NCBI GenBank assembly: GCA_030154265.1
Contig: JASKKH010000001.1
Location: forward strand, 14,443 to 78,442
Source of the DNA: Clostridia bacterium
GTDB taxonomy: Bacteria > Bacillota > DSM-521 > Neomoorellales > Neomoorellaceae
Length of the DNA: 64,000 nucleotides
Direction of reading: 5' to 3'
In this document: positions 1 through 64,000 of the stretch, piece after piece
Layout of the letters: each line of letters opens with the position of its first letter
Numbering within the stretch: position 1 is the stretch's first letter
Translations under genes and position numbers: made by a program
Notes under the pieces: model-generated
Database searches by the model: none
Seen by the model: only the letters and a program-made list of their open reading frames with translations
What the model was told of the DNA's origin: nothing

Positions 1-107
1 CCAATGTACAAAACGGCAAATTAGTCAACTATAGGGCAAATGTTAAAATAGCTTATGCTAATAACCCAACCTTGTCATAATTATCTGTTAAGATTTGTAG
101 AATTAAT

Positions 108-156
108 AAGTGGGAAGTTAGAGACTATACGTATTTAAACCTCTAACTCCCACTTT
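108..156 (-). terminator. Probable intrinsic terminator at the end of the spoIIA operon
   Basis: Inverted repeat aagtgggaagttagag (108-123) / ctctaactcccactt (141-155) with one bulge. The right arm overlaps the sigF stop. AT-rich tail on the minus strand. Confidence 0.4.
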
Positions 157-934
157 CTTTATTTTTCTCATCTGCTTGGAATATCTCCCTGACTTTTGCC
201 AAAGCCTGACGTTCAATCCTGGATATCTGAACTTGGGACAAGCCCATTCGCTCGGCAACTTGAGCTTGGGTTTTATCTTGGAAAAATCGTAAAACCAGGA
301 CCCGTCTATGTTTTTCCGGAAGCTTTCTTAAGACTTCCTTCAAGACAATTTTATCCATCCATGCAGGTTCTTCGGCATCATCCGAAGTTAACTGGTCAAT
401 GACATAGATTGGGTCACCATCATCTTGATAAACAGTGTCATGGATAGAACCTGGCATTTGCATAACTTCCATGGCTGCAACAATTTCTTCTCGGGATAGC
501 CTGAGGGCTTCTGCAATTTCACCTATTACCGGTTCACGGCCTAATTCTTTAGTCAATTCTTCCCGAGTGCGATTAACCTTAAAAGCTGTTTCTTTTAAGG
601 AACGACTAACTTTAACTGCACTATCATCTCGTAAAAATCTACGGATTTCACCTAAAATCATTGGTACAGCATAAGTTGAAAACCTCACCTGATAACTTAA
701 ATCAAATTTATCAATGGATTTAATTAAACCTATAGTTCCAATTTGAAACAAATCTTCTAAATCATAATTTCGGTTCTCAAAACGCTGTACCAGGTTAAAA
801 ACAAGTTTTAAATTACAATTTATTAAACGTTCCCTGGCTTCCTTATCCCCAGCCTGAGCCCGGCGTAGTAATTCTACCGTTTCTTCCTCAGACAAAAGCG
901 GAAAGCGAGGCAAATTCATTTCTGAGAGGCGCAC
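143..934 (-). CDS. sigF: Sporulation sigma factor F (SpoIIAC)
   Basis: 263 aa sigma-70 family protein (DLFQIGTIGLIKSIDKFD, STYAVPMILGEIRRFLRD, C-terminal HTH QAQVAERMGLSQVQISRIE). Third gene of a spoIIAA-spoIIAB-sigF arrangement. Confidence 0.92.
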   Translation of the reverse strand: MRLSEMNLPRFPLLSEEETVELLRRAQAGDKEARERLINCNLKLVFNLVQRFENRNYDLEDLFQIGTIGLIKSIDKFDLSYQVRFSTYAVPMILGEIRRFLRDDSAVKVSRSLKETAFKVNRTREELTKELGREPVIGEIAEALRLSREEIVAAMEVMQMPGSIHDTVYQDDGDPIYVIDQLTSDDAEEPAWMDKIVLKEVLRKLPEKHRRVLVLRFFQDKTQAQVAERMGLSQVQISRIERQALAKVREIFQADEKNKESGS

Positions 935-982
935 TTTTTTTCACCGCCACCTTAAAGAATCTGCTAATTAAACATTTGACCA

Positions 983-1432
983 TTATTTTTCTACCACTTT
1001 TTCTATATTTTTAAACATTCTAACGCGAGTCCCTTGATTAACTTCTGACGTTACGTCCAAATGATCCATAAAGGACTGCATAAATGCGAAACCTAATCCC
1101 ATTCTTTCAGGGCTACTTGAATAGTCAGGTTGCATAGCCAAAGCTATATCTTCAATACCCTTACCCTTGTCTTCTACTGTTATAACCAGTCCTTCCTCGT
1201 TTCGCTCTACTTCTACCCGAACCATACCATTGGGGTCTCCACCATAGCCATGGATTATAGAATTGGATACCGCCTCTGAAACAGCTACCTTTATTTCTTC
1301 TAACTCATTTAATTTCATATCCACTTGAGCAGCAAAAGCTGCCACAGCTACTCTAGCTAAACCAACATTTTCTGGTACACTTAAAAACTCTAAAATCATT
1401 TTGTTTTTAATTCCTGATTGCTGACCACCCAT
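983..1432 (-). CDS. spoIIAB: Anti-sigma F factor, serine kinase SpoIIAB
   Basis: 149 aa GHKL-type kinase (EAVSNSIIHGY, VEDKGKGI, GLGF). GGGGAGGGG Shine-Dalgarno 7 nt upstream of the ATG. Sits between spoIIAA and sigF. Confidence 0.9.
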   Translation of the reverse strand: MGGQQSGIKNKMILEFLSVPENVGLARVAVAAFAAQVDMKLNELEEIKVAVSEAVSNSIIHGYGGDPNGMVRVEVERNEEGLVITVEDKGKGIEDIALAMQPDYSSSPERMGLGFAFMQSFMDHLDVTSEVNQGTRVRMFKNIEKVVEK

Positions 1433-1772
1433 TGTTAAACCCCTCCCCTATTTGTTCACCGTTTTCATTCATAATTGTCATTATTTTCCCAAGCCCTGAC
1501 AATTCAAGGAGACGGCGTACTTGGGGTTGAGGTCGGTAAATAATTAATTTACCCCCCTCTTTCTTCAATCTTCGATAACGCCCTAAAATAACACCAAGAC
1601 CCGAACTGTCAATAAAGGTTACACCTGTTAAATCCAAAACTAAAACTTCCGGACGTGCATGATCTAAATTGGCTTCTAACTCCTGTCTAAAGGTGTCTGC
1701 ATTTTCTAAATCAAGTTCGCCTTTAATTCGAGCCCAAAGTTGTTTTCCTTCCATACTAAAAAATATCTGCAA
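1407..1772 (-). CDS. spoIIAA: Anti-sigma F factor antagonist SpoIIAA (STAS domain)
   Basis: STAS fold signature with phosphorylatable Ser (VTFIDSSGLGVILGRY). First gene of the operon. Start is either TTG at 1772 or ATG at 1754. Confidence 0.88.
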   Translation of the reverse strand: MQIFFSMEGKQLWARIKGELDLENADTFRQELEANLDHARPEVLVLDLTGVTFIDSSGLGVILGRYRRLKKEGGKLIIYRPQPQVRRLLELSGLGKIMTIMNENGEQIGEGFNNGWSAIRN

Positions 1773-1854
1773 GACAAAAAAACCCCCTCGGTTACATCTT
1801 CCGAAAGGGTTATTCGCTATTTATCAGCATTCTTCCTGCTAAATTATGGTAAAT

Positions 1855-3084
1855 TTATTGTCGAATGGTGAAAACTGAACGAATCACTCTAGTTAATTCT
1901 TGACTTAATGAAGCTTTCTTAACTTCTGATTGGGTAACAACATCTACCCTATCAACTTCTTTTCCATTTTTAAAGATTATTGCTTCACCAACTTTTTGCC
2001 CTTTAGCAATTGGTGCATTAATAATAGAAGGAATATTAAATTTAACAGTTACGTCTTCTTTTTTATTCCTCATGCGAGACAACCTAGCACCAACTCTATC
2101 TGTTGTTACGACACTTACTTTTTCCTTATTCCCCTTACCTACAGGTATTGAAGCAACTTCATGACCTGACTTATATAGTTCCTTAAAAGCCCATTGTTTG
2201 AAGGCCCAATTATATAGTTTCATGGACTCCTTAAAATGACCTCGTGGTGTTTCAACACCCATAACTACGGCAATTAACCTTAAACCATCTCTTTTAACTG
2301 TCGAAACCAGGTTTAAACCAGCTGCATCTGTAAAACCTGTTTTAAATCCATCTGTTCCAGGATACCAATAAAGCATTTTGTTTGTAGTATCCAATATGGA
2401 TAAGGGTTCCTTGCGAAATGTATATCTCTTAATCGAAGTCCACTCAAGAATTTGGGGATACTTTAAAGCTTCACGTGCAATAAGAGCCATATCATAGGCT
2501 GTTGTGTAGTTATTTTCATCATGGAGACCGTGGCAATTTGCAAAATGAGTATTTTTAAGCCCTAATTCTTTAGCCTTTTTATTCATTAACTCAACAAAAG
2601 CTTCCTCAGTTCCTGCGAGGTGCTCAGCAACTGCTACAGCAGCATCATTAGCTGAAGCAACTGCGATGGCTATCATCATTTCTTCTAATGGAAATGTCTC
2701 TCCGGTTTCTAAAAATACTTCGGAACCCCCAAAACTCTCAGCCCGCTCACTAGTTTGTACGGGTTCGTCCAGTGTAGCCTGACCATTAGCCACCATGTCC
2801 ATGGTTACCACCATGGTCATTAATTTGGTCATACTAGCAGGGTAATAACGGTCGTGAGCATTCTGTTCCCATAAGATTTCACCAGTTTGGGGATCCATGA
2901 GAACAGCACCTTTAGCATCCAACTTAAACCCAGAATTTTTGTTATCCTCTCTTAAAACATCTGCTGTCGAGTTCTCAGCACCTTGAGAGTCTTGGTTTTG
3001 GTTGTTAGCTATTAAAAAGCCTGATCCCAGGACGAGACCCAGGAGTAAGACTAAAACCAAACTAAAACCAATTGCTTTTTTCAC
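1855..3084 (-). CDS. dacF: D-alanyl-D-alanine carboxypeptidase (peptidase S11), sporulation-type by position
   Basis: Signal peptide, SxxK (ASMTKLM), SxN (SAND) and KTG (FKTGFT) motifs. Lies immediately upstream of the spoIIA operon, as dacF does in Bacillus. GTG start preceded by a G7 Shine-Dalgarno. Confidence 0.8.
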   Translation of the reverse strand: MKKAIGFSLVLVLLLGLVLGSGFLIANNQNQDSQGAENSTADVLREDNKNSGFKLDAKGAVLMDPQTGEILWEQNAHDRYYPASMTKLMTMVVTMDMVANGQATLDEPVQTSERAESFGGSEVFLETGETFPLEEMMIAIAVASANDAAVAVAEHLAGTEEAFVELMNKKAKELGLKNTHFANCHGLHDENNYTTAYDMALIAREALKYPQILEWTSIKRYTFRKEPLSILDTTNKMLYWYPGTDGFKTGFTDAAGLNLVSTVKRDGLRLIAVVMGVETPRGHFKESMKLYNWAFKQWAFKELYKSGHEVASIPVGKGNKEKVSVVTTDRVGARLSRMRNKKEDVTVKFNIPSIINAPIAKGQKVGEAIIFKNGKEVDRVDVVTQSEVKKASLSQELTRVIRSVFTIRQ

Positions 3085-3177
3085 CCCATTGCCCCCCCTA
3101 CCAGGCTTGTATTAATCACTATTTAAATATATTAGCAATGGGGTTAAAAAATGTATTAAAAAGAGAATAATTCACAT

Positions 3178-4353
3178 TTAATAAATTATTGTTTGAGCAA
3201 AGCTTTCTCCGGATAAATTATAAGGTACCCCTAATAAATCTGCTACAGTTGCCCCAAGGTCAGCAAAAGTTGAACGAGTAGGAATTTTAGTAGGTTTAAT
3301 ACGGTCACCATAAACTAAAACAGGTACATGCTCTCTAGAATGGTCTGTACTGGGAGTAGTTGGATCACAACCATGGTCTGCAGTTATAATTAAAACATCA
3401 TTCTTATTTAAGGCATCTAATAAATCAGGGATTCGAGCATCAAAGTCTTCAAGGGCAGAAGCATAACCATCAACATCATTACGATGACCATACTGCATAT
3501 CGAAATCTACTAGATTAGTAAAAATCAATCCAATTTTTCCTTCACGCATAAAATTACATGTCTGATCGACACCATCCATATTGTCATGGGTATAAATCCA
3601 TCGAGTAATTCCCCGACCAGCAAAGATATCTTTTATCTTCCCTACGGCCATTACCTCCAAACCAGCTTCACTTACAGCATCTAACAAAGTAGGTTTGGGA
3701 GGAACTAGAGAAAAATCGTGACGTCGGTCGGTTCGTACAAAGTTTCCGGGTTTCCCTATAAAGGGCCTGGCAATAACTCGACCTACGGCATGTTCACCCT
3801 TTAATAGCTTACGGGCAATTTTACAGATTTCATATAATTCTTGCACTGGGATAACATCTTCATGAGCCGCAATTTGAAAAACGCTATCAGCCGAGGTATA
3901 AACAATAGGCTTTCCTGTCTTTATATGTTCAGCCCCTAGCTCCTCAATAATGGCTGTACCAGAAGCCGGTTTATTACCTAATACTTCTCGCCCTATTTCT
4001 TTTTCGAAAGCTTCAATTATTTCTTTAGGAAATCCATTTGGATATACAGGAAAAGGTTTATCTAATATTAAACCTGACAATTCCCAATGCCCACTTGTTG
4101 TATCTTTACCAGCTGATTTAGAGGCCATTTTTCCGTAAGCTGCCTCTGGCTTTTCTGCAGACTTTATATTTCTTAGTTCAATAATATTACCAATACCTAA
4201 CCGTTCTAGATTAGGTAATTTCAAATGTACTCTCTCAGCAATATTACCTAACGTATTACTACCTTCATCGCCATATTTGTCAGCATCGGGCAAAGCGCCA
4301 ACACCAACACTGTCCAAAACAATAAGAACAACTCTATCTATTGACACTTTCAA
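3178..4353 (-). CDS. deoB: Phosphopentomutase
   Basis: 391 aa with [23 protein letters not shown] and [10 protein letters not shown] motifs of the metal-dependent phosphopentomutase family. Confidence 0.9.
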
Positions 4354-4373
4354 TTCTCCTTTAAAAGTAGATT

Positions 4374-5261
4374 TTATGCTCTAGGATGTGTCTGATCGTA
4401 AACCTCACGAATTTTCTTTTTAGTAAGGTGAGTATATATTTGAGTAGTCCCTATATCAGCATGGCCTAATAATTCCTGAACAGAACGCAAGTCAGCACCA
4501 TTCTCTAATAAATGAGTAGCAAAAGAATGACGCAAGGTATGGGGTGTAATGTCTTTCTTCAAATTAGCCGCGCGAGCATATGCTTTAATGATTTTCCAAC
4601 AACCTTGCCGGGAAATTGAGCGACCATGTTGATTAACAAATAATGCCGGTTCCGTTTTTTCTTTAATTAGCTTACCCCTCCCTTTTTCTATATATGTCCG
4701 TACATAAAAACATGCTACTTGACCCATGGGGACTATTCTTTCTTTAGAACCTTTCCCCATACAACGAATAAATTCACCTTCCAGGTTAACCTGATCAACA
4801 GTAAGTTTAATTAACTCAGAAACTCTTAAACCTGTAGCATAAAGAAGTTCAAGCATAGCTTTATCTCTTAGCCCGGCTGGAGTATCCAACCGAGGCTGGG
4901 CGAGGAGCTTTTCAACCTCATCTACTGTTAAAATCTGAGGTAATTTTTTGGATTGTCTGGGAGATTCCATATTAGCAGTAGGATCATTGTCCACCAGTTT
5001 TTCCCTTAATAAAAACTGATGAAAAGATTTAAGTGCTGCCAGATGTTGGCAAATAGTGGCTGGTGATTTACCCTTCTGCTGCATTTTTACCATGTAAGCA
5101 ACTATTAAACCCCGACTTACTTCATTAAAAGAATTTACTCCTGCTTCTTTAAGATATTTAATATACTGTTCTAAACCAGTACTGTAAGACTGAAGGGTAT
5201 TTTCAGCCAAACCCCGTTCCACTACAAGATAATAAAGATATTCATCCAACAACTGGTGCAC
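4374..5261 (-). CDS. xerD: Site-specific tyrosine recombinase XerD
   Basis: 295 aa with SAM-like N-domain and catalytic region ([35 protein letters not shown]). Confidence 0.88.
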
Positions 5262-5344
5262 AACACATCACCATTCTTTTTATATTTTTTTACATTAATT
5301 CAACATTTTCAGGATAATTTCCTCCAATAAAACCAGATAAACCC

Positions 5345-5371
5345 ATAAAAAAACCGCCATTATGGCGGGTT
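5345..5371 (-). terminator. Intrinsic terminator
   Basis: Minus strand reads aacccgcca-taa-tggcgg followed by ttttttt, directly after the stop of the 77-aa ORF. Confidence 0.65.
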
Positions 5372-5375
5372 AATT

Positions 5376-5609
5376 TTATTTTCCTTGATAAAATTCTCTT
5401 AGTTTTTCCAATAACCCTGAAAAAACGCTGGAATTTTCAGCTTGCGTAGAAATTGTCGCTTGTTCTTGTTCATTGAGAGGAACAGTATTATTGGCTACAT
5501 TATCCATGTTATTCCAAATTAATTGTCCGATCAAAACCCCTAAAACCAATATTCCTGCCATTAACCAAACCAGCTTCCGTCTCCAGTTACTAATTGTCAC
5601 AACTACCAT
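5376..5609 (-). CDS. Small membrane protein, function unknown
   Basis: 77 aa with one N-terminal TM helix (LVWLMAGILVLGVLIGQLIW). Sits between spoIIM and xerD and is followed by a terminator. Confidence 0.5.
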   Translation of the reverse strand: MVVVTISNWRRKLVWLMAGILVLGVLIGQLIWNNMDNVANNTVPLNEQEQATISTQAENSSVFSGLLEKLREFYQGK

Positions 5610-5628
5610 GGTTAATCCCCTCCATTCC

Positions 5629-6237
5629 TTAAAAATAATTTAACACTACCCTAGCAAAGACCGGCGACAGATAGGCTTCGACCATTCCTCCACCTACTAA
5701 TACCAGAGTTATAAAAAACATGTAGATAGAGTAGGCAAAGAAACGCTGCCATAAAGCCGTCTGGATATTGCCACGTAATAATCCCAGTGAAAAAGATATA
5801 CTCAATATAGTAGCAACAAACAAAGCAGGAATCTGTATCAGATTAGGCGGTAAAATTGTAAGTAAAGAAAATGCTACCCCTTGAAATGCTTTTTGCTCAA
5901 TTATGAAACCAACTGTAAACCCCAACACAAAACCTTTTAAGAAAATAATGGCTACAATTAAAGGAATGCCAACAACAGTTAAGCCCAAAAACCAAACCAA
6001 GCCTGTTTCTTTAATACTATTTATCAGTGCCTGGTAAACTACCTTATTTAATTCAGGAGTAGTACCATCAAATTGTTTGAAGATATTATCAAGGTAATCA
6101 GCCAGTTGGATTACGTGTTGTCTATCCAGAAACTGAATAACTAAGGTCCCAGTCACAATTCCGCCAACAAAAAACAAAGTGACAGTCAGGTACAAGCCTA
6201 AATTATCTTTTATGTGGCTTAAAAGGGCTTTTTCCAC
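5629..6237 (-). CDS. spoIIM: Stage II sporulation protein M
   Basis: 202 aa polytopic membrane protein of SpoIIM size and topology, in the xerD/spoIIM/nudF neighbourhood typical of sporeformers. Confidence 0.75.
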   Translation of the reverse strand: MEKALLSHIKDNLGLYLTVTLFFVGGIVTGTLVIQFLDRQHVIQLADYLDNIFKQFDGTTPELNKVVYQALINSIKETGLVWFLGLTVVGIPLIVAIIFLKGFVLGFTVGFIIEQKAFQGVAFSLLTILPPNLIQIPALFVATILSISFSLGLLRGNIQTALWQRFFAYSIYMFFITLVLVGGGMVEAYLSPVFARVVLNYF

Positions 6238-6304
6238 CTCACTCCCCTCCCGGTTTCCAGGTAGTAAATATCCTCTCCTAGATAGATATGCCGGAAAAGG
6301 TTAA

Positions 6305-6841
6305 TTATGTATCTAAAGTATAAGCAACAGCTAATATACTGGAAATTGTTTTAGCATCCTGAATCTCACCTTTAAGAATCTTATTAACAGCATCTTTTAA
6401 AGGTATTTTTATAACCTCAAGAAATTCATCCTCATCTTTGTCTTCTATGTGGGGTGTTAGCCCCTTTGCTAAGAAGGCGTGCATAATTTCATTAGAAAAA
6501 CCGGGTGTTGTATAAAAGGTTAAAATTTTTTGCCATTCGCTAGCTGCCACTCCTACTTCTTCAGCCAGTTCCCTTTTGGCACAATCGAGCGGGTCTTCCC
6601 CGCCATCAAGTTTTCCAGCAGGAACTTCAAGAAGAACCTTGTTGACGGGATATCTAAACTGACGAACAAGATAGATATTTTTATCATCATCTAAAGCTAC
6701 AATCGATACAGCACCTGGATGATCAACAACCTCACGACTTGAGGTTTTCCCGTTAGGTAGTTTTACTTGATCCCGGTGTACCTTTAGAATTTTTCCATCA
6801 AAAATCTCTTCAGAAGATATCTTGATTTCCGTAAGGTCCAT
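6305..6841 (-). CDS. nudF: ADP-ribose pyrophosphatase (Nudix hydrolase)
   Basis: 178 aa with Nudix box GKLDGGEDPLDCAKRELAEEVG. Confidence 0.82.
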   Translation of the reverse strand: MDLTEIKISSEEIFDGKILKVHRDQVKLPNGKTSSREVVDHPGAVSIVALDDDKNIYLVRQFRYPVNKVLLEVPAGKLDGGEDPLDCAKRELAEEVGVAASEWQKILTFYTTPGFSNEIMHAFLAKGLTPHIEDKDEDEFLEVIKIPLKDAVNKILKGEIQDAKTISSILAVAYTLDT

Positions 6842-7162
6842 CTCATTACCCCCAAAGATAATCTAATCTCCAATTCCATTATCTGGATAATTATACCATA
6901 CTAACTATAATTACCCCATATTTTTAAATAACAAGCCTTTTCATCTTGTTCAAACGAGCTTTAACTATAATGGCACAAGGCTTTTCATCGTTTACAAACC
7001 AACGGGTAAACCTCTTGTTTATTTCTTGAAGATGAAAAAAATGGTATAAGGGTGAGGCCGTGTGTCTACTAAAAAGGAGAAACCCAAGATCAATGTATCT
7101 TTTTCAAATTTTACCCCAATTATCCATTCTGCACTTTGGTAAAAACCCTTGCTTGTAGACTT

Positions 7163-10144
7163 TTAATCTAGAATCTTTGTTAAGATTTTATCAATATTAT
7201 CAAACCAGTAATCTTTGTACCCCGATGCTAATTTATTTACATCATTGGTGTTTAGAAACGAGTAGACTTTAACATTCAGCTCCCCGTACTTAAAACTAAT
7301 CTTATTTTTACCTTCTTGTTCAAAAAGCCCACTATACCCATCAATCTTGTGTTCATAATCGGTATGCTCTGTCCCTTTGGGGTCTATGAACACAATGAAA
7401 TAATCATTTCCTTTTTGCAGCCAAAAAACAAAATCCGGTTTAAAATGGCTAATACTATTTAACTTCGGATTGTAATAAGGAATATAAACTTCATCGAGGC
7501 TTTCGTCTAATTTACTAAATAACCACCAATCGAATTCCTTAAATTTATTATTTTCCTGCTCTAAATATTGTTCTAAATGATTAATGAAATTTATTTCACT
7601 TGGAGTTTGAATTATATGTTGAATAAAGTCTATGGCTTCATTTTCACCTGATAGAATAAGAGGAATATAATAGTGGTTTGAAATATACTTAACTTTAAGC
7701 TGCTTACCCTGATACTCAACTTTTTCCTCTTTCTCCATTAAGACAGTTTTCTTTATGGCTTTTTTATATTCTTCCTTTGAAATTTCCCCACGTTCGAATT
7801 TGCTATCTAGTTCAGCTTCTAGTTTATAAGGGTCTTTATATCTCTGAACTTTACTAATTTTATTTTTTAGTTCAGTAATATCCTCAAGCTTGATTTTTAT
7901 ATTTTTGAAATGCGTTATTTCGTCTTTTAAATCCTTAAATTTTTTAAAACCCTGAGGAACTATGCTGAAATAATTTATAATCCGACGTATAAGAAGTTCA
8001 AGATTATTGTTTAATTTCCGTTCAGTGTATTTGTAATAGTCGTCTGGATTTTTAAGGCTTTTAAGAAGAAAATTGATTTTTTCCGGTGAAGTATCGCATA
8101 AAGCGAGTAATACCCTTTCATCCCCAATATATTTGATATAATTCTTTAGTAATCTTAATTCGTCTTTAGTAATCTCAAACTTAGAATATTTCAGTTTATC
8201 AGTTAATAAACGTTTAGATTTCTTGTAAACAGGAATAAGTAATTTATGCTGTTTTACTTTTTCATTAACAGAAAGTGAAAGAGAATTAGCCTCATCTTCT
8301 TTATTTTCCTTAACAAGCTCACTTATAACTGTCTGTAAAACATCACGGTTAGTACCAAAAATAAATAGAGTTTCCAGAGGCAAGACATATTTCTTTAATT
8401 TCTGGAAAAGGCTTTCCTCTACTTCATTAGAATTATAAAGGGTTAATAATCGCTTTTTTTTGTTTTTTATAGGCTCGATACGGACACCCCTACCGACAGA
8501 CTGAAGGATAAATTTCTTAGCTTTAGCACCAGTCCCAATGTTAATAAAGTTAATTACATTAGGTCGGTTAGAGTCCCAACCTTCGTAAAAACCACGTGAC
8601 CCCATGAGAATGTTTATATCTGAATCATCTGCATTTAGTCGATCAAAATAGCTATTATCTTCAAAATGTTCATTTACCTCATATCCCGACAATTCTTCCT
8701 TTAGCCATCCAGATATGTCACCAATCTTAATAAGGGCAAATGGACGGTCACTTGTTTTTAATTTAAACACCAACTCCTGTTTATTCGAAGGCCTTATAAA
8801 AACCTCTATATCACCAGCTCCACTGGCATTATAGACATGTTTTAAAATATCGTTATGATTTAAACTATCAAAAACGTCTTTTTTTACTTTAAAAAAATCT
8901 TCCTCAAGCATTAAAGGTGGTTTTTGTTTTAATTCCGTCCAAAGTTCTTCTTTAGCAGTTTTCCACAATTCATTACTTATTTCTCCCTGGCCAATCTTTT
9001 CTAGTTGGTGAAAGAAAAGTTTAAGGTCTGCATCTTTGGTATTAACTGAATTTACTAAAGTAAGGAGCAATGGTTTATGGTATAGGTCTTTTGCTAACCT
9101 GAGATTACATACTTTTTCATAGTACTTGTGGATGTAGGTAAGCATTATTAAAGATTTTAGTACCACTTTCTTTTTCTCTTCGTTACTATAATCCTCCCCT
9201 TCTTTAAAACCGCGGGTTTCCTGTTTCAGAATAGAGATATGCTTACCAAACCCCGCTCTTATAAACTTAGACAGGTTAAAATTAAAAAGGGTTGTCAGAT
9301 AATCGCGTTGATCTGTAAAAGTTGCCGAGAAATTAAATAAAAAACCGTTACGTGACAAAATAGAGTAAATATGTTGACGTTTTGAGTCCTCTTTATCACC
9401 CTTATGGGCTTCATCCAGCAATATATACCATTTACCTTCATTATCAAAATTAGCGAAATCAATAATTTTTTCTTTCTGTTCGTCATTTATGTTATCAGAT
9501 CGGTAGTAGAAAACTGTTATTTCCCAATCTTTAAATAGTGAGGGACTCTCTCTTTTAACTTCTGCATAATCACGTAATTCCCTCAACTTGATATTTAGGT
9601 CACTATGGGCAGCATTAAACTCTTCAACATGTTTTTTAAACTGATTTATTAAATCATCTCGATGGGTTAAAAATAAAATGTCATGAGGTGGTATTTCTCC
9701 TCTTTTAATAAGCTCCCTTAATAGTTCTATAAGTTTGATAATAACTAACGTTTTACCGCTTCCTGTGGCCATCCAAAAGCAAGCTCTATTGATAAAATGC
9801 TGATATGATATCTTACCATTTTCTATCTCATAATAGTTTTCGAGAAGGTTCTTTAGCTTGTTATTTTTTTTAATTAAAAGATTTATATCGCCATCAAAAC
9901 CATTATCATGATACCAGTTATATAGCTTTGTTTTTCGTTTGCTGTTTATTTGTTGGGTTTCTTCTGGATCCCAGTTATAAAAATCTTCATAGTATTTCCA
10001 TAGAAACTTAATTGTATTTTTTAAGGCCTGTTGTTGATAGTCCCAAAGTTGCTTATTACTCGAAAAACTATTTAAATCCAAGGAAGTCCAATTAGCAGGT
10101 AAAGTATCATAGAAAATATTTTCAACCATTTCCTGTAGAAACAC
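7163..10144 (-). CDS. res: Type III restriction enzyme Res subunit (SF2 helicase plus C-terminal PD-(D/E)xK nuclease)
   Basis: 993 aa with Walker A MATGSGKTLV, DEAH box LLDEAHKG, SAT-like motif FSATF and motif VI QSVGRGVRI. C-terminal nuclease-like KPDFVFW...IVFIDPKG. Lies 12 nt downstream of the mod gene. Confidence 0.82.
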   Translation of the reverse strand: MFLQEMVENIFYDTLPANWTSLDLNSFSSNKQLWDYQQQALKNTIKFLWKYYEDFYNWDPEETQQINSKRKTKLYNWYHDNGFDGDINLLIKKNNKLKNLLENYYEIENGKISYQHFINRACFWMATGSGKTLVIIKLIELLRELIKRGEIPPHDILFLTHRDDLINQFKKHVEEFNAAHSDLNIKLRELRDYAEVKRESPSLFKDWEITVFYYRSDNINDEQKEKIIDFANFDNEGKWYILLDEAHKGDKEDSKRQHIYSILSRNGFLFNFSATFTDQRDYLTTLFNFNLSKFIRAGFGKHISILKQETRGFKEGEDYSNEEKKKVVLKSLIMLTYIHKYYEKVCNLRLAKDLYHKPLLLTLVNSVNTKDADLKLFFHQLEKIGQGEISNELWKTAKEELWTELKQKPPLMLEEDFFKVKKDVFDSLNHNDILKHVYNASGAGDIEVFIRPSNKQELVFKLKTSDRPFALIKIGDISGWLKEELSGYEVNEHFEDNSYFDRLNADDSDINILMGSRGFYEGWDSNRPNVINFINIGTGAKAKKFILQSVGRGVRIEPIKNKKKRLLTLYNSNEVEESLFQKLKKYVLPLETLFIFGTNRDVLQTVISELVKENKEDEANSLSLSVNEKVKQHKLLIPVYKKSKRLLTDKLKYSKFEITKDELRLLKNYIKYIGDERVLLALCDTSPEKINFLLKSLKNPDDYYKYTERKLNNNLELLIRRIINYFSIVPQGFKKFKDLKDEITHFKNIKIKLEDITELKNKISKVQRYKDPYKLEAELDSKFERGEISKEEYKKAIKKTVLMEKEEKVEYQGKQLKVKYISNHYYIPLILSGENEAIDFIQHIIQTPSEINFINHLEQYLEQENNKFKEFDWWLFSKLDESLDEVYIPYYNPKLNSISHFKPDFVFWLQKGNDYFIVFIDPKGTEHTDYEHKIDGYSGLFEQEGKNKISFKYGELNVKVYSFLNTNDVNKLASGYKDYWFDNIDKILTKILD

Positions 10145-10156
10145 CCTATCACCTCC

Positions 10157-12562
10157 TTACCACCAAATTAAAGGCTTAACCATCCTGTAATCTAAATTTT
10201 CAAAATTGATTTTTTCTCCATCCTCAAATTCCACATAATCAGCAGTTATAGTTTTAATCCATTTACCTTTTAAATTAGAGAGTGTTTCAGCGATATCAAT
10301 ATTATTGTAAATCTTATTTAGATCTACATTTACCTTGTTTTGCTCAATATCAACTTCTAATACATCTAACATTTTCAGGTCACGGAAGAAAACATATTGG
10401 TGATAAGGATCTTCGTACGGATTATCAAATAAATCAGAATCGTCGTATCTTGCCTTTTGTAAGGCTTCTTCATACTGTTCTAATTCGAAATATTTAAAGA
10501 AGCCTCCCCCTCTCCATTTAACCCCATCCGAGATACCACAAGGCTCATGATTTCCTTTACCGGCTAATATCTCTTTCATCCTAGGAAGACCCTTTGTATA
10601 AAAGTAATCGGCAAGCTCAATTCCAATCCATTTCCGCCCCAATTTATGAGCGGCAGCAATAGTTGTCCCTGTTCCCATAAAGAAATCCAGTATTAGCTGT
10701 CCTTCTTTAGTTGAAGCCTCAATTATCCTTTTGAGAAGTTTTTCAGACTTCTGAGTTAAAAAGTCTCCCACTTTCTCTTTACTAAAACTTTGAATCATTA
10801 TGGAATTGATATCCTCATACTCATTGGCATTCCATATATCCTCAACTGGATAGTAACCCTGCCTGGTTTCGCCTCTGCTTTCGGGCTTGATTACAGTTCC
10901 ATCTTTAGCCTTAATTACCAAATCAAATTTAGACATTTTACAACCGATCTTATCCTGAATTCCTTTAAGCAGGGTATTTAAACATTGCTGTTCCTCATCA
11001 TTAAACTTAAAAGTCTTGTAAGGGATTTGGATAGCGTCCCCATTAAAATAATTTTTAGGTGATTTACGATAAAACCAAATAGTTTCATGGTTTCTTACAT
11101 ATTTTTCGCCAGCCGTTTTAAACCCTGAAACCCAACCCACTCTCCAAATAATTTCATTTAAAAAGTTTTCTTTACCAAACAAAGAATCTAAAAGAAACTT
11201 AAGACTTGCTGTTTCATGAAAGTCTACTTGAACATAAAGACTGCCTGTGTCATGTAAAAAGTCTTTAGCCAATCTTAATCTGTTTTCCATCATGGTAATC
11301 CATGAGGAAGTATTAAACTTATCTGAATAACTAAAAGTCTCTTTTTCAGTGTTATAAGGTGGATCGATGTATATTGCTTGAACCTTTTCCTTAAACTTTG
11401 GCAAAATAGTATTTAGTGCCTGGTAGTTCTCACTTTTAATAAGCCAACCGTCCAAATTTTCATCAAGGTTATCAAAAAGACTTATAATATCAAGCTCTAA
11501 ATCCTTAAAATATTTAGTGTCAATTGGAAGAAACACATAATTTTTATTCAGGCCGGTTTCATCTAATATGTCAGTTTTATTGAATTTTTCGTCTACAATA
11601 CTTAATTGCTGCCATTCCTTAACCTGTTTCCCAAAGTTTTTATGTTTTAATATTCGTTTCAGTAAATCAAGATTTCTTTCGGCAATTTTATCAATTGTAA
11701 TTACATAATTAGAATTGAGTACAAATTTTGGTTTGTTCCATATTTTGACCAATTCATCTTCAAACTGACTTATAAAAGCAATGATTTTAAAGGCTATATC
11801 CTTTAAAACTTGTAACTCTTTAATTCGTTTTTCAGTCCACTCGCTTTTATCTGAAAAGACATATTGATAGAACCATAGATTAAATTGTTCTTCCAAAAAG
11901 GCTTTGGCATTCTTATTAATGAAATAGTCAACTTGGCTTTGACGTTCAAAAACCCTAAATGCATGGTCCAGGATATCTTCAGTAATTTCCATGCCTTTTT
12001 TTCGTAAGGACCGTAAGATTTCAGGTTTTTTGGTTTTTCTTCCCTTTTCGGAATAGGTAACATTAAAAATTAAAGTACCGTCTTTTTTTCTTTCTTTGAA
12101 TTCATATATAAGACTGCGTTTCTCATTAGCCTTTTTATGTTCCATCTTAGAAACGTCAAAAAAGAACTTAAACCCTTTAAATTCTACCTCAAGGTTTTTA
12201 AATAGGTGGTCAGTTTTAACGTAGTAAAGCATATGGGTCTTCCAGAAAAGTATTACATCCTTATCATTAGTGTAAACTTTTTCGTAAACATTCTGATAAA
12301 GCGGCGTAAAACGATAATAAATAGAACCACTTTCAGAGAAGTAACGGCTAAAGAATGTATATAACTTGTCAAAAAGTTCCTCACGGAATTCAGGAAATGG
12401 TTTTAATGCCTCTTTTATATCCTTCTGAAGTCTGGGAAAAACCCCATTTTCATAATATCGTACCTTAATCCCCATTAGGTTTATATATCCTGATTTCCCC
12501 TCAACCTTAGCACCAATAAAGAGGTTTTTTAAAACATCATAAAACCTTTTCTCTTTACTCAT
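10157..12562 (-). CDS. mod: Type III-like N6-adenine/N4-cytosine DNA methyltransferase Mod with long N-terminal extension
   Basis: 801 aa beta-class motif order: motif IV IYIDPPYNT (about residue 400) precedes motif I ILDFFMGTGTTIAAAHKLGRKWIGIE (about residue 630). Roughly 390 aa of unassigned sequence lies N-terminal to the catalytic core. Confidence 0.8.
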   Translation of the reverse strand: MSKEKRFYDVLKNLFIGAKVEGKSGYINLMGIKVRYYENGVFPRLQKDIKEALKPFPEFREELFDKLYTFFSRYFSESGSIYYRFTPLYQNVYEKVYTNDKDVILFWKTHMLYYVKTDHLFKNLEVEFKGFKFFFDVSKMEHKKANEKRSLIYEFKERKKDGTLIFNVTYSEKGRKTKKPEILRSLRKKGMEITEDILDHAFRVFERQSQVDYFINKNAKAFLEEQFNLWFYQYVFSDKSEWTEKRIKELQVLKDIAFKIIAFISQFEDELVKIWNKPKFVLNSNYVITIDKIAERNLDLLKRILKHKNFGKQVKEWQQLSIVDEKFNKTDILDETGLNKNYVFLPIDTKYFKDLELDIISLFDNLDENLDGWLIKSENYQALNTILPKFKEKVQAIYIDPPYNTEKETFSYSDKFNTSSWITMMENRLRLAKDFLHDTGSLYVQVDFHETASLKFLLDSLFGKENFLNEIIWRVGWVSGFKTAGEKYVRNHETIWFYRKSPKNYFNGDAIQIPYKTFKFNDEEQQCLNTLLKGIQDKIGCKMSKFDLVIKAKDGTVIKPESRGETRQGYYPVEDIWNANEYEDINSIMIQSFSKEKVGDFLTQKSEKLLKRIIEASTKEGQLILDFFMGTGTTIAAAHKLGRKWIGIELADYFYTKGLPRMKEILAGKGNHEPCGISDGVKWRGGGFFKYFELEQYEEALQKARYDDSDLFDNPYEDPYHQYVFFRDLKMLDVLEVDIEQNKVNVDLNKIYNNIDIAETLSNLKGKWIKTITADYVEFEDGEKINFENLDYRMVKPLIWW

Positions 12563-12603
12563 TTTGGATGTCCTTTCAACTAGACTATTTCCTAAAATTT
12601 TTA

Positions 12604-12632
12604 ATTAAACTAGTTATAAAAAATTTCGTCAA
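12604..12632 (-). promoter_or_regulatory. Candidate sigma-A promoter of the mod-res operon
   Basis: Minus strand reads TTGACG (12627-12632), 17-nt spacer, TTTAAT (12604-12609), about 40 nt upstream of the mod ATG. Confidence 0.4.
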
Positions 12633-12766
12633 TTCTTTGTTAAAACCTCTATAAATCCTTTCCTAAAAATTGCTTTCAGAAAATGGTATAATTAACTTCT
12701 AAAACTTTAAATATAGGATGAATTAAACGCAGGAGAATTTTAAGAAGTGATTATGGAGGATTTAAT

Positions 12767-13384
12767 ATGACTTCTTTTCTGATTGGCGGCCTAATCTTTG
12801 GTTTATCAGCAGGGCTATCGCCCGGCCCCCTTTTTACATTTGTAATCACTCAAACCCTTAAACACAACATTAAAGAAGGGATTAAAGTAGCACTCAGTCC
12901 CCTGGCAACAGATATACTCATTATTTTTATTGGCTATTTTCTTTTAAGTAAATTGAGAGAGCTAAATTTTTTCCTGGGAATAATATCATTGTTAGGCGGG
13001 CTGTCCGTTCTGTATTTATCTTATGAGAGTCTGAAGACAAAACCTGTGAGCTTAGAAATCGATAATAGTAACCCAGGTTCTCTTAAAAAAGGGATGATCA
13101 TAAACGCTCTAAATCCACATCCCTATCTGTTTTGGTTTACTGTTGGCGTACCAATTATTATTAATGCAAAGAATACTAGCTTTTTATTAGCTTTAGGTTT
13201 TATTATAAATTTTTATTTGGCACTCATTGGTTCAAAAGTATTAATTGCAATCCTAGTTGACAAGTCTAAAAACTTTTTAACAAGTAAGTGGTATATATAT
13301 GTAATGCGAATATTAGGAGTTTTACTTTTTATTTTCGCTTTATTACTGATTAAAAATAGCTTGGTTTTATTAAACCTTTACTAG
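12767..13384 (+). CDS. LysE/RhtB family amino-acid exporter
   Basis: 205 aa with about 6 TM helices and a LysE-type N-terminus (GLSPGPLFTFVITQ). Preceded by an extended -10 tggtataat at 12684-12692. Confidence 0.7.
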   Translation: MTSFLIGGLIFGLSAGLSPGPLFTFVITQTLKHNIKEGIKVALSPLATDILIIFIGYFLLSKLRELNFFLGIISLLGGLSVLYLSYESLKTKPVSLEIDNSNPGSLKKGMIINALNPHPYLFWFTVGVPIIINAKNTSFLLALGFIINFYLALIGSKVLIAILVDKSKNFLTSKWYIYVMRILGVLLFIFALLLIKNSLVLLNLY

Positions 13385-13398
13385 TTTATCACAAAAAA

Positions 13399-13422
13399 GG
13401 TTTCAGGATAGACCCTGAAACC
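13399..13422. terminator. Hairpin between convergent genes (bidirectional terminator candidate)
   Basis: ggtttcagg (13399-13407) / cctgaaacc (13414-13422). The A-run on the plus side gives a U-tail for the minus-strand 63-aa ORF. Confidence 0.5.
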
Positions 13423-13441
13423 GTAACAACAGGCTTAATCA

Positions 13442-13633
13442 TTATTTTTTAAACAAATTAGAAACCTGTGTTAAAGCTAAACCTATTGTGGACATTATAA
13501 ACATCCTTACAGCAGTCTCAAGGGAATATCCTTTTTCACGGAGAAATTTAATTCCATACCATATAACAGCACCAATAAATACATAACCTGAAGCAGCTGC
13601 TAATATCCATACTAAATAAATAAATAGTTCCAT
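13442..13633 (-). CDS. Small two-TM membrane protein, unknown function
   Basis: 63 aa with two hydrophobic helices. No recognisable family. Confidence 0.4.
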   Translation of the reverse strand: MELFIYLVWILAAASGYVFIGAVIWYGIKFLREKGYSLETAVRMFIMSTIGLALTQVSNLFKK

Positions 13634-13769
13634 ATTTCCCCTCCTTTCTTATGCTTGTTCTTTATTTTGGGGAAACTATAGCTAATTGAACTTAAACTTA
13701 ATTAGAATGTTTGTTTATAGTTTTAGCGTTAATTCCTTTCTAAATACAACATAAAACCTGCCAATACAT

Positions 13770-13812
13770 AAAAAAACTCCATACATTATTGGTAAAAACC
13801 AATATGTATGGA
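13770..13812 (-). terminator. Intrinsic terminator of spo0A
   Basis: 15-16 bp stem ctccatacat(t)attgg / ccaatatgtatggag (13777-13812), followed on the minus strand by a T7 run (13770-13776). Confidence 0.75.
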
Positions 13813-13844
13813 GGTCCGTATCTCTAAATCTTTTTCTACTAGAG

Positions 13845-14609
13845 CTAAGCACCTATCCTTAGTTTATCAGCTACCATAGCTATAAATTCTGAATTTGTTG
13901 GTTTACCTCGTTCTACATTTATCGTATAGCCAAAGAACTTATTCATCATTTCAACATTTCCTCGATCCCAGGCAAGTTCAATTGCATGACGAATTGCTCT
14001 TTCAACTCGACTGGGTGTCGTCAAATATTTATTTGCAATTAGAGGATATAATTCTTTGGTAACGGCTCCTAAAAGGCTGACGTCCTCTATGACCATAATA
14101 ATGGCTTCCCTAAGATATTGATATCCCTTTATGTGAGCAGGAACTCCCATTTGATGAATTATTTTAGTAACTTCGACATCTGTATTACAAGTGGCACGAT
14201 TCACTTGAGGTAGAGAAACTGGTAAAGGGAAACCATTTGCCAGTTGACGCAATCTATTTCCCAAAACCTCTAAATCAAAAGGTTTAATTATATAATAATC
14301 CGCCCCTAATTCAACTGAACGAACTGTCATGTTCTCTTGTCCTAAAGCAGTAAGTATTACTATTCGTGGCCGACGATTAAGATTAGACATATGTAATTTT
14401 TCTAGAACACCTATTCCGTCAAGATGAGGCATAATTATATCAAGAATTACAATATCCGGTTCCTTCTCTTGAATAAGCTGAAGTGTTTCATGACCATTAT
14501 GAGCAATACCTGCTATTAGAAAATCATCCTGCTCGTTAAAATAATCCTCTAACACATCACAAAATTCCCTATTATCATCCGCAATTATTACCTTTATTGG
14601 TTCAGCCAT
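13845..14609 (-). CDS. spo0A: Sporulation master response regulator Spo0A
   Basis: 254 aa with a REC domain ([19 protein letters not shown]) and the Spo0A-specific C-terminal DNA-binding domain ([17 protein letters not shown]). Confidence 0.95.
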
Positions 14610-14655
14610 AGTTTAGCTATCCCGCCTCCTACATCTTATCATTTAAGCACGCTAT

Positions 14656-14662
14656 TTCGACG
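14656..14662 (-). promoter_or_regulatory. Possible 0A box upstream of spo0A
   Basis: Minus strand reads cGTCGAA, a 6/7 match to TGTCGAA, about 50 nt upstream of the spo0A start. A single short match only. Confidence 0.2.
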
Positions 14663-14725
14663 TTAAAACAGGATAATCCTTCCAATCGCATAAATATGCA
14701 AAAATTCTTTAAATCCTACATTAAA

Positions 14726-16081
14726 CTACAGAATATTTTTAAAAACATGATTAAAAGACATAAAAATATGTAGAGCGGGGGCATTCAAAGTATTACCCCC
14801 GATGTTTTTAGCAACTAACTCTGTCTCTTCAAGCATCCACTCTGCCAAAACTCCAAAGCCTCTGGTTGGGTCGTTTATAAAAACATGGGTTACCGCTCCT
14901 ACAAGTTTACCATCTTGAATAATAGGACTGCCACTCATGCCTTGGACTATCCCACCAGTTAAACGAATGAGTTCTGGATCTGTTATACTTATGACTAGTC
15001 CTTTACCGCTTAAACGCTGATAAGGCATTACTTTCTCAATCTCTATTTTAAAGCGCTCTACCTTTTCTCCATCAACAACAGTCATTATTTCTGCTGGTCC
15101 TGGGTGTACGTTTTCGGCAAGTGCTACATCTATTGGATGGTTAATAAGACCTTTGGGTTTCCCGGTAATAGTGCCAAATATCCCTACATTTGTATTTTTC
15201 TTAATAATTCCACTAAATTTACTATTTTCTAAAAAAACTCCTATCTTTTCTCCTGGTCTCCCACGTTGCCCCTGATGAATACCTTTTATTGTGGCTGCTG
15301 TTATTTCACCATCGTCAATGTCTATCGCTGTTCTCCCGTCACTATTAGTAACAACATGTCCTAAAGCCCCAAAAACACCTCTATTTTCATCAATAAAGGT
15401 TAGGGTTCCGACACCTGCTGTACTGTCACGAACATAAACACCGATACGGTAACGACCAGTTTCATGGCAATATTTTGGTCGTATATTTAATGTGAACACT
15501 TGTTTTTGCCTTTTAATTCTTATCTTCGCTTTGCGATTTGCATGTCCTGCCTCGTCTATTAAGTTAGCTACATCTTGATCACTAGTAACTTTTTTTCCAT
15601 CTATTGCTATGATTGTATCTCCTACATGCAAACCTGCTTGACGGGCTAAAAACAATTTATTACCAGAACTATCTATAACTGCTGCCTGCCCAATAACTTG
15701 AACGCCTTCTGTTTTTAATAAGACACCAATTGCTTGCCCACCCGGCACAACACTGACTGGCTGGACAACCTGAACCATAATATTTTTTAAAGGAATTATT
15801 CCAAATAATTTTAGATTTAACTGCAGCCAACCCGGGTCATTAATACTTGTATTTATTTTTTTATTTGTTACATCATGGTGAGTAATAACTTCTACATCTA
15901 CTTGCTGAGCTAAAAATTTTGGCAAATCCCATTTTAAATTGATTGGTGTCGATGTTGGAAAACGTTGTACTCTTGGCAAAGTGAAATAATCCCGTATAGT
16001 TGGAGTCATTCCCCCATACATTATTAAAAAAGCTAGCACCAAGCCCAAAAGCTGGCGCCCTAGACGTTTCAAAGGCATCAC
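14726..16081 (-). CDS. spoIVB: SpoIVB signalling serine peptidase (S55) with PDZ domain
   Basis: 451 aa with PDZ segment (GDTIIAIDGKKV) and S55 core (GTLTFIDENRGVFGALGH, GIVQGMSGSPII). Adjacent to spo0A and recN, as in Bacillus and Clostridia. Confidence 0.9.
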   Translation of the reverse strand: MMPLKRLGRQLLGLVLAFLIMYGGMTPTIRDYFTLPRVQRFPTSTPINLKWDLPKFLAQQVDVEVITHHDVTNKKINTSINDPGWLQLNLKLFGIIPLKNIMVQVVQPVSVVPGGQAIGVLLKTEGVQVIGQAAVIDSSGNKLFLARQAGLHVGDTIIAIDGKKVTSDQDVANLIDEAGHANRKAKIRIKRQKQVFTLNIRPKYCHETGRYRIGVYVRDSTAGVGTLTFIDENRGVFGALGHVVTNSDGRTAIDIDDGEITAATIKGIHQGQRGRPGEKIGVFLENSKFSGIIKKNTNVGIFGTITGKPKGLINHPIDVALAENVHPGPAEIMTVVDGEKVERFKIEIEKVMPYQRLSGKGLVISITDPELIRLTGGIVQGMSGSPIIQDGKLVGAVTHVFINDPTRGFGVLAEWMLEETELVAKNIGGNTLNAPALHIFMSFNHVFKNIL

Positions 16082-16293
16082 ACTCCCTACAAAAAAAATT
16101 TAAAACAAGTTTATTTTTAATCCCTCCTATCGGGTTTTTAACTTGAAATTTGTCTTCAAAAATAAATTAACCTCAAGCCGTTGCTTTTATGCTGTTAAAA
16201 ACGACCTGAGGTGGAGATATGACCTGTTGTAGGGAGCAAATAGGTTAAAATTTAAATGTTTTTAAATATAATTAGGTTATACTCTCATATATT

Positions 16294-17994
16294 TCATTTT
16301 TTAAGATTTGATTCTTCTAGTAAGGTTAAGGCATGTTTTTTTGCCATATTGCTTGTTTTTCCGGATAATAATCTGGCTATTTCCACAACACGAGCTTCTT
16401 TATCTAATTTTTCTACTATAGTAAAAGTACGACCATCTTCAACTGCTTTATTAACCAAATAATGTTGGTTTGCAAAAGCTGATAATTGTGCAGAATGAGT
16501 AATACAAAAGACTTGGCGTTGGCTACCTATATTAGCAAGGGCATGTGCCACTTCCCGTGCAGCAGCACCACCTATTCCGGAATCAATTTCATCAAAAATC
16601 AGGGTTGGAATAGCATCGACACTTGCTAAAATACTTTTTAAAGCCAACATAACTCGTGACATTTCGCCACCAGAAGCAATCTGAACCAATGGCTGACTTC
16701 CTTCCCCTGGATTTGGTTGGAACAAAAATGTTATGTTATCCAAACCTGTTGGCCCAGTCTCAGCTGCTGCAAAATCAATTTTGATTTGTGCCTGTGGCAT
16801 AGCCAATTTTTTTATAAATGAATTTATATCTTTCTCTATTTTTTTAGCAGCTTCCTTACGCTTTTTACTTAAATTATTTGCTGCTTTGCTATATTCTTTT
16901 TCAATTTTTTTAATTTCTTGTTCCAAAACAGCTGCCTGACTTGTACTCTCGTCTAAATTTTCTAAAGTAGCAGCTATCTCATTTCTATACGCTAAAATTT
17001 CATCAATAGTAGCTCCATATTTACGCTTTAGTTTTTTTATTAGTTCTAAACGTTCCTCAATTGCACTTAGCTTTTCTGGGTCATATTCTAAATTTTCTCC
17101 ATAACTTCGAAGGTTATGTGCAACTTCCTCTACTTCCACAACTGCATTTTTTAGCATCTCTTGCCACGGTTGTAATTCTGGATCAACTGTTACCATAGAT
17201 TCTAATTCTGAAATTGCTTTGTTTATCTGATCAAAAGCCGAAATACCTTCTTCTCCATATAGAGCTTTATGAATAGTTACCGATCCACTAGCTAACTTTT
17301 CAGCACTGTTTAAGATATCTCTTTGATGGTATAGTTCATCTTCTTCATTAGAACTTAAATTGGCAGAATCAATTTCATTAAGTTGAAAATTCAAAAAATC
17401 CTGTTGCCGTTCACGTTCCCTGATATTATCACACAATGATTTATACTTTTTTTGTAAATTCAACCAATTATTATAAAGCTCTTTGACCTTGTTCCTTTCG
17501 TCTAATAAGCCCGCAATACTATCTAACATATCCCTTTGATAATCAGGTCGTAAAATGGACTGGTAAGAATGCTGACCGTGTATATCCACTAAAGCCTGGC
17601 CTAATTTTTGGTACATGCTTAAGGTTACACTTCGACCATTAACTCGACAGGTATGACGACCTTTACGATTAATTTCACGACTTAATAAGAGACTGTCATC
17701 TTCTTCACAGGGTAATCCAAGTTCATCTAAAATATTTTTTATTTCTGGTAAATTATCTATACGGAAAAAGCCTCTTACTACAGCACGATCAGCCCCAGCA
17801 CGAATATATTCAGCTGAGGCCCTTGCTCCCACAAGTAGTCCTATGGCATCTACTATAATTGATTTTCCTGCCCCGGTCTCGCCAGTAAAAACCGTAAAAC
17901 CTGGCTCCAGGTTTAGCTGCAGTGATTCAATTAAAGCAAAATTCTCAATTTGCAGTTCCTGGAGCATAGTCTCAACCTTCCTTAATTTCTTCAA
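16294..17994 (-). CDS. recN: DNA repair protein RecN
   Basis: 566 aa SMC-like protein with Walker A GETGAGKS, a long coiled coil, signature ASGGEMSR and Walker B LIFDEIDSG. Confidence 0.93.
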   Translation of the reverse strand: MKKLRKVETMLQELQIENFALIESLQLNLEPGFTVFTGETGAGKSIIVDAIGLLVGARASAEYIRAGADRAVVRGFFRIDNLPEIKNILDELGLPCEEDDSLLLSREINRKGRHTCRVNGRSVTLSMYQKLGQALVDIHGQHSYQSILRPDYQRDMLDSIAGLLDERNKVKELYNNWLNLQKKYKSLCDNIRERERQQDFLNFQLNEIDSANLSSNEEDELYHQRDILNSAEKLASGSVTIHKALYGEEGISAFDQINKAISELESMVTVDPELQPWQEMLKNAVVEVEEVAHNLRSYGENLEYDPEKLSAIEERLELIKKLKRKYGATIDEILAYRNEIAATLENLDESTSQAAVLEQEIKKIEKEYSKAANNLSKKRKEAAKKIEKDINSFIKKLAMPQAQIKIDFAAAETGPTGLDNITFLFQPNPGEGSQPLVQIASGGEMSRVMLALKSILASVDAIPTLIFDEIDSGIGGAAAREVAHALANIGSQRQVFCITHSAQLSAFANQHYLVNKAVEDGRTFTIVEKLDKEARVVEIARLLSGKTSNMAKKHALTLLEESNLKK

Positions 17995-18430
17995 ATTTTT
18001 TCAAAACAGTAGGAACAGCTTCCTTGGGTTTAACAATTACAAGTATAGTATCATCACCGGCTACTGTACCAATAATTTCAGGCCAGGACATATTATCTAA
18101 GCATGAAGCTATTGCATGGGCCGTTCCCGGTAAAGTCCGAATTAAAATTAAATTTTCACTATCATCTATTTTAATAATAGAGTCATTAAAGAAACGTTGT
18201 AACCTACTATAGGCATTAATCACCCTTTGCTCAGGAGGAGCCGCATAACAATATAAATTGTCTCCTACAGCAACTTTTACCAATCCTAGTTCTTTTATAT
18301 CCCGGGAGATAGTAGCCTGGGTTACTTCTAGACCACGGCGGCGTAATTCCTGAACTAATTGATCTTGGGTAGATATTGGAATACCAGCTATTAGATCAAG
18401 GATTAACTTTTGCCGTTTGGTCTTAGTCAT
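17972..18430 (-). CDS. argR: Arginine repressor
   Basis: 152 aa with a winged helix (QATISRDIKELGLVKV) and a C-terminal hexamerisation/arginine-binding domain (GTVAGDDTILV). Confidence 0.9.
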   Translation of the reverse strand: MTKTKRQKLILDLIAGIPISTQDQLVQELRRRGLEVTQATISRDIKELGLVKVAVGDNLYCYAAPPEQRVINAYSRLQRFFNDSIIKIDDSENLILIRTLPGTAHAIASCLDNMSWPEIIGTVAGDDTILVIVKPKEAVPTVLKKFEEIKEG

Positions 18431-19274
18431 CCTGCCTATATCTCCCTTCCCTTAGCTTTTCCCGTACTACATCATAAAAATTACTATTTAATCTGATAAT
18501 CCGTGTTGGTATTTCATCCTTTGTAACAGTAACAATACTACCTTTATCCAAGTCTATCTCTTCCTGTCCATCAACAGTAAGCATAACATTATTATCGTTA
18601 ATTTTAACCTTAATTTCTTTTTCCCCAGAAACAACCAAAGGTCTGGCATATAGACTATGGGGACATATAGGTGTAATTATCATGACTTGGAGTTCCGGAG
18701 AAACCAAAGGACCACCAGCGGATAAGGAATAAGCAGTCGAACCAGTTGGTGAAGCTATAATCAAGCCATCAGCTCTATAAGTATCTAAGTATGATTGACA
18801 TACATAAGTTTCCAAACGTAATGGGGATACATTTTTTTTAGTAATAACCACATCATTTAAGGCCTTATAAGTTGAATTGCTTCCCGGACATTTAACTGAA
18901 GCTGAAAGCATCATCCGCTCTCTAACCTGATAATCACCAGCTATTAACTTTTCTATCGCAGGACGCAAATCTTTTAGTTCAACTTCAGTTAAAAATCCAA
19001 GATGACCCATATTAATACCCAAAAGAGGTGTGCCGGTATTCTTAACGAGATGGGCTGCCCTAAGAAATGTCCCATCTCCTCCAAGAACCAAAACGCATTC
19101 TGCAGTTGCTAACTCTTTTGGGGATACACCTTTTTCAGGATAACCCAATGCTGTTGCTTTATCAGCACATATCATTACCTCGACGCCAAAACTTTCGAGA
19201 CAGGTTATTAACTTCATAGTTACTTCTCGAGCTTTGGGTTTGCTTAGGTTAGCCACCACACCAATCCGTTGCAA
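18423..19274 (-). CDS. nadK: NAD kinase
   Basis: 283 aa with GGDGTFL and NxGxLGFL motifs. Confidence 0.9.
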   Translation of the reverse strand: MQRIGVVANLSKPKAREVTMKLITCLESFGVEVMICADKATALGYPEKGVSPKELATAECVLVLGGDGTFLRAAHLVKNTGTPLLGINMGHLGFLTEVELKDLRPAIEKLIAGDYQVRERMMLSASVKCPGSNSTYKALNDVVITKKNVSPLRLETYVCQSYLDTYRADGLIIASPTGSTAYSLSAGGPLVSPELQVMIITPICPHSLYARPLVVSGEKEIKVKINDNNVMLTVDGQEEIDLDKGSIVTVTKDEIPTRIIRLNSNFYDVVREKLREGRYRQDD

Positions 19275-19343
19275 AAAACTCCCCTCACTTCTTTCCCCTT
19301 AACATATCTGTTTTATTTTCCCAATAAATTTCTATATGAATAT

Positions 19344-20156
19344 TTATTTTAATTCTTGGTGGGCTGAAGCTACTACCTGATCTATTAACGATTTACATTC
19401 TGCCATTGTTAAAACCTTACCTTTAAATCCTAACCATAAAAGAAATTCAATATTACCTTTAGGTCCTGTTATAGGCGAGTAGCTTAAACCTAAAATATTT
19501 ATGTTTAGTTTAGAAACTTCGAGTAAAACCTCTCTCAAAATCTCTTTATGCGTTTCTGGTTTGCGTACTACGCCCTTTTTCCCTACCCTATCGGGTCCAG
19601 CTTCAAATTGTGGTTTTACCAAAGCGATTATTTCACCATCAGGTTTAAGACAACGAATAATATTGGGTAGGACCTTATTTAACGAGATAAAGGCAAGATC
19701 TATAGTAATTACATCGGCTAATTCTCCCAATGTTGTAGGTTCTAAATAACGGACATTTGTTCTCTCCAGGACCACTACTCTGGGGTCTTGACGTAAAGAC
19801 CAAGCTAATTGCCCATATCCAACGTCTACTGCATAAACCTTAGCTGCACCATGCTGTAAAGCGCAATCGGTAAAACCCCCAGTTGAAGCTCCACAATCAA
19901 TAACAATTTTACCATTCAAATCTATGTTAAAAGTATTAAGTGCCTTTTCAAGCTTTAAACCTCCACGGCTGACATATGGTAAGGGCTTACTATTTAATCG
20001 AATTTGTGCATCAGCAGGCACAGAAGCTCCAGGTTTATCTATTTTAATATCGTTAACCATAACTTCTCCTGCCATTATTGAAGCCCGTGCCTGCTCTCTG
20101 CTTTTAAAATATCCTTTATTTAATAACAATACATCTAGCCGCTGTTTACCCACCAT
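19344..20156 (-). CDS. tlyA: TlyA-family rRNA 2'-O-methyltransferase (S4 plus FtsJ domains)
   Basis: 270 aa with an S4 RNA-binding N-terminus ([18 protein letters not shown]) and SAM-binding motif [11 protein letters not shown]. Confidence 0.85.
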
Positions 20157-22068
20157 AAATCTCCTTGATATTTAGTTTCTGCCGTGTAAAACTTCTCCTG
20201 TTTTTTAACATATTTTGAACAGCTTTCTTAATACCACTGGAAGTCAACCCTAAATGCTCTCTTAATATTTTGGGTTTACCATGCTGGATAAATTCATCAC
20301 CAATACCTAACCTTTGAACTTTTACGTTTTCCCTGCCAGAGGAAGCAAGTAGTTCAAGAACAGCGCTGCCAAAACCACTTGCTAAAGAATGTTCCTCTAC
20401 AGTAATTAGGTGGCCAGTTTTATCTGCCCAGCTAAGAATTAAATCCTCATCTAATGGCTTTACAAAGCGTGGGTTGATAACTGCAGCTTCTATACCTTTA
20501 TCTGCTAATTCTTCAGCTGCCGTTAGAGCTTCGTAGACCAATGGGCCAAGTGCTAAAATAGTTACATCTTTACCCTGGCGCAATACTTCACCTTTTCCTA
20601 AGGGAACAGGTCTAGCTGTCCCTGTTAAGGGGACGCCAACACCTGCACCACGTGGGTAACGAAATGCAATGGGGCCATCGTATTGAAGTGCCGTGACCAA
20701 CATATGCCTTAGTTCCTGCTCATCTTTGGGTACCATAATCACCATACCCGGTACACATCGCAGGAACGATAAATCAAAAACTCCCTGGTGAGTTTCACCG
20801 TCTTCACCCACTAATCCAGCCCGATCAATGGCTAGAACCACAGGTAAGTCCATTAAAGCTATATCATGAATTATCTGATCAACTGACCGTTGTAAAAAAG
20901 TAGAATACATAGCTACAACTGGCTTAAGTCCGGTAGCTGCTAATCCTGCAGCCAAAGTTAAAGCATGGGGTTCGGCAATTCCTACATCATAAAAACGTTT
21001 GGGGAAACGTTTGGCAAAGGGAGTCAGGCCTGTCCCATCAGGCATTGCAGCAGTTATAGCAACAATCTCTTTGTTCTTTTCTCCCTGACGAACTAATTCG
21101 GCTCCAAATACAGAAGTAAATGTAGGTGGTCCCTCTTTGGGTGGTAACTCCCCTGTTTTTGGATCAAAGGGCCCAACACCGTGAAATTTGGCAGGTTCTA
21201 ACTCTGCTGGCCGGTAACCTTTCCCTTTGGTTGTTACAGCATGAACTAAAACGGGGCCCTTAGTATTTAACGCGTGTTTAAATACTTCCTGCAATTGTCC
21301 TATATTATGACCGTCTATTGGGCCTAGGTAAGTAAAACCTAGTTCCTCGAATAGCATGCCAGGAACCACTAAATATTTAAAACTATCTTTAATTCTATCA
21401 ATTATTTTTAAAACTCGACGCCCTACATGGGGTAATCGGTTAAGTAAACCTTCTATTTCTTCTTTGCCCCAAGAATACATAGGATCTGTGCGTAAACGAG
21501 ATAAATATGAAGCAAGCCCCCCAACAGGACCAGCAATGGACATTTCATTATCATTTAATACAACTATTAAATCAGTTTTAAGGTGCCCTGCATGGTTCAT
21601 AGCTTCAAAAGCCATGCCACCAGTCATAGCACCATCTCCAATAACAGCCACAACGTGATGATCTTCTCCTTTTAAGTCACGAGATAAAGCCATCCCTAAA
21701 GCAGCAGAAATAGATGTGCTGCTATGACCAGTGTCAAAGGCATCATAAGGACTTTCTGAGCGTTTGGGGAAACCGCTTAAACCCCCGTATTGGCGTAAAG
21801 TAGACATTTGTTCCCTTCGGCCCGTTAACATCTTATGGGTATAGCACTGATGCCCTACATCCCAGATAATTTTATCCTTAGAAAAATCAAATACACTGTG
21901 TAGAGCCAGTGTTAATTCAACAACCCCTAGATTTGGTGCTAAATGGCCACCTGTCTTAGATACATTTTGGATTAATTCTTGGCGTATTTCCCGAGCCAAC
22001 AATTCAAACTCATTTTGAGTCAACTTTTTTAAATCAGTTGGCTCTTTAATCATTTCCAACAGACTCAT
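20146..22068 (-). CDS. dxs: 1-deoxy-D-xylulose-5-phosphate synthase
   Basis: 640 aa with [17 protein letters not shown] motif [13 protein letters not shown]...NDN and a transketolase-like C-terminus. Confidence 0.95.
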
Positions 22069-22658
22069 TGACGCCGTCCTTTCTTGGAGCCATTTTTATA
22101 GTTGAAAGGCTGTTTTCTAGTCAATTTTTCTATTCCGTACAAGACCCTTCCAACGAAAAACACAATCTCATTAGCTTCACGTAATGCAAAACTCTTACCG
22201 AAAGCCTTACCGCCAACTGTAAATGCTGCTATAATAGCAGTCATTAAAGTATGAATAAGTGGATCTATTGAACCGTGCTGGCCTATTAAACGTAGGATAA
22301 TAACAGCCCCAATGGCTCCACTTAATGTACCACTAGCATCTCCTACTACATCACTTGAGAAGCTAGCAACACGGTCAGCATTACGAATAAGTCCAATAGC
22401 CTGACGAGCACCTGGTATTTTTTTAGCCGCCCTTGCATGAAAGGGGGCTTCTTTTGCAACAGCCGTTGCCACCCCGATAATATCAAAGATAATGCCAGTT
22501 AATATAATTAAAATTAATAATATAAAAGACAATATAATTGAGGTTATTTCCCCCAAAAATATTTGAGAACCATAACCCGCAACTAAAGCTATAAAAAAAG
22601 TCCCCCCGCCCATGGTCAGAGCATTTATTAAGGAGGATCTGCTTTGTATTTTTGCCAA
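22065..22658 (-). CDS. oapA: OLE-associated membrane protein A
   Basis: 197 aa, about 4 TM helices, TTG start. Located between the structured RNA region and dxs, exactly where oapA lies in OLE-containing Firmicutes. Confidence 0.7.
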
Positions 22659-22689
22659 AGTTTTATTCTGCCTCCAATTGGCAAAATTT

Positions 22690-23325
22690 TAACTTTTGGC
22701 AAGTGGTAACTGACCAGATAAATGTTATGGCTTAGGTCCAGTAGGTTTTCCCAACACCCTACCATACGTCGCCGTTATGGCGGTTTCCCTTTAAAGGGTG
22801 CCCTGCGCCGTTGCCGGTAGCAGAACTGGATTACCACTTAGCACATACTTTAATCCCTGGTCAGCCTTACAAACTGTAAACACTCTAGGAGTTTTCCTCA
22901 ACAATAACATTCATCTTCTAGCCTCTTTTGCAATAGAGGTTTCGCTAAGTAACGGTTCCGGCCAACCGTATTAAATATTATATATTGCTTCCACCCCTAC
23001 CGCTCAAGGCCAGGCTACACTGCAGCCAGCGTATACCAACTGCAGGTTTCTACCCCAAGCCATAGTACTTACTCTTGCCGTAAAGCTTTCCCACGAACTT
23101 GGGTCTCCACGGTGGAAGGGTCAGTGTCTACATGCCATTGTAGGCTGCCCCCCACCTTAACTCCCAGTACCAACCCCCGACTGGGCGTCGGCAGCCAGCA
23201 CCAAGAACTTCATCGGTGTGCCCTTGACGGATTTTTAGGCCCGCCTTCAAAGATGATGTTATTGACTAGAATAATGCACCACTTGCCGAAAATAATATTC
23301 ATTATTAATATAAATTAGTGTGTTT
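22690..23325 (-). ncRNA. ole: OLE (ornate, large, extremophilic) RNA
   Basis: About 630 nt with no credible sense ORF. Visibly GC-richer than all neighbouring spacers and rich in complementary segments. Canonical synteny ispA-[RNA]-oapA-dxs. The ends are approximate. Confidence 0.75.
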
Positions 23326-23332
23326 ATGAAGT

Positions 23333-23361
23333 ATTATAAGATATTTATCAATAAACAGCAA
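23333..23361 (-). promoter_or_regulatory. Candidate sigma-A promoter in front of the OLE region
   Basis: Minus strand reads TTGCTG (23356-23361), 17-nt spacer, TATAAT (23333-23338). Confidence 0.45.
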
Positions 23362-23402
23362 GAACCTTAAAAGAACACCTTTGGTGGCCATAGACAATAT
23401 AA

Positions 23403-23440
23403 GCTGTTAAAAGGTAAGCATGATATGCTTACCCTTTTAG
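23403..23440 (-). terminator. Terminator-like hairpin after ispA
   Basis: aagg(g)taagcat / atgcttacctt stem with a 3-nt loop, followed by tttt-aac on the minus strand, about 25 nt after the ispA stop. Confidence 0.45.
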
Positions 23441-23463
23441 ACCTCCCCAAAACACCTTAAATC

Positions 23464-24342
23464 TTAGCCTTGCCGGTCTATAATATACTCAGTTAAAAGT
23501 TCTAATGGTTTAGCTTTTGAACCTAAATGCAAAATAAAACCCTTTGCTTCCTCACATAGTTCTCTTGCCTTTTTTTGGGCACCAGCTAAACCTAAGTAAG
23601 CGGGGTAAGTTGCTTTATTACGGGCAACATCCATACCGCTTTTTTTGCCCATCTCCTTAAAATCACCTTTTACATCTAAAATATCATCAGTGATTTGAAA
23701 AGCCAATCCTAGATTTTCACCATAACGCGTAAGTAAGTCTAGTTGTTCATCATTGGCTCCTCCAAGGATTGCCCCTAAACGTAAACAAACCCGAATAAGA
23801 CTTCCTGTCTTATGGGTATGTATGTACTTAACTGTATCAATTGTAACCTGTTTTCCTTCAGACTCAATATCAATTACCTGACCGCCAATCAGTCCTTGGC
23901 TGCCAGCAGCTTGAGATAATTCAGTTATTGATTGAATAACCCTACCAGGTTCAACTTTTACATTAGCAACAAGACCAAAAGCATGGGTAAGAAGAGCATC
24001 TCCCGCCAAAATTGCTATTGCTTCACCATAAACCTTATGACAGGTGGGTTTGCCTCGACGATAGTCATCGTCATCCATAGCTGGTAAGTCATCATGGATA
24101 AGAGAATAAGTATGAATAAACTCTACAGCACAGGCTGCTGGCAATAGAGGTTCTATAGGACTACCTACCGCTTCACCTGAAGCCAAAACCAAAATGGGTC
24201 TTAATCTCTTCCCACCAGCTAAAAGGCTGTAACGCATTGCTTGATGAATAACCGGAGGATAGTCATTGTCTTTTGGTAAACTTGTTTCCAAAGCTTTATT
24301 AATTAATTCCCGGTACTTTGTTAAATATTTATCAAGCTCCAT
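23464..24342 (-). CDS. ispA: Farnesyl diphosphate synthase
   Basis: FARM DDLPAMDDDDYRRG and SARM DDILD motifs. Start placed at MELDKYL (ATG 24342), which has GGAGGTGA 6 nt upstream. The longer ORF runs to 24375. Confidence 0.9.
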   Translation of the reverse strand: MELDKYLTKYRELINKALETSLPKDNDYPPVIHQAMRYSLLAGGKRLRPILVLASGEAVGSPIEPLLPAACAVEFIHTYSLIHDDLPAMDDDDYRRGKPTCHKVYGEAIAILAGDALLTHAFGLVANVKVEPGRVIQSITELSQAAGSQGLIGGQVIDIESEGKQVTIDTVKYIHTHKTGSLIRVCLRLGAILGGANDEQLDLLTRYGENLGLAFQITDDILDVKGDFKEMGKKSGMDVARNKATYPAYLGLAGAQKKARELCEEAKGFILHLGSKAKPLELLTEYIIDRQG

Positions 24343-24583
24343 CACCCTCACCTCCTGGTAAGGACATATGTTCAACCACTATCTCTCCGTTTTTAATGGA
24401 AAGTGCCTTTAACCTGCCTTCCGCTTCTTTAAGACGCTTACGACATAGACCTACCAATTTTATACCTTCTTGATAATAAGATAGTGAATCTTCCAAGGTT
24501 ACCCCTTCACTCTCAAGAATCCTGACAACTTCCTCTAACTTTTTTAAAGCCTCTTCAAAAGTTAACCGTTCCTCTTCAGGCAT
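24332..24583 (-). CDS. xseB: Exodeoxyribonuclease VII small subunit
   Basis: 83 aa with a helical XseB signature (FEEALKKLEEVVRILE). Follows xseA with an overlap. Confidence 0.88.
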   Translation of the reverse strand: MPEEERLTFEEALKKLEEVVRILESEGVTLEDSLSYYQEGIKLVGLCRKRLKEAEGRLKALSIKNGEIVVEHMSLPGGEGDGA

Positions 24584-25797
24584 AATTCTCCTCCTTCTAT
24601 ATCCTCAACCAGACATTTGAGGCAACCTTGTCTTAACAAAACTTCCACCTTTTCTCCTGGTAATACTTCATTGCTAAACTGTAAAGGAGGACCACCTTGG
24701 GGTCGTCGGCAAACAGCATAACCCCTATTTAGAACAGCCAAGGGGCTAACTGTCTCAAGACGAGCCGTCAGAAAAGCTAATGTTTTATCTAATTTATCAA
24801 CTCTATTTTTAAATGAAACTAAAAGGCGGTGTTCCAACCCATCTAAGTATTGTTGACGATAATATAACTCCTGTTGGGGCCGAGTCATGCCTCGGCTATT
24901 TACTAATCTTTCTAGTCGCTCTTTAGCAATTTGCAAGCGGTGTTCAGTTGCCTGTTTAGCTCTACTAGACAGTAAAGCCAGACGTTTTTCTAATTCTTCC
25001 CTTACCGGAACAACTATTTCTGCAGCAGCCGAAGGTGTAGGTGCACGTCTATCTGCAACCCGATCAGCTAATGTAACGTCCGTCTCATGACCAACTGCAG
25101 TAACCACCGGAACCCGGCTAGCATAAACAGCTCTTGCTACTACCTCGGTATTAAAAGCACTTAAGTCTTCAGCAGAGCCACCACCGCGACCAATAATAAT
25201 CACGTCAACGTCTTCTTGTTGGTTTAAAATTTCTAAAGCTATAGCCAATTCTTCTGGTGCCGTATCACCCTGAACAGATGAAGGTGCTAAGAGTAAACTT
25301 ATCCCTGGAAAACGCCGTCTGCTGACAGTCACTATATCGCGTAAGGCAGCGCCATGAGGAGAAGTAATTACCCCTACCCGACGAGGTAATAAAGGTAGAG
25401 GCCTTTTACGATCTTCAGCAAAAAGTCCTTCTTTTTCCAATCGGTCAGCTAATTCTTTAAGAGCTAAGCTGTTAATTCCAACCCCCGCAGAAAGAATTTC
25501 TTCTACATAAAGTTGATAAACTCCACCCCGTGGGTAAACAGCTACATAACCCCTTGCTATTACCTCAAGTCCATCCCTGATATTTAATAAAAGTTGCCGA
25601 CTACGGTTCTGAAACATTACACAACGCAAAGTTGCTGTTTTATCTTTTAATGTAAAATAGAGATGTCCAGAAGAAGGACAACGAAGATCCGATATTTCTC
25701 CCTTAACCCAGACATTTGCCAAACGACCATCGTTACTTAATAGATATTGTAAATAAGCGGTAAGTTCCCTTACCGCTACAACCTTTTGACCAATCAC
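24562..25797 (-). CDS. xseA: Exodeoxyribonuclease VII large subunit
   Basis: 411 aa with an OB-fold N-terminus (VWVKGEISD...HLYFTLKD), catalytic core (IIIGRGGGS) and a coiled-coil C-terminus. Confidence 0.92.
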
Positions 25798-26639
25798 TTA
25801 CGACTGGCCGCCTCAACCGTATTCTTAAGCAGCATAGCAATTGTCATGGGACCAACGCCACCTGGAACCGGAGTTATCCAGCTAGCCTTTTGAGCCGCAC
25901 TCTCAAAATGAACATCACCGACAAGTTTTTTTGGTGCGATACGGTTAATTCCAACATCAATAACTACTGCGCCTTCTTTTATCATATCCCCGGTAATCAT
26001 TTCAGGTTTACCCACGGCCGCTATGAGAATATCAGCCTGGCGACATTCCTCTGCCAAATTTTTAGTACGCGAATGGCAGATGGTTACCGTAGCATTATGT
26101 GATAAAAGCATCATGGCAACAGGTTTACCAACAATATTACTACGTCCAACAACCACTGCTTTTTTACCTGTTAGATCAATCCCTGCCTTTTCTAATAAAA
26201 CCATACAACCATAGGGCGTACAGGGATAAAAACATTTATCTCCAATAATCAAGTTACCTACATTAGCAGGGGTAAACCCATCAACGTCTTTTTCAATGGA
26301 AATAGCATCAATAACAGTTTTCTCATCAATACGATCAGGTAAAGGTAATTGAACTAAAATACCATGAATTTTAGGATCATTATTTAGTTTATCAATCAAA
26401 TTCAATAATTCTTCCTGGCTTGTTTCAGCCGGCAAACGATGGACTAATGAATAGATACCCACTTCTTCACAAGCACGATGCTTACCTCGGACATAAACTT
26501 CAGAAGCAGGATCATCTCCTACCAAAACAACTGCTAACCCCGGCGTAATTCCTCTTTCTTTTAATTTAAGAACTTCTTGTTTAACCTCATTACGTACTTC
26601 AGCAGCTATTTTTTTACCGTCAAGAATTTGAGCTGACAT
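25794..26639 (-). CDS. folD: Bifunctional methylenetetrahydrofolate dehydrogenase/cyclohydrolase
   Basis: [22 protein letters not shown] and PGGVGPMT motifs. ATG at 26639 has GAGGAGG 7 nt upstream. The ORF extends to TTG at 26645. Confidence 0.92.
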
Positions 26640-26702
26640 GAACAATCCTCCTCATTTCTATCTTTTATATATAACGTTTAATAATTTACTTCATCTAATA
26701 AA

Positions 26703-28106
26703 TTAATTCTTCTTCTCCTTCTTCTCACGCAAATAGGCATCAATGGATTGTGCTGCCTTTTTACCAGCACCCATGGCTAAAATAACAGTAGCAGCACCGG
26801 TTACAACATCACCACCAGCAAAAACCCCTTCCCTTGAAGTAGCAGTTTTATCATCAGTTATAATATTACCTCTTTCTTTTAGTTCCAAGCCTGGGGTAGT
26901 AGATGGAACCAAAGGATTGGGGCCTTGACCAATTGCAATAATCGCTGTATCTATTTCCATTTCGTATTCGGATCCGGGAATGGGGATGGGGCGACGTCTT
27001 CCACTGGCATCAGGTTCACCCAGTTCAAAACGCTGACATACCATTCCTTTAAGTTGACCCTTATCATCACCAATGAATTTTATTGGACTGGTAAGGAATA
27101 AGAATTTAACGCCTTCTTCTTCTGCATGCTCGACTTCTTCTTTTCTGGCTGGCATTTCTTCTGCTGAGCGACGATAGACAATATATGATTCCTCTGCTCC
27201 CAGGCGTAATGCTGTACGAGCAGCATCCATTGCTACATTACCAGCACCAATTACAGCTACTTTTTTACCAACATTAACAGGTGTCGCATATTCAGGATAT
27301 AGGTAACCTTTCATTAAATTAGTTCTTGTTAAAAACTCATTTGCCGAGTAAACACCATTGAGATTTTCTCCTTCTATACCCATAAAGTATGGCAATCCTG
27401 CACCTGTACTAATGAAAACAGCGTCATAACCTTCTTCTAACAACTCATCCACTGTTTTCATTTTACCTATAACTGAATTTGTTTTAATCTCTACACCTAA
27501 TTCACGTATTGTATCAATTTCTTTCTGAACAATTTCTTTAGGTAAACGAAATTCAGGAATACCATACATCAGAACGCCCCCGGGTACATGAAGGGCTTCA
27601 AAAACAGTTACCTCGTGACCCATTCTAGCTAAATCACCTGCAGCCGTTAGACCAGCAGGTCCAGAACCTATTACAGCAACCTTAAAACCTGTTGAGGGTG
27701 CCTTGTTAACTGTATTTACTTTATTATTTTTCAATTGGTAGTCAGCAAGAAAGCGTTCTAAGCGACCAATAGCTACAGCTTCATGCTTTCTACCAAGAGT
27801 ACAGTACTTTTCACATTGATTTTCCTGAGGACAAACACGACCACAAATAGCAGGTAAATTACTTTTCTCTTTTATCTTTGTAATTGCGCCTTCAAAATCT
27901 TTTTCTTTCATTTTATTGATAAATGCCGGGATATCGATACCCACTGGACAACCCTTAGTACAGGGGGCACTTTTACAATTAAGACAACGTTCTGCTTCTT
28001 TTAAAGCCAGTTCTTCTGTATATCCCAGGGCCACTTCTTTAAAATTACAAACTCGCTCTTGTGGTTCTTGAGATGGCATGGGATTTTTCTTAGGGATTAA
28101 TGGCAT
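26703..28106 (-). CDS. nfnB: NfnB-like / GltD-like NADPH-dependent oxidoreductase, large subunit
   Basis: 467 aa with two N-terminal Cys clusters (CLNCKSAPCTKGCP, CGRVCPQENQCEKYC) and two Rossmann folds (VIGSGPAGL, VIGAGNVAMD). Overlaps its PyrK-like partner. Confidence 0.7.
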   Translation of the reverse strand: MPLIPKKNPMPSQEPQERVCNFKEVALGYTEELALKEAERCLNCKSAPCTKGCPVGIDIPAFINKMKEKDFEGAITKIKEKSNLPAICGRVCPQENQCEKYCTLGRKHEAVAIGRLERFLADYQLKNNKVNTVNKAPSTGFKVAVIGSGPAGLTAAGDLARMGHEVTVFEALHVPGGVLMYGIPEFRLPKEIVQKEIDTIRELGVEIKTNSVIGKMKTVDELLEEGYDAVFISTGAGLPYFMGIEGENLNGVYSANEFLTRTNLMKGYLYPEYATPVNVGKKVAVIGAGNVAMDAARTALRLGAEESYIVYRRSAEEMPARKEEVEHAEEEGVKFLFLTSPIKFIGDDKGQLKGMVCQRFELGEPDASGRRRPIPIPGSEYEMEIDTAIIAIGQGPNPLVPSTTPGLELKERGNIITDDKTATSREGVFAGGDVVTGAATVILAMGAGKKAAQSIDAYLREKKEKKN

Positions 28107-28939
28107 CTACAACCACATCCTTTATGATGATGTTTGATAATTTCTTGTTCTTTATCTTTGTACATATTCATCCGCCTCATGGCCGTTTGCCAGTCAACTT
28201 GATGCCCGTCAAATTCGGGTCCATCAACACAGGCAAATTTAGTTTCACCACCAACACTGACTCGACATGCACCACACATACCAGTACCATCAACCATAAT
28301 AGGATTCATACTTACAATGGTCTTAACGTTAAAAGGCCGAGTGGTTTCGCAAACTGCCTTCATCATAACCATTGGGCCAATTGCCCAAATCCGTGCAACA
28401 TCTTTTTTCTCCTCTAGTTTCTGCTTTAATAAATCCGTCACAAAACCTTTATGCCCATAGCTTCCATCGTCTGTAGCAATGAGTAATTCGTCGGAAACAG
28501 CTTGCATCTCTTTTTCCAGGATAAGTAATTCTTTATTACGAGCACCTATAATAGAAATAACCTTATTCCCGGCTTCCTTAAGTGCTTTTGCTATGGGATA
28601 AACAGGTGCTACACCAACACCACCACCCACGCAAATAACCTCTCCATAATTTTCAATCTCTGTAGCCTGTCCCAGCGGACCAACAAAATCAAGTATACTA
28701 TCACCTTCTTCAAGGCGACCCAAACACTCAGTAGTATAGCCTACTTCTTGAAAGATGATAGTGACAGTACCCTTAGACCTGTCAAAATCGGCAATGGTTA
28801 AGGGAATCCGTTCCCCTTCTTCATTTAATCGAAGAATAATAAATTGACCCGCCTGGGCCTTGGCTGCAACTTCAGGGGCTTTAATATCCAGAAGTTTAAT
28901 TGCAGGTGACATTACTTCTTTTCGTACAATTTCGTACAC
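28097..28939 (-). CDS. nfnA: NfnA-like ferredoxin-NADP reductase-type small subunit (FAD, 2Fe-2S)
   Basis: 280 aa with a PyrK/FNR-like fold and a C-terminal cluster motif DGTGMCGACRV...FACVDGPEF. GTG start with a GGGAGG Shine-Dalgarno. Confidence 0.7.
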   Translation of the reverse strand: MYEIVRKEVMSPAIKLLDIKAPEVAAKAQAGQFIILRLNEEGERIPLTIADFDRSKGTVTIIFQEVGYTTECLGRLEEGDSILDFVGPLGQATEIENYGEVICVGGGVGVAPVYPIAKALKEAGNKVISIIGARNKELLILEKEMQAVSDELLIATDDGSYGHKGFVTDLLKQKLEEKKDVARIWAIGPMVMMKAVCETTRPFNVKTIVSMNPIMVDGTGMCGACRVSVGGETKFACVDGPEFDGHQVDWQTAMRRMNMYKDKEQEIIKHHHKGCGCRCH

Positions 28940-29030
28940 TATTTTGCTACCTCCCTAAAAATAAAAAAGGCTTTTTTTAAAACTATTTAATGGTTCAGTA
29001 TAAAATAACTGCTAAAAGTCTTAACAATAT

Positions 29031-29090
29031 CAATTCGTTACCAAAATCTATATCCCTCATCAATTCGTTACCAGAATCTATATTCCTCCT
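29031..29090. repeat. 30-bp tandem direct repeat (2 copies, 27/30 identical) in a divergent promoter region
   Basis: caattcgttaccaaaatctatatccctcat (29031-29060) and caattcgttaccagaatctatattcctcct (29061-29090). Confidence 0.9.
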
Positions 29091-29126
29091 AAAACATCAA
29101 AAAACAACAATGACCTATAACATCCC

Positions 29127-29155
29127 TTGACCAGTACTTCCCAAAGAATTAAGAT
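29127..29155 (+). promoter_or_regulatory. Candidate sigma-A promoter of the MFS transporter gene
   Basis: TTGACC (29127-29132), 17-nt spacer, TAAGAT (29150-29155), about 18 nt upstream of the TTG start and its GGAGG Shine-Dalgarno. Confidence 0.4.
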
Positions 29156-29172
29156 AAAGTAAGACTGGAGGC

Positions 29173-30366
29173 TTGAAAACTTTGCAAAAACTGATTCTTT
29201 ATTTATTAAGTTTTGGTCATGCGGTTACTGATGTAAATCAGGGCGTTCTTCCTATTTTATTACCTTTCTTTCAAGATAAATTTGGACTTTCATACTTTCT
29301 TACCAGCGCAATTGTAACTTTATCAAATATCAGTTCTTCCATTATCCAACCGCTCTTTGGCTATTGGTCAGATAAGCGGCAAATCCGCTGGTTACTACCT
29401 TCAGGTTGCCTGTTAGCAGGTTTGGGAATGGCTGCAGCAGGATATGCAACTAACTATTATCTTTTACTAGCTGCTGTCTTTATAAGCGGAGTAGGTGTAG
29501 CATCTTATCACCCGGAGGCATCAAAATCAGCTCACTTTGTCAGTGGACCAATGCAGGCTAGCTCAATGTCAATCTTCTCTGTTGGTGGTAATATTGGTAT
29601 TGGCCTGGGGCCAATTTTTGCAAACTTTATATTAAACCACGGAGGGTTAAAATCAACCTGGATGCTTTTCGTCCCGACAGCAGCAACAGTTATTTTACTT
29701 ATTAAAATTTTACCTTGGTTAGACAGAGCAATTACAACTAAAAGCCATAGCAAAAAGAAACATAATAACGATAATAAAACTCAGAATATTAAATCTCCCT
29801 TGGCAGCTATTTCTTTACTTATCCTTGTTGTAGCTATGCGTTCCTGGTTACAAAATGGGTTAACCGTTTACATTCCAATGTACTATATGGATTATCTTCA
29901 TGGTGATGAGACTTTTGCTAGTACCATGCTCTCTATTTTTCTTGTCAGTGGAGCCATTGGCACCTTGATAGGTGGAAGATTAGCAGATTACTGGGGTGCC
30001 AAAAAAATGATAATAGCTACTATGATACTAATTACACCTTTAGTACTAATCTTCCCATATGTCCAGGGGGCATTAATTGTTCCATTACTAGCTCTTAGTG
30101 GATTTTTACTCGTATCTACCTTTGCCCCGGCTGTTGTTCTAGCTCAATCTTACATGCCGGAGCATGTGGGTATGGCTTCAGGTCTAAGTTTAGGGTTCGC
30201 TATCGGATTTGGTGGCTTAGGGTTAATGTTATTAGGTTCAATTGCTGATGCCCATGGAGTCCCTTTTGTTCTTCGCTTAATAGCTGTTATCCCTGCTATC
30301 ACAGCTGGATTAGCCTTTTTCCTGCCTAATCAGCAGCAGGAAGTTGCGATAAAAGCAAATCGTTAA
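29173..30366 (+). CDS. MFS transporter
   Basis: 397 aa, about 12 TM helices, with a charged central loop (KSHSKKKHNNDNK) splitting two 6-TM halves. Confidence 0.8.
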   Translation: MKTLQKLILYLLSFGHAVTDVNQGVLPILLPFFQDKFGLSYFLTSAIVTLSNISSSIIQPLFGYWSDKRQIRWLLPSGCLLAGLGMAAAGYATNYYLLLAAVFISGVGVASYHPEASKSAHFVSGPMQASSMSIFSVGGNIGIGLGPIFANFILNHGGLKSTWMLFVPTAATVILLIKILPWLDRAITTKSHSKKKHNNDNKTQNIKSPLAAISLLILVVAMRSWLQNGLTVYIPMYYMDYLHGDETFASTMLSIFLVSGAIGTLIGGRLADYWGAKKMIIATMILITPLVLIFPYVQGALIVPLLALSGFLLVSTFAPAVVLAQSYMPEHVGMASGLSLGFAIGFGGLGLMLLGSIADAHGVPFVLRLIAVIPAITAGLAFFLPNQQQEVAIKANR

Positions 30367-30385
30367 TTTAAGCCAAGCCAAATAC

Positions 30386-31339
30386 TTATTTAGGACTACC
30401 CGTACAACCCAGTAAAGCTATACCAATAGCATTATCAGAACTATGCTCAGGCTTTGCAAAACGAAGCTTAGCACCAACAGCCCTATGCTCTAAACGATGA
30501 CATAAACGTATTCGTATATAATTGTTGGCGGCAACCCCGCCAACAATTAAAACTTCCTTAATACCCGTTTCTTCAATCAATTTCCTTAATACCCTTTCAA
30601 GGGTCTTAGCAATACATTGCTCTACAGCCCTAGCTACATCCTCTTTAGAAACCTTTTCTTTAAGTAGTCTTTCAGCCTGACTTACCGGACCTGAAAAGCT
30701 AAAGTTATAACCCCTAACAGCTGAGGTAAGTCTTATACTATTATCTTTCCCAGATTTTTGAGCCAGTTTCTCAAGCTCGGGTCCAGCAGGAAAAGAAAGC
30801 CCCATAAGTACTCCTACTCGGTCTATCAGTTGCCCGGCATGAAGATCCAATGTCCCTCCCAGCTTTTTAATATTAAAACCTCCAGCTTTACTTTCCACTC
30901 GGAGAATTTCTGACGTTCCTCCCGATAGGTGAACTGCTAAAAAGGGTTTTCGGGGAAACCATCCTGATGACCATAATCCGGCCATTATATGCCCTTCTTG
31001 ATGGCTACTTTCTTGAAAAGGTACTTTAAAAGCTGAAGCTAAAACGCGAGCCTGTCCAGTTCCCACAGTAAAGACCGGCATATATGAACCCTCTATGGGA
31101 CGTGGTTTTACTGAAGCTACTACCTTTTTTATATGGTCAGCTGGAACTTTATCAAAAATACCTTTCAAAACTTCTGGTATCATTTGTACATGATGAAAAA
31201 CCGCCGTTGCTTGCTGTAAACCCCTTTCTCCCTGGGGTACCGGCAACAAACGGCGGTTGGCTATAATTAATTCACCTTTGGTACTAACCACGGCTGCAGA
31301 ACACGTATAGGCACTAGTATCTATCCCAAGTATCGCCAC
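30386..31339 (-). CDS. Kae1/TsaD-family (peptidase M22, ASKHA fold) protein
   Basis: 317 aa with ILGIDTSAY N-terminus, metal-site-like SHQEGHIMAG and C-terminal VGGVAAN. Confidence 0.6.
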   Translation of the reverse strand: MAILGIDTSAYTCSAAVVSTKGELIIANRRLLPVPQGERGLQQATAVFHHVQMIPEVLKGIFDKVPADHIKKVVASVKPRPIEGSYMPVFTVGTGQARVLASAFKVPFQESSHQEGHIMAGLWSSGWFPRKPFLAVHLSGGTSEILRVESKAGGFNIKKLGGTLDLHAGQLIDRVGVLMGLSFPAGPELEKLAQKSGKDNSIRLTSAVRGYNFSFSGPVSQAERLLKEKVSKEDVARAVEQCIAKTLERVLRKLIEETGIKEVLIVGGVAANNYIRIRLCHRLEHRAVGAKLRFAKPEHSSDNAIGIALLGCTGSPK

Positions 31340-31393
31340 TTTATAATTTCCTCCACAAAAATTCTTCTTCGGTTGTAAAAGCCTGTCCCAAAT

Positions 31394-31810
31394 TTACTCC
31401 TGCTTTTTGATTTCCATATCCTTTACGGCACTATCCAATATACCATTAATAAACTTCCCAGCTTCTTCATCATTAAATTCTTTTGCTAATTCGATAGCCT
31501 CATTAATTGTTACATTAATCGGTATGTCATCAATACTACTTATTTCGTATAGAGCCATCCTTAATATATTTCGATCAACAGAAGCCATACGCTCTAATCG
31601 CCAACCCGTTGAATATTTACTGATAAGTTCATCAAGTTTTTGCCGAGCAGCTACTGTTCCTAAAACTAACTGCTTAGCAAATTCTTTGGTTTGAGGAGAA
31701 AGTTTACTTTTATTTAAAAATTGTTCAATAGCCATTTCAGGTTCCATATCCCCAATATCAATGGCAAAAAGAACCTGAAGTGCTTTAGATCTAGCTGCCC
31801 GTCTACTCAA
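31394..31810 (-). CDS. nusB: Transcription antitermination factor NusB
   Basis: 138 aa NusB-type helical protein (RRAARSKALQVLFAID, VDRNILRMALYE). Confidence 0.9.
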   Translation of the reverse strand: MSRRAARSKALQVLFAIDIGDMEPEMAIEQFLNKSKLSPQTKEFAKQLVLGTVAARQKLDELISKYSTGWRLERMASVDRNILRMALYEISSIDDIPINVTINEAIELAKEFNDEEAGKFINGILDSAVKDMEIKKQE

Positions 31811-31825
31811 ATAAAAATTACCTCC

Positions 31826-32050
31826 TTACCACCGATCACGAAAGCGTTGCCAAAACTCCTCTATATCCTGGCCTTGATCGATTCGTTTACCAACAAAAAA
31901 GCCTAAGGCAACACATAAACTAATAAAAAGAGTTTTACCAAAACCTATGATTGCTGTCATAAGACCAAATATAAACCCTATACTTATCCCTATAAATTTT
32001 CCCCGGTGCTCTCTCCATAAATACCCCAACAATTCAATAATACTATCCAT
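31826..32050 (-). CDS. Small integral membrane protein (DUF2273-like) of the Asp23 cluster
   Basis: 74 aa with two TM helices, directly downstream of the amaP-like and asp23-like genes. Confidence 0.55.
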   Translation of the reverse strand: MDSIIELLGYLWREHRGKFIGISIGFIFGLMTAIIGFGKTLFISLCVALGFFVGKRIDQGQDIEEFWQRFRDRW

Positions 32051-32061
32051 GGTTATCTCCC

Positions 32062-32604
32062 CTATTCTACCCGACGCAAACCTTCCTGATAAATACCAGT
32101 TACTCTTACCTTTATTTCTGATACTTTTAAACCCGCAGTGGTAACTATGTATTCATAAACCCTTTCCTGTAAGGACTTTGTCAATTCCGGTAGATTTTGA
32201 TCAGGGTTAACAACTATACTTAATTTTATCACCAATCCATCAGGTTCATATTTTAATCCTGGACGTACTTCCCTAACTCCTTTAACCTGGCGAGCCGCCC
32301 GAGATACCATGTTTTCCAGGGCTGGCATTGTAATACTAACAGCCCCAAGATCAGCCAAACTAATAATCGCCTGCTTGCTTTGATTTGAACTTGTTTTTAA
32401 ACTAATTACTAAAAAGCGAAAAGCTACTAATATTAAAATACCTAAAATTACTCCATAAGCCAGACGATAATCCATGATTAAAAGGCTTGATTTGAAAAAA
32501 GTAAAGGGAACCATCCACCCTAACACAACAGTAAGAAGTGCCCCTGCCAATAAAACAGTAGAGAAAGCAAAAAAGGCCAATAAGGCCCTATCAGTTACTG
32601 ACAT
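32062..32604 (-). CDS. amaP: Alkaline shock response membrane anchor protein AmaP-like
   Basis: 180 aa with two N-terminal TM helices and an Asp23-like soluble part. Follows asp23. Confidence 0.6.
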   Translation of the reverse strand: MSVTDRALLAFFAFSTVLLAGALLTVVLGWMVPFTFFKSSLLIMDYRLAYGVILGILILVAFRFLVISLKTSSNQSKQAIISLADLGAVSITMPALENMVSRAARQVKGVREVRPGLKYEPDGLVIKLSIVVNPDQNLPELTKSLQERVYEYIVTTAGLKVSEIKVRVTGIYQEGLRRVE

Positions 32605-32618
32605 CTTATCAAAGCCTC

Positions 32619-33029
32619 CTAGCGTACCCGGCTTACTTCTTCTCCTTTTTCTTCCTCTGGAAAGACTACGCCTTGAATATGCACATTAACTTCAACAACA
32701 TTAAGTCCAGTCATTCCCTCAACAGCTTTTTTAACATTTTCTTGAACTTTAATAGCAATCTCGGGAATACGTACACCAAAGTCAACTACTATAAATAAAT
32801 CAACGGCGGCTTCTTTTTCACCTACTTCTACCTTGACACCCTTTGATAAATTTTTCCTTCCTAAAAGATCTGCTATACCACCAGCAATGCCGCCACTCAT
32901 ACCAGCTACCCCTTCAACCTCAGTAGCTGCAAGACCGCTAATTATAGCTACAACTTCATTTGCAATTTTTATTGTGCCCAAATCAGTTTGAGACTGCTGT
33001 TGTTCAAAGTTATTCTCCATTAATCCCAC
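32619..33029 (-). CDS. Asp23/Gls24 family envelope stress protein
   Basis: 136 aa with IANEVVAIISGLAATEVEGVAGM and VEVNVHIQGV motifs typical of Asp23. Confidence 0.85.
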   Translation of the reverse strand: MGLMENNFEQQQSQTDLGTIKIANEVVAIISGLAATEVEGVAGMSGGIAGGIADLLGRKNLSKGVKVEVGEKEAAVDLFIVVDFGVRIPEIAIKVQENVKKAVEGMTGLNVVEVNVHIQGVVFPEEEKGEEVSRVR

Positions 33030-33159
33030 CCCCGCTTATTTGCTATATTATACCAAATTCCACCATACATAACAAGTATATTAAAAGACTCAGAAAGCTT
33101 ATATACTCTATTTTTCCCTTATTTTTAGGAAAATAGTAACAATATCTTTTAATTCTTAT

Positions 33160-34068
33160 TTATTTTTGTAAATATCTACGAGCTCCTAAATATCCCTTTA
33201 CAAAAATTGGCTCATTCAAGTGACTGATAACCACTCCCATACGAGAACGAGAATTAATAAAGTATCCATTTTTTAAATAAATACCAACATGAGTCGGTAC
33301 TGAATCAAATCCATCGGTATTAAAGAATACTAAATCGCCCGGCTCTAAGTCTCTTTTTTCGACCTCTTGACCAACCTCAAACTGCTGGTCAGCATCTCTT
33401 GGTAACTTGATACCATTTAAAAAGTATGAAACATATACCAATCCTGAACAATCAATACCATAACGACTGACACCACCCCAAAGATAATGTACTCCCCTTA
33501 AACGGTTAGCAACATTAATCACATCTTCTCCACTGCGTGGTGTGTCAGGTACTTTACCATCAGGCCAAAGTTCAGCATCTTTTTTCAAAACCCAAACACT
33601 TCCTTGTCCAGGAACCCATACTTTAAACCATTTATTATTTTCATCTAAATATGGTACATCAGTACCAAGTAAAGCTTCGCCAATTACTTTTAGACCAGGG
33701 TCCTGATATAGTTTAGTACTTGGAGCAGTAATAGCAACTATATCTTCATATTTAGGTGGGATAGTTTTAACTATGGTATCTTTTTTAATCCATCCTATAT
33801 AACCATCAGGTACCTCAGCCTGTACCCAATCATTCTCGTCCTCAATTATTCTTATCTCATCACCCAATAATGCCTGAGTTACCAATTCTTCCTGTTCACT
33901 AGGGTAAGCACGAACATCTGCAACAGACACTTTAACATAGTAAGAAGCTATAGAAACGGCAGGTTTCTCAAAAGGTTCTCTAATTTGTGGCGGTATTCTC
34001 CTAGCTCCCTTGCTCATAAAACACCCCCCCAACATAATCAGAATAATAATAGGTAGTATAAAAAACAC
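33160..34068 (-). CDS. NlpC/P60 (C40) cell-wall peptidase lipoprotein with SH3b-like repeats
   Basis: 302 aa with lipobox LGGC, SH3-like segments (VRAYPS...GWIKKD, WFKVWVPG) and a catalytic domain (YGIDCSGLVY, PTHVGIY). Confidence 0.82.
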   Translation of the reverse strand: MFFILPIIILIMLGGCFMSKGARRIPPQIREPFEKPAVSIASYYVKVSVADVRAYPSEQEELVTQALLGDEIRIIEDENDWVQAEVPDGYIGWIKKDTIVKTIPPKYEDIVAITAPSTKLYQDPGLKVIGEALLGTDVPYLDENNKWFKVWVPGQGSVWVLKKDAELWPDGKVPDTPRSGEDVINVANRLRGVHYLWGGVSRYGIDCSGLVYVSYFLNGIKLPRDADQQFEVGQEVEKRDLEPGDLVFFNTDGFDSVPTHVGIYLKNGYFINSRSRMGVVISHLNEPIFVKGYLGARRYLQK

Positions 34069-34201
34069 ATATTTTCTATGTTGTAAAATTTACAGAGCCT
34101 CCTTTCTTTGAAATTGATATATTATTATCTTTTATTATTGATAGCTGTATTTTAGTTAAGTATTCTCTTGAAATACTGGAAATATAGAATTATTCATAAA
34201 T

Positions 34202-34232
34202 AAAAAAGGTTGGGAGGTTTTTTCCTTCCAAC
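34202..34232 (-). terminator. Intrinsic terminator after the GatB/YqeY-domain gene
   Basis: Minus strand reads ggttggaagg-aaaaaa-cctcccaacc followed by tttttt. Confidence 0.7.
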
Positions 34233-34266
34233 CACTTGATAGCCGATTTCATATTTGTTTTAAGTT

Positions 34267-34704
34267 TTAAGATAACATTTCTTTAACAAGTTTATTTGCT
34301 AATTTTCCATCTGCCTTACCGCGAATTTTAGGCATTAAAGCACCCATAACTTTACCCATTTCTTTATTTGATTCAGCCCCCACTTCATTTATGGTTTCCT
34401 CAATAACAGACCTTAGTTCATCTTCTGTTAGTTGCTTGGGTAGATAACCTTCTAAGATCTCTAGTTCTCTTTTGGTTTGGTCGGCTAAATCATCTCTTCC
34501 ACCCTTTGTAAATTGTTCTAATGAATCTTTACGCATCTTGGTTTCTCGTTGTATTACTTGCAAAATCTCTTCATCAGAAAGACTCTTTTGTTTATTTATC
34601 TCTTCATTTTTAATACTTGATAATACCATTCTTAGAGTCTGTAGTTTAATCTTATCCTTATTTTTAAGAGCTTCTTTCATATCTTTAGTTATTTTATCCT
34701 TCAT
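34267..34704 (-). CDS. GatB/YqeY domain protein
   Basis: 145 aa with the typical MKEALKNKDK...LRMVLSSIKNEEI...EILEGYLP pattern. Confidence 0.85.
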   Translation of the reverse strand: MKDKITKDMKEALKNKDKIKLQTLRMVLSSIKNEEINKQKSLSDEEILQVIQRETKMRKDSLEQFTKGGRDDLADQTKRELEILEGYLPKQLTEDELRSVIEETINEVGAESNKEMGKVMGALMPKIRGKADGKLANKLVKEMLS

Positions 34705-34737
34705 TTTATAAGAACCCCCTCAGTAAATTATTAACTT

Positions 34738-34953
34738 TTATATGGTAAACCTTACTTTTAAAACGGTCAATACAGTATTGCCATAATTGTTAAATATTAA
34801 ACACTCCAATGGCCAGGATTTTTTATGCCCATACATAACACCGCTAATTGAGGCAGGTACGCTTTCACGTACCATGTCCTCAATATACACGTGATTGGCC
34901 TCTCCTGGCAGGAGAGTACCATACACAAACACAGGAAGTAAACGAGTATCCAT
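34738..34953 (-). pseudogene. Truncated gamma-glutamylcyclotransferase (AIG2/GGACT-like) remnant
   Basis: The N-terminal 50 aa fit the family (VFVYGTLLPGEANH...G.MYG). The remainder is short and does not fit: 71 aa against the roughly 110-130 aa I recall for the family. Confidence 0.4.
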
Positions 34954-35329
34954 GCTTGTCCCCCCTCCTTAGCTAAAACATTATTTAAAAAAGATCCTTC
35001 ATCAGAAAAGCTTCAGAAAATTATTAATCAATAGCCAATAATAAAAACGGTCATAGACCGCCAGACCGCTTTTATCTATCTCCCATAAATGTCTCAAACA
35101 ACATACCACAAATTGACCCCTCTCCTTTATCTCTACCTTCTCCTTGAGGGGCTGTTGAATTTGTTCCAATATTTTTTCATCTATTGTAAATATCAATTAA
35201 ATATTAGGCCATTTGCTATTCTGCCGGGCAGCCGCTGGAACTCTGTGCTTCTGGCCGAGAGAATACATAGTCATGTAAATAAGGGAAAAGCTATTATTAC
35301 TTCTCTTTTCCCGAGGGGGATAGACCTAC

Positions 35330-35491
35330 ATGCTCTTTAAAGACCGCCACGATGCCGGTTGTCGTCTGACCAAGGCCCTAGAGGCCTACCGGGGCCGGCA
35401 ACCCCTGGTACTGGCCAATCTTCAAACCTTTATCGAGCGAGAAGTGGCGGAAATCAAACGGCGGCCCTTTACGCTCTATCTGCATATATAA
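35330..35491 (+). pseudogene. Internally deleted phosphoribosyltransferase-like remnant (53 codons)
   Basis: MLFKDRHDAGCRLTKALEAYRGRQPLVLA resembles the N-terminus of the 'putative phosphoribosyl transferase' family. It then jumps to a C-terminal-like tail (EREVAEIKRR). GC-rich relative to surroundings. Confidence 0.35.
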
Positions 35492-35510
35492 GACCTCACT
35501 TCCAGCCAAC

Positions 35511-35542
35511 CTTTACCCTATACTTCCTTTACCCTATACTTC
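35511..35542. repeat. Perfect 16-bp tandem duplication at the 3' end of the cas6 remnant
   Basis: ctttaccctatacttc at 35511-35526 and again at 35527-35542. The length is not a multiple of 3, and the duplication creates the present stop codon. Confidence 0.95.
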
Positions 35543-35907
35543 CCCATCCCAAAAGTAACGGCTTTACCAACGTGCGTCCATTGTCCAATTATTAATAACG
35601 GCCATAACTCTGCCAGTTCCCCTTGATAGGTCACCTTTCCCACCACACCCCCAAGCTTCATCCTGGTATCCTGACGAGATGAATAGCGTTCCCAGTCTAC
35701 CCACCTGGTATCTTGAAAAACCGTTTTGACTTGCTCTGCCCGTTTGATTTCCTCCTGAAAATCTCCTTCCGGTTTAATACCATGGTGAATGAAAGCACTG
35801 CCAAACCCTCCCCGTAGAGTAGAACCTTTGTATAGAGGTAAGTTTAATCCTTTTTCACCTGCTTCCAGTGTTACCTCATACTTAGCTACTTGAAATTCTG
35901 AAAACAT
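35518..35907 (-). pseudogene. cas6: Orphan, internally deleted Cas6 (RAMP endoribonuclease) remnant
   Basis: 129 aa. The N-terminus has LPLYKGSTLRGGFGSAF and the C-terminus has RYSSRQDTRMKLGGVVGKV...HVGKAVTFGMGKY (glycine-rich loop). The middle of a normal roughly 250-aa Cas6 is missing. No CRISPR array or other cas genes are in the window. Confidence 0.55.
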
Positions 35908-36089
35908 TTGTACCAGTCCCCTTTTAATGGGTCTTTTTCCATTATTACCTATTCGTCATTCATATAACAAATTCCTGTTATTAACTTTTTTAACACTTCT
36001 TCAAAAATATTAAAAAGGGGCTTCCCAAAAGTCTTTTTCCGAAATTTTTTAACCCCACTTTTACATTGAAATCGCGTCATAAATAGTTA

Positions 36090-36118
36090 ATCCCGTACCA
36101 CTTGTAGTGATACGGGAT
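36090..36118 (-). terminator. Hairpin after the spoIIIA operon
   Basis: atcccgta-c-cact-tgt-agtg-a-tacgggat (12 bp in total), about 25 nt after the spoIIIAH stop. The tail is only moderately T-rich. Confidence 0.45.
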
Positions 36119-36141
36119 ACTTTGGGATAACCCCTCTATAA

Positions 36142-36735
36142 CTATTTTTTATGTATCATACTGATTTGTTCTCTTGGACGTCCTGTGGCACGATATACTA
36201 AGTCACCAATTATATTAGCATCTTCATTGTCAAATTTATCTGCCATGACAATAACATTTACAGCCTTAGGCTGGATGAAAACAGCCGCATCTTTATAACC
36301 TTTGGCGACTATTAACTTTTCCAGCTGCATCTCTAAATCCATCTGCTGAGTAAGTTCTACTAACCTTTTTTCTGCTTCTTTTCGACTCTCACCACTAGAG
36401 TTGGGGCTATCAACAATCTGTTTTAATAAGTCTATTTGTTGACTGCGTTGACGATCACGTTCCAGGCGATATTCTATAAAAAAAGAAGTGCCACCTTCAG
36501 CTTTGTTACTAGCCTCTTGAAGGATATCTTCTGCCTTAGGATCTAATTCCGAGTTTACTTTTGTAGCACCAAGTACTTCATCTAACTCATGTACCTGTTG
36601 AATTGGCCGCTCTGAAGGATTAATTACTCCCGCTTGTTTCATACCCTGTTTTTCTCCTTGAACGAGATAAGCCAGGATACCAAATACTAACACCAAAGAT
36701 ATTAGCAACCGCCCTTTATTGCTAATTGTAGGCAT
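36142..36735 (-). CDS. spoIIIAH: Stage III sporulation protein AH
   Basis: Last gene of the spoIIIA operon. N-terminal TM plus YscJ/FliF-like C-terminus. Start placed at MPTISNK (ATG 36735, GGGAGGAAG Shine-Dalgarno). The ORF extends to 36783. Confidence 0.8.
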   Translation of the reverse strand: MPTISNKGRLLISLVLVFGILAYLVQGEKQGMKQAGVINPSERPIQQVHELDEVLGATKVNSELDPKAEDILQEASNKAEGGTSFFIEYRLERDRQRSQQIDLLKQIVDSPNSSGESRKEAEKRLVELTQQMDLEMQLEKLIVAKGYKDAAVFIQPKAVNVIVMADKFDNEDANIIGDLVYRATGRPREQISMIHKK

Positions 36736-36779
36736 ATCACTCTTCCTCCCAACCCTCGGTAATTTAATTATAATAAATT

Positions 36780-37403
36780 TCATCGGTTATTACTTCCTTC
36801 TATTTCCATTGGTAACACCCTTATTTGATGAAGCGCTAAACCCCATAATGTTCCCACTGCCTGACTAAGACGGGCTCTAACCAATGCATCATTTGCTCCT
36901 TCAGCCACAACAACCACCCCCATTATCTCAGGGTGCAACTCCCGTTCTACAACGGGTACCTCACCAGCTCCCACATTCCCACTTCTAGCCATAACTAATT
37001 GAGCATCAGTATCGATATCAGTTGTTATGCGAGTACCGCCACTTTGATCATTTTCCTCTACATTGTGGCGAGTAGTTCTTTCATTAGTTGCAAATTCTTT
37101 TAAGGGACTGGCTTTTAATGATACTCTTACTGAAACCTTACCGGCACCACTGATTTTTTCTAGAATACCCTGAAGTTGTGCTTCCATTTCCCTGGCCGTT
37201 GCCATTAAATCTGTTTCCTGTCCGCTCCTAATGGTAGGATTAACCGACTGTGCCGAAAGCTGCCCTACATGGCTTTGATTATCTTTGCTAAAATTACCTA
37301 AACTAATTAGCAGGCTGCCAATTATGACTGCGGCTAAAGCTAGCCATAAATACCCGGGGGGTTGCTTTGGTAATTTAAACCCGGGCCAGTTATTTTGACT
37401 CAT
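36780..37403 (-). CDS. spoIIIAG: Stage III sporulation protein AG
   Basis: N-terminal TM plus a ring-forming soluble domain. Start at MSQNNW (ATG 37403, GGAGGTGG Shine-Dalgarno). The ORF extends to 37418. Confidence 0.8.
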   Translation of the reverse strand: MSQNNWPGFKLPKQPPGYLWLALAAVIIGSLLISLGNFSKDNQSHVGQLSAQSVNPTIRSGQETDLMATAREMEAQLQGILEKISGAGKVSVRVSLKASPLKEFATNERTTRHNVEENDQSGGTRITTDIDTDAQLVMARSGNVGAGEVPVVERELHPEIMGVVVVAEGANDALVRARLSQAVGTLWGLALHQIRVLPMEIEGSNNR

Positions 37404-38073
37404 CCCCACCACCTCCACTTGATTTATCAGTCATAATATTAGGTAAAACCTGAACTTCAACTTGTTGAAAATCCAGGCCATAAAAATGGGTGATTATATC
37501 ACTAACTCGTTTTTCCGTTTCTTTAATGTCTATTTTTACGGGTTCAGTTTCTTCAGAAGAGGGTATTTCTTCTAAGCTTTGTTCATTGTTATTATTAATT
37601 TCTATTCCGTCAACTTGGACTGAGGAAGGTAACTGTTTTGTATTAGCTGTTACTACAACCCTTTTAACAGCTCCCAGGTAACCTTGTTTTTCATTAATGT
37701 CCACCAATACTTCTGCTGATTCAATACCTGGTACTAACGTAACCAGGGATTTTATTTGACCTGCTAAACGTTCCTTATATACGTTTATAGCCTCTGCTTC
37801 AGTTTCTTCTGCCATCTCTTTACCTGTCTCTATAGGAGCTGCCCTAACTGGATTTAAGCGCAAATCCCAGGCAGCAACATCTAATTCAGGCCCTATACGT
37901 AAGTCCTCAACTACGGGAGTTATAATTGCTACTACTACAAATAGTCCTAAAACAAGGCGTACATAATGAGTAATTTTCTTTCCTGGTAAAAGCATTTCTA
38001 AAAATGCTGCCAGTAAAGTTATTAACGCTACCTGGCGAACAACTTCACCAATTTTTACTAACAAACAATTCAC
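37390..38073 (-). CDS. spoIIIAF: Stage III sporulation protein AF
   Basis: 227 aa with two N-terminal TM helices. Assigned by operon position. GTG start abutting the spoIIIAE stop. Confidence 0.78.
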   Translation of the reverse strand: MNCLLVKIGEVVRQVALITLLAAFLEMLLPGKKITHYVRLVLGLFVVVAIITPVVEDLRIGPELDVAAWDLRLNPVRAAPIETGKEMAEETEAEAINVYKERLAGQIKSLVTLVPGIESAEVLVDINEKQGYLGAVKRVVVTANTKQLPSSVQVDGIEINNNNEQSLEEIPSSEETEPVKIDIKETEKRVSDIITHFYGLDFQQVEVQVLPNIMTDKSSGGGGDESK

Positions 38074-39315
38074 CTACCCCCTTAATGCCACCGTCATATT
38101 ACCCAGAACAACAATAACTGCTATAGCCAAGAAAAATATTAATCCCGTTACCGCTACACAAGCAAACACCATAGTCAGTGCCCCACTAATACCATCAAGA
38201 CTATCAGCTAACTGATCCTCACCAAATGGTTGGACAACAGCAGCTGCCACTTTATAGACCATCATTAAAGCAAAAATTTTAAGCATTGGAAAAGCTGCCA
38301 GGAAAAATATAATGATAACACCTACTAAACTTACGGCACTTTTTAATAACAAGGTAGTTCCTGCAATGGTTTTTACAGCCTCGGATAACATACCGCCAAC
38401 AACGGGTAATAGAGCATCAGTTGCAAACTCAATTGCTCTCAAGCCAACTCCATCGGCAACCGAGCCTGCAATTCCGTATATGGATAACACCCCACCAAAA
38501 ACAGTCATTATCAGACCCAGACCCAACATAGCGGCTTGCTTTAATAAACCAGCCAATTTTGACACTTGAAAACGATCTGATATATGACTAACAACAGTTA
38601 AAATAGCTGTTAAATACAAAAGAGGAAAAAGGACATTATGCATAAGGGTACCAATAATAGTTACAGCATAAATTAATACCGGTTGCAGTAAAGTAGAGGT
38701 TGTCACCCCACCAGTTGCAGCCAATAAGGTAATCATTGCCGGTAAAATAGATTGGAAAAATGACACCATTTGGTCAATGGCCTCACCACCAGTGCGAACA
38801 GCAACTGTAAATGAAGTTAAAGCCAGGGTAATCAAGGCTAAAAAGGCAATACCTCGAGCCAAGGTACCAATACTGCCCTCACTAAAAGCAGATTGCAGGT
38901 TTTGTAGTACTGCACATGCTACTGCCAAAATAATAAGCTGTCCCAAAAGAGCACCGCTAACCATAATCTCATGAAATAGAAATTTTAATAGACCTCTACC
39001 GGCTGCACCTGGGTCTAAGGGGAGCTTCCCTTGGCGAACATTATCTAAAACCTGCTGAAAACTAATTTTGGGTAAGTATTGTCCAACCTCTTGATCTAAA
39101 TGGTTAAGATAAGTATTTATCCCATCCAAATTAATTTTCTCCAACTGCCGTTGTAACTGCTCATCAATATTAATTACCGCTTTAGCTTTAGCTTCACCAT
39201 CTCCCATGGAAGGATAATAAGCCAATGCTGGTGATAAAAGCATAATAAAGGTAAAAAGTAAAACAACAACAATTAAGATGACTTTTAAACTGACTATCCG
39301 TTGTGCCATATTCAT
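38074..39315 (-). CDS. spoIIIAE: Stage III sporulation protein AE
   Basis: 413 aa polytopic membrane protein with signal-like N-terminus. Assigned by operon position. Confidence 0.85.
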   Translation of the reverse strand: MNMAQRIVSLKVILIVVVLLFTFIMLLSPALAYYPSMGDGEAKAKAVINIDEQLQRQLEKINLDGINTYLNHLDQEVGQYLPKISFQQVLDNVRQGKLPLDPGAAGRGLLKFLFHEIMVSGALLGQLIILAVACAVLQNLQSAFSEGSIGTLARGIAFLALITLALTSFTVAVRTGGEAIDQMVSFFQSILPAMITLLAATGGVTTSTLLQPVLIYAVTIIGTLMHNVLFPLLYLTAILTVVSHISDRFQVSKLAGLLKQAAMLGLGLIMTVFGGVLSIYGIAGSVADGVGLRAIEFATDALLPVVGGMLSEAVKTIAGTTLLLKSAVSLVGVIIIFFLAAFPMLKIFALMMVYKVAAAVVQPFGEDQLADSLDGISGALTMVFACVAVTGLIFFLAIAVIVVLGNMTVALRG

Positions 39316-39346
39316 AGGTTCACAACCTTATCAACTATTAAAGTAT

Positions 39347-39736
39347 TTATGGTAAAAGGCGAATGATTGTTTCCAAAATAGCAACAATAATAGGAATAGC
39401 TAGAACCATTATGATGACCTTGGCTGCCAGTTCAACCTTACTGGCAATAGCACTTTCTCCTGCATCCCGGCAGACCTGACTTCCGAATTCCGACACATAG
39501 GCGATTCCAATAATTTTTAAAACTGTACTTAAGTAAAATTGATTTATACCAGCTCGTTCTGACAAGTCAGTTAAAACCTTAACCACTGTACCTACACGAT
39601 CTAAAAGGAGAAGAAAAATAGTTACTCCAACTACCACACTAATCATTAAGGCTGTATCAGCGCCGCGAGTCTGTCGAACCAAAATAATAATCAACGTTGC
39701 TGTTAGGGCCAATCCAACAACCTGGAAAATTTCCAT
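39347..39736 (-). CDS. spoIIIAD: Stage III sporulation protein AD
   Basis: About 129 aa from MEIFQVVGLAL, 4 TM helices. Assigned by operon position. Confidence 0.82.
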   Translation of the reverse strand: MEIFQVVGLALTATLIIILVRQTRGADTALMISVVVGVTIFLLLLDRVGTVVKVLTDLSERAGINQFYLSTVLKIIGIAYVSEFGSQVCRDAGESAIASKVELAAKVIIMVLAIPIIVAILETIIRLLP

Positions 39737-39749
39737 CCTGGCACCCCTT

Positions 39750-39956
39750 TTAATACAACTGGAAAACAGCCTGTACAGCTCTGATAAGATCACTAATTAA
39801 CGGTATTACCCAGAGTAAAGTTATAGCCAGACCCGCTAATAATGTCATGTAAGCATATTCATCACGACCGGCCTGTTTTAAGAAGGTATAAAAAATAGAT
39901 ATTATAATTGCAAGACCCGCCAAACGAAAAATTAAGCCGACATCCGCAGTAATCAT
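39750..39956 (-). CDS. spoIIIAC: Stage III sporulation protein AC
   Basis: About 68 aa from MITADVGLIFRLAG, 2 TM helices. Assigned by operon position. Confidence 0.82.
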   Translation of the reverse strand: MITADVGLIFRLAGLAIIISIFYTFLKQAGRDEYAYMTLLAGLAITLLWVIPLISDLIRAVQAVFQLY

Positions 39957-39979
39957 CCTTTTTCCCCCTTCTCCAATTC

Positions 39980-40498
39980 CTAATAAAGAATTAACACCAA
40001 AGTAATTCCAAAAAGAAAACCTAAAGTATGCCACATCTTACCCTTTCGGCTATTAAATTCTATAGCCTCTAATTGTTGCTGCCCTAGAAGGTTCCTTGTT
40101 AATTCCAGGTTTTTTACCTGGTCGTTTATACCTGATTGACCAAGCATGGACCCTAATTCTTTTAAAATTTCTAAATCCTGCGACCATAGAGCTCCTTTAT
40201 CCCTTAACTGTTCAAGACCTTTCTCCCATGCAACCATAGCCCCGGCAGTAACATTGGCTTTTAGCTCTTTAGCGACTGTTTGGAAAAATAAAGATATAGG
40301 GCCACCAAATTGATTACCTATCTTTTCAAAGGCTTCTGATAATGGGGTTGCTGTATAAATAATTTCAGTTTCAAGCATTTTAAGTCCAGTACTCAGTTGT
40401 CTTAATTGCTCAATACGAGCTTTATAATCCTGGGCAATCATCAACCCCCATAAACCACAACTAATTATTATTAGTCCCCCTCCTAAAATTTTAAGCAT
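39980..40498 (-). CDS. spoIIIAB: Stage III sporulation protein AB
   Basis: About 172 aa from MLKILGGGLIII, GspF-like helical protein with terminal TM helices. Assigned by operon position. Confidence 0.82.
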   Translation of the reverse strand: MLKILGGGLIIISCGLWGLMIAQDYKARIEQLRQLSTGLKMLETEIIYTATPLSEAFEKIGNQFGGPISLFFQTVAKELKANVTAGAMVAWEKGLEQLRDKGALWSQDLEILKELGSMLGQSGINDQVKNLELTRNLLGQQQLEAIEFNSRKGKMWHTLGFLFGITLVLILY

Positions 40499-41550
40499 GG
40501 ATTCACATCCTCCCGCCAAGGACATTTACGTAGGACTTCTCCTTGTCCATTTAAAAGTGCTTCAATGGTTCCTGGTCCTAAGCTGCGCCCTAAAATTATG
40601 ATTCTTTGCCATAATCCTTGTTTTAGCAAAGTTTCCCAGCCTGGCCTTTTTTTCAACTCATCTAAACTGGCAGCATGAGCACTAGTTAAAATAGTAACTC
40701 CTGCATTTAATACATCTTGTAAAGCATCCAATTCTTCGAGGCGACCAATCTCATCAGTTGCAATTACTTCCGGCCCCATTGAACGAAGAAGCATAATCAT
40801 ACCAGACGCTTTTGGACATCGATCAAGTACATCTGTACGAGGACCAACATCCAGTTGGGGCATGCCCAGCCAGCACCCAGCAATTTCGGAACGCTCGTCC
40901 ACAACACCAACATTCACACCTGTAAATCCTAGCTCCGGTACACCAGAACTCAACTGACGGATAATATCGCGCAAAAGTGTTGTCTTACCGCAACGCGGGG
41001 GTGAAAGGATTAAAGTATGTAGAGGCCAGCCTCGCTTTAAAAGGTAAGGCATTAAACTTTTGGCACAGTCATAAACACTACGAGCCAGTCGTAAATTAAG
41101 ACCGGAGAAGTTTTTTAATGTATGTATCTCTCCATGGAAAGTAATTACTTCTCCTACCAAGCCTACCCGGTGACCTCCACAAATTGTTATGTAACCCGAA
41201 CGTAACTCGTCTTCTAATGCGTAAAGAGAACTCCTGGTTAAGGCCTGAATCGTCAGATTAAGGTCGTTTTCCGTTACCATATAGGCTGAATTTGGTGAAA
41301 TAGCTAAGCTGCCGTCAATTTTTACCCAACCTTCACCTGTAGCCCAACGTATTTGCAGGGGACGCCCACGCCTTAATCTGATTTCTTCTATATTAGCTTG
41401 AATACCAATAGGTAATTTTTTTAGAGAATTAGCTATATCAGGAGGTAATACTTTTAATATTTGGTCGAGAACTTTTGGTTCACTAACCTTAGAGGTCTTA
41501 GTTGCCTGTATTTTTTTGTCCGTCTCTTTGACTAGTCTAACAGTTGCCAT
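40483..41550 (-). CDS. spoIIIAA: Stage III sporulation protein AA (AAA+/secretion-type ATPase)
   Basis: 355 aa with Walker A SPPRCGKTTLLRD and Walker B VIATDEIG. First gene of the operon. G7-containing Shine-Dalgarno. Confidence 0.9.
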   Translation of the reverse strand: MATVRLVKETDKKIQATKTSKVSEPKVLDQILKVLPPDIANSLKKLPIGIQANIEEIRLRRGRPLQIRWATGEGWVKIDGSLAISPNSAYMVTENDLNLTIQALTRSSLYALEDELRSGYITICGGHRVGLVGEVITFHGEIHTLKNFSGLNLRLARSVYDCAKSLMPYLLKRGWPLHTLILSPPRCGKTTLLRDIIRQLSSGVPELGFTGVNVGVVDERSEIAGCWLGMPQLDVGPRTDVLDRCPKASGMIMLLRSMGPEVIATDEIGRLEELDALQDVLNAGVTILTSAHAASLDELKKRPGWETLLKQGLWQRIIILGRSLGPGTIEALLNGQGEVLRKCPWREDVNPCLKF

Positions 41551-41610
41551 AGCCTCCCCCCCTTTTACTATGCATATTACGTTATTACCAAATTTATGCA
41601 GGAAATACAG

Positions 41611-41650
41611 TAAAAAATAAAAAAATAAGGCCCAATGTTTTGGACCTTAT
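41611..41650 (-). terminator. Intrinsic terminator
   Basis: Minus strand reads ataaggtcca-aaacat-tgggccttat followed by tttttttatttttt. Lies downstream of the acidic zinc-ribbon gene. Confidence 0.75.
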
Positions 41651-41692
41651 TTATCACTTAATTTAAGTATTCTTTTAAACTAGGAATTACCC

Positions 41693-42181
41693 TTAAATAT
41701 CGTCTGTATCTTCTTCGTTAGAATTGTTATTTGCAGCAGTTTTTACTTCCTGTCCATCATTAACGAAGACTACACTTTCACAGTTAGGACAAGTAACTTC
41801 AATTACATCGTCATCATCTAAAACATCAGACTCAAAACAAACTATCTCACGACATTCTGGACATTCCACTTCAACAAAGGTACCTTCATCCTCATTATCT
41901 TCATCGTCATAATCTTCATCGTCATAATCTTCATCATAGCAGTCACAATCGTAATCGTCATCATATATTTCATCTTCTAAGTTATAGAGATCCTCATCGA
42001 TGCTTTCAAGATATTCCTCTAGTTCCTGATGCTCTTCATGTAAGTCATTAATAGCCCCTACTACTTCTTCCATTACATTAATTGTTTCTTTAAGCAACCT
42101 GATTTCTTTGCTTTCAGGGTCTAAATCCATTCCAGCCATTAAACCTTGAAGATATGCTACTTTCTCTCTTAAATCTTTCAT
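41693..42181 (-). CDS. Acidic zinc-ribbon protein of unknown function (CD1247-N-domain-like, by position between efp and spoIIIAA)
   Basis: 162 aa with a helical N-terminus, a very acidic D/E/Y tract, and CPEC...CPNC zinc-ribbon cysteines. Confidence 0.6.
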   Translation of the reverse strand: MKDLREKVAYLQGLMAGMDLDPESKEIRLLKETINVMEEVVGAINDLHEEHQELEEYLESIDEDLYNLEDEIYDDDYDCDCYDEDYDDEDYDDEDNEDEGTFVEVECPECREIVCFESDVLDDDDVIEVTCPNCESVVFVNDGQEVKTAANNNSNEEDTDDI

Positions 42182-42241
42182 CTAATAACACTCCTTTCCA
42201 CTGCACTTTTTTTAATATTCCCAGTACCAGCTAACCTTAAA

Positions 42242-42799
42242 CTAGGCACGTTCTATATAATCCCCTGTACGAGTATCTATCCTTACTACATCTCCAACTT
42301 CAATGAATAAAGGCACCTGTATTGAAGCACCAGTTTCCAAAACAGCATTTTTAGTTGCACCAGTGGCAGTATCACCCTTAACACCTGGTTCTGTTTCAAC
42401 CACTTTAAGTTCTACAGAATTTGGTAATTCTATACCAATTGTCTCTCCTTGGTAAAAAAGGACATTTATATTCATATTGTCTTTTAAGTATTTAATAGCA
42501 TCATCTAATTGATCTTTTGATAAGGACATTTGGTCAAAAGTTTCTGTATCCATGAAGTAGTAATTGTCTCCATCGTTATAAAGATATTGCATTTCACGTT
42601 TTTCAATGTGGGCACGGTTTACTTTTTCCCCAGCACGAAAGGTTCGTTCAATAACAGCTCCAGTACGTCGATTTTTTAGTTTTGTGCGGACAAAAGCAGC
42701 TCCTTTTCCCGGTTTGACATGCATAAACTCTACAACTGAATAAATTTCTCCGTCAACTTCAATGGTTAGCCCTGTCCTGAAATCATTAGTTGATATCAA
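42242..42799 (-). CDS. efp: Elongation factor P
   Basis: 185 aa with the classical [17 protein letters not shown]...[16 protein letters not shown] signature. Confidence 0.96.
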
Positions 42800-42811
42800 A
42801 AAAACTACCTC

Positions 42812-43906
42812 CTACAACTCAATAAATTCTTTATCAGCTTTTGATAGAACCTGAACCTTGTCTTCCTGAACCATTACTACGTCTTCAATACGAATACCAC
42901 CTTGTCCAGGCAGGTAAATTCCAGGCTCTACTGTTACTATCATACCAGAAGAAAGCTTTATATCACTCTTACCAGATAGAGTAGGGCCCTCATGAACAGC
43001 CAGTCCAACACCATGGCCTAAGCTGTGAGTAAAATATTCGCCATACCCTGCATTGGTAATGTAATCACGAGCTACGGAATCAATATACTTTCCTTCTAAG
43101 TCAGACCTTATAGCATCAATAGCCTTTAACTGAGAAGTTAAAACAATATTATATATTTCCCTCCATTCCTTTGCTACCGGTCCTAAAGCCACCGTTCGTG
43201 TAAGATCAGAATGATAGCCGTTATAAATTGCACCAAAATCCATAACCACTAAATCGCCCGGTTGCAATACCCTTTCTGAAGCAACTCCATGGGGTAAAGC
43301 CGAACGCGGGCCGCTAGCAATAATAGTAGCAAAGGATGGTCCGCTAGAACCAAGTTTACCAAGGAAATATTCTAACTCTAAAGCTATATCTCTTTCACTA
43401 ACACCTGGACGCAAAAATTTAAGGATATGCTTAAAACCTGCATCACCAATATCGATAGCCTTTTGTAAAAGTTTAATTTCATTTTCATCTTTTACTAAAC
43501 GTAAGTTCTCTACGATTCCCTTTGAAGGGACTAAACTAACAGGTGTTTGCCATGATTTGGCTTTTTCCGATAAAATCTGATAGGTGGCATATGTAACATG
43601 TTGAGCTTCAAAGTGAAGTTTTTTTACACCTGAACTAGCTACAGTTTTCCCCAACTGCTCCCAAGGATTTTTACCCAAATCAATTACTTTGAAATCGGGA
43701 GCTTCGGTTTGGGCCTGTTCAATAAAACGACCATCAGTTAATAAATATTGATTATCATGGGTAATTAATAATTGTCCACTATCACCAGTAAAATTACTCA
43801 AATAACGACAGTTCTCTAGTTGGCAAATCCAAATAGCCTCAATATCTTCTTTAAGCATACTCTGGCGTAGACGTATCAATCTATTAGACAGAGATTTATT
43901 GATCAT
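42812..43906 (-). CDS. Xaa-Pro aminopeptidase/dipeptidase (M24B)
   Basis: 364 aa with creatinase-like N-domain and pita-bread metal ligands (DFGAIYNGYHSD, HSLGHGVGLAVHE, EPGIY...RIED). aroQ-pepP-efp synteny as in Bacillus. Confidence 0.85.
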   Translation of the reverse strand: MINKSLSNRLIRLRQSMLKEDIEAIWICQLENCRYLSNFTGDSGQLLITHDNQYLLTDGRFIEQAQTEAPDFKVIDLGKNPWEQLGKTVASSGVKKLHFEAQHVTYATYQILSEKAKSWQTPVSLVPSKGIVENLRLVKDENEIKLLQKAIDIGDAGFKHILKFLRPGVSERDIALELEYFLGKLGSSGPSFATIIASGPRSALPHGVASERVLQPGDLVVMDFGAIYNGYHSDLTRTVALGPVAKEWREIYNIVLTSQLKAIDAIRSDLEGKYIDSVARDYITNAGYGEYFTHSLGHGVGLAVHEGPTLSGKSDIKLSSGMIVTVEPGIYLPGQGGIRIEDVVMVQEDKVQVLSKADKEFIEL

Positions 43907-43927
43907 TTAAATTAACTCCCATTAAAA

Positions 43928-44380
43928 TTAACTCTCATCAGATTGTCGTTGCCGAGCCAAATCTACGGCCGCCATTAGACCTAGGGTGTAACTAAAGGGG
44001 CCAAATCCAGAAATTTGACCATTTACAACAGCAGACGTAACCGTATGATGTCGAAATGGCTCACGACTGTAAATATTAGACAAATGAATTTCAACAACTG
44101 GATAATCTACCGCGGCTATGGCATCCCTTAAGGCTATACTATAATGGCTATAAGCACCAGGATTAATAATTACAGCATCCACTTTACCTATAGCTGTATG
44201 TAAACAATCAATTAAAGCTCCTTCATGGTTAGACTGAAAAAAGTCTATTTCAACACCTAAATGTTCAGCCTGTTCCCGCAAATTATCCTCAATGTCTCTG
44301 AGAGTATTCTTGCCATAGGTTTGGGGTTCACGTCTACCCAAGAGGTTTAAATTAGGTCCATTAATTACTAAAATCTTCAT
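43928..44380 (-). CDS. aroQ: Type II 3-dehydroquinate dehydratase
   Basis: 150 aa with ILVINGPNLNLLGRREP..YG and HLSNIY..E.FRH motifs. Confidence 0.93.
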   Translation of the reverse strand: MKILVINGPNLNLLGRREPQTYGKNTLRDIEDNLREQAEHLGVEIDFFQSNHEGALIDCLHTAIGKVDAVIINPGAYSHYSIALRDAIAAVDYPVVEIHLSNIYSREPFRHHTVTSAVVNGQISGFGPFSYTLGLMAAVDLARQRQSDES

Positions 44381-44485
44381 GTTTGGTATTTTACCATATT
44401 ATTTATTTATTTGGTATATAATCCATTAAATATTTTTCAGGGGAATAGTATGAAATACCATCCCCCTGAAATTAAATTTATTAGT

Positions 44486-45838
44486 TTAACCGCTAATAGT
44501 CATACTGGCAATACGCACCGTTGGAGCACCAACTGTCCCATAAAAGGTCAAATCACTGCCAACAGCGTCAACAGACTCTAGCAGTTCAATAATGTTACCT
44601 GCAATGGCAACCCCACGCACAGGAATAGTCATCTCACCATTTTCAATCCAAATACCGCTGGCTCCCACTGAAAAATCACCAGAAATAGGATTGGCTGTAT
44701 GCATTCCCATGACTTCTGTAACATAGAGCCCTTTCTTAATATCTTTAATAATTTCATCTGAACTCATAGAACCGGCTTCGATATAAAAATTAGTAGTGCC
44801 TACCTCGGGTGTAGTCTTAAAGGAACCGCGAGAACTATTACCAGTAGAAGTTACTCCATCACGAGCAGCAGTATATGTATTATGTAAGTAACATTTAAGA
44901 ATACCATTTTCAACCAAAACAGTTCTTGAAGTAGGTACTCCCTCTCCGTCAAAGGGACTGGATGCAATTCCACCTTTAAGTTGCCCATCGTCAACAATAT
45001 TAATGACCGGTGCTGCTACCTTTTGATTAACCCGGCCACGGAAAAGGGATTTCCCTTTTTGAACTGAATCTGCAGCAAGTGATGAAGCAATGACCCTTAA
45101 AAAGTTAGTAGCAACATAAGGATCAAATACAACCGCTGCTCTCTGAGTATCAACACTTTTTGCTCCTAACATACGAACTGCCTTAGCAGCTCCCTCTTTT
45201 CCTATCTTTGCAGGATCAATGTCTTTAAACCTTAGACTATAAGTCATCCCAAAACCAGTCTGACTTTCTTCATTTTCAACTGCAACCACAAAGGTACTGG
45301 CACCACAAAAAGCCCCATGATATGAAGTAACAATTCCCTGTGAATTAGCTAAGGCAATTAAATAACGTGAATCATTATAAGAACAACTCTCAGTTATTTT
45401 CACCCTGGGGTCATGGGCCCGGGCCTGACGTTCAATCTCCCGAGTTAATTCAATTTTCTTTTCAATCGGGGTATTGATAATGTCAGGATCAAAAAGATCT
45501 AATTGGGGATAACCAGGATATTTACTTGGTAAACAATTGTGTTCGTCAGGAGTAGTTAAACGGGCATTAGCTATTGCCTGCTCGATGCAGTTATCTATAG
45601 CCTCTGAACTAAAATCTGTCGTATAGGCAAAGCCAAGTTTATTACCACTAATTACTCTTAAGCCCAAACCTTTATCTTTAGCTGTTGTTAAAGCCTCTAC
45701 TTCCTGGTTACGTACCTCTATGCTTAGCTCTTCGCCAGCATTTATATATGCCTCAGCCAATACTCCCTTTTTAGCTGCCTTTTCAACTACCTGTCCAGCA
45801 AGGCCACAATATTTTTCTTCTAAAGCCTGATAATCCAT
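44486..45838 (-). CDS. pmbA: PmbA/TldE metalloprotease partner
   Basis: 450 aa TldD/PmbA-family protein lacking the HExxxH motif. Abuts tldD. Confidence 0.8.
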   Translation of the reverse strand: MDYQALEEKYCGLAGQVVEKAAKKGVLAEAYINAGEELSIEVRNQEVEALTTAKDKGLGLRVISGNKLGFAYTTDFSSEAIDNCIEQAIANARLTTPDEHNCLPSKYPGYPQLDLFDPDIINTPIEKKIELTREIERQARAHDPRVKITESCSYNDSRYLIALANSQGIVTSYHGAFCGASTFVVAVENEESQTGFGMTYSLRFKDIDPAKIGKEGAAKAVRMLGAKSVDTQRAAVVFDPYVATNFLRVIASSLAADSVQKGKSLFRGRVNQKVAAPVINIVDDGQLKGGIASSPFDGEGVPTSRTVLVENGILKCYLHNTYTAARDGVTSTGNSSRGSFKTTPEVGTTNFYIEAGSMSSDEIIKDIKKGLYVTEVMGMHTANPISGDFSVGASGIWIENGEMTIPVRGVAIAGNIIELLESVDAVGSDLTFYGTVGAPTVRIASMTISG

Positions 45839-47241
45839 TATTCTTTGGCCTCCTCATCCAAAATACCACCAACAACCATTTCTGGAATGCGAATTGTTGG
45901 CTGAGCGTCACCAACTGGTACTCCCTGACCATCTTTACCACAGGTTCCAATAGCAAAACCCAGGTCACCAGCTACTCGGTCAATTTTCTTTAAAACTTCG
46001 GGCCCATTACCAGTAAGGGTCGCTCCACGAACAGCTGGACCGATACGTCCGTCTTCGATAAGATATCCTTCTGCAACATCGAAAACAAAATCTCCGTTGG
46101 TAGTGTTAACCTGCCCACCACCCATTCTTTTTACCAATAATCCTCTTTTAGTTTCCTTTAATATAGCTTCAGCATTATCTTTACCGGGAGCAATATAAGT
46201 ATTTGTCATCCTTGGAATAGGACGGTCCTGGTAAGATTCTCGACGTCCATTACCTGTAGAACGACGCCCTTCCTTACGTGCCGTAAGGTAATCGTACATA
46301 TACTCTTTTAAGATACCGTTTTCAATGAGTACGGTTTTTTGTCCAGGTGTTCCCTCGTCATCAAAGCGATATGAGCCATATTTACCTTCAATGGTAGCAT
46401 CATCAATAACAGTTACAAGTTCAGATGCTACTTTTTGTCCTTTTTTATTTGCATAGACAGATAGTTGTTTCTGTACTAAATCGGCCTCTAATCCATGACC
46501 ACAAGCCTCATGGATCATTGTACCGCCGGCTTCTGCAGACATCACTACAGGCATTTTCCCAGCAGGAGCAGGTTTAGCTTCAAGCATCATAACCGCCCTA
46601 CGAGCAGCTAGTCTAGCCTTTTCTTCCGGGTTTACACTTTCAAAAAGCTCCCAACCCTGTTGGCCACCACTAGACTCATAACCAGTCTGGATATGCCTGC
46701 CGTCAGAAGCCACAGCATTTACTACAAAACGACAGCGTACCCGTTCATCATCCACCAAAGTACCTTCACTATTAGCAATAGTAACTTCTTGGATAATATC
46801 ACTGTAACCTACAGTTACCTGAACAATTCGCTCATCCACCGCTCGGGCAGCATCATTGGCCTTCTTGACAAGATTCACTTTGTCCTCTATGGGCACCTCA
46901 TCAGGCCGTTTCTTTATGGTAAAATCCACGTTAGCCTTAGGCCGGGTAAAGTTAATTTCTTTAGCTCCGTTTTTGTTGGGGATGGCTTTACCGACCAGAG
47001 AAGCGAGTTCGATAAGACTATCAAGACTTAAATCGTTGCTATAGCCATAAGCCGTATTTTCACCACCAATTACCCTGATGCCAGCTCCCTCGTCTAAGCC
47101 AGAATTAACCCGCTCAATTTTATTATCTTCACAGCTAATACCATTAGTCCGACGTCTTTCTATATAGATTTCAGCAAAATCACCACCCTGTTCTAAGGCA
47201 GCTTTTAGGATAGCCTTTAAATCTGATTCTGATAAAAGCAT
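45838..47241 (-). CDS. tldD: TldD metalloprotease
   Basis: 467 aa TldD/PmbA family protein with metal site HEACGHGLE. Confidence 0.85.
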   Translation of the reverse strand: MLLSESDLKAILKAALEQGGDFAEIYIERRRTNGISCEDNKIERVNSGLDEGAGIRVIGGENTAYGYSNDLSLDSLIELASLVGKAIPNKNGAKEINFTRPKANVDFTIKKRPDEVPIEDKVNLVKKANDAARAVDERIVQVTVGYSDIIQEVTIANSEGTLVDDERVRCRFVVNAVASDGRHIQTGYESSGGQQGWELFESVNPEEKARLAARRAVMMLEAKPAPAGKMPVVMSAEAGGTMIHEACGHGLEADLVQKQLSVYANKKGQKVASELVTVIDDATIEGKYGSYRFDDEGTPGQKTVLIENGILKEYMYDYLTARKEGRRSTGNGRRESYQDRPIPRMTNTYIAPGKDNAEAILKETKRGLLVKRMGGGQVNTTNGDFVFDVAEGYLIEDGRIGPAVRGATLTGNGPEVLKKIDRVAGDLGFAIGTCGKDGQGVPVGDAQPTIRIPEMVVGGILDEEAKE

Positions 47242-47308
47242 CTACCCACCCCTTCTGTTAACTTTTTCCTAGTATAATTCAAGGGTGCTTAAAATATTCC
47301 TTCTAAAT

Positions 47309-48562
47309 TTACTTAAAATATACGCGCCCAAGGTCAACTATCAGGTTATTATAATCTCCAAAACCGCCTTCCCGCCATTCAACGTAAAAAGATAACTTCC
47401 GCCCAAAAAATACCGGTAACTCCAGATAACCAGGGTAGTCACCTGGTTTCAATATCCTCTGGTAAAGTTGCTTTCCATCAACCTTTACAGTTAAACAAGC
47501 AGCACCACTGGTATTACAGGTACTATCGTCTATCCCGACATAACCTGTCAGTCTGTCATATTTACGCTCTAAATCAACTGTTACTTCCGCCTTAGGGTCG
47601 TCTTTATTTAATTTAACGCTAATAGCATGGCTAAACTTTCTCCCAGCAATGGCTGCCGGTTTTCCTAATCTGAAAAAGGGGCCAACATTACGTAAAACCC
47701 GCAATTGCTGAAGCCAGACAATATCTTCTTCCCCAGTTACAGGTTTAAAATCCGAATCCTCTACCAGCTCTCCATTTTGTAGTAACGGAAAGGTGTAAAG
47801 TACTTTATTAGTTGTAACAGATAATTTTTGTCTATATTCAGAGTTCTCACTTGAATTATGGTCTTGATTCTGATTATTATTACTTGATTGATTTGCTAGA
47901 ACATTCTTATCATCAGTTTTTTCTTCTTCGTTTTTGTTATTGCTTACATTTACGGGAGGAACAAAACTGTTATATCTCCCTTTAGGATAGATAGCTAAAG
48001 GTCTGGCTTCTATTTTTGATTCTCCTGACTCATATAAGTCAACTAAAAACTTTGCTTCAACAGAAGAATTTTCTTTTAGGGAAACAATTTCTAAATCATG
48101 AATAGTCGTTAAAGCTGGTAATGATTCTAGCTGGGCTAAATAATTAACCAATGAAGGATAAGGCCCTTTAACAGTAACCCGATAAGGGTAAATCCTAAAA
48201 GATCCTTTTTTATCTATCATCTGAGGTTCAAATCCTAAAATCTCAACAGCTTCATCCGCTGGCTGCGCTGCTTGGATAAAAGCTGTTGTCCCTGTTAATG
48301 TTAAATCCAGGTGTTTTTTTACAGCATCCCAATCTGATTCTAACTGCTCCATCTTTTTATTTAATTCGGAAGCCTGAGATACTTCCCGTTTAACTTTGGC
48401 CAAACGTGCATTGGCAACTTGCAAATCATCTTTTAGCTGGCAGTAATGGGGCCACTGTTTAACCCAAAAAACCTGATAAAAAAGAACAAAACCTAATACG
48501 GCTACCAACAAACAAATCAGAATTTTTTCTCGCTGACTAAATTTGTAATTAATTAATTTCAT
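47309..48562 (-). CDS. pilO: PilO-like type IV pilus alignment protein fused to a C-terminal NPCBM-like beta-sandwich domain
   Basis: 417 aa with N-terminal TM, coiled coil and PilO/GspM-like core, an N/Q/S-rich linker, and a C-terminal 120 aa (GYVGIDDS...LTVKVDGKQLY...LSFYVEW...FGDYNNLIVDLGRVYF). Follows pilM-pilN. Confidence 0.65.
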   Translation of the reverse strand: MKLINYKFSQREKILICLLVAVLGFVLFYQVFWVKQWPHYCQLKDDLQVANARLAKVKREVSQASELNKKMEQLESDWDAVKKHLDLTLTGTTAFIQAAQPADEAVEILGFEPQMIDKKGSFRIYPYRVTVKGPYPSLVNYLAQLESLPALTTIHDLEIVSLKENSSVEAKFLVDLYESGESKIEARPLAIYPKGRYNSFVPPVNVSNNKNEEEKTDDKNVLANQSSNNNQNQDHNSSENSEYRQKLSVTTNKVLYTFPLLQNGELVEDSDFKPVTGEEDIVWLQQLRVLRNVGPFFRLGKPAAIAGRKFSHAISVKLNKDDPKAEVTVDLERKYDRLTGYVGIDDSTCNTSGAACLTVKVDGKQLYQRILKPGDYPGYLELPVFFGRKLSFYVEWREGGFGDYNNLIVDLGRVYFK

Positions 48563-48591
48563 GTTTTCTTTCCTGCCTTAGATTCCTCTAC

Positions 48592-49122
48592 CTAATTATT
48601 TTCGAAAACAGCCTCAATACTGAAAGTAAGGTTTTTGCCATTATGGCCCACTTTTTTAAGTGTTACAGTTTGCCAGTCACCGGTAGTTTGAAGGTTATTG
48701 ATAAAATCCCCCACTTCCTCGAGGGAAGTACTACCACCAATAAGGGTTAATAGCCCTTTAGATTTATCCTCTCTTAAGGTAGTTAACCATACACCTTCAG
48801 GTATATTTTGATTTATGGTAGTTAATATAACATGCCAGCTCCGACCTTCTTTTAAAATTTGTTGAAGCTCATTTTTCTTCTGTTGTAAACCCTTAATTTT
48901 AGCTTTTGTATCCTGAACCTTCTGGGCTTGAGGTAGATATAAGGCAATTTCATCCTTAACCCTGTTGACCTTCCTGGAAGTTAGCCACATATGACCGCAA
49001 AATATCAGATATAAAAGTAAAACTATTCCTATCAAAACAATAATTAACATATTTCTTCCGGACTTGACCCAGGGTGTTTTGGGAATAAATTCTGGAGGCA
49101 ATAAATTTATTTCTGTCTTCAT
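48592..49122 (-). CDS. pilN: Type IV pilus assembly protein PilN
   Basis: 176 aa with an EINLLPPEF N-terminal motif, one TM helix and a coiled coil. Confidence 0.82.
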   Translation of the reverse strand: MKTEINLLPPEFIPKTPWVKSGRNMLIIVLIGIVLLLYLIFCGHMWLTSRKVNRVKDEIALYLPQAQKVQDTKAKIKGLQQKKNELQQILKEGRSWHVILTTINQNIPEGVWLTTLREDKSKGLLTLIGGSTSLEEVGDFINNLQTTGDWQTVTLKKVGHNGKNLTFSIEAVFENN

Positions 49123-50018
49123 AATTTACGCCCCCTTAAAGCCAGGCCTATGGCCGTGGTAAGGTCAGGACTAACCTGATAATCTTGTATTCCAGGTCGA
49201 CCTGCCCCCGCTAATATACCAAGTTGTTCCTGACACTCAGCTATCAAACCTTCCATTTGCGCTATATCACCTGTAACAATTAAACGTTTCGGTTCAAAAC
49301 TTCTCTTTGACTGGGACCGTAAAAAAACTAAGGAACGTTGGATTTCCCTGGTTAACTCAAATGCCCCAGAAACAGGTGATTGAGTCAGTTCCTCTTTATT
49401 GATAGTTATTACGCGACTAAAAAGGGGTTGTCCATCTGCCACCAAAACTATATTGCCCCATTGACCACTGATATCCGTAATAATTACTTCACCACTAATA
49501 TCTTTTCTAAGAGCACGACAAAGAGCCAAAGGTACTAAATCAATAGCTGCTAAATCCAAGCCAGCTGACTTAAACAACTGATAAATTTGGTTAACCAGTT
49601 CTATAGGAGCTGCGGCCAGGATAATGGGCATTCTATTATCTGTCTGCTTCAAATTATTATCTAAAACTGCCCAATCAACTACCATATCCTGGACTCCAGT
49701 GGGTATATGGTTTTCTATTTCATAGGCCATACCTTCCTTTAACTCAGACTCAGACATACGAGGAAGGCTAAAATAGCGAACGATTACCATTTCACCAATA
49801 ACGGTAGTCACAGCCTGCCGACCCTTGTAGCCTAATTCTGATGCTACTTCAGCAATAGCTGCGACCATAGCATCAAAATCATCGAAACCTCCAGGCGGAG
49901 CTGGAACTCTAGCAGTCAATAATTCATTTCCCTGGTAAACAGCAGCCTTAATATTACCAGAGCCAATATCAATGCCTATCAAAGAGTTTCTAGGCGAAAA
50001 CAACCGGAGTAATTTCAT
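49119..50018 (-). CDS. pilM: Type IV pilus assembly ATPase-like protein PilM
   Basis: 299 aa with an actin-like fold (GIDIGSGNIKAA). Overlaps pilN. Confidence 0.85.
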   Translation of the reverse strand: MKLLRLFSPRNSLIGIDIGSGNIKAAVYQGNELLTARVPAPPGGFDDFDAMVAAIAEVASELGYKGRQAVTTVIGEMVIVRYFSLPRMSESELKEGMAYEIENHIPTGVQDMVVDWAVLDNNLKQTDNRMPIILAAAPIELVNQIYQLFKSAGLDLAAIDLVPLALCRALRKDISGEVIITDISGQWGNIVLVADGQPLFSRVITINKEELTQSPVSGAFELTREIQRSLVFLRSQSKRSFEPKRLIVTGDIAQMEGLIAECQEQLGILAGAGRPGIQDYQVSPDLTTAIGLALRGRKL

Positions 50019-50065
50019 ATTTCCTCCAAATCATATAAAATTAACTATAATAGTTAATCCAGTTA

Positions 50066-50387
50066 TAGCTTGTTGAATAATTATTTTAGGTGCTAAAGAA
50101 GGAAAAAACTATCGCGATCTGGTAATGGTAAAATCACAGCTAACACCAAGCCAGAAAGGATAGATTTACTTGATTTTAGCACTAAACATTACTCGTGAAA
50201 ACCCTCTATTTCAGTTATTTTCAAAAATCGATTTTCTTTTGCAAGGATTTAAGGAGAATTCTCCTAAGCCTACTCCTCGCCAAGGCAGACCCCAACTTTT
50301 TAGTGATGTACAAATTTAGAATTGACATTGATCAAGTACAAAATTAAGTAGTTTAACTTTACTGTGGGTTATTTATTCAACAAGCTA
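50066..50387. mobile_element. 322-bp MITE-like element bounded by perfect 15-bp inverted repeats
   Basis: tagcttgttgaataa (50066-50080) and its exact reverse complement ttattcaacaagcta (50373-50387). No ORF inside. The right IR supplies the stop codon of the transposase stub. Confidence 0.5.
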
Positions 50388-50447
50388 ATCACTTAAAAAA
50401 AGATAGAGCAAAAGTTCTTCATTTACGGTAATCTTATATTGAGCCAT
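50385..50447 (-). pseudogene. 20-codon N-terminal stub of an IS256/mutator-type transposase
   Basis: GAGGAGAATTGAA-ATG then MAQYKITVNEELLLYLFLSD*. This resembles the 'M.Q..ITLD.E.L..LF' start of mutator-family transposases and is cut off at the inverted repeat. Confidence 0.4.
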
Positions 50448-50770
50448 TTCAATTCTCCTCTCGTTAGTTTTTTTGCTAATTACTATTCTAACTGAGGAAT
50501 TTGTAAATGGCTCATTTTTTTAAGAAACTATTTTACACAATTATAAAAGCTTAACTTTAACATCGGCAGCCTAATTCAGTTGTCAAAGAGTTAAAAAAGA
50601 AAATTGACTATTAACAGGATTAGTATGCCCTTTTCTGAGAAAACACCAATCAATATCTAATGGCCTTTGTGCGTTAATGGGAAAATAAACCAAATTCATC
50701 CCTTTTACCATTAGCCGAACTTGTTGTCCTGTTCTAATTTTGGAATTATGCAAAACTCTCTATTAAGAAT

Positions 50771-52123
50771 TTAGTATATAGATGCATGATCCCATGATAG
50801 AATTTGTAGTCCTGTTTCATTAAATTTCGAGTACAATTCTTCAATTAAATCAGTTTTGTAGTTAATATCTAACTGACCTTTTATAAAACTTTTCCCTTTT
50901 TCATGCTTTAATTTGTTACTACTATCATCATTATCACCGTTTTCTTCAACCTCTGTTATTCCACCCGTTATTAAACAACCGTTTATGGTACTAGGCCCCC
51001 CTTGCTTATAAAAATAACCGTTATTCAATAGTAAGGCATCAACAGTAACATTACCATCTATACTTAAATCTCCACCTGCCACAAAAGCCCAGGCATCTTC
51101 TTCAGTAGCCGCTCTAATGTCATTCTCTATATCAATATCACCCGTTGCCGCAATAATAGCCTTACCTTGATAATTAAAAGTATCACTGGTATTACCCTTT
51201 CCGTTATGACCGTTGTTGTTATGACCGTTGTTGTTATGACCGTTGTTGTCCTCATCTTTTATAGTTAAATTTCCATTACAATAAAGTATTTTTATTTCAT
51301 CTGTAATGCCGTCCATTTTTTCTTGCAGTTCGGTTAGGGTATATTCACCAGGTTCAATTTGAAGCGAATAACTATTTGTGTAAGGTTCAACAAGGTTTGG
51401 TAAAACAGGAAATGGATAATTTATACCCTTGATCACCTGTCCATGAATAGTACCATAAATGTTAGGGTCATTTCCCCATTTATTTTGATAATGTCCTACA
51501 ATTGCATCTCCTTTAATGGTTCCATAATTATAAAGATTGCCCCAAGTAATAACACTACCATTAATATCAATTTTATGATGATGAATAGTTAAATCCCCAC
51601 CAGCAACTACATTAGTATATGGATCTTTCCAATTCCTTAACTCGACATCACCAGTTGCAAAAATATCACCATTAACTGTTACAGTATTCTTAATGACCAA
51701 GTCTCCATCAGTAACTAAGGCATAATCAGTAAATGGACGTGACAGTTCGACCTCAACGGCTCTCTTAATCCTATCCACTTCCGCTAGAGATCGTAAATGA
51801 TAGGTTGCTACCTGAGGTGTTAATTCAACACTTACGATTTTTCCTTTTGCCTGAGGTAAAAACGTTTCTCCGATATTAATCTGCTGACCTGGATTTTCAC
51901 GCAATTCAGCCAAGGCTAAATTTATACCTGCTTCAGCCAAATAAGTAGCTTGGGCTATTTTTACTTCATTGGCTGCAACACGCCTTTCCCCCATAGCCAG
52001 AGAAATTATCCCTGTACCTAATAATGAAAGTACTACAATTACCATTAATACAATCGGTAAGACACTCCCACTGTGTCTCCAATCTAAGTTGAAGGATAAG
52101 TTGTATCCTTTCTTTTTAACCAT
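50771..52123 (-). CDS. PilX-like pilus-associated protein with beta-helix-like repeats
   Basis: 450 aa with a PilX_N-like hydrophobic N-terminus (VLPIVLMVIVVLSLLGTGIISLAMGERRVAANE), repeated GD(L/V/I)xI segments, and an HNNNG repeat. Last gene of the minor-pilin block. Confidence 0.6.
   Translation of the reverse strand: MVKKKGYNLSFNLDWRHSGSVLPIVLMVIVVLSLLGTGIISLAMGERRVAANEVKIAQATYLAEAGINLALAELRENPGQQINIGETFLPQAKGKIVSVELTPQVATYHLRSLAEVDRIKRAVEVELSRPFTDYALVTDGDLVIKNTVTVNGDIFATGDVELRNWKDPYTNVVAGGDLTIHHHKIDINGSVITWGNLYNYGTIKGDAIVGHYQNKWGNDPNIYGTIHGQVIKGINYPFPVLPNLVEPYTNSYSLQIEPGEYTLTELQEKMDGITDEIKILYCNGNLTIKDEDNNGHNNNGHNNNGHNGKGNTSDTFNYQGKAIIAATGDIDIENDIRAATEEDAWAFVAGGDLSIDGNVTVDALLLNNGYFYKQGGPSTINGCLITGGITEVEENGDNDDSSNKLKHEKGKSFIKGQLDINYKTDLIEELYSKFNETGLQILSWDHASIY
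51201..51250. repeat. In-frame 15-bp tandem repeat (about 3 units) encoding (NNGHN)n
   Basis: cgttgttgttatgac at 51211-51225 and 51226-51240, with partial units on both sides. Confidence 0.9.
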
Positions 52124-52183
52124 AGTTCTGCCTCAACATCTTCTAACTCGAGTATTAGTTTCCTGAATTATAATATCCATCTA

Positions 52184-52693
52184 CTATTTCATTACTTTAA
52201 GCCTTAGAGCAACCGAAGTTGTAATCGAAAAATCTTGCTCTTCTTTTTCATCAGTAGTAACTATGTGAATAGTTACTACCTTGCTATTCTCTGGGTTATC
52301 TGGCTGGCTATAAGTAAACTTCAGGTCTTTAACCCCATAGGCAAGTAAATTGTAACCTCCAAAACTTAACGAACCTTTATTTTTAACCGCTTTTTGTAGA
52401 TTAGTGCCATCTAATTGATATTTGAATTGGTTACCAACCCCATCTTCCAAAATTAACACTTCTTCGTTAGATCCATTTACTATGGTCTTCGCGCAACTGA
52501 TTTCATTTACCATCCGTTCTAACGCAACTCGGGCATTCTGCTGAGCGTCAATGCTGTCCCAACTATGCTGCCACCATTTTAAACCATTGCCTAGAATGCT
52601 TAAAGCAGCAGTCATAACTATCGCCATTAGGCAGGCTGATAGTACTGCTTCTAATAAAGTAAAACCACCCTTTTGCCATTTCACGGTTCTCAC
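52184..52693 (-). CDS. Minor pilin (prepilin-type N-terminal cleavage/methylation domain), PilW-like
   Basis: 169 aa with leader MRTVKWQKGG followed by FTLLEAVLSACLMAIV. Confidence 0.75.
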   Translation of the reverse strand: MRTVKWQKGGFTLLEAVLSACLMAIVMTAALSILGNGLKWWQHSWDSIDAQQNARVALERMVNEISCAKTIVNGSNEEVLILEDGVGNQFKYQLDGTNLQKAVKNKGSLSFGGYNLLAYGVKDLKFTYSQPDNPENSKVVTIHIVTTDEKEEQDFSITTSVALRLKVMK

Positions 52694-53076
52694 GGCCAGT
52701 TGGCAACTAGTGTTGCCAATTTCACCTGCCCTGTTGGATTTTTAATCGGTCGTACCGTTACAATTACTTCTTTAATTTCCTTTAAAGAATCATAATCTAA
52801 AACCACAACTTTATATTCATAATCAGCATTAACTGGGCTAACTTGCCAATCAGGTATTTCAGTTAAGTTATCATAGCCGGCTGCCAAACATTTTTCTAAT
52901 CTATCCCTCGCCAGATTTAATGCTACTGTATCTTCCCTTCCCCTTGAATAAGCTTTTGCTCCTGTGGTGAACATTCCTAGCATCGGAGCTAAAGCAACTA
53001 TCAGTAAAACCGATGCCACTAGCACTTCAATAAGAGTCAAGCCCCTATCATTTATGTAATACTTAAACTGTTTCAT
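52690..53076 (-). CDS. Minor pilin, PilV-like
   Basis: 128 aa with leader ...NDRG followed by LTLIEVLVASVLLIVAL. Confidence 0.75.
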   Translation of the reverse strand: MKQFKYYINDRGLTLIEVLVASVLLIVALAPMLGMFTTGAKAYSRGREDTVALNLARDRLEKCLAAGYDNLTEIPDWQVSPVNADYEYKVVVLDYDSLKEIKEVIVTVRPIKNPTGQVKLATLVANWP

Positions 53077-53564
53077 GTGCTATCTCCTGCCTTAACCCGA
53101 CCAGTCACCGGTAAAACAGTTATATAGTAGCGTCTACCATAGCAATCTTTAAGTACAATATCCCCACTACCAGAAGGGACCCCTTTAAGATTGAAAGCAA
53201 GTTTATTATCAGAGAAAGCCACACTATCAAAGCTTATACCAACAGGTAATTTGGTCTCTTCAATAATAACCGCATCTTTCCTGATCCGATACAATTGATT
53301 TGTGGTATCAAAAAGTATTGTACGGTGATAATCCTCACCACTAATAGCCATTTGCTGGACTGAACGAATATCGTTTATAAGCTGCCAGGCAGCCGTTTGC
53401 ATACGCCACCAAGTTAAACTCTTTTTTACCATTGGAAAAGTTGCTGTTGCCAACAAACCGATTATAGTTATAACTAAAAGTAATTCAATTAAGGTAAAAC
53501 CTGAAGACTTTTTGTTTAGTACTTTTATATGTGCTGCTTTTACCTTAATTAGCCTTGCAATCAC
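53073..53564 (-). CDS. Minor pilin, FimT/GspH-like
   Basis: 163 aa with leader ...NKKSSG followed by FTLIELLLVITIIGLLA. Confidence 0.75.
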   Translation of the reverse strand: MIARLIKVKAAHIKVLNKKSSGFTLIELLLVITIIGLLATATFPMVKKSLTWWRMQTAAWQLINDIRSVQQMAISGEDYHRTILFDTTNQLYRIRKDAVIIEETKLPVGISFDSVAFSDNKLAFNLKGVPSGSGDIVLKDCYGRRYYITVLPVTGRVKAGDST

Positions 53565-54121
53565 TTTAATCCCTCGTTATGACAGTGTAGCAACTTTAAA
53601 TGAGAGAACCGCGGAAATAACAAAAACACCATTCCCAAGTATAATTCTAAAGGATTGGGGTTGATAAAGGTAGCATTAATCCGTCCAGCTTTAATAAATA
53701 GGTATTGTAAAATTCCAAAAGAGGCAACTAAAAAACCGGCAAGAATAAAAATAGTAAAGATTTTATCTATCTCTTTTTTACCAAAGGTAGTTCGAACCTG
53801 CCAGTATACTAATAAATATAAAACTGTCCGCATAATTTCGTTAACTGTGCTATTAACATCTACTGACCAAAAGAGACCAATTGACATCCAAACTAAAAAA
53901 AGTAGCCCCAGCCAAAAGGGACTATTTTTATCCGAAACTCCTTTATTGCGGCAACTAAGTAAAGCCAGGAAGCCTCCTAAAGCTCCCAATAAAAAGCCCA
54001 CCAACTGGATGTGTGTAGGATATCCATTAGATATTAATGGTGAAGCCCCAGCCAACAGCATCACTATTGGTAGAACCGGATGCTGCTTAGTTTCAAGTGG
54101 GATACACTTATTTCCCTGCAT
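53561..54121 (-). pseudogene. N-terminal fragment of an O-antigen ligase (Wzy_C/PilO-TfpO-like) membrane protein
   Basis: 186 aa. The TM pattern with LFWSVDVNST and ATFINPNPLELYLG matches the first third of O-antigen-ligase-family proteins. The catalytic loop region is absent and the ORF runs into the next gene (ATGA overlap). Confidence 0.45.
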
Positions 54122-54150
54122 ATTAAACTTCCTCTAAAACAAATACGAAA

Positions 54151-54897
54151 CTAGAAAAACAAATTTATATACCATTCAATAATTCCTTCGCCCCATAAAA
54201 CAGTAATAATAGTTCCTAAAGCCATGAATGGGCCAAAGGGAATTGCATCACGAAGACCTTTACGCCCTAAAGTCATTAATAAAAGTCCAAATAGGGCTCC
54301 TAATAAGGCCGATAAGAACAGTGCTAATAATACCTGCTTCCAGCCAAGAAAAAGTCCCAGAACAAAACCTAGCTTCACATCACCGCCACCCATACCACCA
54401 CGGCTGACAATAGCTAATAATAAGGGTAAGCCTCCACCCAAGAAACCCCCTATAAGTGCTGCCTGCCAGGAAATATCACCAAAGGGCAAGAATATTAAAC
54501 CTAATCCAATGCCAATTAAGATTAAAACATCAGGAATGGTGTATGTAATAAGATCGATACCGGACATAACTAGAAGCAGTGATACTAAATCAATATATTT
54601 AACTGTAACTAAATTAGGCCCATTTTGAAGATACAAAACAATATAAAGCCCTGCCGTTAAAACCTCTATACCAGGATACCACCAAGGCACTTTTGTGCCA
54701 CAGCTAGGACAACGACCCCGACACAAAATAAAGCCCAAAAGGGGGATAAGCTCCCCCACCCCAAGGCGCCGCCCACAGGCGTCGCAGTGGGATGGCGGGA
54801 AAACTATCGACTCCCCTCGTGATAAACGGGTAATACATAGGCCTAAAAAACTCCCTATAGTAAATCCCAATACAGCTATTAAAATTAAAGTTTCCAT
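54151..54897 (-). CDS. pilD: Prepilin peptidase (A24)
   Basis: 248 aa with Cys pairs CDACG...CPSCG, and catalytic Asp regions (GIDLITYTIPD, GMGGGDVKL). Confidence 0.9.
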   Translation of the reverse strand: METLILIAVLGFTIGSFLGLCITRLSRGESIVFPPSHCDACGRRLGVGELIPLLGFILCRGRCPSCGTKVPWWYPGIEVLTAGLYIVLYLQNGPNLVTVKYIDLVSLLLVMSGIDLITYTIPDVLILIGIGLGLIFLPFGDISWQAALIGGFLGGGLPLLLAIVSRGGMGGGDVKLGFVLGLFLGWKQVLLALFLSALLGALFGLLLMTLGRKGLRDAIPFGPFMALGTIITVLWGEGIIEWYINLFF

Positions 54898-54982
54898 TTT
54901 TAAAACTCTAAAGTATTATTATTACTCATTATTAGTAGGTGGACAGTAGACTGTTTCTCCATTATATTCGTACCACCTCCTA

Positions 54983-56185
54983 TTAACTTATACCACCAAA
55001 CACTGATAACATTGGAAGTAATATCGATATTACCACTAAGGCAACAACGCCACCTAAAGAAATAATTAATATGGGTTCAATAAGAGAGGATAATCGAGAC
55101 ACTGCCTCGTTTACTTCTCGTTCGTAAAAAACACTTATTTTGGTTAAAAGCTCATCCAAAGCTCCTGTTTCTTCCCCTACACTAATCATCTCTACTACCA
55201 TAGGTGGTAAAATACCACTTGCTTGTAAAGGTGTCGCTAAACTCTCACCATCTCTAACGCTCGTTTCCGCCATACCAATAGCTTCAGCAAGTACTACATT
55301 TCCAACAACCCGTCGGACTATCTCTAAAGCTGTTAACACCGGTACACCACTCTTAATTAGTGTCCCTAAAGTACGACAAAAACGAGCAACACCCATTTTA
55401 TGGATAAGAGACCCGAATATCGGCAATTTTAATAAAAATCTATCAAACCAATATCGTCCCTCTGGATTTTGGCGTAAGAACTTAAGCCCAAAAATGCCAC
55501 CAATAACAAACAATAAAATCAGTGGCCATAAGTATCGAAATAACTCACTTATAGCTAACACTGATCGTGTTAGCCATGGTAACGGAACGTTCATATCATT
55601 TAATATGGTTTCAAATGTTGGCAATACAAAAATCAACAAAAAGATAACTGCTAAAACAGCTACAACACTAACAAAAGCCGGATATGTCATGGCTGATTTA
55701 ACTTTTTCCTCAATTTCATGTTCCCGTTCCAAGTGTTCAGAAAGACGTTCCAGGTTATCATCAAGGGAACCCGCCAGTTCTCCAGCCTCAACAGTATGAA
55801 TAACCAGAGGTGGAAAAATTTTCGTTTCCTTTTCCAGAGCTCTGTAAAAAGACTCACCTGACTCTAAACTAATCAGAATTTTCCCAATACTGCCTCGTAG
55901 TAAATCCTTTTCTACTTGTTTATGCAGAACATGTAAAGCTGAAATAATCGGCAAGCCAGCTTGTAACATAGTTGCCAGTTGGCGACAAAAAACAGCCAAA
56001 TCATGCCTATTTACTGCTTGCTGAAAGAGCTGTCGCTTTCGAGATTGAGAGGTAACGGCCTTGCAAGAAGTAACAAAAATACCTTTTTGACGCAACTCCA
56101 TTACGGCCTCTTCCTGACTTGCTGCCTCAATTGTCCCGCCTACAACCTCCCCATTGGCATTCCGCCCCCGGTAGGCAAAATTCAT
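54983..56185 (-). CDS. pilC: Type IV pilus platform protein PilC
   Basis: GspF-family double-domain membrane protein. Start placed at MNFAYRGRN (ATG 56185, GGAGG Shine-Dalgarno). The longer ORF to 56356 would read through the riboswitch and terminator. Confidence 0.88.
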   Translation of the reverse strand: MNFAYRGRNANGEVVGGTIEAASQEEAVMELRQKGIFVTSCKAVTSQSRKRQLFQQAVNRHDLAVFCRQLATMLQAGLPIISALHVLHKQVEKDLLRGSIGKILISLESGESFYRALEKETKIFPPLVIHTVEAGELAGSLDDNLERLSEHLEREHEIEEKVKSAMTYPAFVSVVAVLAVIFLLIFVLPTFETILNDMNVPLPWLTRSVLAISELFRYLWPLILLFVIGGIFGLKFLRQNPEGRYWFDRFLLKLPIFGSLIHKMGVARFCRTLGTLIKSGVPVLTALEIVRRVVGNVVLAEAIGMAETSVRDGESLATPLQASGILPPMVVEMISVGEETGALDELLTKISVFYEREVNEAVSRLSSLIEPILIISLGGVVALVVISILLPMLSVFGGIS

Positions 56186-56202
56186 AAAGATCCTCCGAAC
56201 AT

Positions 56203-56335
56203 AAAAATCAAAAAGCCACCGATAGCAGTGGAAAATATGACATTCCCGGCAGCTCGGCGACCATGGAACTCGTCTACAGGCCCGTAGCTTTGCGTCCCTG
56301 ACTTTCGCCAGGTTTGCCCTAAACAGAAATGTTAA
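56203..56335 (-). promoter_or_regulatory. c-di-GMP-I (GEMM-I) riboswitch with intrinsic-terminator expression platform
   Basis: Minus strand reads AGGGCAAACCUGGCGAAAGUCAGGGACGCAAAGCUACGGGCCU..., matching the conserved GGCAAACC-stem-GAAA-stem-GGGACGCAAAGCC.CCGGGCCU core of GEMM-I (compare the Vibrio Vc2 aptamer). It is followed by CCACUG-CUAU-CGGUGG and CUUUUUGAUUUUU (56203-56232), 18 nt before the pilC ATG. Confidence 0.8.
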
Positions 56336-56340
56336 TAGAT

Positions 56341-56368
56341 AAATATTTACAATCAAATATTTACAATC
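56341..56368. repeat. Perfect 14-bp tandem duplication just upstream of the riboswitch
   Basis: aaatatttacaatc at 56341-56354 and 56355-56368. Confidence 0.9.
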
Positions 56369-56422
56369 ATATTCTGTTTTTTTAACATGAATCCTGCCAT
56401 TTTGTCTAAAATTTACTTATAG

Positions 56423-57430
56423 TTAACCTTTAGCAGTAATTAATCCTTTTTGTTCCAGTTTCTTTAAGGACATTTCCATGGTTTGCATACCAAAGCGACC
56501 GCCTGTTTGCATACTTGAGATTATCTGATGAGTTTTGCCCTCACGAATAAGGTTCCTAATTGCCGGAGTAGCAACTAAAACCTCTACCGCTGCAACCCGT
56601 CCTTTTCCATCTTTACGTTTTAATAACTGTTGGGTAATAACACCTTCCAAAGTATCAGCCAATTGTACCCGGATTTGAGATTGCTGGTGAGGTGGAAAGA
56701 CATCGATAATTCGGTCAATACTTTGTACGGCATTATTGGTATGTAATGTTGCCAAAATAAGATGGCCTGTTTCGGCTGCAGTTATAGCTGTAGCAATGGT
56801 TTCCAAGTCACGTAACTCACCCACCAAAATTACATCAGGGTCCTGACGTAAAGCTGCCCGTAAAGCATTCGCAAAGGAATGTGTATCTGTACCTACTTCC
56901 CTTTGATTAACGATACTATTACGGTGCTGATGTAAATATTCTATTGGATCCTCCAGGGTTATAATGTGACAGCTTCGCTCACGATTTATTTTATCTACTA
57001 TGGCTGCCAGAGTAGTTGACTTACCACTCCCCGTCGGCCCCGTAACTAATACCAATCCGTGTTGCTTTTCAGCTAGTTCAGACACTATCGGGGGTAGTCC
57101 TAACGTATCCAAACCGGGTATGCTTCTAGCAATAACACGAATAGCTGCACCAATACTTCCCCTTTGATAAAAAACATTAACCCGATATCGACTTATTCCC
57201 GGAAGGGAATAGGCCATGTCCAGTTCTCCTCGTTCTTGTAAGTCTCCCCACTTTTCTCCTACCATGGGACGCAATAGTTCTGTTGCTGTTTCCGGGGTTA
57301 ATGAATCCCATTGGTTTTGGATTTTAAGTTCTCCATGCACCCTAAATATCGGGGGTAATCCAACAGATAGATGTACATCAGAAGCCCCTGCATCAACAGC
57401 AGACTGAAGGATTATACCAATATCAACCAA
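56423..57430 (-). CDS. pilT: Twitching-motility retraction ATPase PilT
   Basis: 335 aa with ASDVHL, Walker A GPTGSGKSTT, Asp box, Walker B and His box (GHLILATLHTN). TTG start with a G6 Shine-Dalgarno. Confidence 0.9.
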   Translation of the reverse strand: MVDIGIILQSAVDAGASDVHLSVGLPPIFRVHGELKIQNQWDSLTPETATELLRPMVGEKWGDLQERGELDMAYSLPGISRYRVNVFYQRGSIGAAIRVIARSIPGLDTLGLPPIVSELAEKQHGLVLVTGPTGSGKSTTLAAIVDKINRERSCHIITLEDPIEYLHQHRNSIVNQREVGTDTHSFANALRAALRQDPDVILVGELRDLETIATAITAAETGHLILATLHTNNAVQSIDRIIDVFPPHQQSQIRVQLADTLEGVITQQLLKRKDGKGRVAAVEVLVATPAIRNLIREGKTHQIISSMQTGGRFGMQTMEMSLKKLEQKGLITAKG

Positions 57431-57518
57431 CTATATCCCCCCATGAGTAAGGCTTAATTACCGAGACCTCATGGACAGCCGCCTTTTAAACCTGTAAGGA
57501 CCAAACTTAATTATTTAG

Positions 57519-57560
57519 GAAAAAATAAGTCATATGACCAGTTACTGAAGACATATGACT
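57519..57560 (-). terminator. Intrinsic terminator between pilB and pilT
   Basis: Minus strand reads agtcatatg-(15 nt)-catatgact followed by tatttttt. Confidence 0.6.
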
Positions 57561-57619
57561 AGTCATAATCCTTTCCCATATCGGCAGCAGCCTGAGATCC
57601 TTACTTAATATCTATTTCT

Positions 57620-59263
57620 TTAAATACCTCCAAAGGAAACTCGTAAAACCTCAGCAACTGTTGTAATCCCACGACGTACTTTTTCTAACCCATCATCCAT
57701 TAGAGTAACCATACCCGAAGCAAGAGCTGCCTCTTTAATAGCACTGGCTGGTGCCTTTTGGGCTACCAGTTTGCGTAGTTCTGCATTCATTACCAGGACC
57801 TCATGGATAGCCGTACGTCCTGTATAACCTGAATAATGACACTCCTTACAGCCTCGGCCCCGATAAAGTCTTGATACCTCTGGTAACCATATTTTTTCCA
57901 AGGAATCTTGTTCTGGCTGATATTCCTCTCGACAATGAGGGCAAATACTACGTACAAGTCTTTGGCTTACTACACCTATAACAGAAGAATTTACAAGGTA
58001 TGGCTCTACCCCCATATCTAATAGACGGGTTATCGCTCCTGCCGCGTCATTGGTATGTAAAGTACTAAATACCAAATGCCCTGTTATTGCTGCGCTGACA
58101 GCAATTTCGGCAGTCTCTTTATCACGAATTTCCCCGACCATTATAATATCTGGATCCTGACGTAATATTGAACGTAGTCCGGAAACAAAAGTCAGACCTG
58201 CTTTGAGATTTACCTTAACTTGATTAATCCCTGGCAGTGTATATTCTACAGGGTCCTCAATAGTAATTATATTCCTGTCTGGTGAACTTAAGGTATTAAG
58301 GGTAGCATAAAGGGTAGTCGTTTTCCCACTACCTGTAGGGCCGGTAATTAAAACCATTCCGTAAGAACTTCTAATCAAACTAATATAACGTTGTTTTTTA
58401 TCTGGTAGAAAACCCAGCTTTTCTAAGGGTAAAAGCATGACATTCCGGTCAAGTATTCTTAAGACTACCTTTTCACCGTAAACAGTTGGTAAGCTAGATA
58501 CCCGCAAATCAATACGTTTTCCAAGATTAAATTGAAAACGTCCATCCTGAGGCAGGCGTTTTTCAGCAATATCCATACCGGCTAGGATTTTAATTCGAGA
58601 AATTAAATTACTTAACATATCTAAAGGAACATAAGTTAAATCACGTAACAAGCCATCAATCCGTAGACGTATACGAACTTTACGCTCCTGAGGTTCAATA
58701 TGAATATCACTGGCCTTTACCTTAATAGCTTCTTTAATAATATGGTTAACGAAACGCACTACAGGTGCTTCCTCGTCTTCGTCATTTAAAACCGTTGCCG
58801 TTGTTGCCACTTCAGTCATACCCGTCTCAATCTCATCCTGCCAAAACCTATTTATTGCTGCTTCAATTTCTTCTTCAGAAGCAATAGCTGGTAGTATATC
58901 TCTCCCGCAAACCCTCCTAAGGTCATCTAAAGCTAATAAGTTTAGAGGGTCGGCCATGGCCACTAATAAACGATTACCTTCTTGGCGGATAGGAATAGCT
59001 TGGTATCGTCTAGCTAAGCCTTCTGGTACTAAGCGTACCACTTCGGGTTTAAGCTTATATTCACTTATATTAACTTTTGGAATTCCCAATTGAAATTCCA
59101 AAACCTCTAGCATTTGGGCTTCCTTAATAAAACCCAATCGAATTAAAACCTTTCCCAAACGTTCCCCAGTTCGTTTTTGTTCAGCCAGAGCCTGTTGTAA
59201 CTGGTTATCAGTAATCATTCCAGCCTCAACTAATAAATCCCCTAGCCGCCTGCGGCTATCCAT
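57620..59263 (-). CDS. pilB: Type IV pilus assembly ATPase PilB with MshEN-type N-terminal domain
   Basis: 547 aa GspE family protein with Walker A GPTGSGKTTT, a tetracysteine motif CPHC...CKEC, and tandem RLGxxLLxxG... motifs at the N-terminus. Confidence 0.92.
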   Translation of the reverse strand: MDSRRRLGDLLVEAGMITDNQLQQALAEQKRTGERLGKVLIRLGFIKEAQMLEVLEFQLGIPKVNISEYKLKPEVVRLVPEGLARRYQAIPIRQEGNRLLVAMADPLNLLALDDLRRVCGRDILPAIASEEEIEAAINRFWQDEIETGMTEVATTATVLNDEDEEAPVVRFVNHIIKEAIKVKASDIHIEPQERKVRIRLRIDGLLRDLTYVPLDMLSNLISRIKILAGMDIAEKRLPQDGRFQFNLGKRIDLRVSSLPTVYGEKVVLRILDRNVMLLPLEKLGFLPDKKQRYISLIRSSYGMVLITGPTGSGKTTTLYATLNTLSSPDRNIITIEDPVEYTLPGINQVKVNLKAGLTFVSGLRSILRQDPDIIMVGEIRDKETAEIAVSAAITGHLVFSTLHTNDAAGAITRLLDMGVEPYLVNSSVIGVVSQRLVRSICPHCREEYQPEQDSLEKIWLPEVSRLYRGRGCKECHYSGYTGRTAIHEVLVMNAELRKLVAQKAPASAIKEAALASGMVTLMDDGLEKVRRGITTVAEVLRVSFGGI

Positions 59264-59299
59264 TAATCCCCTCTCCTCATTCTTTGGATTTATTAAGCC

Positions 59300-60385
59300 T
59301 TAATTGGTTTCTTTTTGTATTACTGCCATTACTTCATCAATAATTACAGGTAAAATTTCTACCTTGCCCAGTTTAGTAGGTAAAATCATATGTAGTTTGT
59401 TGTTATAAACTTTTTTATCATGACATAGGGCTGCTTTAAATTCTTCCCGATTAAATTTTGGTACATCCACTGGTAAGTTAGCTTCTTTAATCAATTTTAC
59501 TAACCGGTCAGCTTCAGCTTCCGTAAACATCTCCTTCTTAACAGCTAAACGTACTGCAGCAGCCATACCTATAGCCACCGCCTCGCCATGCCGATAAGTA
59601 ACATAGCCGGTAACTGTTTCCACAGCATGACCAACACTATGACCAAAGTTTAAAATAGCCCTTAGATTATCCTCTCGTTCATCTTTAGCCACTATATCAG
59701 CTTTAATGGCACAACACCTTAAAACTATCTTTTCCAAAATTTCCGTTTGTCCGGCCAAAGCTCCCTTTAAATTTTCTTCTAGGAATGCAAAAAATTCCGC
59801 ATCAGCTATTACCCCGTACTTAATAACTTCTGCCAATCCGGCTCTAATTTCTCTCTTGGGTAAAGTTCTAAGAGTTGACAGATCAGCAATCACAGCTCTC
59901 GGTTGATAAAAAGCCCCTATAAGATTTTTCCCCTCAGGGTGATTAACAGCCACCTTGCCTCCAACGCTAGCATCAACTTGAGCAAGAAGAGTTGTAGGTA
60001 TTTGGATAAAAGGTACACCTCTTAACCATGTGGCAGCAACAAAACCGGTTAAATCCCCCACTACGCCGCCACCTAAAGCAATAATAGCCGATTTCCGGTC
60101 AATACCGGCTTTTAAGGCAGCATCATATAATTCAGAAGCAACCTTAAGGCTTTTAGCATCCTCACTATCTGGTACTAAAACAAGCTCAGTTTTAAAACCT
60201 GAGGTTATCAGGCTTTTCTCCAAATGAGGCCAATAAAGGTCAGCAACCGTACTATTACTTATTACAAGACAGGTACTAGCAAGATTTAAAGGTTTTAGAA
60301 TAGAGCCTACATTTTGTAATAATTCGGGACCACAATGAATTTTATAAGCTCGATTTCCTAGAGCTACTTCAAGTTCTCCAGCCAA
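59300..60385 (-). CDS. aroB: 3-dehydroquinate synthase
   Basis: 361 aa with GGGVVGDLTGF, PTTLLAQVDASVGGK and HGEAVAIG motifs. Confidence 0.93.
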   Translation of the reverse strand: MAGELEVALGNRAYKIHCGPELLQNVGSILKPLNLASTCLVISNSTVADLYWPHLEKSLITSGFKTELVLVPDSEDAKSLKVASELYDAALKAGIDRKSAIIALGGGVVGDLTGFVAATWLRGVPFIQIPTTLLAQVDASVGGKVAVNHPEGKNLIGAFYQPRAVIADLSTLRTLPKREIRAGLAEVIKYGVIADAEFFAFLEENLKGALAGQTEILEKIVLRCCAIKADIVAKDEREDNLRAILNFGHSVGHAVETVTGYVTYRHGEAVAIGMAAAVRLAVKKEMFTEAEADRLVKLIKEANLPVDVPKFNREEFKAALCHDKKVYNNKLHMILPTKLGKVEILPVIIDEVMAVIQKETN

Positions 60386-60885
60386 GGTTCTAAGGCCTCC
60401 TTTATTTCCCCGGCTACTGCAGCCGCATCTTTCTGGTCAGTATCTATATGTAAATCAGCAAAGGAATAATAAGATTGTCTTTTCTCTATTAATTTTGTAA
60501 TGTTAGATAAATCTTGATTTTTAAGTAGAGGCCTGCCGTCATCGGCTCCTACTCTGTCAACAACGGTTTCCGGCCTAACTTTAAGCCAAACTACTTTATT
60601 ACCTGGTTTTAAGTTCTTAACGTTTAATTTTGAGAGGACAGCTCCACCACCGGTAGCAATAACTGTTCTACTAACCACCAAAGTTCGACTAACAGCTTTC
60701 TCTTCTAAATCTCGGAAGTATTTCTCGCCGTATTTAGCAAAAATCTCTTTAATAGAAATTCCGACTTTCTGTTCAATCATGGCATCCGTATCAAGATATC
60801 GCCAACCAAGTTCCTTAGCTAAAATTTGCCCTATAGTCGACTTGCCACTCCCCATAAAACCGATTAATACAATATTTCCAGGCAT
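60364..60885 (-). CDS. aroK: Shikimate kinase
   Basis: Walker A GFMGSGKSTIG. Start placed at MPGNIVL (ATG 60885). The ORF extends to 60927. Confidence 0.88.
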   Translation of the reverse strand: MPGNIVLIGFMGSGKSTIGQILAKELGWRYLDTDAMIEQKVGISIKEIFAKYGEKYFRDLEEKAVSRTLVVSRTVIATGGGAVLSKLNVKNLKPGNKVVWLKVRPETVVDRVGADDGRPLLKNQDLSNITKLIEKRQSYYSFADLHIDTDQKDAAAVAGEIKEALEPWLENLK

Positions 60886-60965
60886 TTTTCCACCCTTATT
60901 AATATTTATAAATTGAGGATTTTGCAAATTTTTCAGACTGGATTTTACGGATATTTTGAAGGGTA

Positions 60966-61940
60966 AAAAAAGGACTTCACCCCTTAATCTGCCGAATTCA
61001 TAAGTGACATAAAAAACAAATTCAGCGAGATGAAGTCACTTATGAATATTCGACAAATGTGCCTTTTCTCCTTCGAAGATGCATTATATGTTTCATCATA
61101 ACCCCAATAAACCATACTGTAGCCCATGGAACATACTGGAGCTGCATTTTCATCTAAACCTTCGGGGGGCGCATATGCCCCTCTTGGATTAATAGAAATG
61201 ATGACTTGAGCCTTTAATTCCTCATATACTTTCCTGTATATCTCTTTAACGTCATATCCTTTGTCCATTATGTAATTCTTAACAACAAATGTATCACCGT
61301 AAGTTTCTTTAAGATATTCCATTAAAGGTATAGCCATGGTGCTATCATATGCGTTTGCAGGGGTTACTTCTACGGCAATCGGCAGTTCTCCCCTGGTATC
61401 TACCGTAACATGTAATTTAAAACCAAACCATTTTATTTGATTACCATTGGTACCTTTTTTTGGAACCCAAATTGGATTTTGCCATCGTCTACCATTTTGG
61501 ATTTAAGAACCGCTTTATCGTAAGATTCATATTCACTTGAATCGATAGCTACATCATTACCCTCTATAATACCGAGACTTTTTGCTTGTAGAACAATAGT
61601 CTCAAACATCTTTTGGACAGTATCAGATTTAGAAAGTGCCTTGATTAATCTACTACAGTTTTAATGTCCTCTATTCGCATGGCAATAAGTGCAAGAAACA
61701 TAGCTTCTTCAGAATATCCTTTTCTACCGACATCTTTTGATTTCGGCAGTAACTTCAATATCTTGCATAAATCTAAAGTATAGAAGACCTTTTCAAGTCT
61801 TGTTTGAGGTTGAAAATTTAATATTTCCCCGAAGGAAAGAAAGGTTTTCTGTCGAATATACATAAGTGGATTTCACTCCTTTTTGTTGGATTTTATTTCC
61901 ACTTATATATTCGACATTCAGGGGTGAAATCCATTTTTTA
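60966..61940 (-). mobile_element. Degenerate, rearranged IS element (DDE transposase, IS5/IS1182-like): frameshifted copy plus an opposed second 5' end
   Basis: Terminal inverted repeats aaaaaaggacttcacccct (60966-) and aggggtgaaatccatttttt (61919-61938). The transposase is split over at least 3 frames: MYIRQKTFLSFGE...GRKGYSEEAM, then ...VAIDSSEYESY..., then ...DKGYDVKEIY... The left end carries a second, inward-facing gene start (ATGAATATTCGACAA at 61040-). Confidence 0.7.
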
Positions 61941-62099
61941 TAGCTAAAAAAATCTTGTAAATCAAAGGTTTGGAGTCAGGACTATCTCACGGGTGCTTTG
62001 GTCCACGGGTTCCAAATTGGCAAAGGTTCGGGATTGCCCCACCATTTTTACAGGTGGCGGATAGGAACGTGCTTGTAAAATTTAGAAAGGAGGAAAAAA

Positions 62100-62738
62100 A
62101 TGAAAGATTGGGACCTTTATTTGATTACCAGCCAGGAATTATCCCGGGGTCGCACTACCCTGGAAGTGGTGCAGGAAGCAGTGGTTGCAGGAGTGCAAGT
62201 GGTACAGCTCAGAGAGAAAACCTTTTCCTCGCGGGAACTGGTGGAGATAGGCCTAGCCATTCGGAAAATTACCCGTCAGCATGGTGTTCGCTTTATTGTC
62301 AATGACCGGGTGGATGTGGCCCTGGCCGTGAAAGCAGACGGGGTTCACCTGGGACAACAGGACATGCCTGTCAAATATGCCAGGCAAATCATGGGTTCCC
62401 ACAAAATCATTGGTATCTCCGCCACCACCTTGGCCGAGGCACTGGAGGCCCAGAAAGCGGGAGCTGACTACCTGGGAGTGGGACCTATCTTTGCCACCCA
62501 GTCCAAACCTGATGCTGCTGCGTTGGGGCTGGAGGGACTGAAACAAATTAGAGAAGCTGTAAATCTGCCGCTGGTGGCGGTGGGAGGCATTAATCGAGCA
62601 AACGCTGACACTATTCTCGAACACGGGGCTGATTGTATTTCAGTCATTTCAGCTATTACCGCGGCTGATAATGTGTACCAGGCTACAAGAGAATTGCTAA
62701 ATATTATTAGCCAGGCAAAAGGAGGAGGTAATTCATGA
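62100..62738 (+). CDS. thiE: Thiamine-phosphate synthase
   Basis: 212 aa TIM-barrel ThiE pattern (VQLREK, FIVNDRVD, DGVHLGQQD, IGISA, ADYLGVGPIF.T.SK, VAVGGI). Confidence 0.92.
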   Translation: MKDWDLYLITSQELSRGRTTLEVVQEAVVAGVQVVQLREKTFSSRELVEIGLAIRKITRQHGVRFIVNDRVDVALAVKADGVHLGQQDMPVKYARQIMGSHKIIGISATTLAEALEAQKAGADYLGVGPIFATQSKPDAAALGLEGLKQIREAVNLPLVAVGGINRANADTILEHGADCISVISAITAADNVYQATRELLNIISQAKGGGNS

Positions 62739-63532
62739 CCAAGGATTTGTTAAATAAAGTCAGAAAGCAGAAACCGCTGGTTCACCATATTACCAATAAT
62801 GTAACGGTAAATGATTGTGCTAACATAACTCTCTGTACCGGTGGATTACCAGTGATGGCCTATGATGTGGAGGAAGTGGCCCAGATGGTTGAGGCAGCAG
62901 GTGCTCTTGTATTGAACATTGGCACACTTTCTCCCCAACAGGTGGAGGCCATGATTATGGCGGGAAAACGGGCTAACCAACTAAATATTCCCGTAGTGTT
63001 AGACCCTGTTGGGGTAGGAGCTACCAGTCTCCGTACCGACAGCGCCCGCCGGATCCTGCAGGAAGTGGCAGTAACAGTAATCAAGGGTAACAAAGCGGAA
63101 ATCAGCATTTTGGCCGGAGCTGGTGGAGAAATCAAGGGGGTGGAGTCTATTGGGGAGTACCATGATATTGCCCAGACAGCCACAGCCCTGGCCCGCCGGC
63201 AAAAATGCACCGTGGTGGTTTCCGGTCAGGAGGACATAATTACCGATGGACAACAAGTAGTGCTGGTAGAAAATGGCCATTCTCTCATGGGCGCAGTAGT
63301 AGGTACAGGGTGTATGTCGGCCTCTGTTACCGGATGTTTTATCGCAGTGGAGGACAATACGGTACAGGCATGCGCAGTGGCCTTGGCCGCCTTTGGCCTA
63401 GCAGGAGAGCTGGCGGCACAAGCACCTTTTGTGAATGGTCCTGGAACATATAAAATGGCGCTTTTTGATGCTATGGCTGCTCTCCGCCAGCAGCAATTGG
63501 ATAATAGCCACAAAATCAAAGTAATAAAATGA
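62735..63532 (+). CDS. thiM: Hydroxyethylthiazole kinase
   Basis: 265 aa with PLVHHITNNVTVNDCAN, VLDPVGVGAT, IKGN..EI and GTGCM motifs. Confidence 0.92.
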   Translation: MTKDLLNKVRKQKPLVHHITNNVTVNDCANITLCTGGLPVMAYDVEEVAQMVEAAGALVLNIGTLSPQQVEAMIMAGKRANQLNIPVVLDPVGVGATSLRTDSARRILQEVAVTVIKGNKAEISILAGAGGEIKGVESIGEYHDIAQTATALARRQKCTVVVSGQEDIITDGQQVVLVENGHSLMGAVVGTGCMSASVTGCFIAVEDNTVQACAVALAAFGLAGELAAQAPFVNGPGTYKMALFDAMAALRQQQLDNSHKIKVIK

Positions 63533-63549
63533 TGGGAGGAAGTTAAGAC

Positions 63550-63834
63550 ATGACACAACTGGAAGCTGCAACTGTTGGGCAAGTAACACGGGCTATGGAA
63601 GTGGTGGCAGAGAAAAATGGGCGTAGTCCCCGGTTTGTTCCGGAAGGGATAGCCAGTGGTACTATTGTTATTCCGGCCAATGTTAACCATCACACTCTTT
63701 CTCCTGCTGGTTTTAGGATGGTGTAACGGGATTGCAGCAACGGCGTTAATAAGTTTCGCTATCCGCACGTCCTGGGAAATGCGGCTGTCCCTTTGGATCT
63801 GTCTGGTGTTCAAACAGTAATTACGGAATGGTAG
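63550..63834 (+). pseudogene. thiC: Decayed 5' remnant of thiC (phosphomethylpyrimidine synthase)
   Basis: MTQLEAATVGQVTRAMEVVAEKNG..PRFV.EGIASGTIVIPANVNHHTLSP fits the short-form ThiC N-terminus. An in-frame TAA at 63724 is followed by a divergent, shortened continuation (..GVNKF...AAVPLDLSG..). It ends at 63834, where IS-derived sequence begins. Confidence 0.6.
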
Positions 63835-64000
63835 TTAAAACCAAAAGGAAAAGATGACCCCAGGATGTTTTGTACACCTCACCGCGGAACCCGGAACCGG
63901 CAGAAGCTCTATAACAGACATACCTCTGCAGAGCGCTGTTTTAGCCGTCAGAAGAAGAAAACAGGCCTGGAAACAGGGCTCAGGGTACGCAGCATCAAAA
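63835..64000 (+). mobile_element. C-terminal fragment of a DDE transposase (IS remnant) running off the window
   Basis: The translation ...CTPHRGTRNRQKLYNRHTSAERCFSRQKKKTGLETGLRVRSIK carries the Y..R..(V/A)ER.FS..K...GLE signature found near the C-terminus of IS4/IS5/IS1182-type transposases. Confidence 0.5.

What the first reader, a model, noticed from the sequence alone, without database searches (positions are those of the whole stretch)
22065..23361. OLE RNA and oapA in the canonical ispA-OLE-oapA-dxs context, with signs of its own transcription unit
About 800 nt between ispA (stop 23464) and the 4-TM protein gene 22065-22658 carry no credible ORF on the transcribed minus strand. The inner roughly 630 nt are visibly GC-richer than any other spacer in the window.

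The region is full of complementary segments:
- aagtggtaa 22701-22709 with ttaccactt 22831-22839
- ctgaccag 22710-22717 with ctggtcag 22857-22864
- hairpin cgcc-gttat-ggcg at 22770-22782
- hairpin ccgac-tgggc-gtcgg at 23177-23191

The order folD-xseA-xseB-ispA-[RNA]-[small 4-TM protein]-dxs-tlyA-nadK-argR-recN is the order described for OLE RNA and OapA in Bacillus halodurans and anaerobic or extremophilic Firmicutes. OLE is one of the largest conserved bacterial ncRNAs whose biochemical function is still unresolved, and it is routinely missed by annotation.

In addition, a terminator-like hairpin (23403-23440) and a TTGCTG-17-TATAAT promoter (23333-23361) sit between ispA and the RNA.
Basis: partly seen in the sequence, partly recalled or inferred. 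Interest (0 to 1): 0.7.

Follow-up and report, generated by a model that had tools for sequence, protein, structure and literature searches.

The report
Ordinary OLE RNA gene with oapA

Summary
Confirmed and ordinary. Rfam's OLE model (RF01071) matches window 22687-23298 (minus strand) end to end: 485.8 bits against a gathering score of 50, E 1.8e-139.

The 197-aa gene 28 nt downstream (22065-22658) is OapA. It is 41% identical to a published OapA sequence, is predicted to have four membrane helices and a lysine/arginine-rich loop, and shows the weak CNNM/DUF21 likeness the literature describes for OapA.

The gene order folD-xseA-xseB-ispA-OLE-oapA-dxs-tlyA-nadK-argR-recN is real. OLE sits directly upstream of oapA in 66 of 79 related loci.

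The window's OLE differs from 60 others at only 3 of 211 strongly conserved columns.

The TTGCTG-17-TATAAT promoter is supported by comparison. Its CTTGC and TATAATA blocks are the only invariant blocks in an otherwise poorly conserved spacer among Moorella-group relatives. An exact TATAAT lies upstream of OLE in 54 of 60 loci. A proximal OLE promoter was already shown experimentally in Bacillus halodurans (Wallace 2012).

The hairpin after ispA is real, but it is a weak terminator and is not conserved as one.

Novelty: already known. Interest: low.

The parts
23464..24375 (-). ispA (polyprenyl synthetase), last gene of the upstream folD-xseA-xseB-ispA block
   Evidence: Pfam PF00348, 211.5 bits. 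folD is at 25794-26645, xseA at 24562-25797 and xseB at 24332-24583 in the same call.
23409..23437 (-). A-tract/13-bp stem/U-tract hairpin 27 nt after the ispA stop; a possible weak terminator or a 3' stabiliser of the upstream transcript
   Evidence: The 69-nt region folds at -21.5 kcal/mol, z = -3.8. It is not listed by the terminator scan, because only 4 U follow the GC core. Relatives have different GC-rich hairpins here without U-tracts.
23355..23360 (-). -35 hexamer TTGCTG of the proximal ole promoter
   Evidence: CTTGC is invariant in the alignment of 8 Moorella-group spacers, whose mean column identity is 61%. The spacing to the -10 is 17 nt.
23332..23337 (-). -10 hexamer TATAAT of the proximal ole promoter; the start of transcription is inferred near 23325
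   Evidence: TATAATA is invariant in alignment A3. An exact TATAAT lies within 130 nt upstream of OLE in 54 of 60 loci, against 5.9% of random windows. A proximal OLE promoter is proven in B. halodurans (PMC3413148).
22687..23298 (-). OLE RNA gene, full length
   Evidence: Rfam RF01071, 485.8 bits (gathering score 50), E 1.8e-139, model positions 1-616 of 616. MFE z = -10.1. 208 of 211 columns that are at least 95% conserved are kept.
23278..23287 (-). P1, 5' strand GGCAAGUGGU (preceded by UUUU at 23292-23289, which can extend the helix)
   Evidence: It pairs with 22707-22698. Compensatory changes occur in 6 of 10 pairs and 94.5% of cells are paired.
22698..22707 (-). P1, 3' strand ACCACUUGCC (followed by AAAA at 22697-22694)
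23229..23239 (-). A-rich hairpin loop CCUAAAAAUCC, the loop named L4 in the cryo-EM papers (dimer contact)
   Evidence: Invariant in all aligned OLEs. The role is taken from PMC12286853 and PMC12265935.
22952..22969 (-). Tip of P9 (P9.3): ACGGUU / GGCCGG / AACCGU, with the self-complementary GGCC loop (dimer kissing loop). The middle of P9 (about 22970-22988) is short and AU-rich here.
   Evidence: The Rfam alignment shows a 7-nt deletion and non-standard pairs in this arm, as do the alignment and the MFE fold. The role of the loop is from PMC12265935.
22803..22823 (-). P13 hairpin with the GNRA loop GCAA (22814-22811) and the bulged A at 22818: the OapB binding-site features
   Evidence: Rfam alignment. 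The requirement for a GNRA loop plus a single-nucleotide bulge is from PMC7936274.
22761..22781 (-). P14.1 hairpin with the GCGA loop (22772-22769)
   Evidence: Rfam alignment. Covariation is visible in alignment A2. It is described as a secondary OapB site in PMC7936274.
22671..22675 (-). Shine-Dalgarno GGAGG of oapA
   Evidence: Read from the sequence. The same GGAGG-12 nt-TTG arrangement is present in relatives.
22065..22658 (-). oapA, 197 aa, TTG start; four predicted membrane helices and a K/R-rich loop at residues 67-100
   Evidence: 41% identity, E 3e-31, to a published OapA. Homologues start with MAK or MAR. AlphaFold2 model at pLDDT 79 with long helices. Hydropathy and charge counts. 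The best Foldseek hits are CorB/CorC membrane domains.
20146..22068 (-). dxs; its ATG overlaps the oapA stop (ATGA), so the two genes are probably translationally coupled
   Evidence: Pfam DXP_synthase_N, 423 bits. The overlap is read from the sequence.
16294..20156 (-). tlyA-like rRNA methyltransferase (19344-20156), nadK (18423-19274), argR (17972-18430) and recN (16294-17994), packed with overlaps or short gaps
   Evidence: Pfam. Gaps of -11, 69, -8 and -23 nt.

Best explanation
Window 22687-23298 (minus strand) is a functional, full-length gene for OLE (ornate, large, extremophilic) RNA. 22065-22658 is oapA, the gene for its four-helix membrane partner. Both sit between ispA and dxs in the conserved Bacillota cluster.

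Shown here:
- Family membership of the RNA and of the protein.
- Conserved synteny.
- A covarying closing helix, P1.
- Intact loops and motifs that published work assigns to dimerisation (the A-rich L4 loop and the GGCC loop of P9.3) and to OapB binding (the GNRA loop plus bulge of P13).
- A conserved promoter footprint (TTGCTG-17-TATAAT).

Inferred for this locus:
- Transcription starts near 23325. It runs through a roughly 35-nt AU-rich leader and OLE, then continues into oapA, dxs (ATGA overlap) and probably tlyA-nadK-argR-recN. No terminator follows OLE.
- Read-through from folD-xseA-xseB-ispA adds to this and is at most dampened by the hairpin at 23437-23409.
- The stable RNA of about 610 nt is released by trimming to the P1 helix.

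Taken from published work on Halalkalibacterium (Bacillus) halodurans and Clostridium, not tested here:
- The RNA dimerises and is held at the membrane by OapA dimers, together with OapB and OapC, which are encoded elsewhere.
- The particle helps cells cope with alcohols, cold, excess Mg2+ and poor carbon sources.
- Its chemistry is still unknown. The CNNM-like fold of OapA points to a link with Mg2+ or ion handling.
For: RNA:
- Rfam OLE 485.8 bits, full length; fold z = -10.1.
- 208 of 211 conserved columns are retained, within the range of 0-10 deviations seen in 60 other OLEs.
- P1 covariation.

Context:
- nhmmer finds OLE directly upstream of the oapA homologue in 66 of 79 loci, with the same flanking genes.

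Protein:
-.

Promoter:
- Footprint in the Moorella group.
- TATAAT in 54 of 60 loci, 40 of them with the TGn extension, against 5.9% in random windows.
- Promoter, stability and single-product data for B. halodurans are in PMC3413148.

Independent assembly:
- A separate assembly (L082) is 100% identical over 1501 nt, so the sequence is not an assembly artefact.

Host:
- The host looks like a spore-forming relative of Moorella. Flanking proteins are 66-86% identical to Moorella and Neomoorella, and spoIVB, spo0A and spoIIIA lie in the window.
Against: - There are no expression data. The transcript ends, the start site and the processing are all inferred.
- The -35 matches the consensus at only 3 of 6 positions and there is no TGn extension.
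- The hairpin after ispA lacks a proper U-tail and is not conserved as a terminator. Only 8 of 45 spacers have any hairpin followed by Ts, and most of those are poor.
- The middle of P9 is shortened and AU-rich.
- Two nucleotides that are invariant in the 60 other OLEs are changed: G to U at 23274 and C to G at 22883.
- oapB and oapC could not be looked for outside the window, and OapC and bS21 are not in it.
Confidence: 0.93

Rival explanations
1. OLE here is only a long structured 5' leader of the oapA-dxs mRNA, a cis-acting element, and not a separate stable RNA.
For: No terminator-like site lies between the OLE 3' end (22687) and the oapA start (22658). The only minus-strand sites listed are inside oapA. 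The Shine-Dalgarno sequence follows OLE by about 12 nt.
Against: In B. halodurans a single, very stable product of OLE size accumulates to levels near RNase P and SRP RNA, and it acts with OapA in trans-complementation (PMC3413148). A covarying helix (P1) closes the RNA, as in processed stable RNAs. A hairpin near the oapA ribosome-binding site is not conserved in relatives.
Confidence: 0.04
2. OLE has no promoter of its own in this organism and is made only by read-through from the folD-xseA-xseB-ispA operon. The TTGCTG-17-TATAAT match is then chance in AT-rich DNA.
For: The consensus scan did not list the site. The region gives 6 promoter-like hits against 4.4 expected from shuffles. The review states that the H. 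halodurans cluster is transcribed as one polycistronic RNA (PMC12265935). The hairpin after ispA is a poor terminator.
Against: CTTGC and TATAATA are the only invariant blocks in a spacer of 61% mean identity across 8 species. An exact TATAAT is present in 54 of 60 ole loci, against 5.9% of random windows. The proximal promoter raises OLE expression more than 100-fold in B. halodurans.
Confidence: 0.05
3. The locus is a decaying, non-functional OLE copy.
For: There are two unique substitutions at otherwise invariant nucleotides, and P9 is shortened and AU-rich.
Against: Three deviations in 211 conserved columns is within the normal range. Coverage of the model is full length. oapA is intact, with all 25 invariant residues of the family alignment. 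The promoter is conserved.
Confidence: 0.02

Closest known systems
OLE RNA (Rfam RF01071) and OapA of Halalkalibacterium (Bacillus) halodurans C-125, the experimentally studied case
   Same: RNA family, about 610 nt, oapA immediately downstream, neighbours from isoprenoid, DNA-repair and argR/recN functions, and a proximal sigma-A-type promoter directly upstream (PMC3413148; PMC12265935).
   Different: The host is an uncultured, low-GC (38%) relative of Moorella, not an alkaliphilic Bacillus. The leader between the -10 and P1 is longer: 59 nt to the conserved UAUUCUAGUC, against 20-35 nt in most loci. The -10 has no TGn extension. The middle of P9 is shorter. Nothing has been tested experimentally.
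OLE RNAs of Clostridium acetobutylicum and C. botulinum (cryo-EM dimers; Kretsch 2025, Wang 2025)
   Same: The A-rich L4 loop, the L5.1 GCCCA and L6.1 AAUGGCAUG loops and the GGCC loop of P9.3, all used for dimer contacts, are present unchanged. OapA is 41% identical to the sequence used for modelling.
   Different: The arm of P9 that forms the 'arch' is shorter and AU-rich here.
'Full-length' OLE class of Fernando and Breaker 2024 (against variants 1 and 2)
   Same: P7, P8, P9 and the P13 OapB site are all present. The score is far above the range for the variants (PMC11332333).
   Different: Their cut-offs (390, 310 and 235 bits) refer to their own model, not to Rfam's, so the class assignment is by features and not by their score.
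CNNM/CorB/CorC/MpfA Mg2+ transporters (DUF21 membrane domain), compared with OapA
   Same: Weak sequence match to PF01595 (20.2 bits). The six best structural matches are MtCorB and the CorC membrane domain (probability up to 1.00, TM 0.44-0.56).
   Different: OapA has no CBS-pair or CorC_HlyC domains. The match is below Pfam's cut-off and the Foldseek E-values are 0.025 or worse. OapA is not filed as a CNNM transporter.
Other large ornate bacterial RNAs (GOLLD, ROOL, raiA)
   Same: Large, highly structured non-coding RNAs of unknown chemistry.
   Different: Unrelated in sequence and structure. No Rfam hit to them in the window.

Membership tests
OLE RNA (RF01071) | Covariance-model score above the curated gathering score, over the whole model | tested here: met
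   485.8 bits against 50, positions 1-616 of 616, not truncated.
OLE RNA (RF01071) | Retention of the many near-invariant nucleotides (about 25% of positions) | tested here: met
   208 of 211 columns that are at least 95% conserved among 60 other OLEs are identical.
OLE RNA (RF01071) | Conserved multi-stem secondary structure supported by covariation | tested here: met
   The consensus stems align. P1 was tested separately: 6 of 10 pairs have compensatory changes, 0 of 500 shuffles reach the observed score, and slid controls are far lower. The other stems were not counted individually.
OLE RNA (RF01071) | Gene lies immediately upstream of oapA, in the ispA/dxs neighbourhood | tested here: met
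   28 nt separate OLE from oapA. The same arrangement occurs in 66 of 79 loci.
OLE RNA (RF01071) | Host in Bacillota, typically anaerobic or extremophilic | tested here: met
   The nearest relatives are Moorella and Neomoorella. Sporulation genes lie in the window. The lifestyle of the organism itself is not known.
OLE RNA (RF01071) | Loops used for RNA dimerisation (L4 A-rich, L5.1/L6.1, self-complementary L9.3) | tested here: met
   CCUAAAAAUCC, GCCCA, AAUGGCAUG and GGCC are all present. Dimerisation itself was not tested.
OLE RNA (RF01071) | OapB site: P13 closed by a GNRA loop, with a single-nucleotide bulge | tested here: met
   GCAA loop at 22814-22811 and bulged A at 22818. The criterion is from PMC7936274.
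OLE RNA (RF01071) | Abundant, stable transcript of about 600 nt that localises to the membrane | not testable with these tools
   Needs RNA-seq, a northern blot or imaging.
OapA | Sequence homology to OapA proteins encoded next to OLE | tested here: met
   41% identity, E 3e-31, to the OapA of Kretsch 2025 Table S4 (that text is machine-read and may contain small errors). 446 homologues.
OapA | About 190-200 aa with four transmembrane helices | tested here: met
   197 aa. Hydrophobic segments at about 9-28, 30-70 (two helices in the model), 104-126 and 130-149. The AlphaFold2 model has helices at 6-37, 41-67, 94-127 and 133-160.
OapA | Conserved cluster of positive charges on a loop (proposed RNA-binding face) | tested here: met
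   Residues 67-100 carry 7 K/R against 2 D/E and are highly conserved. The C-terminal tail carries 8 K/R. The side of the membrane and the binding itself were not tested.
OapA | Binds OLE RNA and brings it to the membrane | not testable with these tools
   Needs binding assays or localisation experiments.
CNNM/CorC Mg2+ transporter (Pfam PF01595 plus CBS and CorC_HlyC domains) | Score above the Pfam gathering cut-off for the CNNM (DUF21) domain | tested here: not met
   20.2 bits against a cut-off of 28.4. No NCBIfam hit and no PDB sequence hit.
CNNM/CorC Mg2+ transporter (Pfam PF01595 plus CBS and CorC_HlyC domains) | Cytoplasmic CBS-pair and CorC_HlyC domains | tested here: not met
   The protein ends after the membrane domain and no such Pfam hits are found. 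The fold resembles only the membrane domain.

The most novel reading that the evidence does not exclude
A sigma-A promoter directly upstream of OLE is a near-universal built-in part of ole loci: an exact TATAAT in 54 of 60 loci, mostly in the extended TGnTATAAT form. In this Moorella-like lineage it takes a different, -35-dependent form with a longer leader, preceded by a hairpin after ispA. On this reading ole-oapA-dxs-(tlyA-nadK-argR-recN) would be a separately controlled, stress-responsive unit. The first enzyme of isoprenoid precursor synthesis (dxs, whose start overlaps the oapA stop) would then be co-regulated with the OLE particle. The promoter is proven for one species only. I did not find the generality or the lineage-specific form stated in the papers I read.
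Probability: 0.35. Interest if true: 0.3.

Novelty: already known. Interest (0 to 1): 0.15.

Why it matters
OLE is one of the largest conserved bacterial RNAs whose chemistry is still unknown, so each correctly placed copy helps comparative work. This copy adds little to the roughly 2,800 assemblies already catalogued (PMC11332333).

The practical value is annotation. In the public record the protein is called 'hypothetical', and the RNA is easy to miss.

Three comparative by-products may be of modest use to people working on OLE regulation and evolution:
- the near-universal proximal promoter;
- covariation in P1;
- loci that keep oapA but have no OLE next to it.

Tried and rejected
1. A hairpin around the oapA ribosome-binding site or start (22687-22648) as a translational switch. 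It is present in the window (-11.9 kcal/mol, z = -2.9), but relatives show nothing comparable (z between -1.3 and +0.4). Rejected as a conserved element.

2. The 3' strand covaries with the 5' end (P1), not with the invariant internal AAGUGGUAA.

3. It is mutually exclusive with the consensus P14.1 stem, which covaries.

4. A conserved intrinsic terminator after ispA. My own scan found a hairpin of -8 kcal/mol or better followed by at least 4 T in 8 of 45 spacers, and most of those were unconvincing. The scan is crude.

5. The scan's alternative promoter, TTCATA-18-AATAAT at 23330-23301. It lies in the non-conserved leader.

6. NCBIfam and PDB sequence searches with OapA found nothing.

7. OapC and bS21 homologues in the window: none. 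OapB was not searched, because no query sequence was available.

8. tRNA genes: none. CRISPR array near the Cas6 fragment: none, only short tandem repeats.

9. The two unique substitutions as assembly errors. A second assembly, from a run with a neighbouring accession number, is identical.

10. Searches were input errors and gave no data.
Full report
**Observation**

The 805-nt gap between the ispA stop (23464) and the TTG start of the 197-aa gene (22658) is real. It carries no minus-strand ORF of 50 aa or more.

A scan of the whole window against Rfam 15 gives one dominant hit: OLE (RF01071) at 22687-23298 on the minus strand. The score is 485.8 bits against a gathering score of 50, E 1.8e-139, covering model positions 1-616 of 616 without truncation. 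Folded alone, the segment reaches -236 kcal/mol, which is 10 standard deviations below dinucleotide shuffles.

The core has GC 0.48, against 0.384 for the window. It is not the GC-richest spacer, because 35341-35517 has GC 0.56.

- ctgaccag/ctggtcag and the ccgac-tgggc-gtcgg hairpin are consensus stems in the Rfam alignment.
- The 3' segment UUACCACUU pairs with the 5' end to form P1 (23287-23278 with 22707-22698), not with the internal AAGUGGUAA. Across 11 sequences, 6 of the 10 P1 pairs show compensatory changes and 94.5% of cells are paired. None of 500 shuffles reaches the observed covariation score, and slid controls are far lower. The internal segment never varies.
- The cgcc/ggcg hairpin is incompatible with the covarying consensus stem that closes a GCGA loop.

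**Neighbours**

Pfam confirms folD, xseA, xseB and ispA upstream, and dxs, a TlyA/FtsJ-type methyltransferase, nadK, argR and recN downstream. Further out lie spoIVB and spo0A on one side, and nusB, two Asp23 genes and spoIIIAE-AH on the other. From my own knowledge, this is the classical Bacillota nusB-folD-xseAB-ispA-dxs-argR-recN-spoIVB-spo0A region.

**The protein**

- The 197-aa product has 446 database homologues, nearly all unnamed or labelled 'CNNM domain-containing'. The closest named ones, at 70-79% identity, are from Moorella and Neomoorella. The identical sequence is recorded from a 'Clostridia bacterium' MAG as a hypothetical protein.
- It is 41% identical (E 3e-31) to the OapA sequence given in Supplementary Table 4 of Kretsch et al. 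2025.
- Hydropathy and an AlphaFold2 model (pLDDT 79) give four long membrane helices plus an amphipathic one. The loop at 67-100 carries 7 K/R and is highly conserved. The C-terminal tail carries 8 K/R. This fits the published description of OapA: four helices and a conserved positive cluster (PMC12265935).
- The Pfam match to CNNM/DUF21 is below the cut-off (20.2 against 28.4 bits). The six best Foldseek matches in the PDB are the membrane domains of MtCorB and CorC.
It is not one, because weak homology of OapA to the DUF21 domain of MpfA is published (PMC11332333).

**Comparison with other loci**

A scan of one genome per species with an OapA alignment returned 79 loci.
- nhmmer with the window's OLE finds OLE directly upstream of oapA, on the same strand, in 66 of them.
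- The flanking genes are the same.
- In an alignment of 61 full-length OLEs, the window differs from the rest at 3 of 211 columns that are at least 95% conserved: G to U at 23274, C to U at 23204 and C to G at 22883. Other sequences show 0-10 such differences.
- The two unique changes are reproduced in a separate assembly (L082, 100% identical over 1501 nt).
- The loops that the cryo-EM work assigns to dimer contacts are present: the A-rich L4, L5.1 GCCCA, L6.1 AAUGGCAUG and the GGCC loop of P9.3. So are the P13 GNRA loop with its bulge and the P14.1 GCGA loop, which are needed for OapB binding.
- The only visible peculiarity is a shorter, AU-rich middle of P9. The copy is still clearly of the 'full-length' kind, not variant 1 or 2.

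**Transcription unit: the promoter**

The promoter is TTGCTG (23360-23355), 17 nt, TATAAT (23337-23332). The simple scan misses it because the -35 has only 3 of 6 matches. Comparison supports it.
- In an alignment of the ispA-OLE spacers of the window and seven Moorella-group genomes (mean column identity 61%), the only invariant blocks are CTTGC and TATAATA, at fixed spacing.
- Across all loci, an exact TATAAT lies within 130 nt upstream of the conserved UAUYCUAGUC in 54 of 60. Forty of these have a TGn extension. The rate in random 130-nt windows of the same loci is 5.9%. The six exceptions have near-matches.
- This agrees with published work. In B. halodurans a proximal promoter raises OLE expression more than 100-fold, OLE is a very stable single product, and its 5' ends lie near P1. 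Some co-transcription with neighbours also occurs (PMC3413148; PMC12265935).

**Transcription unit: the hairpin and the downstream genes**

- The hairpin after ispA (23437-23409, 13 bp, z = -3.8) has only four Us. These pair with the preceding As, and no U-run follows.
- Relatives carry different GC-rich hairpins at this place without U-tracts, and my crude scan finds few terminator-like sites in 45 spacers.
- I read the hairpin as a weak or partial terminator, or as a 3' stabiliser. This is not settled.
- No terminator separates OLE from oapA.
- The oapA stop overlaps the dxs start (ATGA), and the following genes overlap or are closely spaced. Co-transcription of OLE with oapA-dxs and beyond is therefore likely. 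Release of the stable RNA by processing to P1 is inferred.

**Mechanism**

Identity and architecture are shown. The transcript boundaries are inferred. The cellular role is borrowed from H. halodurans genetics and Clostridium structures: an RNA dimer held at the membrane by OapA, acting with OapB and OapC, and contributing to tolerance of alcohol, cold, Mg2+ and poor carbon sources. The biochemical activity of OLE remains unknown in the field, and nothing here changes that.

**Verdict**

This is a typical full-length member of a well-described family in its typical context, with the typical promoter. Novelty: already known. Interest: 0.15.

Noticed in passing
window 56244-56327 (-): A c-di-GMP-I-GGC riboswitch aptamer (RF03167, 69.9 bits against a gathering score of 59). 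It lies between a PilT/PilB-type ATPase gene (56423-57430) and a PilC/T2SSF gene (54983-56230), inside a type IV pilus cluster. It therefore sits within the cluster, not at its head.
   Followed up: partly
L010, L016, L026, L032, L038, L039, L048, L061 (about 3400-4000 in each); also L029, L037, L047: Eleven loci from Desulfitobacteriaceae, Peptococcaceae, Dehalobacter and Desulfovirgula keep the oapA homologue between ispA and dxs but have no OLE there and no Rfam hit at gathering score. In eight of them a DUF212 (divergent PAP2) gene fills the gap. Six OLE-carrying loci have ispA-DUF212-OLE-oapA, so these eight look like simple absence of OLE. In L029, L037 and L047 ispA ends within roughly 30-150 nt of oapA, with no room for OLE. 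Whether OLE is elsewhere in these genomes could not be checked.
   Followed up: partly
window 35330-35907: A GC-rich stretch (35341-35517, GC 0.56 in a 38% GC window) holds a 53-codon plus-strand ORF with no Pfam hit. Next to it is a 129-aa fragment with only the C-terminal part of a Cas6 domain (35518-35907) and a 16-nt tandem duplication at the junction (35510-35543). No CRISPR array lies nearby. It looks like a scar of foreign DNA between spoIIIAH and yqeY.
   Followed up: partly
window 23274 and 22883 (-): There are two substitutions at nucleotides that are invariant in the 60 other OLEs examined: GCAGUAUUC to GCAUUAUUC, and CUAGACUGU to CUAGAGUGU. Both are reproduced in a second assembly. 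They may be useful natural variants, or they may be neutral.
   Followed up: yes
L001-L004, L019 around the tip of P9 (alignment A2, columns about 398-410): In Moorella and Neomoorella species the P9.3 loop reads CGCC (UCGCCGA) instead of the self-complementary GGCC found in the window and in most OLEs. The proposed P9 kissing contact would then have a central C-C mismatch in that genus.
   Followed up: no
L080, L081, L083 (contig ends at window 23247 and 22746): Three of four independent short-read assemblies of this organism break inside OLE. Conserved OLE segments shared with co-occurring relatives may fork the assembly graph, which would be one reason the RNA gets lost from MAGs.
   Followed up: no
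window 50019-50770: A 752-nt stretch (GC 0.31) with no ORF above 56 aa and no Rfam hit, inside the pilus cluster. It lies between a 299-aa gene (49119-50018), which I take from its sequence to be PilM-like (not searched), and a 450-aa protein gene.
   Followed up: no
window 22604-22621 (-), inside oapA codons about 13-24: A weak hairpin followed by a run of seven T is listed by the terminator scan, 40-55 nt into oapA. The T-run encodes the conserved TFFI and is kept in relatives, so it may be only a coding constraint. It could also limit read-through from OLE into oapA.
   Followed up: no

Follow-up and report, generated by a model that had tools for sequence, protein, structure and literature searches.

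A predicted class I c-di-GMP riboswitch in the pilC leader of a type IV pilus gene cluster from a Clostridia bacterium

What occupies the spacer between the motor gene pilT and the platform gene pilC, and how it might govern the genes that follow, are the questions raised by a type IV pilus cluster on a 64-kb stretch of DNA from a Clostridia bacterium (64,000 nucleotides, 38.4% GC; hereafter, the window). Read along the minus strand and assigned with Pfam, the genes run in the order aroK, aroB, pilB, pilT, a spacer of 237 nt, pilC and pilD, followed by three prepilin-like genes together with a PilX_N gene, pilM, pilN, a pilO-like gene, tldD/pmbA, and aroQ. The pilus genes considered here are:

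57620-59263, minus strand: pilB (Pfam T2SSE and MshEN)
56423-57430, minus strand: pilT, the upstream motor gene and a Pfam-confirmed neighbour
54983..56185, minus strand: pilC, encoding a platform protein of 400 aa (two Pfam T2SSF domains, E 1.1e-59), the predicted first regulated gene
54151..54897, minus strand: pilD, encoding a prepilin peptidase (Pfam A24_N_bact and Peptidase_A24)
50771..53564, minus strand: minor-pilin block, encoding prepilin-like proteins of 163, 128 and 169 aa and a PilX_N protein of 450 aa (Pfam N_methyl, PilX_N and a weak ComGF match)

The pilC gene is preceded by a Shine-Dalgarno sequence (GGAGG at 56192-56196), and its product shares 64% identity with PilC of Moorella glycerini; the nearest named PilC homologues are those of Moorella and Neomoorella (59-64% identity). 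The exact protein was otherwise found only in one assembly from raw reads; these matches and the GC content point to a low-GC relative of Moorellaceae as the source. An earlier, sequence-only reading of this DNA had proposed that a class I c-di-GMP riboswitch in the spacer gates pilC and the pilin genes downstream of it. Pilin genes are present there as minor pilins, and the proteins of that block carry G-F/L-T-L-[IL]-E motifs; the major pilin gene, however, which follows pilC in every relative described below, is missing from the window, and only three prepilin-like ORFs were found within the 64 kb. A 186-aa ORF after pilD corresponds to the N-terminal quarter of a Wzy_C/TPR protein of 660 aa in M. 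glycerini, with 57% identity. Lacking the major pilin gene and having a truncated Wzy_C gene, the pilus cluster of the window looks partly eroded.

The minus strand of 56203-56335 reads exactly as the sequence-only reading had quoted it (UAGGGCAAACCUGGCGAAAGUCAGGGACGCAAAGCUACGGGCCUGUAG...), and the hairpin and U-tract described there are both present. A scan of the whole window with Rfam release 15 at gathering (curated) thresholds returned two matches only, one to the c-di-GMP-I clan and one to OLE RNA. The OLE RNA match lies elsewhere in the window; that to the c-di-GMP-I clan falls in the pilT-pilC spacer:

56244..56327, minus strand: c-di-GMP class I (GEMM-I) aptamer (Rfam clan CL00126; best family RF03167, 69.9 bits against a threshold of 59, E 1.7e-14)

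This match is far beyond chance and full-length, covering model positions 1-80 of 80, and a separate covariance model constructed for this analysis (R1) scored the window aptamer at 91.7 bits.

Placement of this aptamer between pilT and pilC is not unusual in close relatives, as it was found in 12 of 12 distinct loci representing at least five genera. The relatives comprise Neomoorella sulfitireducens, Neomoorella humiferrea, Moorella glycerini, Moorella naiadis, Moorella sp. E306M, Moorella sp. Hama-1, one assembly from raw reads, a Thermoanaerobacteraceae MAG, Thermanaeromonas toyohensis, Thermosediminibacter oceani, a Tepidanaerobacteraceae MAG, and a Desulfovirgula MAG; their 12 pilC leaders and that of the window constitute the 13-sequence set referred to hereafter. 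The aptamer was absent from the examined pilC loci of Desulforamulus, Bacillus and Paenibacillus, and from those of many other phyla. At three actinobacterial loci, a related aptamer is situated downstream of pilC, where it precedes a pilin gene in both of the loci with a readable downstream ORF.

Alignment to the covariance model organizes the RNA as two adjacent hairpins closed by helix P1. The first consists of a 2-bp and a 6-bp stem with a 3-nt internal loop, and it is capped by a GAAA tetraloop; an AAA linker then leads to a second hairpin with a shortened tip. The linker is read in the window as GACGC-AAA-GCU, and exceptions to it number only two in 322 GEMM examples (PMC1950547). In the second hairpin, CCUGUAG...CAUGG takes the place of the 11-nt tetraloop receptor CCUAAG...UAUGG while the GAAA loop is present, a substitution common to the window and the Moorella group. 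The existence of possible novel tetraloop receptors among GEMM RNAs was noted in 2007 (PMC1950547), and a side possibility is that CCUGUAG...CAUGG serves as an uncharacterised receptor of the GAAA tetraloop. The shortened tip and the replacement of the usual receptor are counted against the explanation favored below, and docking is thus predicted at most.

With the Rfam-derived structure of 21 pairs imposed on the 13-sequence alignment, standard pairs fill 97% of the pair cells, compared to 24-54% when the partners are slid. Two pairs of the first hairpin have changed on both sides (CG/UA in five sequences and GC/CG in one). Covariation is thin because the 13 leaders are closely related, and hence the covariance-model score constitutes the main evidence for the aptamer. 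Little variation among the sequences also accounts for a de novo RNAalifold consensus of the 13 leaders that partly differs from the Rfam-derived structure, the latter being used for the pair counts.

In the Vibrio cholerae Vc2 RNA, which derives from the tfoY leader and serves as the class I structural reference, the ligand is contacted by G20, A47 and C92, and a universally conserved inter-helix pair is formed between C44 and G83 (PMC4744006, PMC6140456). All five have equivalents in the window, G20 at 56318, A47 at 56291, C92 at 56249, C44 at 56294, and G83, a bulged G, at 56258, and each of them is invariant across the 13 pilC leaders (alignment A2). Vc2 differs from the window element in possessing a full second hairpin with the canonical receptor and in its gene context; a preprint describes it as an off-switch (bioRxiv 10.1101/617340). 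The canonical pocket nucleotides and the Rfam match together bear out the proposal of a GEMM-I-type c-di-GMP aptamer between pilT and pilC. Judged by its nucleotides, the window aptamer is a canonical class I (GEMM-I) aptamer, and it is predicted to bind c-di-GMP.

The family name assigned by Rfam invites a different view of the ligand. The best-scoring family at the aptamer is RF03167 (c-di-GMP-I-GGC) and not RF01051; a second family of clan CL00126 overlaps it and also exceeds its own threshold, with a lower score than RF03167. Trimming of P1 left RF03167 at the top for the core with 57.4 bits and RF01051 below that value (the gathering score of RF01051 is 35 bits). The core consensus lines of the two families differ at one position only, GACGCAAAgC in RF01051 and GACGCGAAgC in RF03167, which is that of A47 in Vc2; from these two lines it was deduced that "GGC" denotes G, G and C at positions 20, 47 and 92 as opposed to the canonical G, A and C. 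An RF03167 GGC variant sensing something other than c-di-GMP would be consistent with the rank of RF03167 as top clan member, at 69.9 bits against its 59-bit threshold, and with the 59-75 bits attained on the same model by genuine metagenomic G47 RNAs. At this core segment, however, the window reads GACGCAAAGC, with A following GACGC, and the variant-defining G47 is absent from the window and from all 12 relatives. Nor do the Rfam models for RF01051 and RF03167 follow nucleotide 47. Because eight relatives with A47 are likewise labelled RF03167, and RF01051 is the label given to a G47 RNA whose tetraloop receptor is intact, the RF03167 label stems from the short receptor-less tip of the second hairpin and not from the pocket. 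That tip and an explicit P1 are the features common to the window and the RF03167 variant; their difference lies at position 47, and the metagenomic G47 RNAs are unlinked to pil genes, with none of 69 examples adjoining pilC, pilT or pilD. A GGC variant with another ligand is thus very improbable. The 3',3'-cGAMP riboswitch (GEMM-Ib), whose fold family is that of the window aptamer, is an extremely improbable identity for it, as A replaces G20 in GEMM-Ib RNAs (PMC6140456) whereas the window (at 56318) and all of the relatives have G. Leaving aside the tetraloop receptor, which is unusual, and the RF01051 score, the defining features of class I that were tested are present in the window, and the defining nucleotides of the GGC variant and of GEMM-Ib are not. 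A caution for annotation follows: clan competition in Rfam names canonical A47 pilC leaders "GGC," and the family name alone does not equate to altered ligand specificity.

Upstream of the aptamer, the spacer of the window contains two further features:

56369..56397, minus strand: candidate sigma-H-type promoter (-35 element GCAGGATTC at 56389-56397, 11-nt spacer, -10 element ACAGAATAT at 56369-56377)
56341..56368, minus strand: tandem duplication of the 14-mer GATTGTAAATATTT (two copies), read from the sequence, between the -10 element and the aptamer

One motif, GCAGGAWTT, 11 nt and GGCGAATWA, is common to the region preceding the aptamer in spacers that are otherwise divergent. The candidate in the window fits the published sigma-H consensus, RNAGGAWWW / RNNGAATWW (PMC8510167), with a spacer of 11-12 bp, except that the last base of the -35 element is C instead of W; the window contains three matches to the sigma-H-type motif vs. 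0.48 expected by chance. When a relaxed pattern (RNAGGAWW-N12-RNNGAAWW) was sought within 80 nt upstream of the aptamer, it was found with constant spacing in 10 of the 13 leaders (that of the window and nine of the 12 relatives), and it occurs only six more times on both strands of the 1.59 Mb retrieved. At the Desulfovirgula locus, a sigma-A-like promoter, TTGACT-17-TAAGAT, takes the place of this motif. In relatives, 10-14 nt separate the end of the -10 element from the aptamer, which would thus form the very 5' end of the transcript. The corresponding distance is 41 nt in the window because of the GATTGTAAATATTT duplication, which adds approximately 28 nt to its leader and is found in none of the leaders of the 12 relatives.

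Given the conserved promoter motif just upstream, the riboswitch most likely forms the 5' leader of a distinct pilC transcription unit, and the match to the consensus suggests that this promoter would depend on sigma-H. A terminator scan identified no terminator-like site from the pilT stop codon up to the aptamer, and hence read-through RNA from pilB-pilT would also meet the aptamer. The internal gate into pilC, pilD and the minor pilins proposed by the sequence-only reading is therefore plausible but incomplete, as the conserved sigma-H-type promoter would make the riboswitch the leader of a separate pilC unit.

The elements that would comprise the expression platform, and the aptamer strand that they may compete for, are:

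56253..56262, minus strand: 3' strand of the second aptamer hairpin, GGUCGCCGA, which doubles as the 5' arm of a predicted long terminator hairpin
56231-56216, minus strand: local hairpin CCACUG-CUAU-CGGUGG (5' arm CCACUG at 56226-56231, 6 bp, -6.0 kcal/mol)
56214..56222, minus strand: terminator 3' arm, UCGGUGGCU, whose partner is either the aptamer 3' side (long hairpin) or the local CCACUG
56203..56214, minus strand: U-tract of the intrinsic terminator, UUUUUGAUUUUU, located from the sequence and a terminator scan

The tract following the local hairpin reads CUUUUUGAUUUUU (56215-56203, minus strand), and 17 nt separate the end of the U-tract from the pilC ATG at 56185. In the unconstrained minimum-energy fold, GGUCGCCGA pairs with UCGGUGGCU before the U-tract (-17.9 to -19.5 kcal/mol), and the long hairpin so formed spans 56262-56214. 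Its -19.5 kcal/mol compares with the -6.0 kcal/mol that is left when the aptamer is enforced, under which condition only the local CCACUG/CGGUGG hairpin persists (-6.0 kcal/mol at 37 C and -2.5 at 60 C). At the top of the long stem, the window has A:U where Moorella has G:C; both sides have changed and the outer stem is preserved.

Equivalent folds were obtained with the relatives. [quoted passage not shown] The 5' arm CCACUG of the local hairpin is absent in all 12 relatives. Accordingly, of the terminator described in the sequence-only reading, the U-tract terminator after the aptamer is retained and the CCACUG hairpin as its core is not, this arm being specific to the window and the hairpin amounting to -6.0 kcal/mol. 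The registers in which the 3' side of the aptamer is paired differ by lineage, the same logic being reached through different solutions.

An initial shuffle control, based on the free minus the aptamer-enforced fold, was uninformative because nearest-neighbor energies disfavor the aptamer fold whatever the platform, and a control confined to the platform and the 3' end of the aptamer was used instead. Complementarity between the last 22 nt of the aptamer and the platform was above that of all 300 shuffles in seven relatives, and in three more it was reached by <1% of shuffles. With the window alone, the gain was -7.3 vs. -5.3 +/- 2.6 kcal/mol, a value reached by 19% of shuffles and thus in the range of chance. 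The nearest-neighbor energies are also to be counted against the favored explanation, at -25.3 kcal/mol for non-aptamer folds vs. -13.7 kcal/mol for the aptamer alone; such a preference is common when a model leaves the energy of tertiary structure and ligand out of account. Taking the family as a whole, the predicted folds make a transcriptional ON switch highly probable. For this particular window sequence, the ON direction leans mainly on homology, given that the window-only control lies within chance, and it is advanced as rather likely.

The explanation favored for the locus, and one that is considered probable, is that of a canonical class I ON riboswitch leading a pilC-pilD-minor-pilin transcription unit within the type IV pilus cluster. 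It has direct support in the identity of the aptamer, its pocket nucleotides, its conserved position, the conserved promoter motif, and the mutually exclusive folds. Transcription would most likely start at the sigma-H-type promoter in the pilT-pilC spacer, with read-through RNA from pilB-pilT passing the element as well. In the absence of c-di-GMP, UCGGUGGCU would pair with the 3' strand of the second hairpin of the aptamer to generate the long terminator hairpin, and polymerase would stop 17 nt before pilC. With c-di-GMP bound in the pocket of G20, A47 and C92, the aptamer would keep this strand, only the weak local hairpin of 6 bp could form, and polymerase would read on into pilC. Predicted by this model are ligand binding, dependence on sigma-H, which way the element switches, and how much transcription reads through. 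The local hairpin, as modelled, can form with ligand bound, and it might then terminate some transcripts independently of the ligand.

Two other accounts of the locus were weighed against this ON switch. According to the wiring of the sequence-only reading, the element is an intra-operon gate on pilB-pilT read-through, with the local hairpin acting as a terminator that is freed by ligand, i.e., an OFF switch. The local hairpin and U-tract do exist in the window, the hairpin forms with the aptamer enforced (-6.0 kcal/mol), and read-through transcripts would encounter the element with no terminator intervening after pilT. Yet the 3' side of the aptamer is an alternative partner of the same 3' arm, at the same U-tract, in a hairpin three times more stable (-19.5 kcal/mol), and termination, not read-through, would consequently be expected of the ligand-free state; as the two alternative hairpins share one U-tract at their end, the OFF logic is left without an anti-terminator. 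The absence of the local 5' arm from 12 of 12 relatives and the conserved promoter motif between pilT and the aptamer argue further against this gate, which is considered unlikely. The same low probability is given to the other account, in which an intact-looking aptamer is followed by an expression platform that has drifted, with a weak inner stem and a new local hairpin, to leave a decaying or constitutively terminating remnant. Such decay would be in keeping with the non-significant window-only shuffle control, the loss of the major pilin gene and of most of the Wzy_C gene, and the 28-nt duplication inserted in the leader. Against it, all of the conserved core nucleotides of the aptamer are intact, as is the promoter motif; the outer stem of the terminator has been kept by a two-sided change; and pilB, pilT, pilC, pilD, the minor pilin genes, and pilMNO are all full-length ORFs.

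The ON riboswitch proposed here has clear precedents. Among the genes regulated by GEMM RNAs, Weinberg et al. listed pulF of the PilC family, and they recognized an ON design in 78 of 322 examples, wherein ligand stabilizes the aptamer, the overlapping terminator is blocked, and expression rises (Weinberg et al., 2007, PMC1950547). GEMM elements preceding pulF-family or pilus genes and terminators overlapping the aptamer have thus been known since that time, and with the arrangement kept across at least five genera, the contention that the locus represents a different wiring is not sustained. The window element shares with the 2007 GEMM (RF01051) riboswitches whose terminator overlaps the second hairpin the two-hairpin aptamer, GAAA tetraloop, and AAA linker; it differs from them in the short tip of its second hairpin, with CCUGUAG...CAUGG replacing the 11-nt receptor, in its location in a pilus cluster behind a sigma-H-type promoter, and in its extra weak local hairpin. 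A c-di-GMP riboswitch also governs Gram-positive type IV pili in Clostridioides difficile, where a class II element is located upstream of pilA1 (Bordeleau et al., 2015, as cited in PMC6916266). The C. difficile element has a fold unrelated to that of the window element, and the gene that it precedes is that of the major pilin, not pilC. In the literature searched, no paper was found on a pilT-pilC spacer with a class I element or on its sigma-H-type promoter. The pilT-aptamer-pilC placement and the sigma-H-type promoter are incremental details. In C. difficile, the pilA1 element promotes read-through at high c-di-GMP.

A further point of contact with c-di-GMP may exist at the protein level. 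[quoted passage not shown] Both motifs being present, binding by PilB of the window is predicted; the MshEN ATPases are protein-level receptors and as such are separate from the riboswitch. Owing to these motifs, c-di-GMP probably acts both on PilB, the extension motor protein, and on the mRNA that encodes the platform protein, peptidase, and minor pilins.

These findings on the pilC leader do not overturn current understanding; rather, the window extends a known theme, that of pilus genes under the control of c-di-GMP riboswitches. A broader proposal, made tentatively and with somewhat less than even confidence, is that the cluster is divided into two regulatory halves, a split kept in several genera of Moorella-like anaerobes, with pilB and pilT carried on the aroK-aroB transcript while the platform, peptidase, and pilins would require both the sigma-H promoter and the c-di-GMP ON riboswitch, and c-di-GMP would act again at the MshEN motifs of PilB. 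If true, this would represent a two-tier, AND-gated control of pilus assembly that is undescribed for class I riboswitches. Sigma-H conveys a stationary-phase or sporulation signal. The riboswitch combined with the conserved sigma-H-type promoter thus predicts that expression of the platform and pilins would need both a growth-phase signal and c-di-GMP.

The pilus cluster as a whole is set amid shikimate-pathway genes, with aroK-aroB upstream and aroQ downstream (43928-60927, minus strand). The gap between aroB and pilB is just 36 nt, a spacing that suggests co-transcription of the motor genes with the aro genes. The order aroB-pilB-pilT is maintained in most of the close-relative pilC loci; an exception is the T. 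oceani locus (L090), where an acetyltransferase gene lies upstream of pilB.

In the pilC leader, a repeat that was not found in the leader of any relative lies between the class I c-di-GMP aptamer and the sigma-H-like -10 element, and hence the leader of the window is predicted to be approximately 28 nt longer. The sigma-H-type promoter pattern was matched at two other sites; neither is backed by conserved context, and both may be chance matches.

56341-56368, minus strand: two perfect tandem copies of the 14-mer GATTGTAAATATTT
29062-29089, minus strand: sigma-H-type promoter pattern upstream of the gene (28097-28939) that encodes a DHODB-type Fe-S/FAD electron-transfer subunit
61831-61858, plus strand: sigma-H-type promoter pattern upstream of the thiE-thiM region

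The pilC leader of Desulfovirgula (L005, 3837-4003) differs in having a sigma-A-like promoter, TTGACT-17-TAAGAT, in place of the sigma-H motif, and a different expression platform; its terminator, UCCAGGCGCGUCGCCUGGA (-13.1 kcal/mol), is strong, stands alone and does not overlap the aptamer. In three actinobacterial type IV pilus loci, class-I-like aptamers scoring 49-56 bits with our own covariance model were located 3' of pilC. The aptamers of L071 and L035 directly precede pilin genes, and L035 contains several tandem pilin paralogues.

L035, 6821-6895: class-I-like aptamer downstream of pilC
L053, 6176-6252: class-I-like aptamer downstream of pilC
L071, 5383-5460: class-I-like aptamer downstream of pilC

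The Rfam models RF01051 (canonical) and RF03167 (GGC variant) did not sort sequences by nucleotide 47 (L096, 638-721; L001, L081-L087 and L090, with aptamers at about 3850-3950). Leaders of pilC with A47 receive the GGC-variant label, and a G47 RNA whose tetraloop receptor is intact is assigned to the canonical family; annotations made automatically for the c-di-GMP-I clan can thus mislead on ligand specificity.

A major pilin gene lies just 3' of pilC in all nine relatives with gene calls, and directly between pilC and pilD in most of them. In the window, the pilC-pilD gap is only 85 nt (54898-54982), and a major pilin gene is absent both there and across the whole 64 kb, where the only prepilin-like ORFs are the three minor-pilin genes (52184-53564). 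In Moorella glycerini, pilD is followed by a gene for a 660-aa Wzy_C/TPR membrane protein, of which only the N-terminal 170 residues are matched by a 186-aa ORF of the window (57% identity, E 2e-54); the ORF is probably a truncated remnant. A terminator-like site (53924-53903) also falls within it. Between the PilX-like gene and pilM, some 750 nt (50019-50770) hold no ORF of at least 60 aa on either strand and no Rfam match at gathering thresholds. Elsewhere, a full-length OLE RNA is consistent with an anaerobic or extremophilic Firmicute host.

53561-54121, minus strand: 186-aa ORF matching the N-terminus of a Wzy_C/TPR membrane protein
22687-23298, minus strand: OLE (ornate large extremophilic) RNA, full length, with a score of 485.8 bits and E 1.8e-139
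59093-59251, minus strand: two tandem 24-residue MshEN-type c-di-GMP-binding motifs, PilB residues 5-57

The PilB motifs, RLGDLLVEAGMITDNQLQQALAEQ and RLGKVLIRLGFIKEAQMLEVLEFQ, are separated by five residues, and their presence predicts that c-di-GMP would have a second input, at the protein level, to the same pilus system as the riboswitch.
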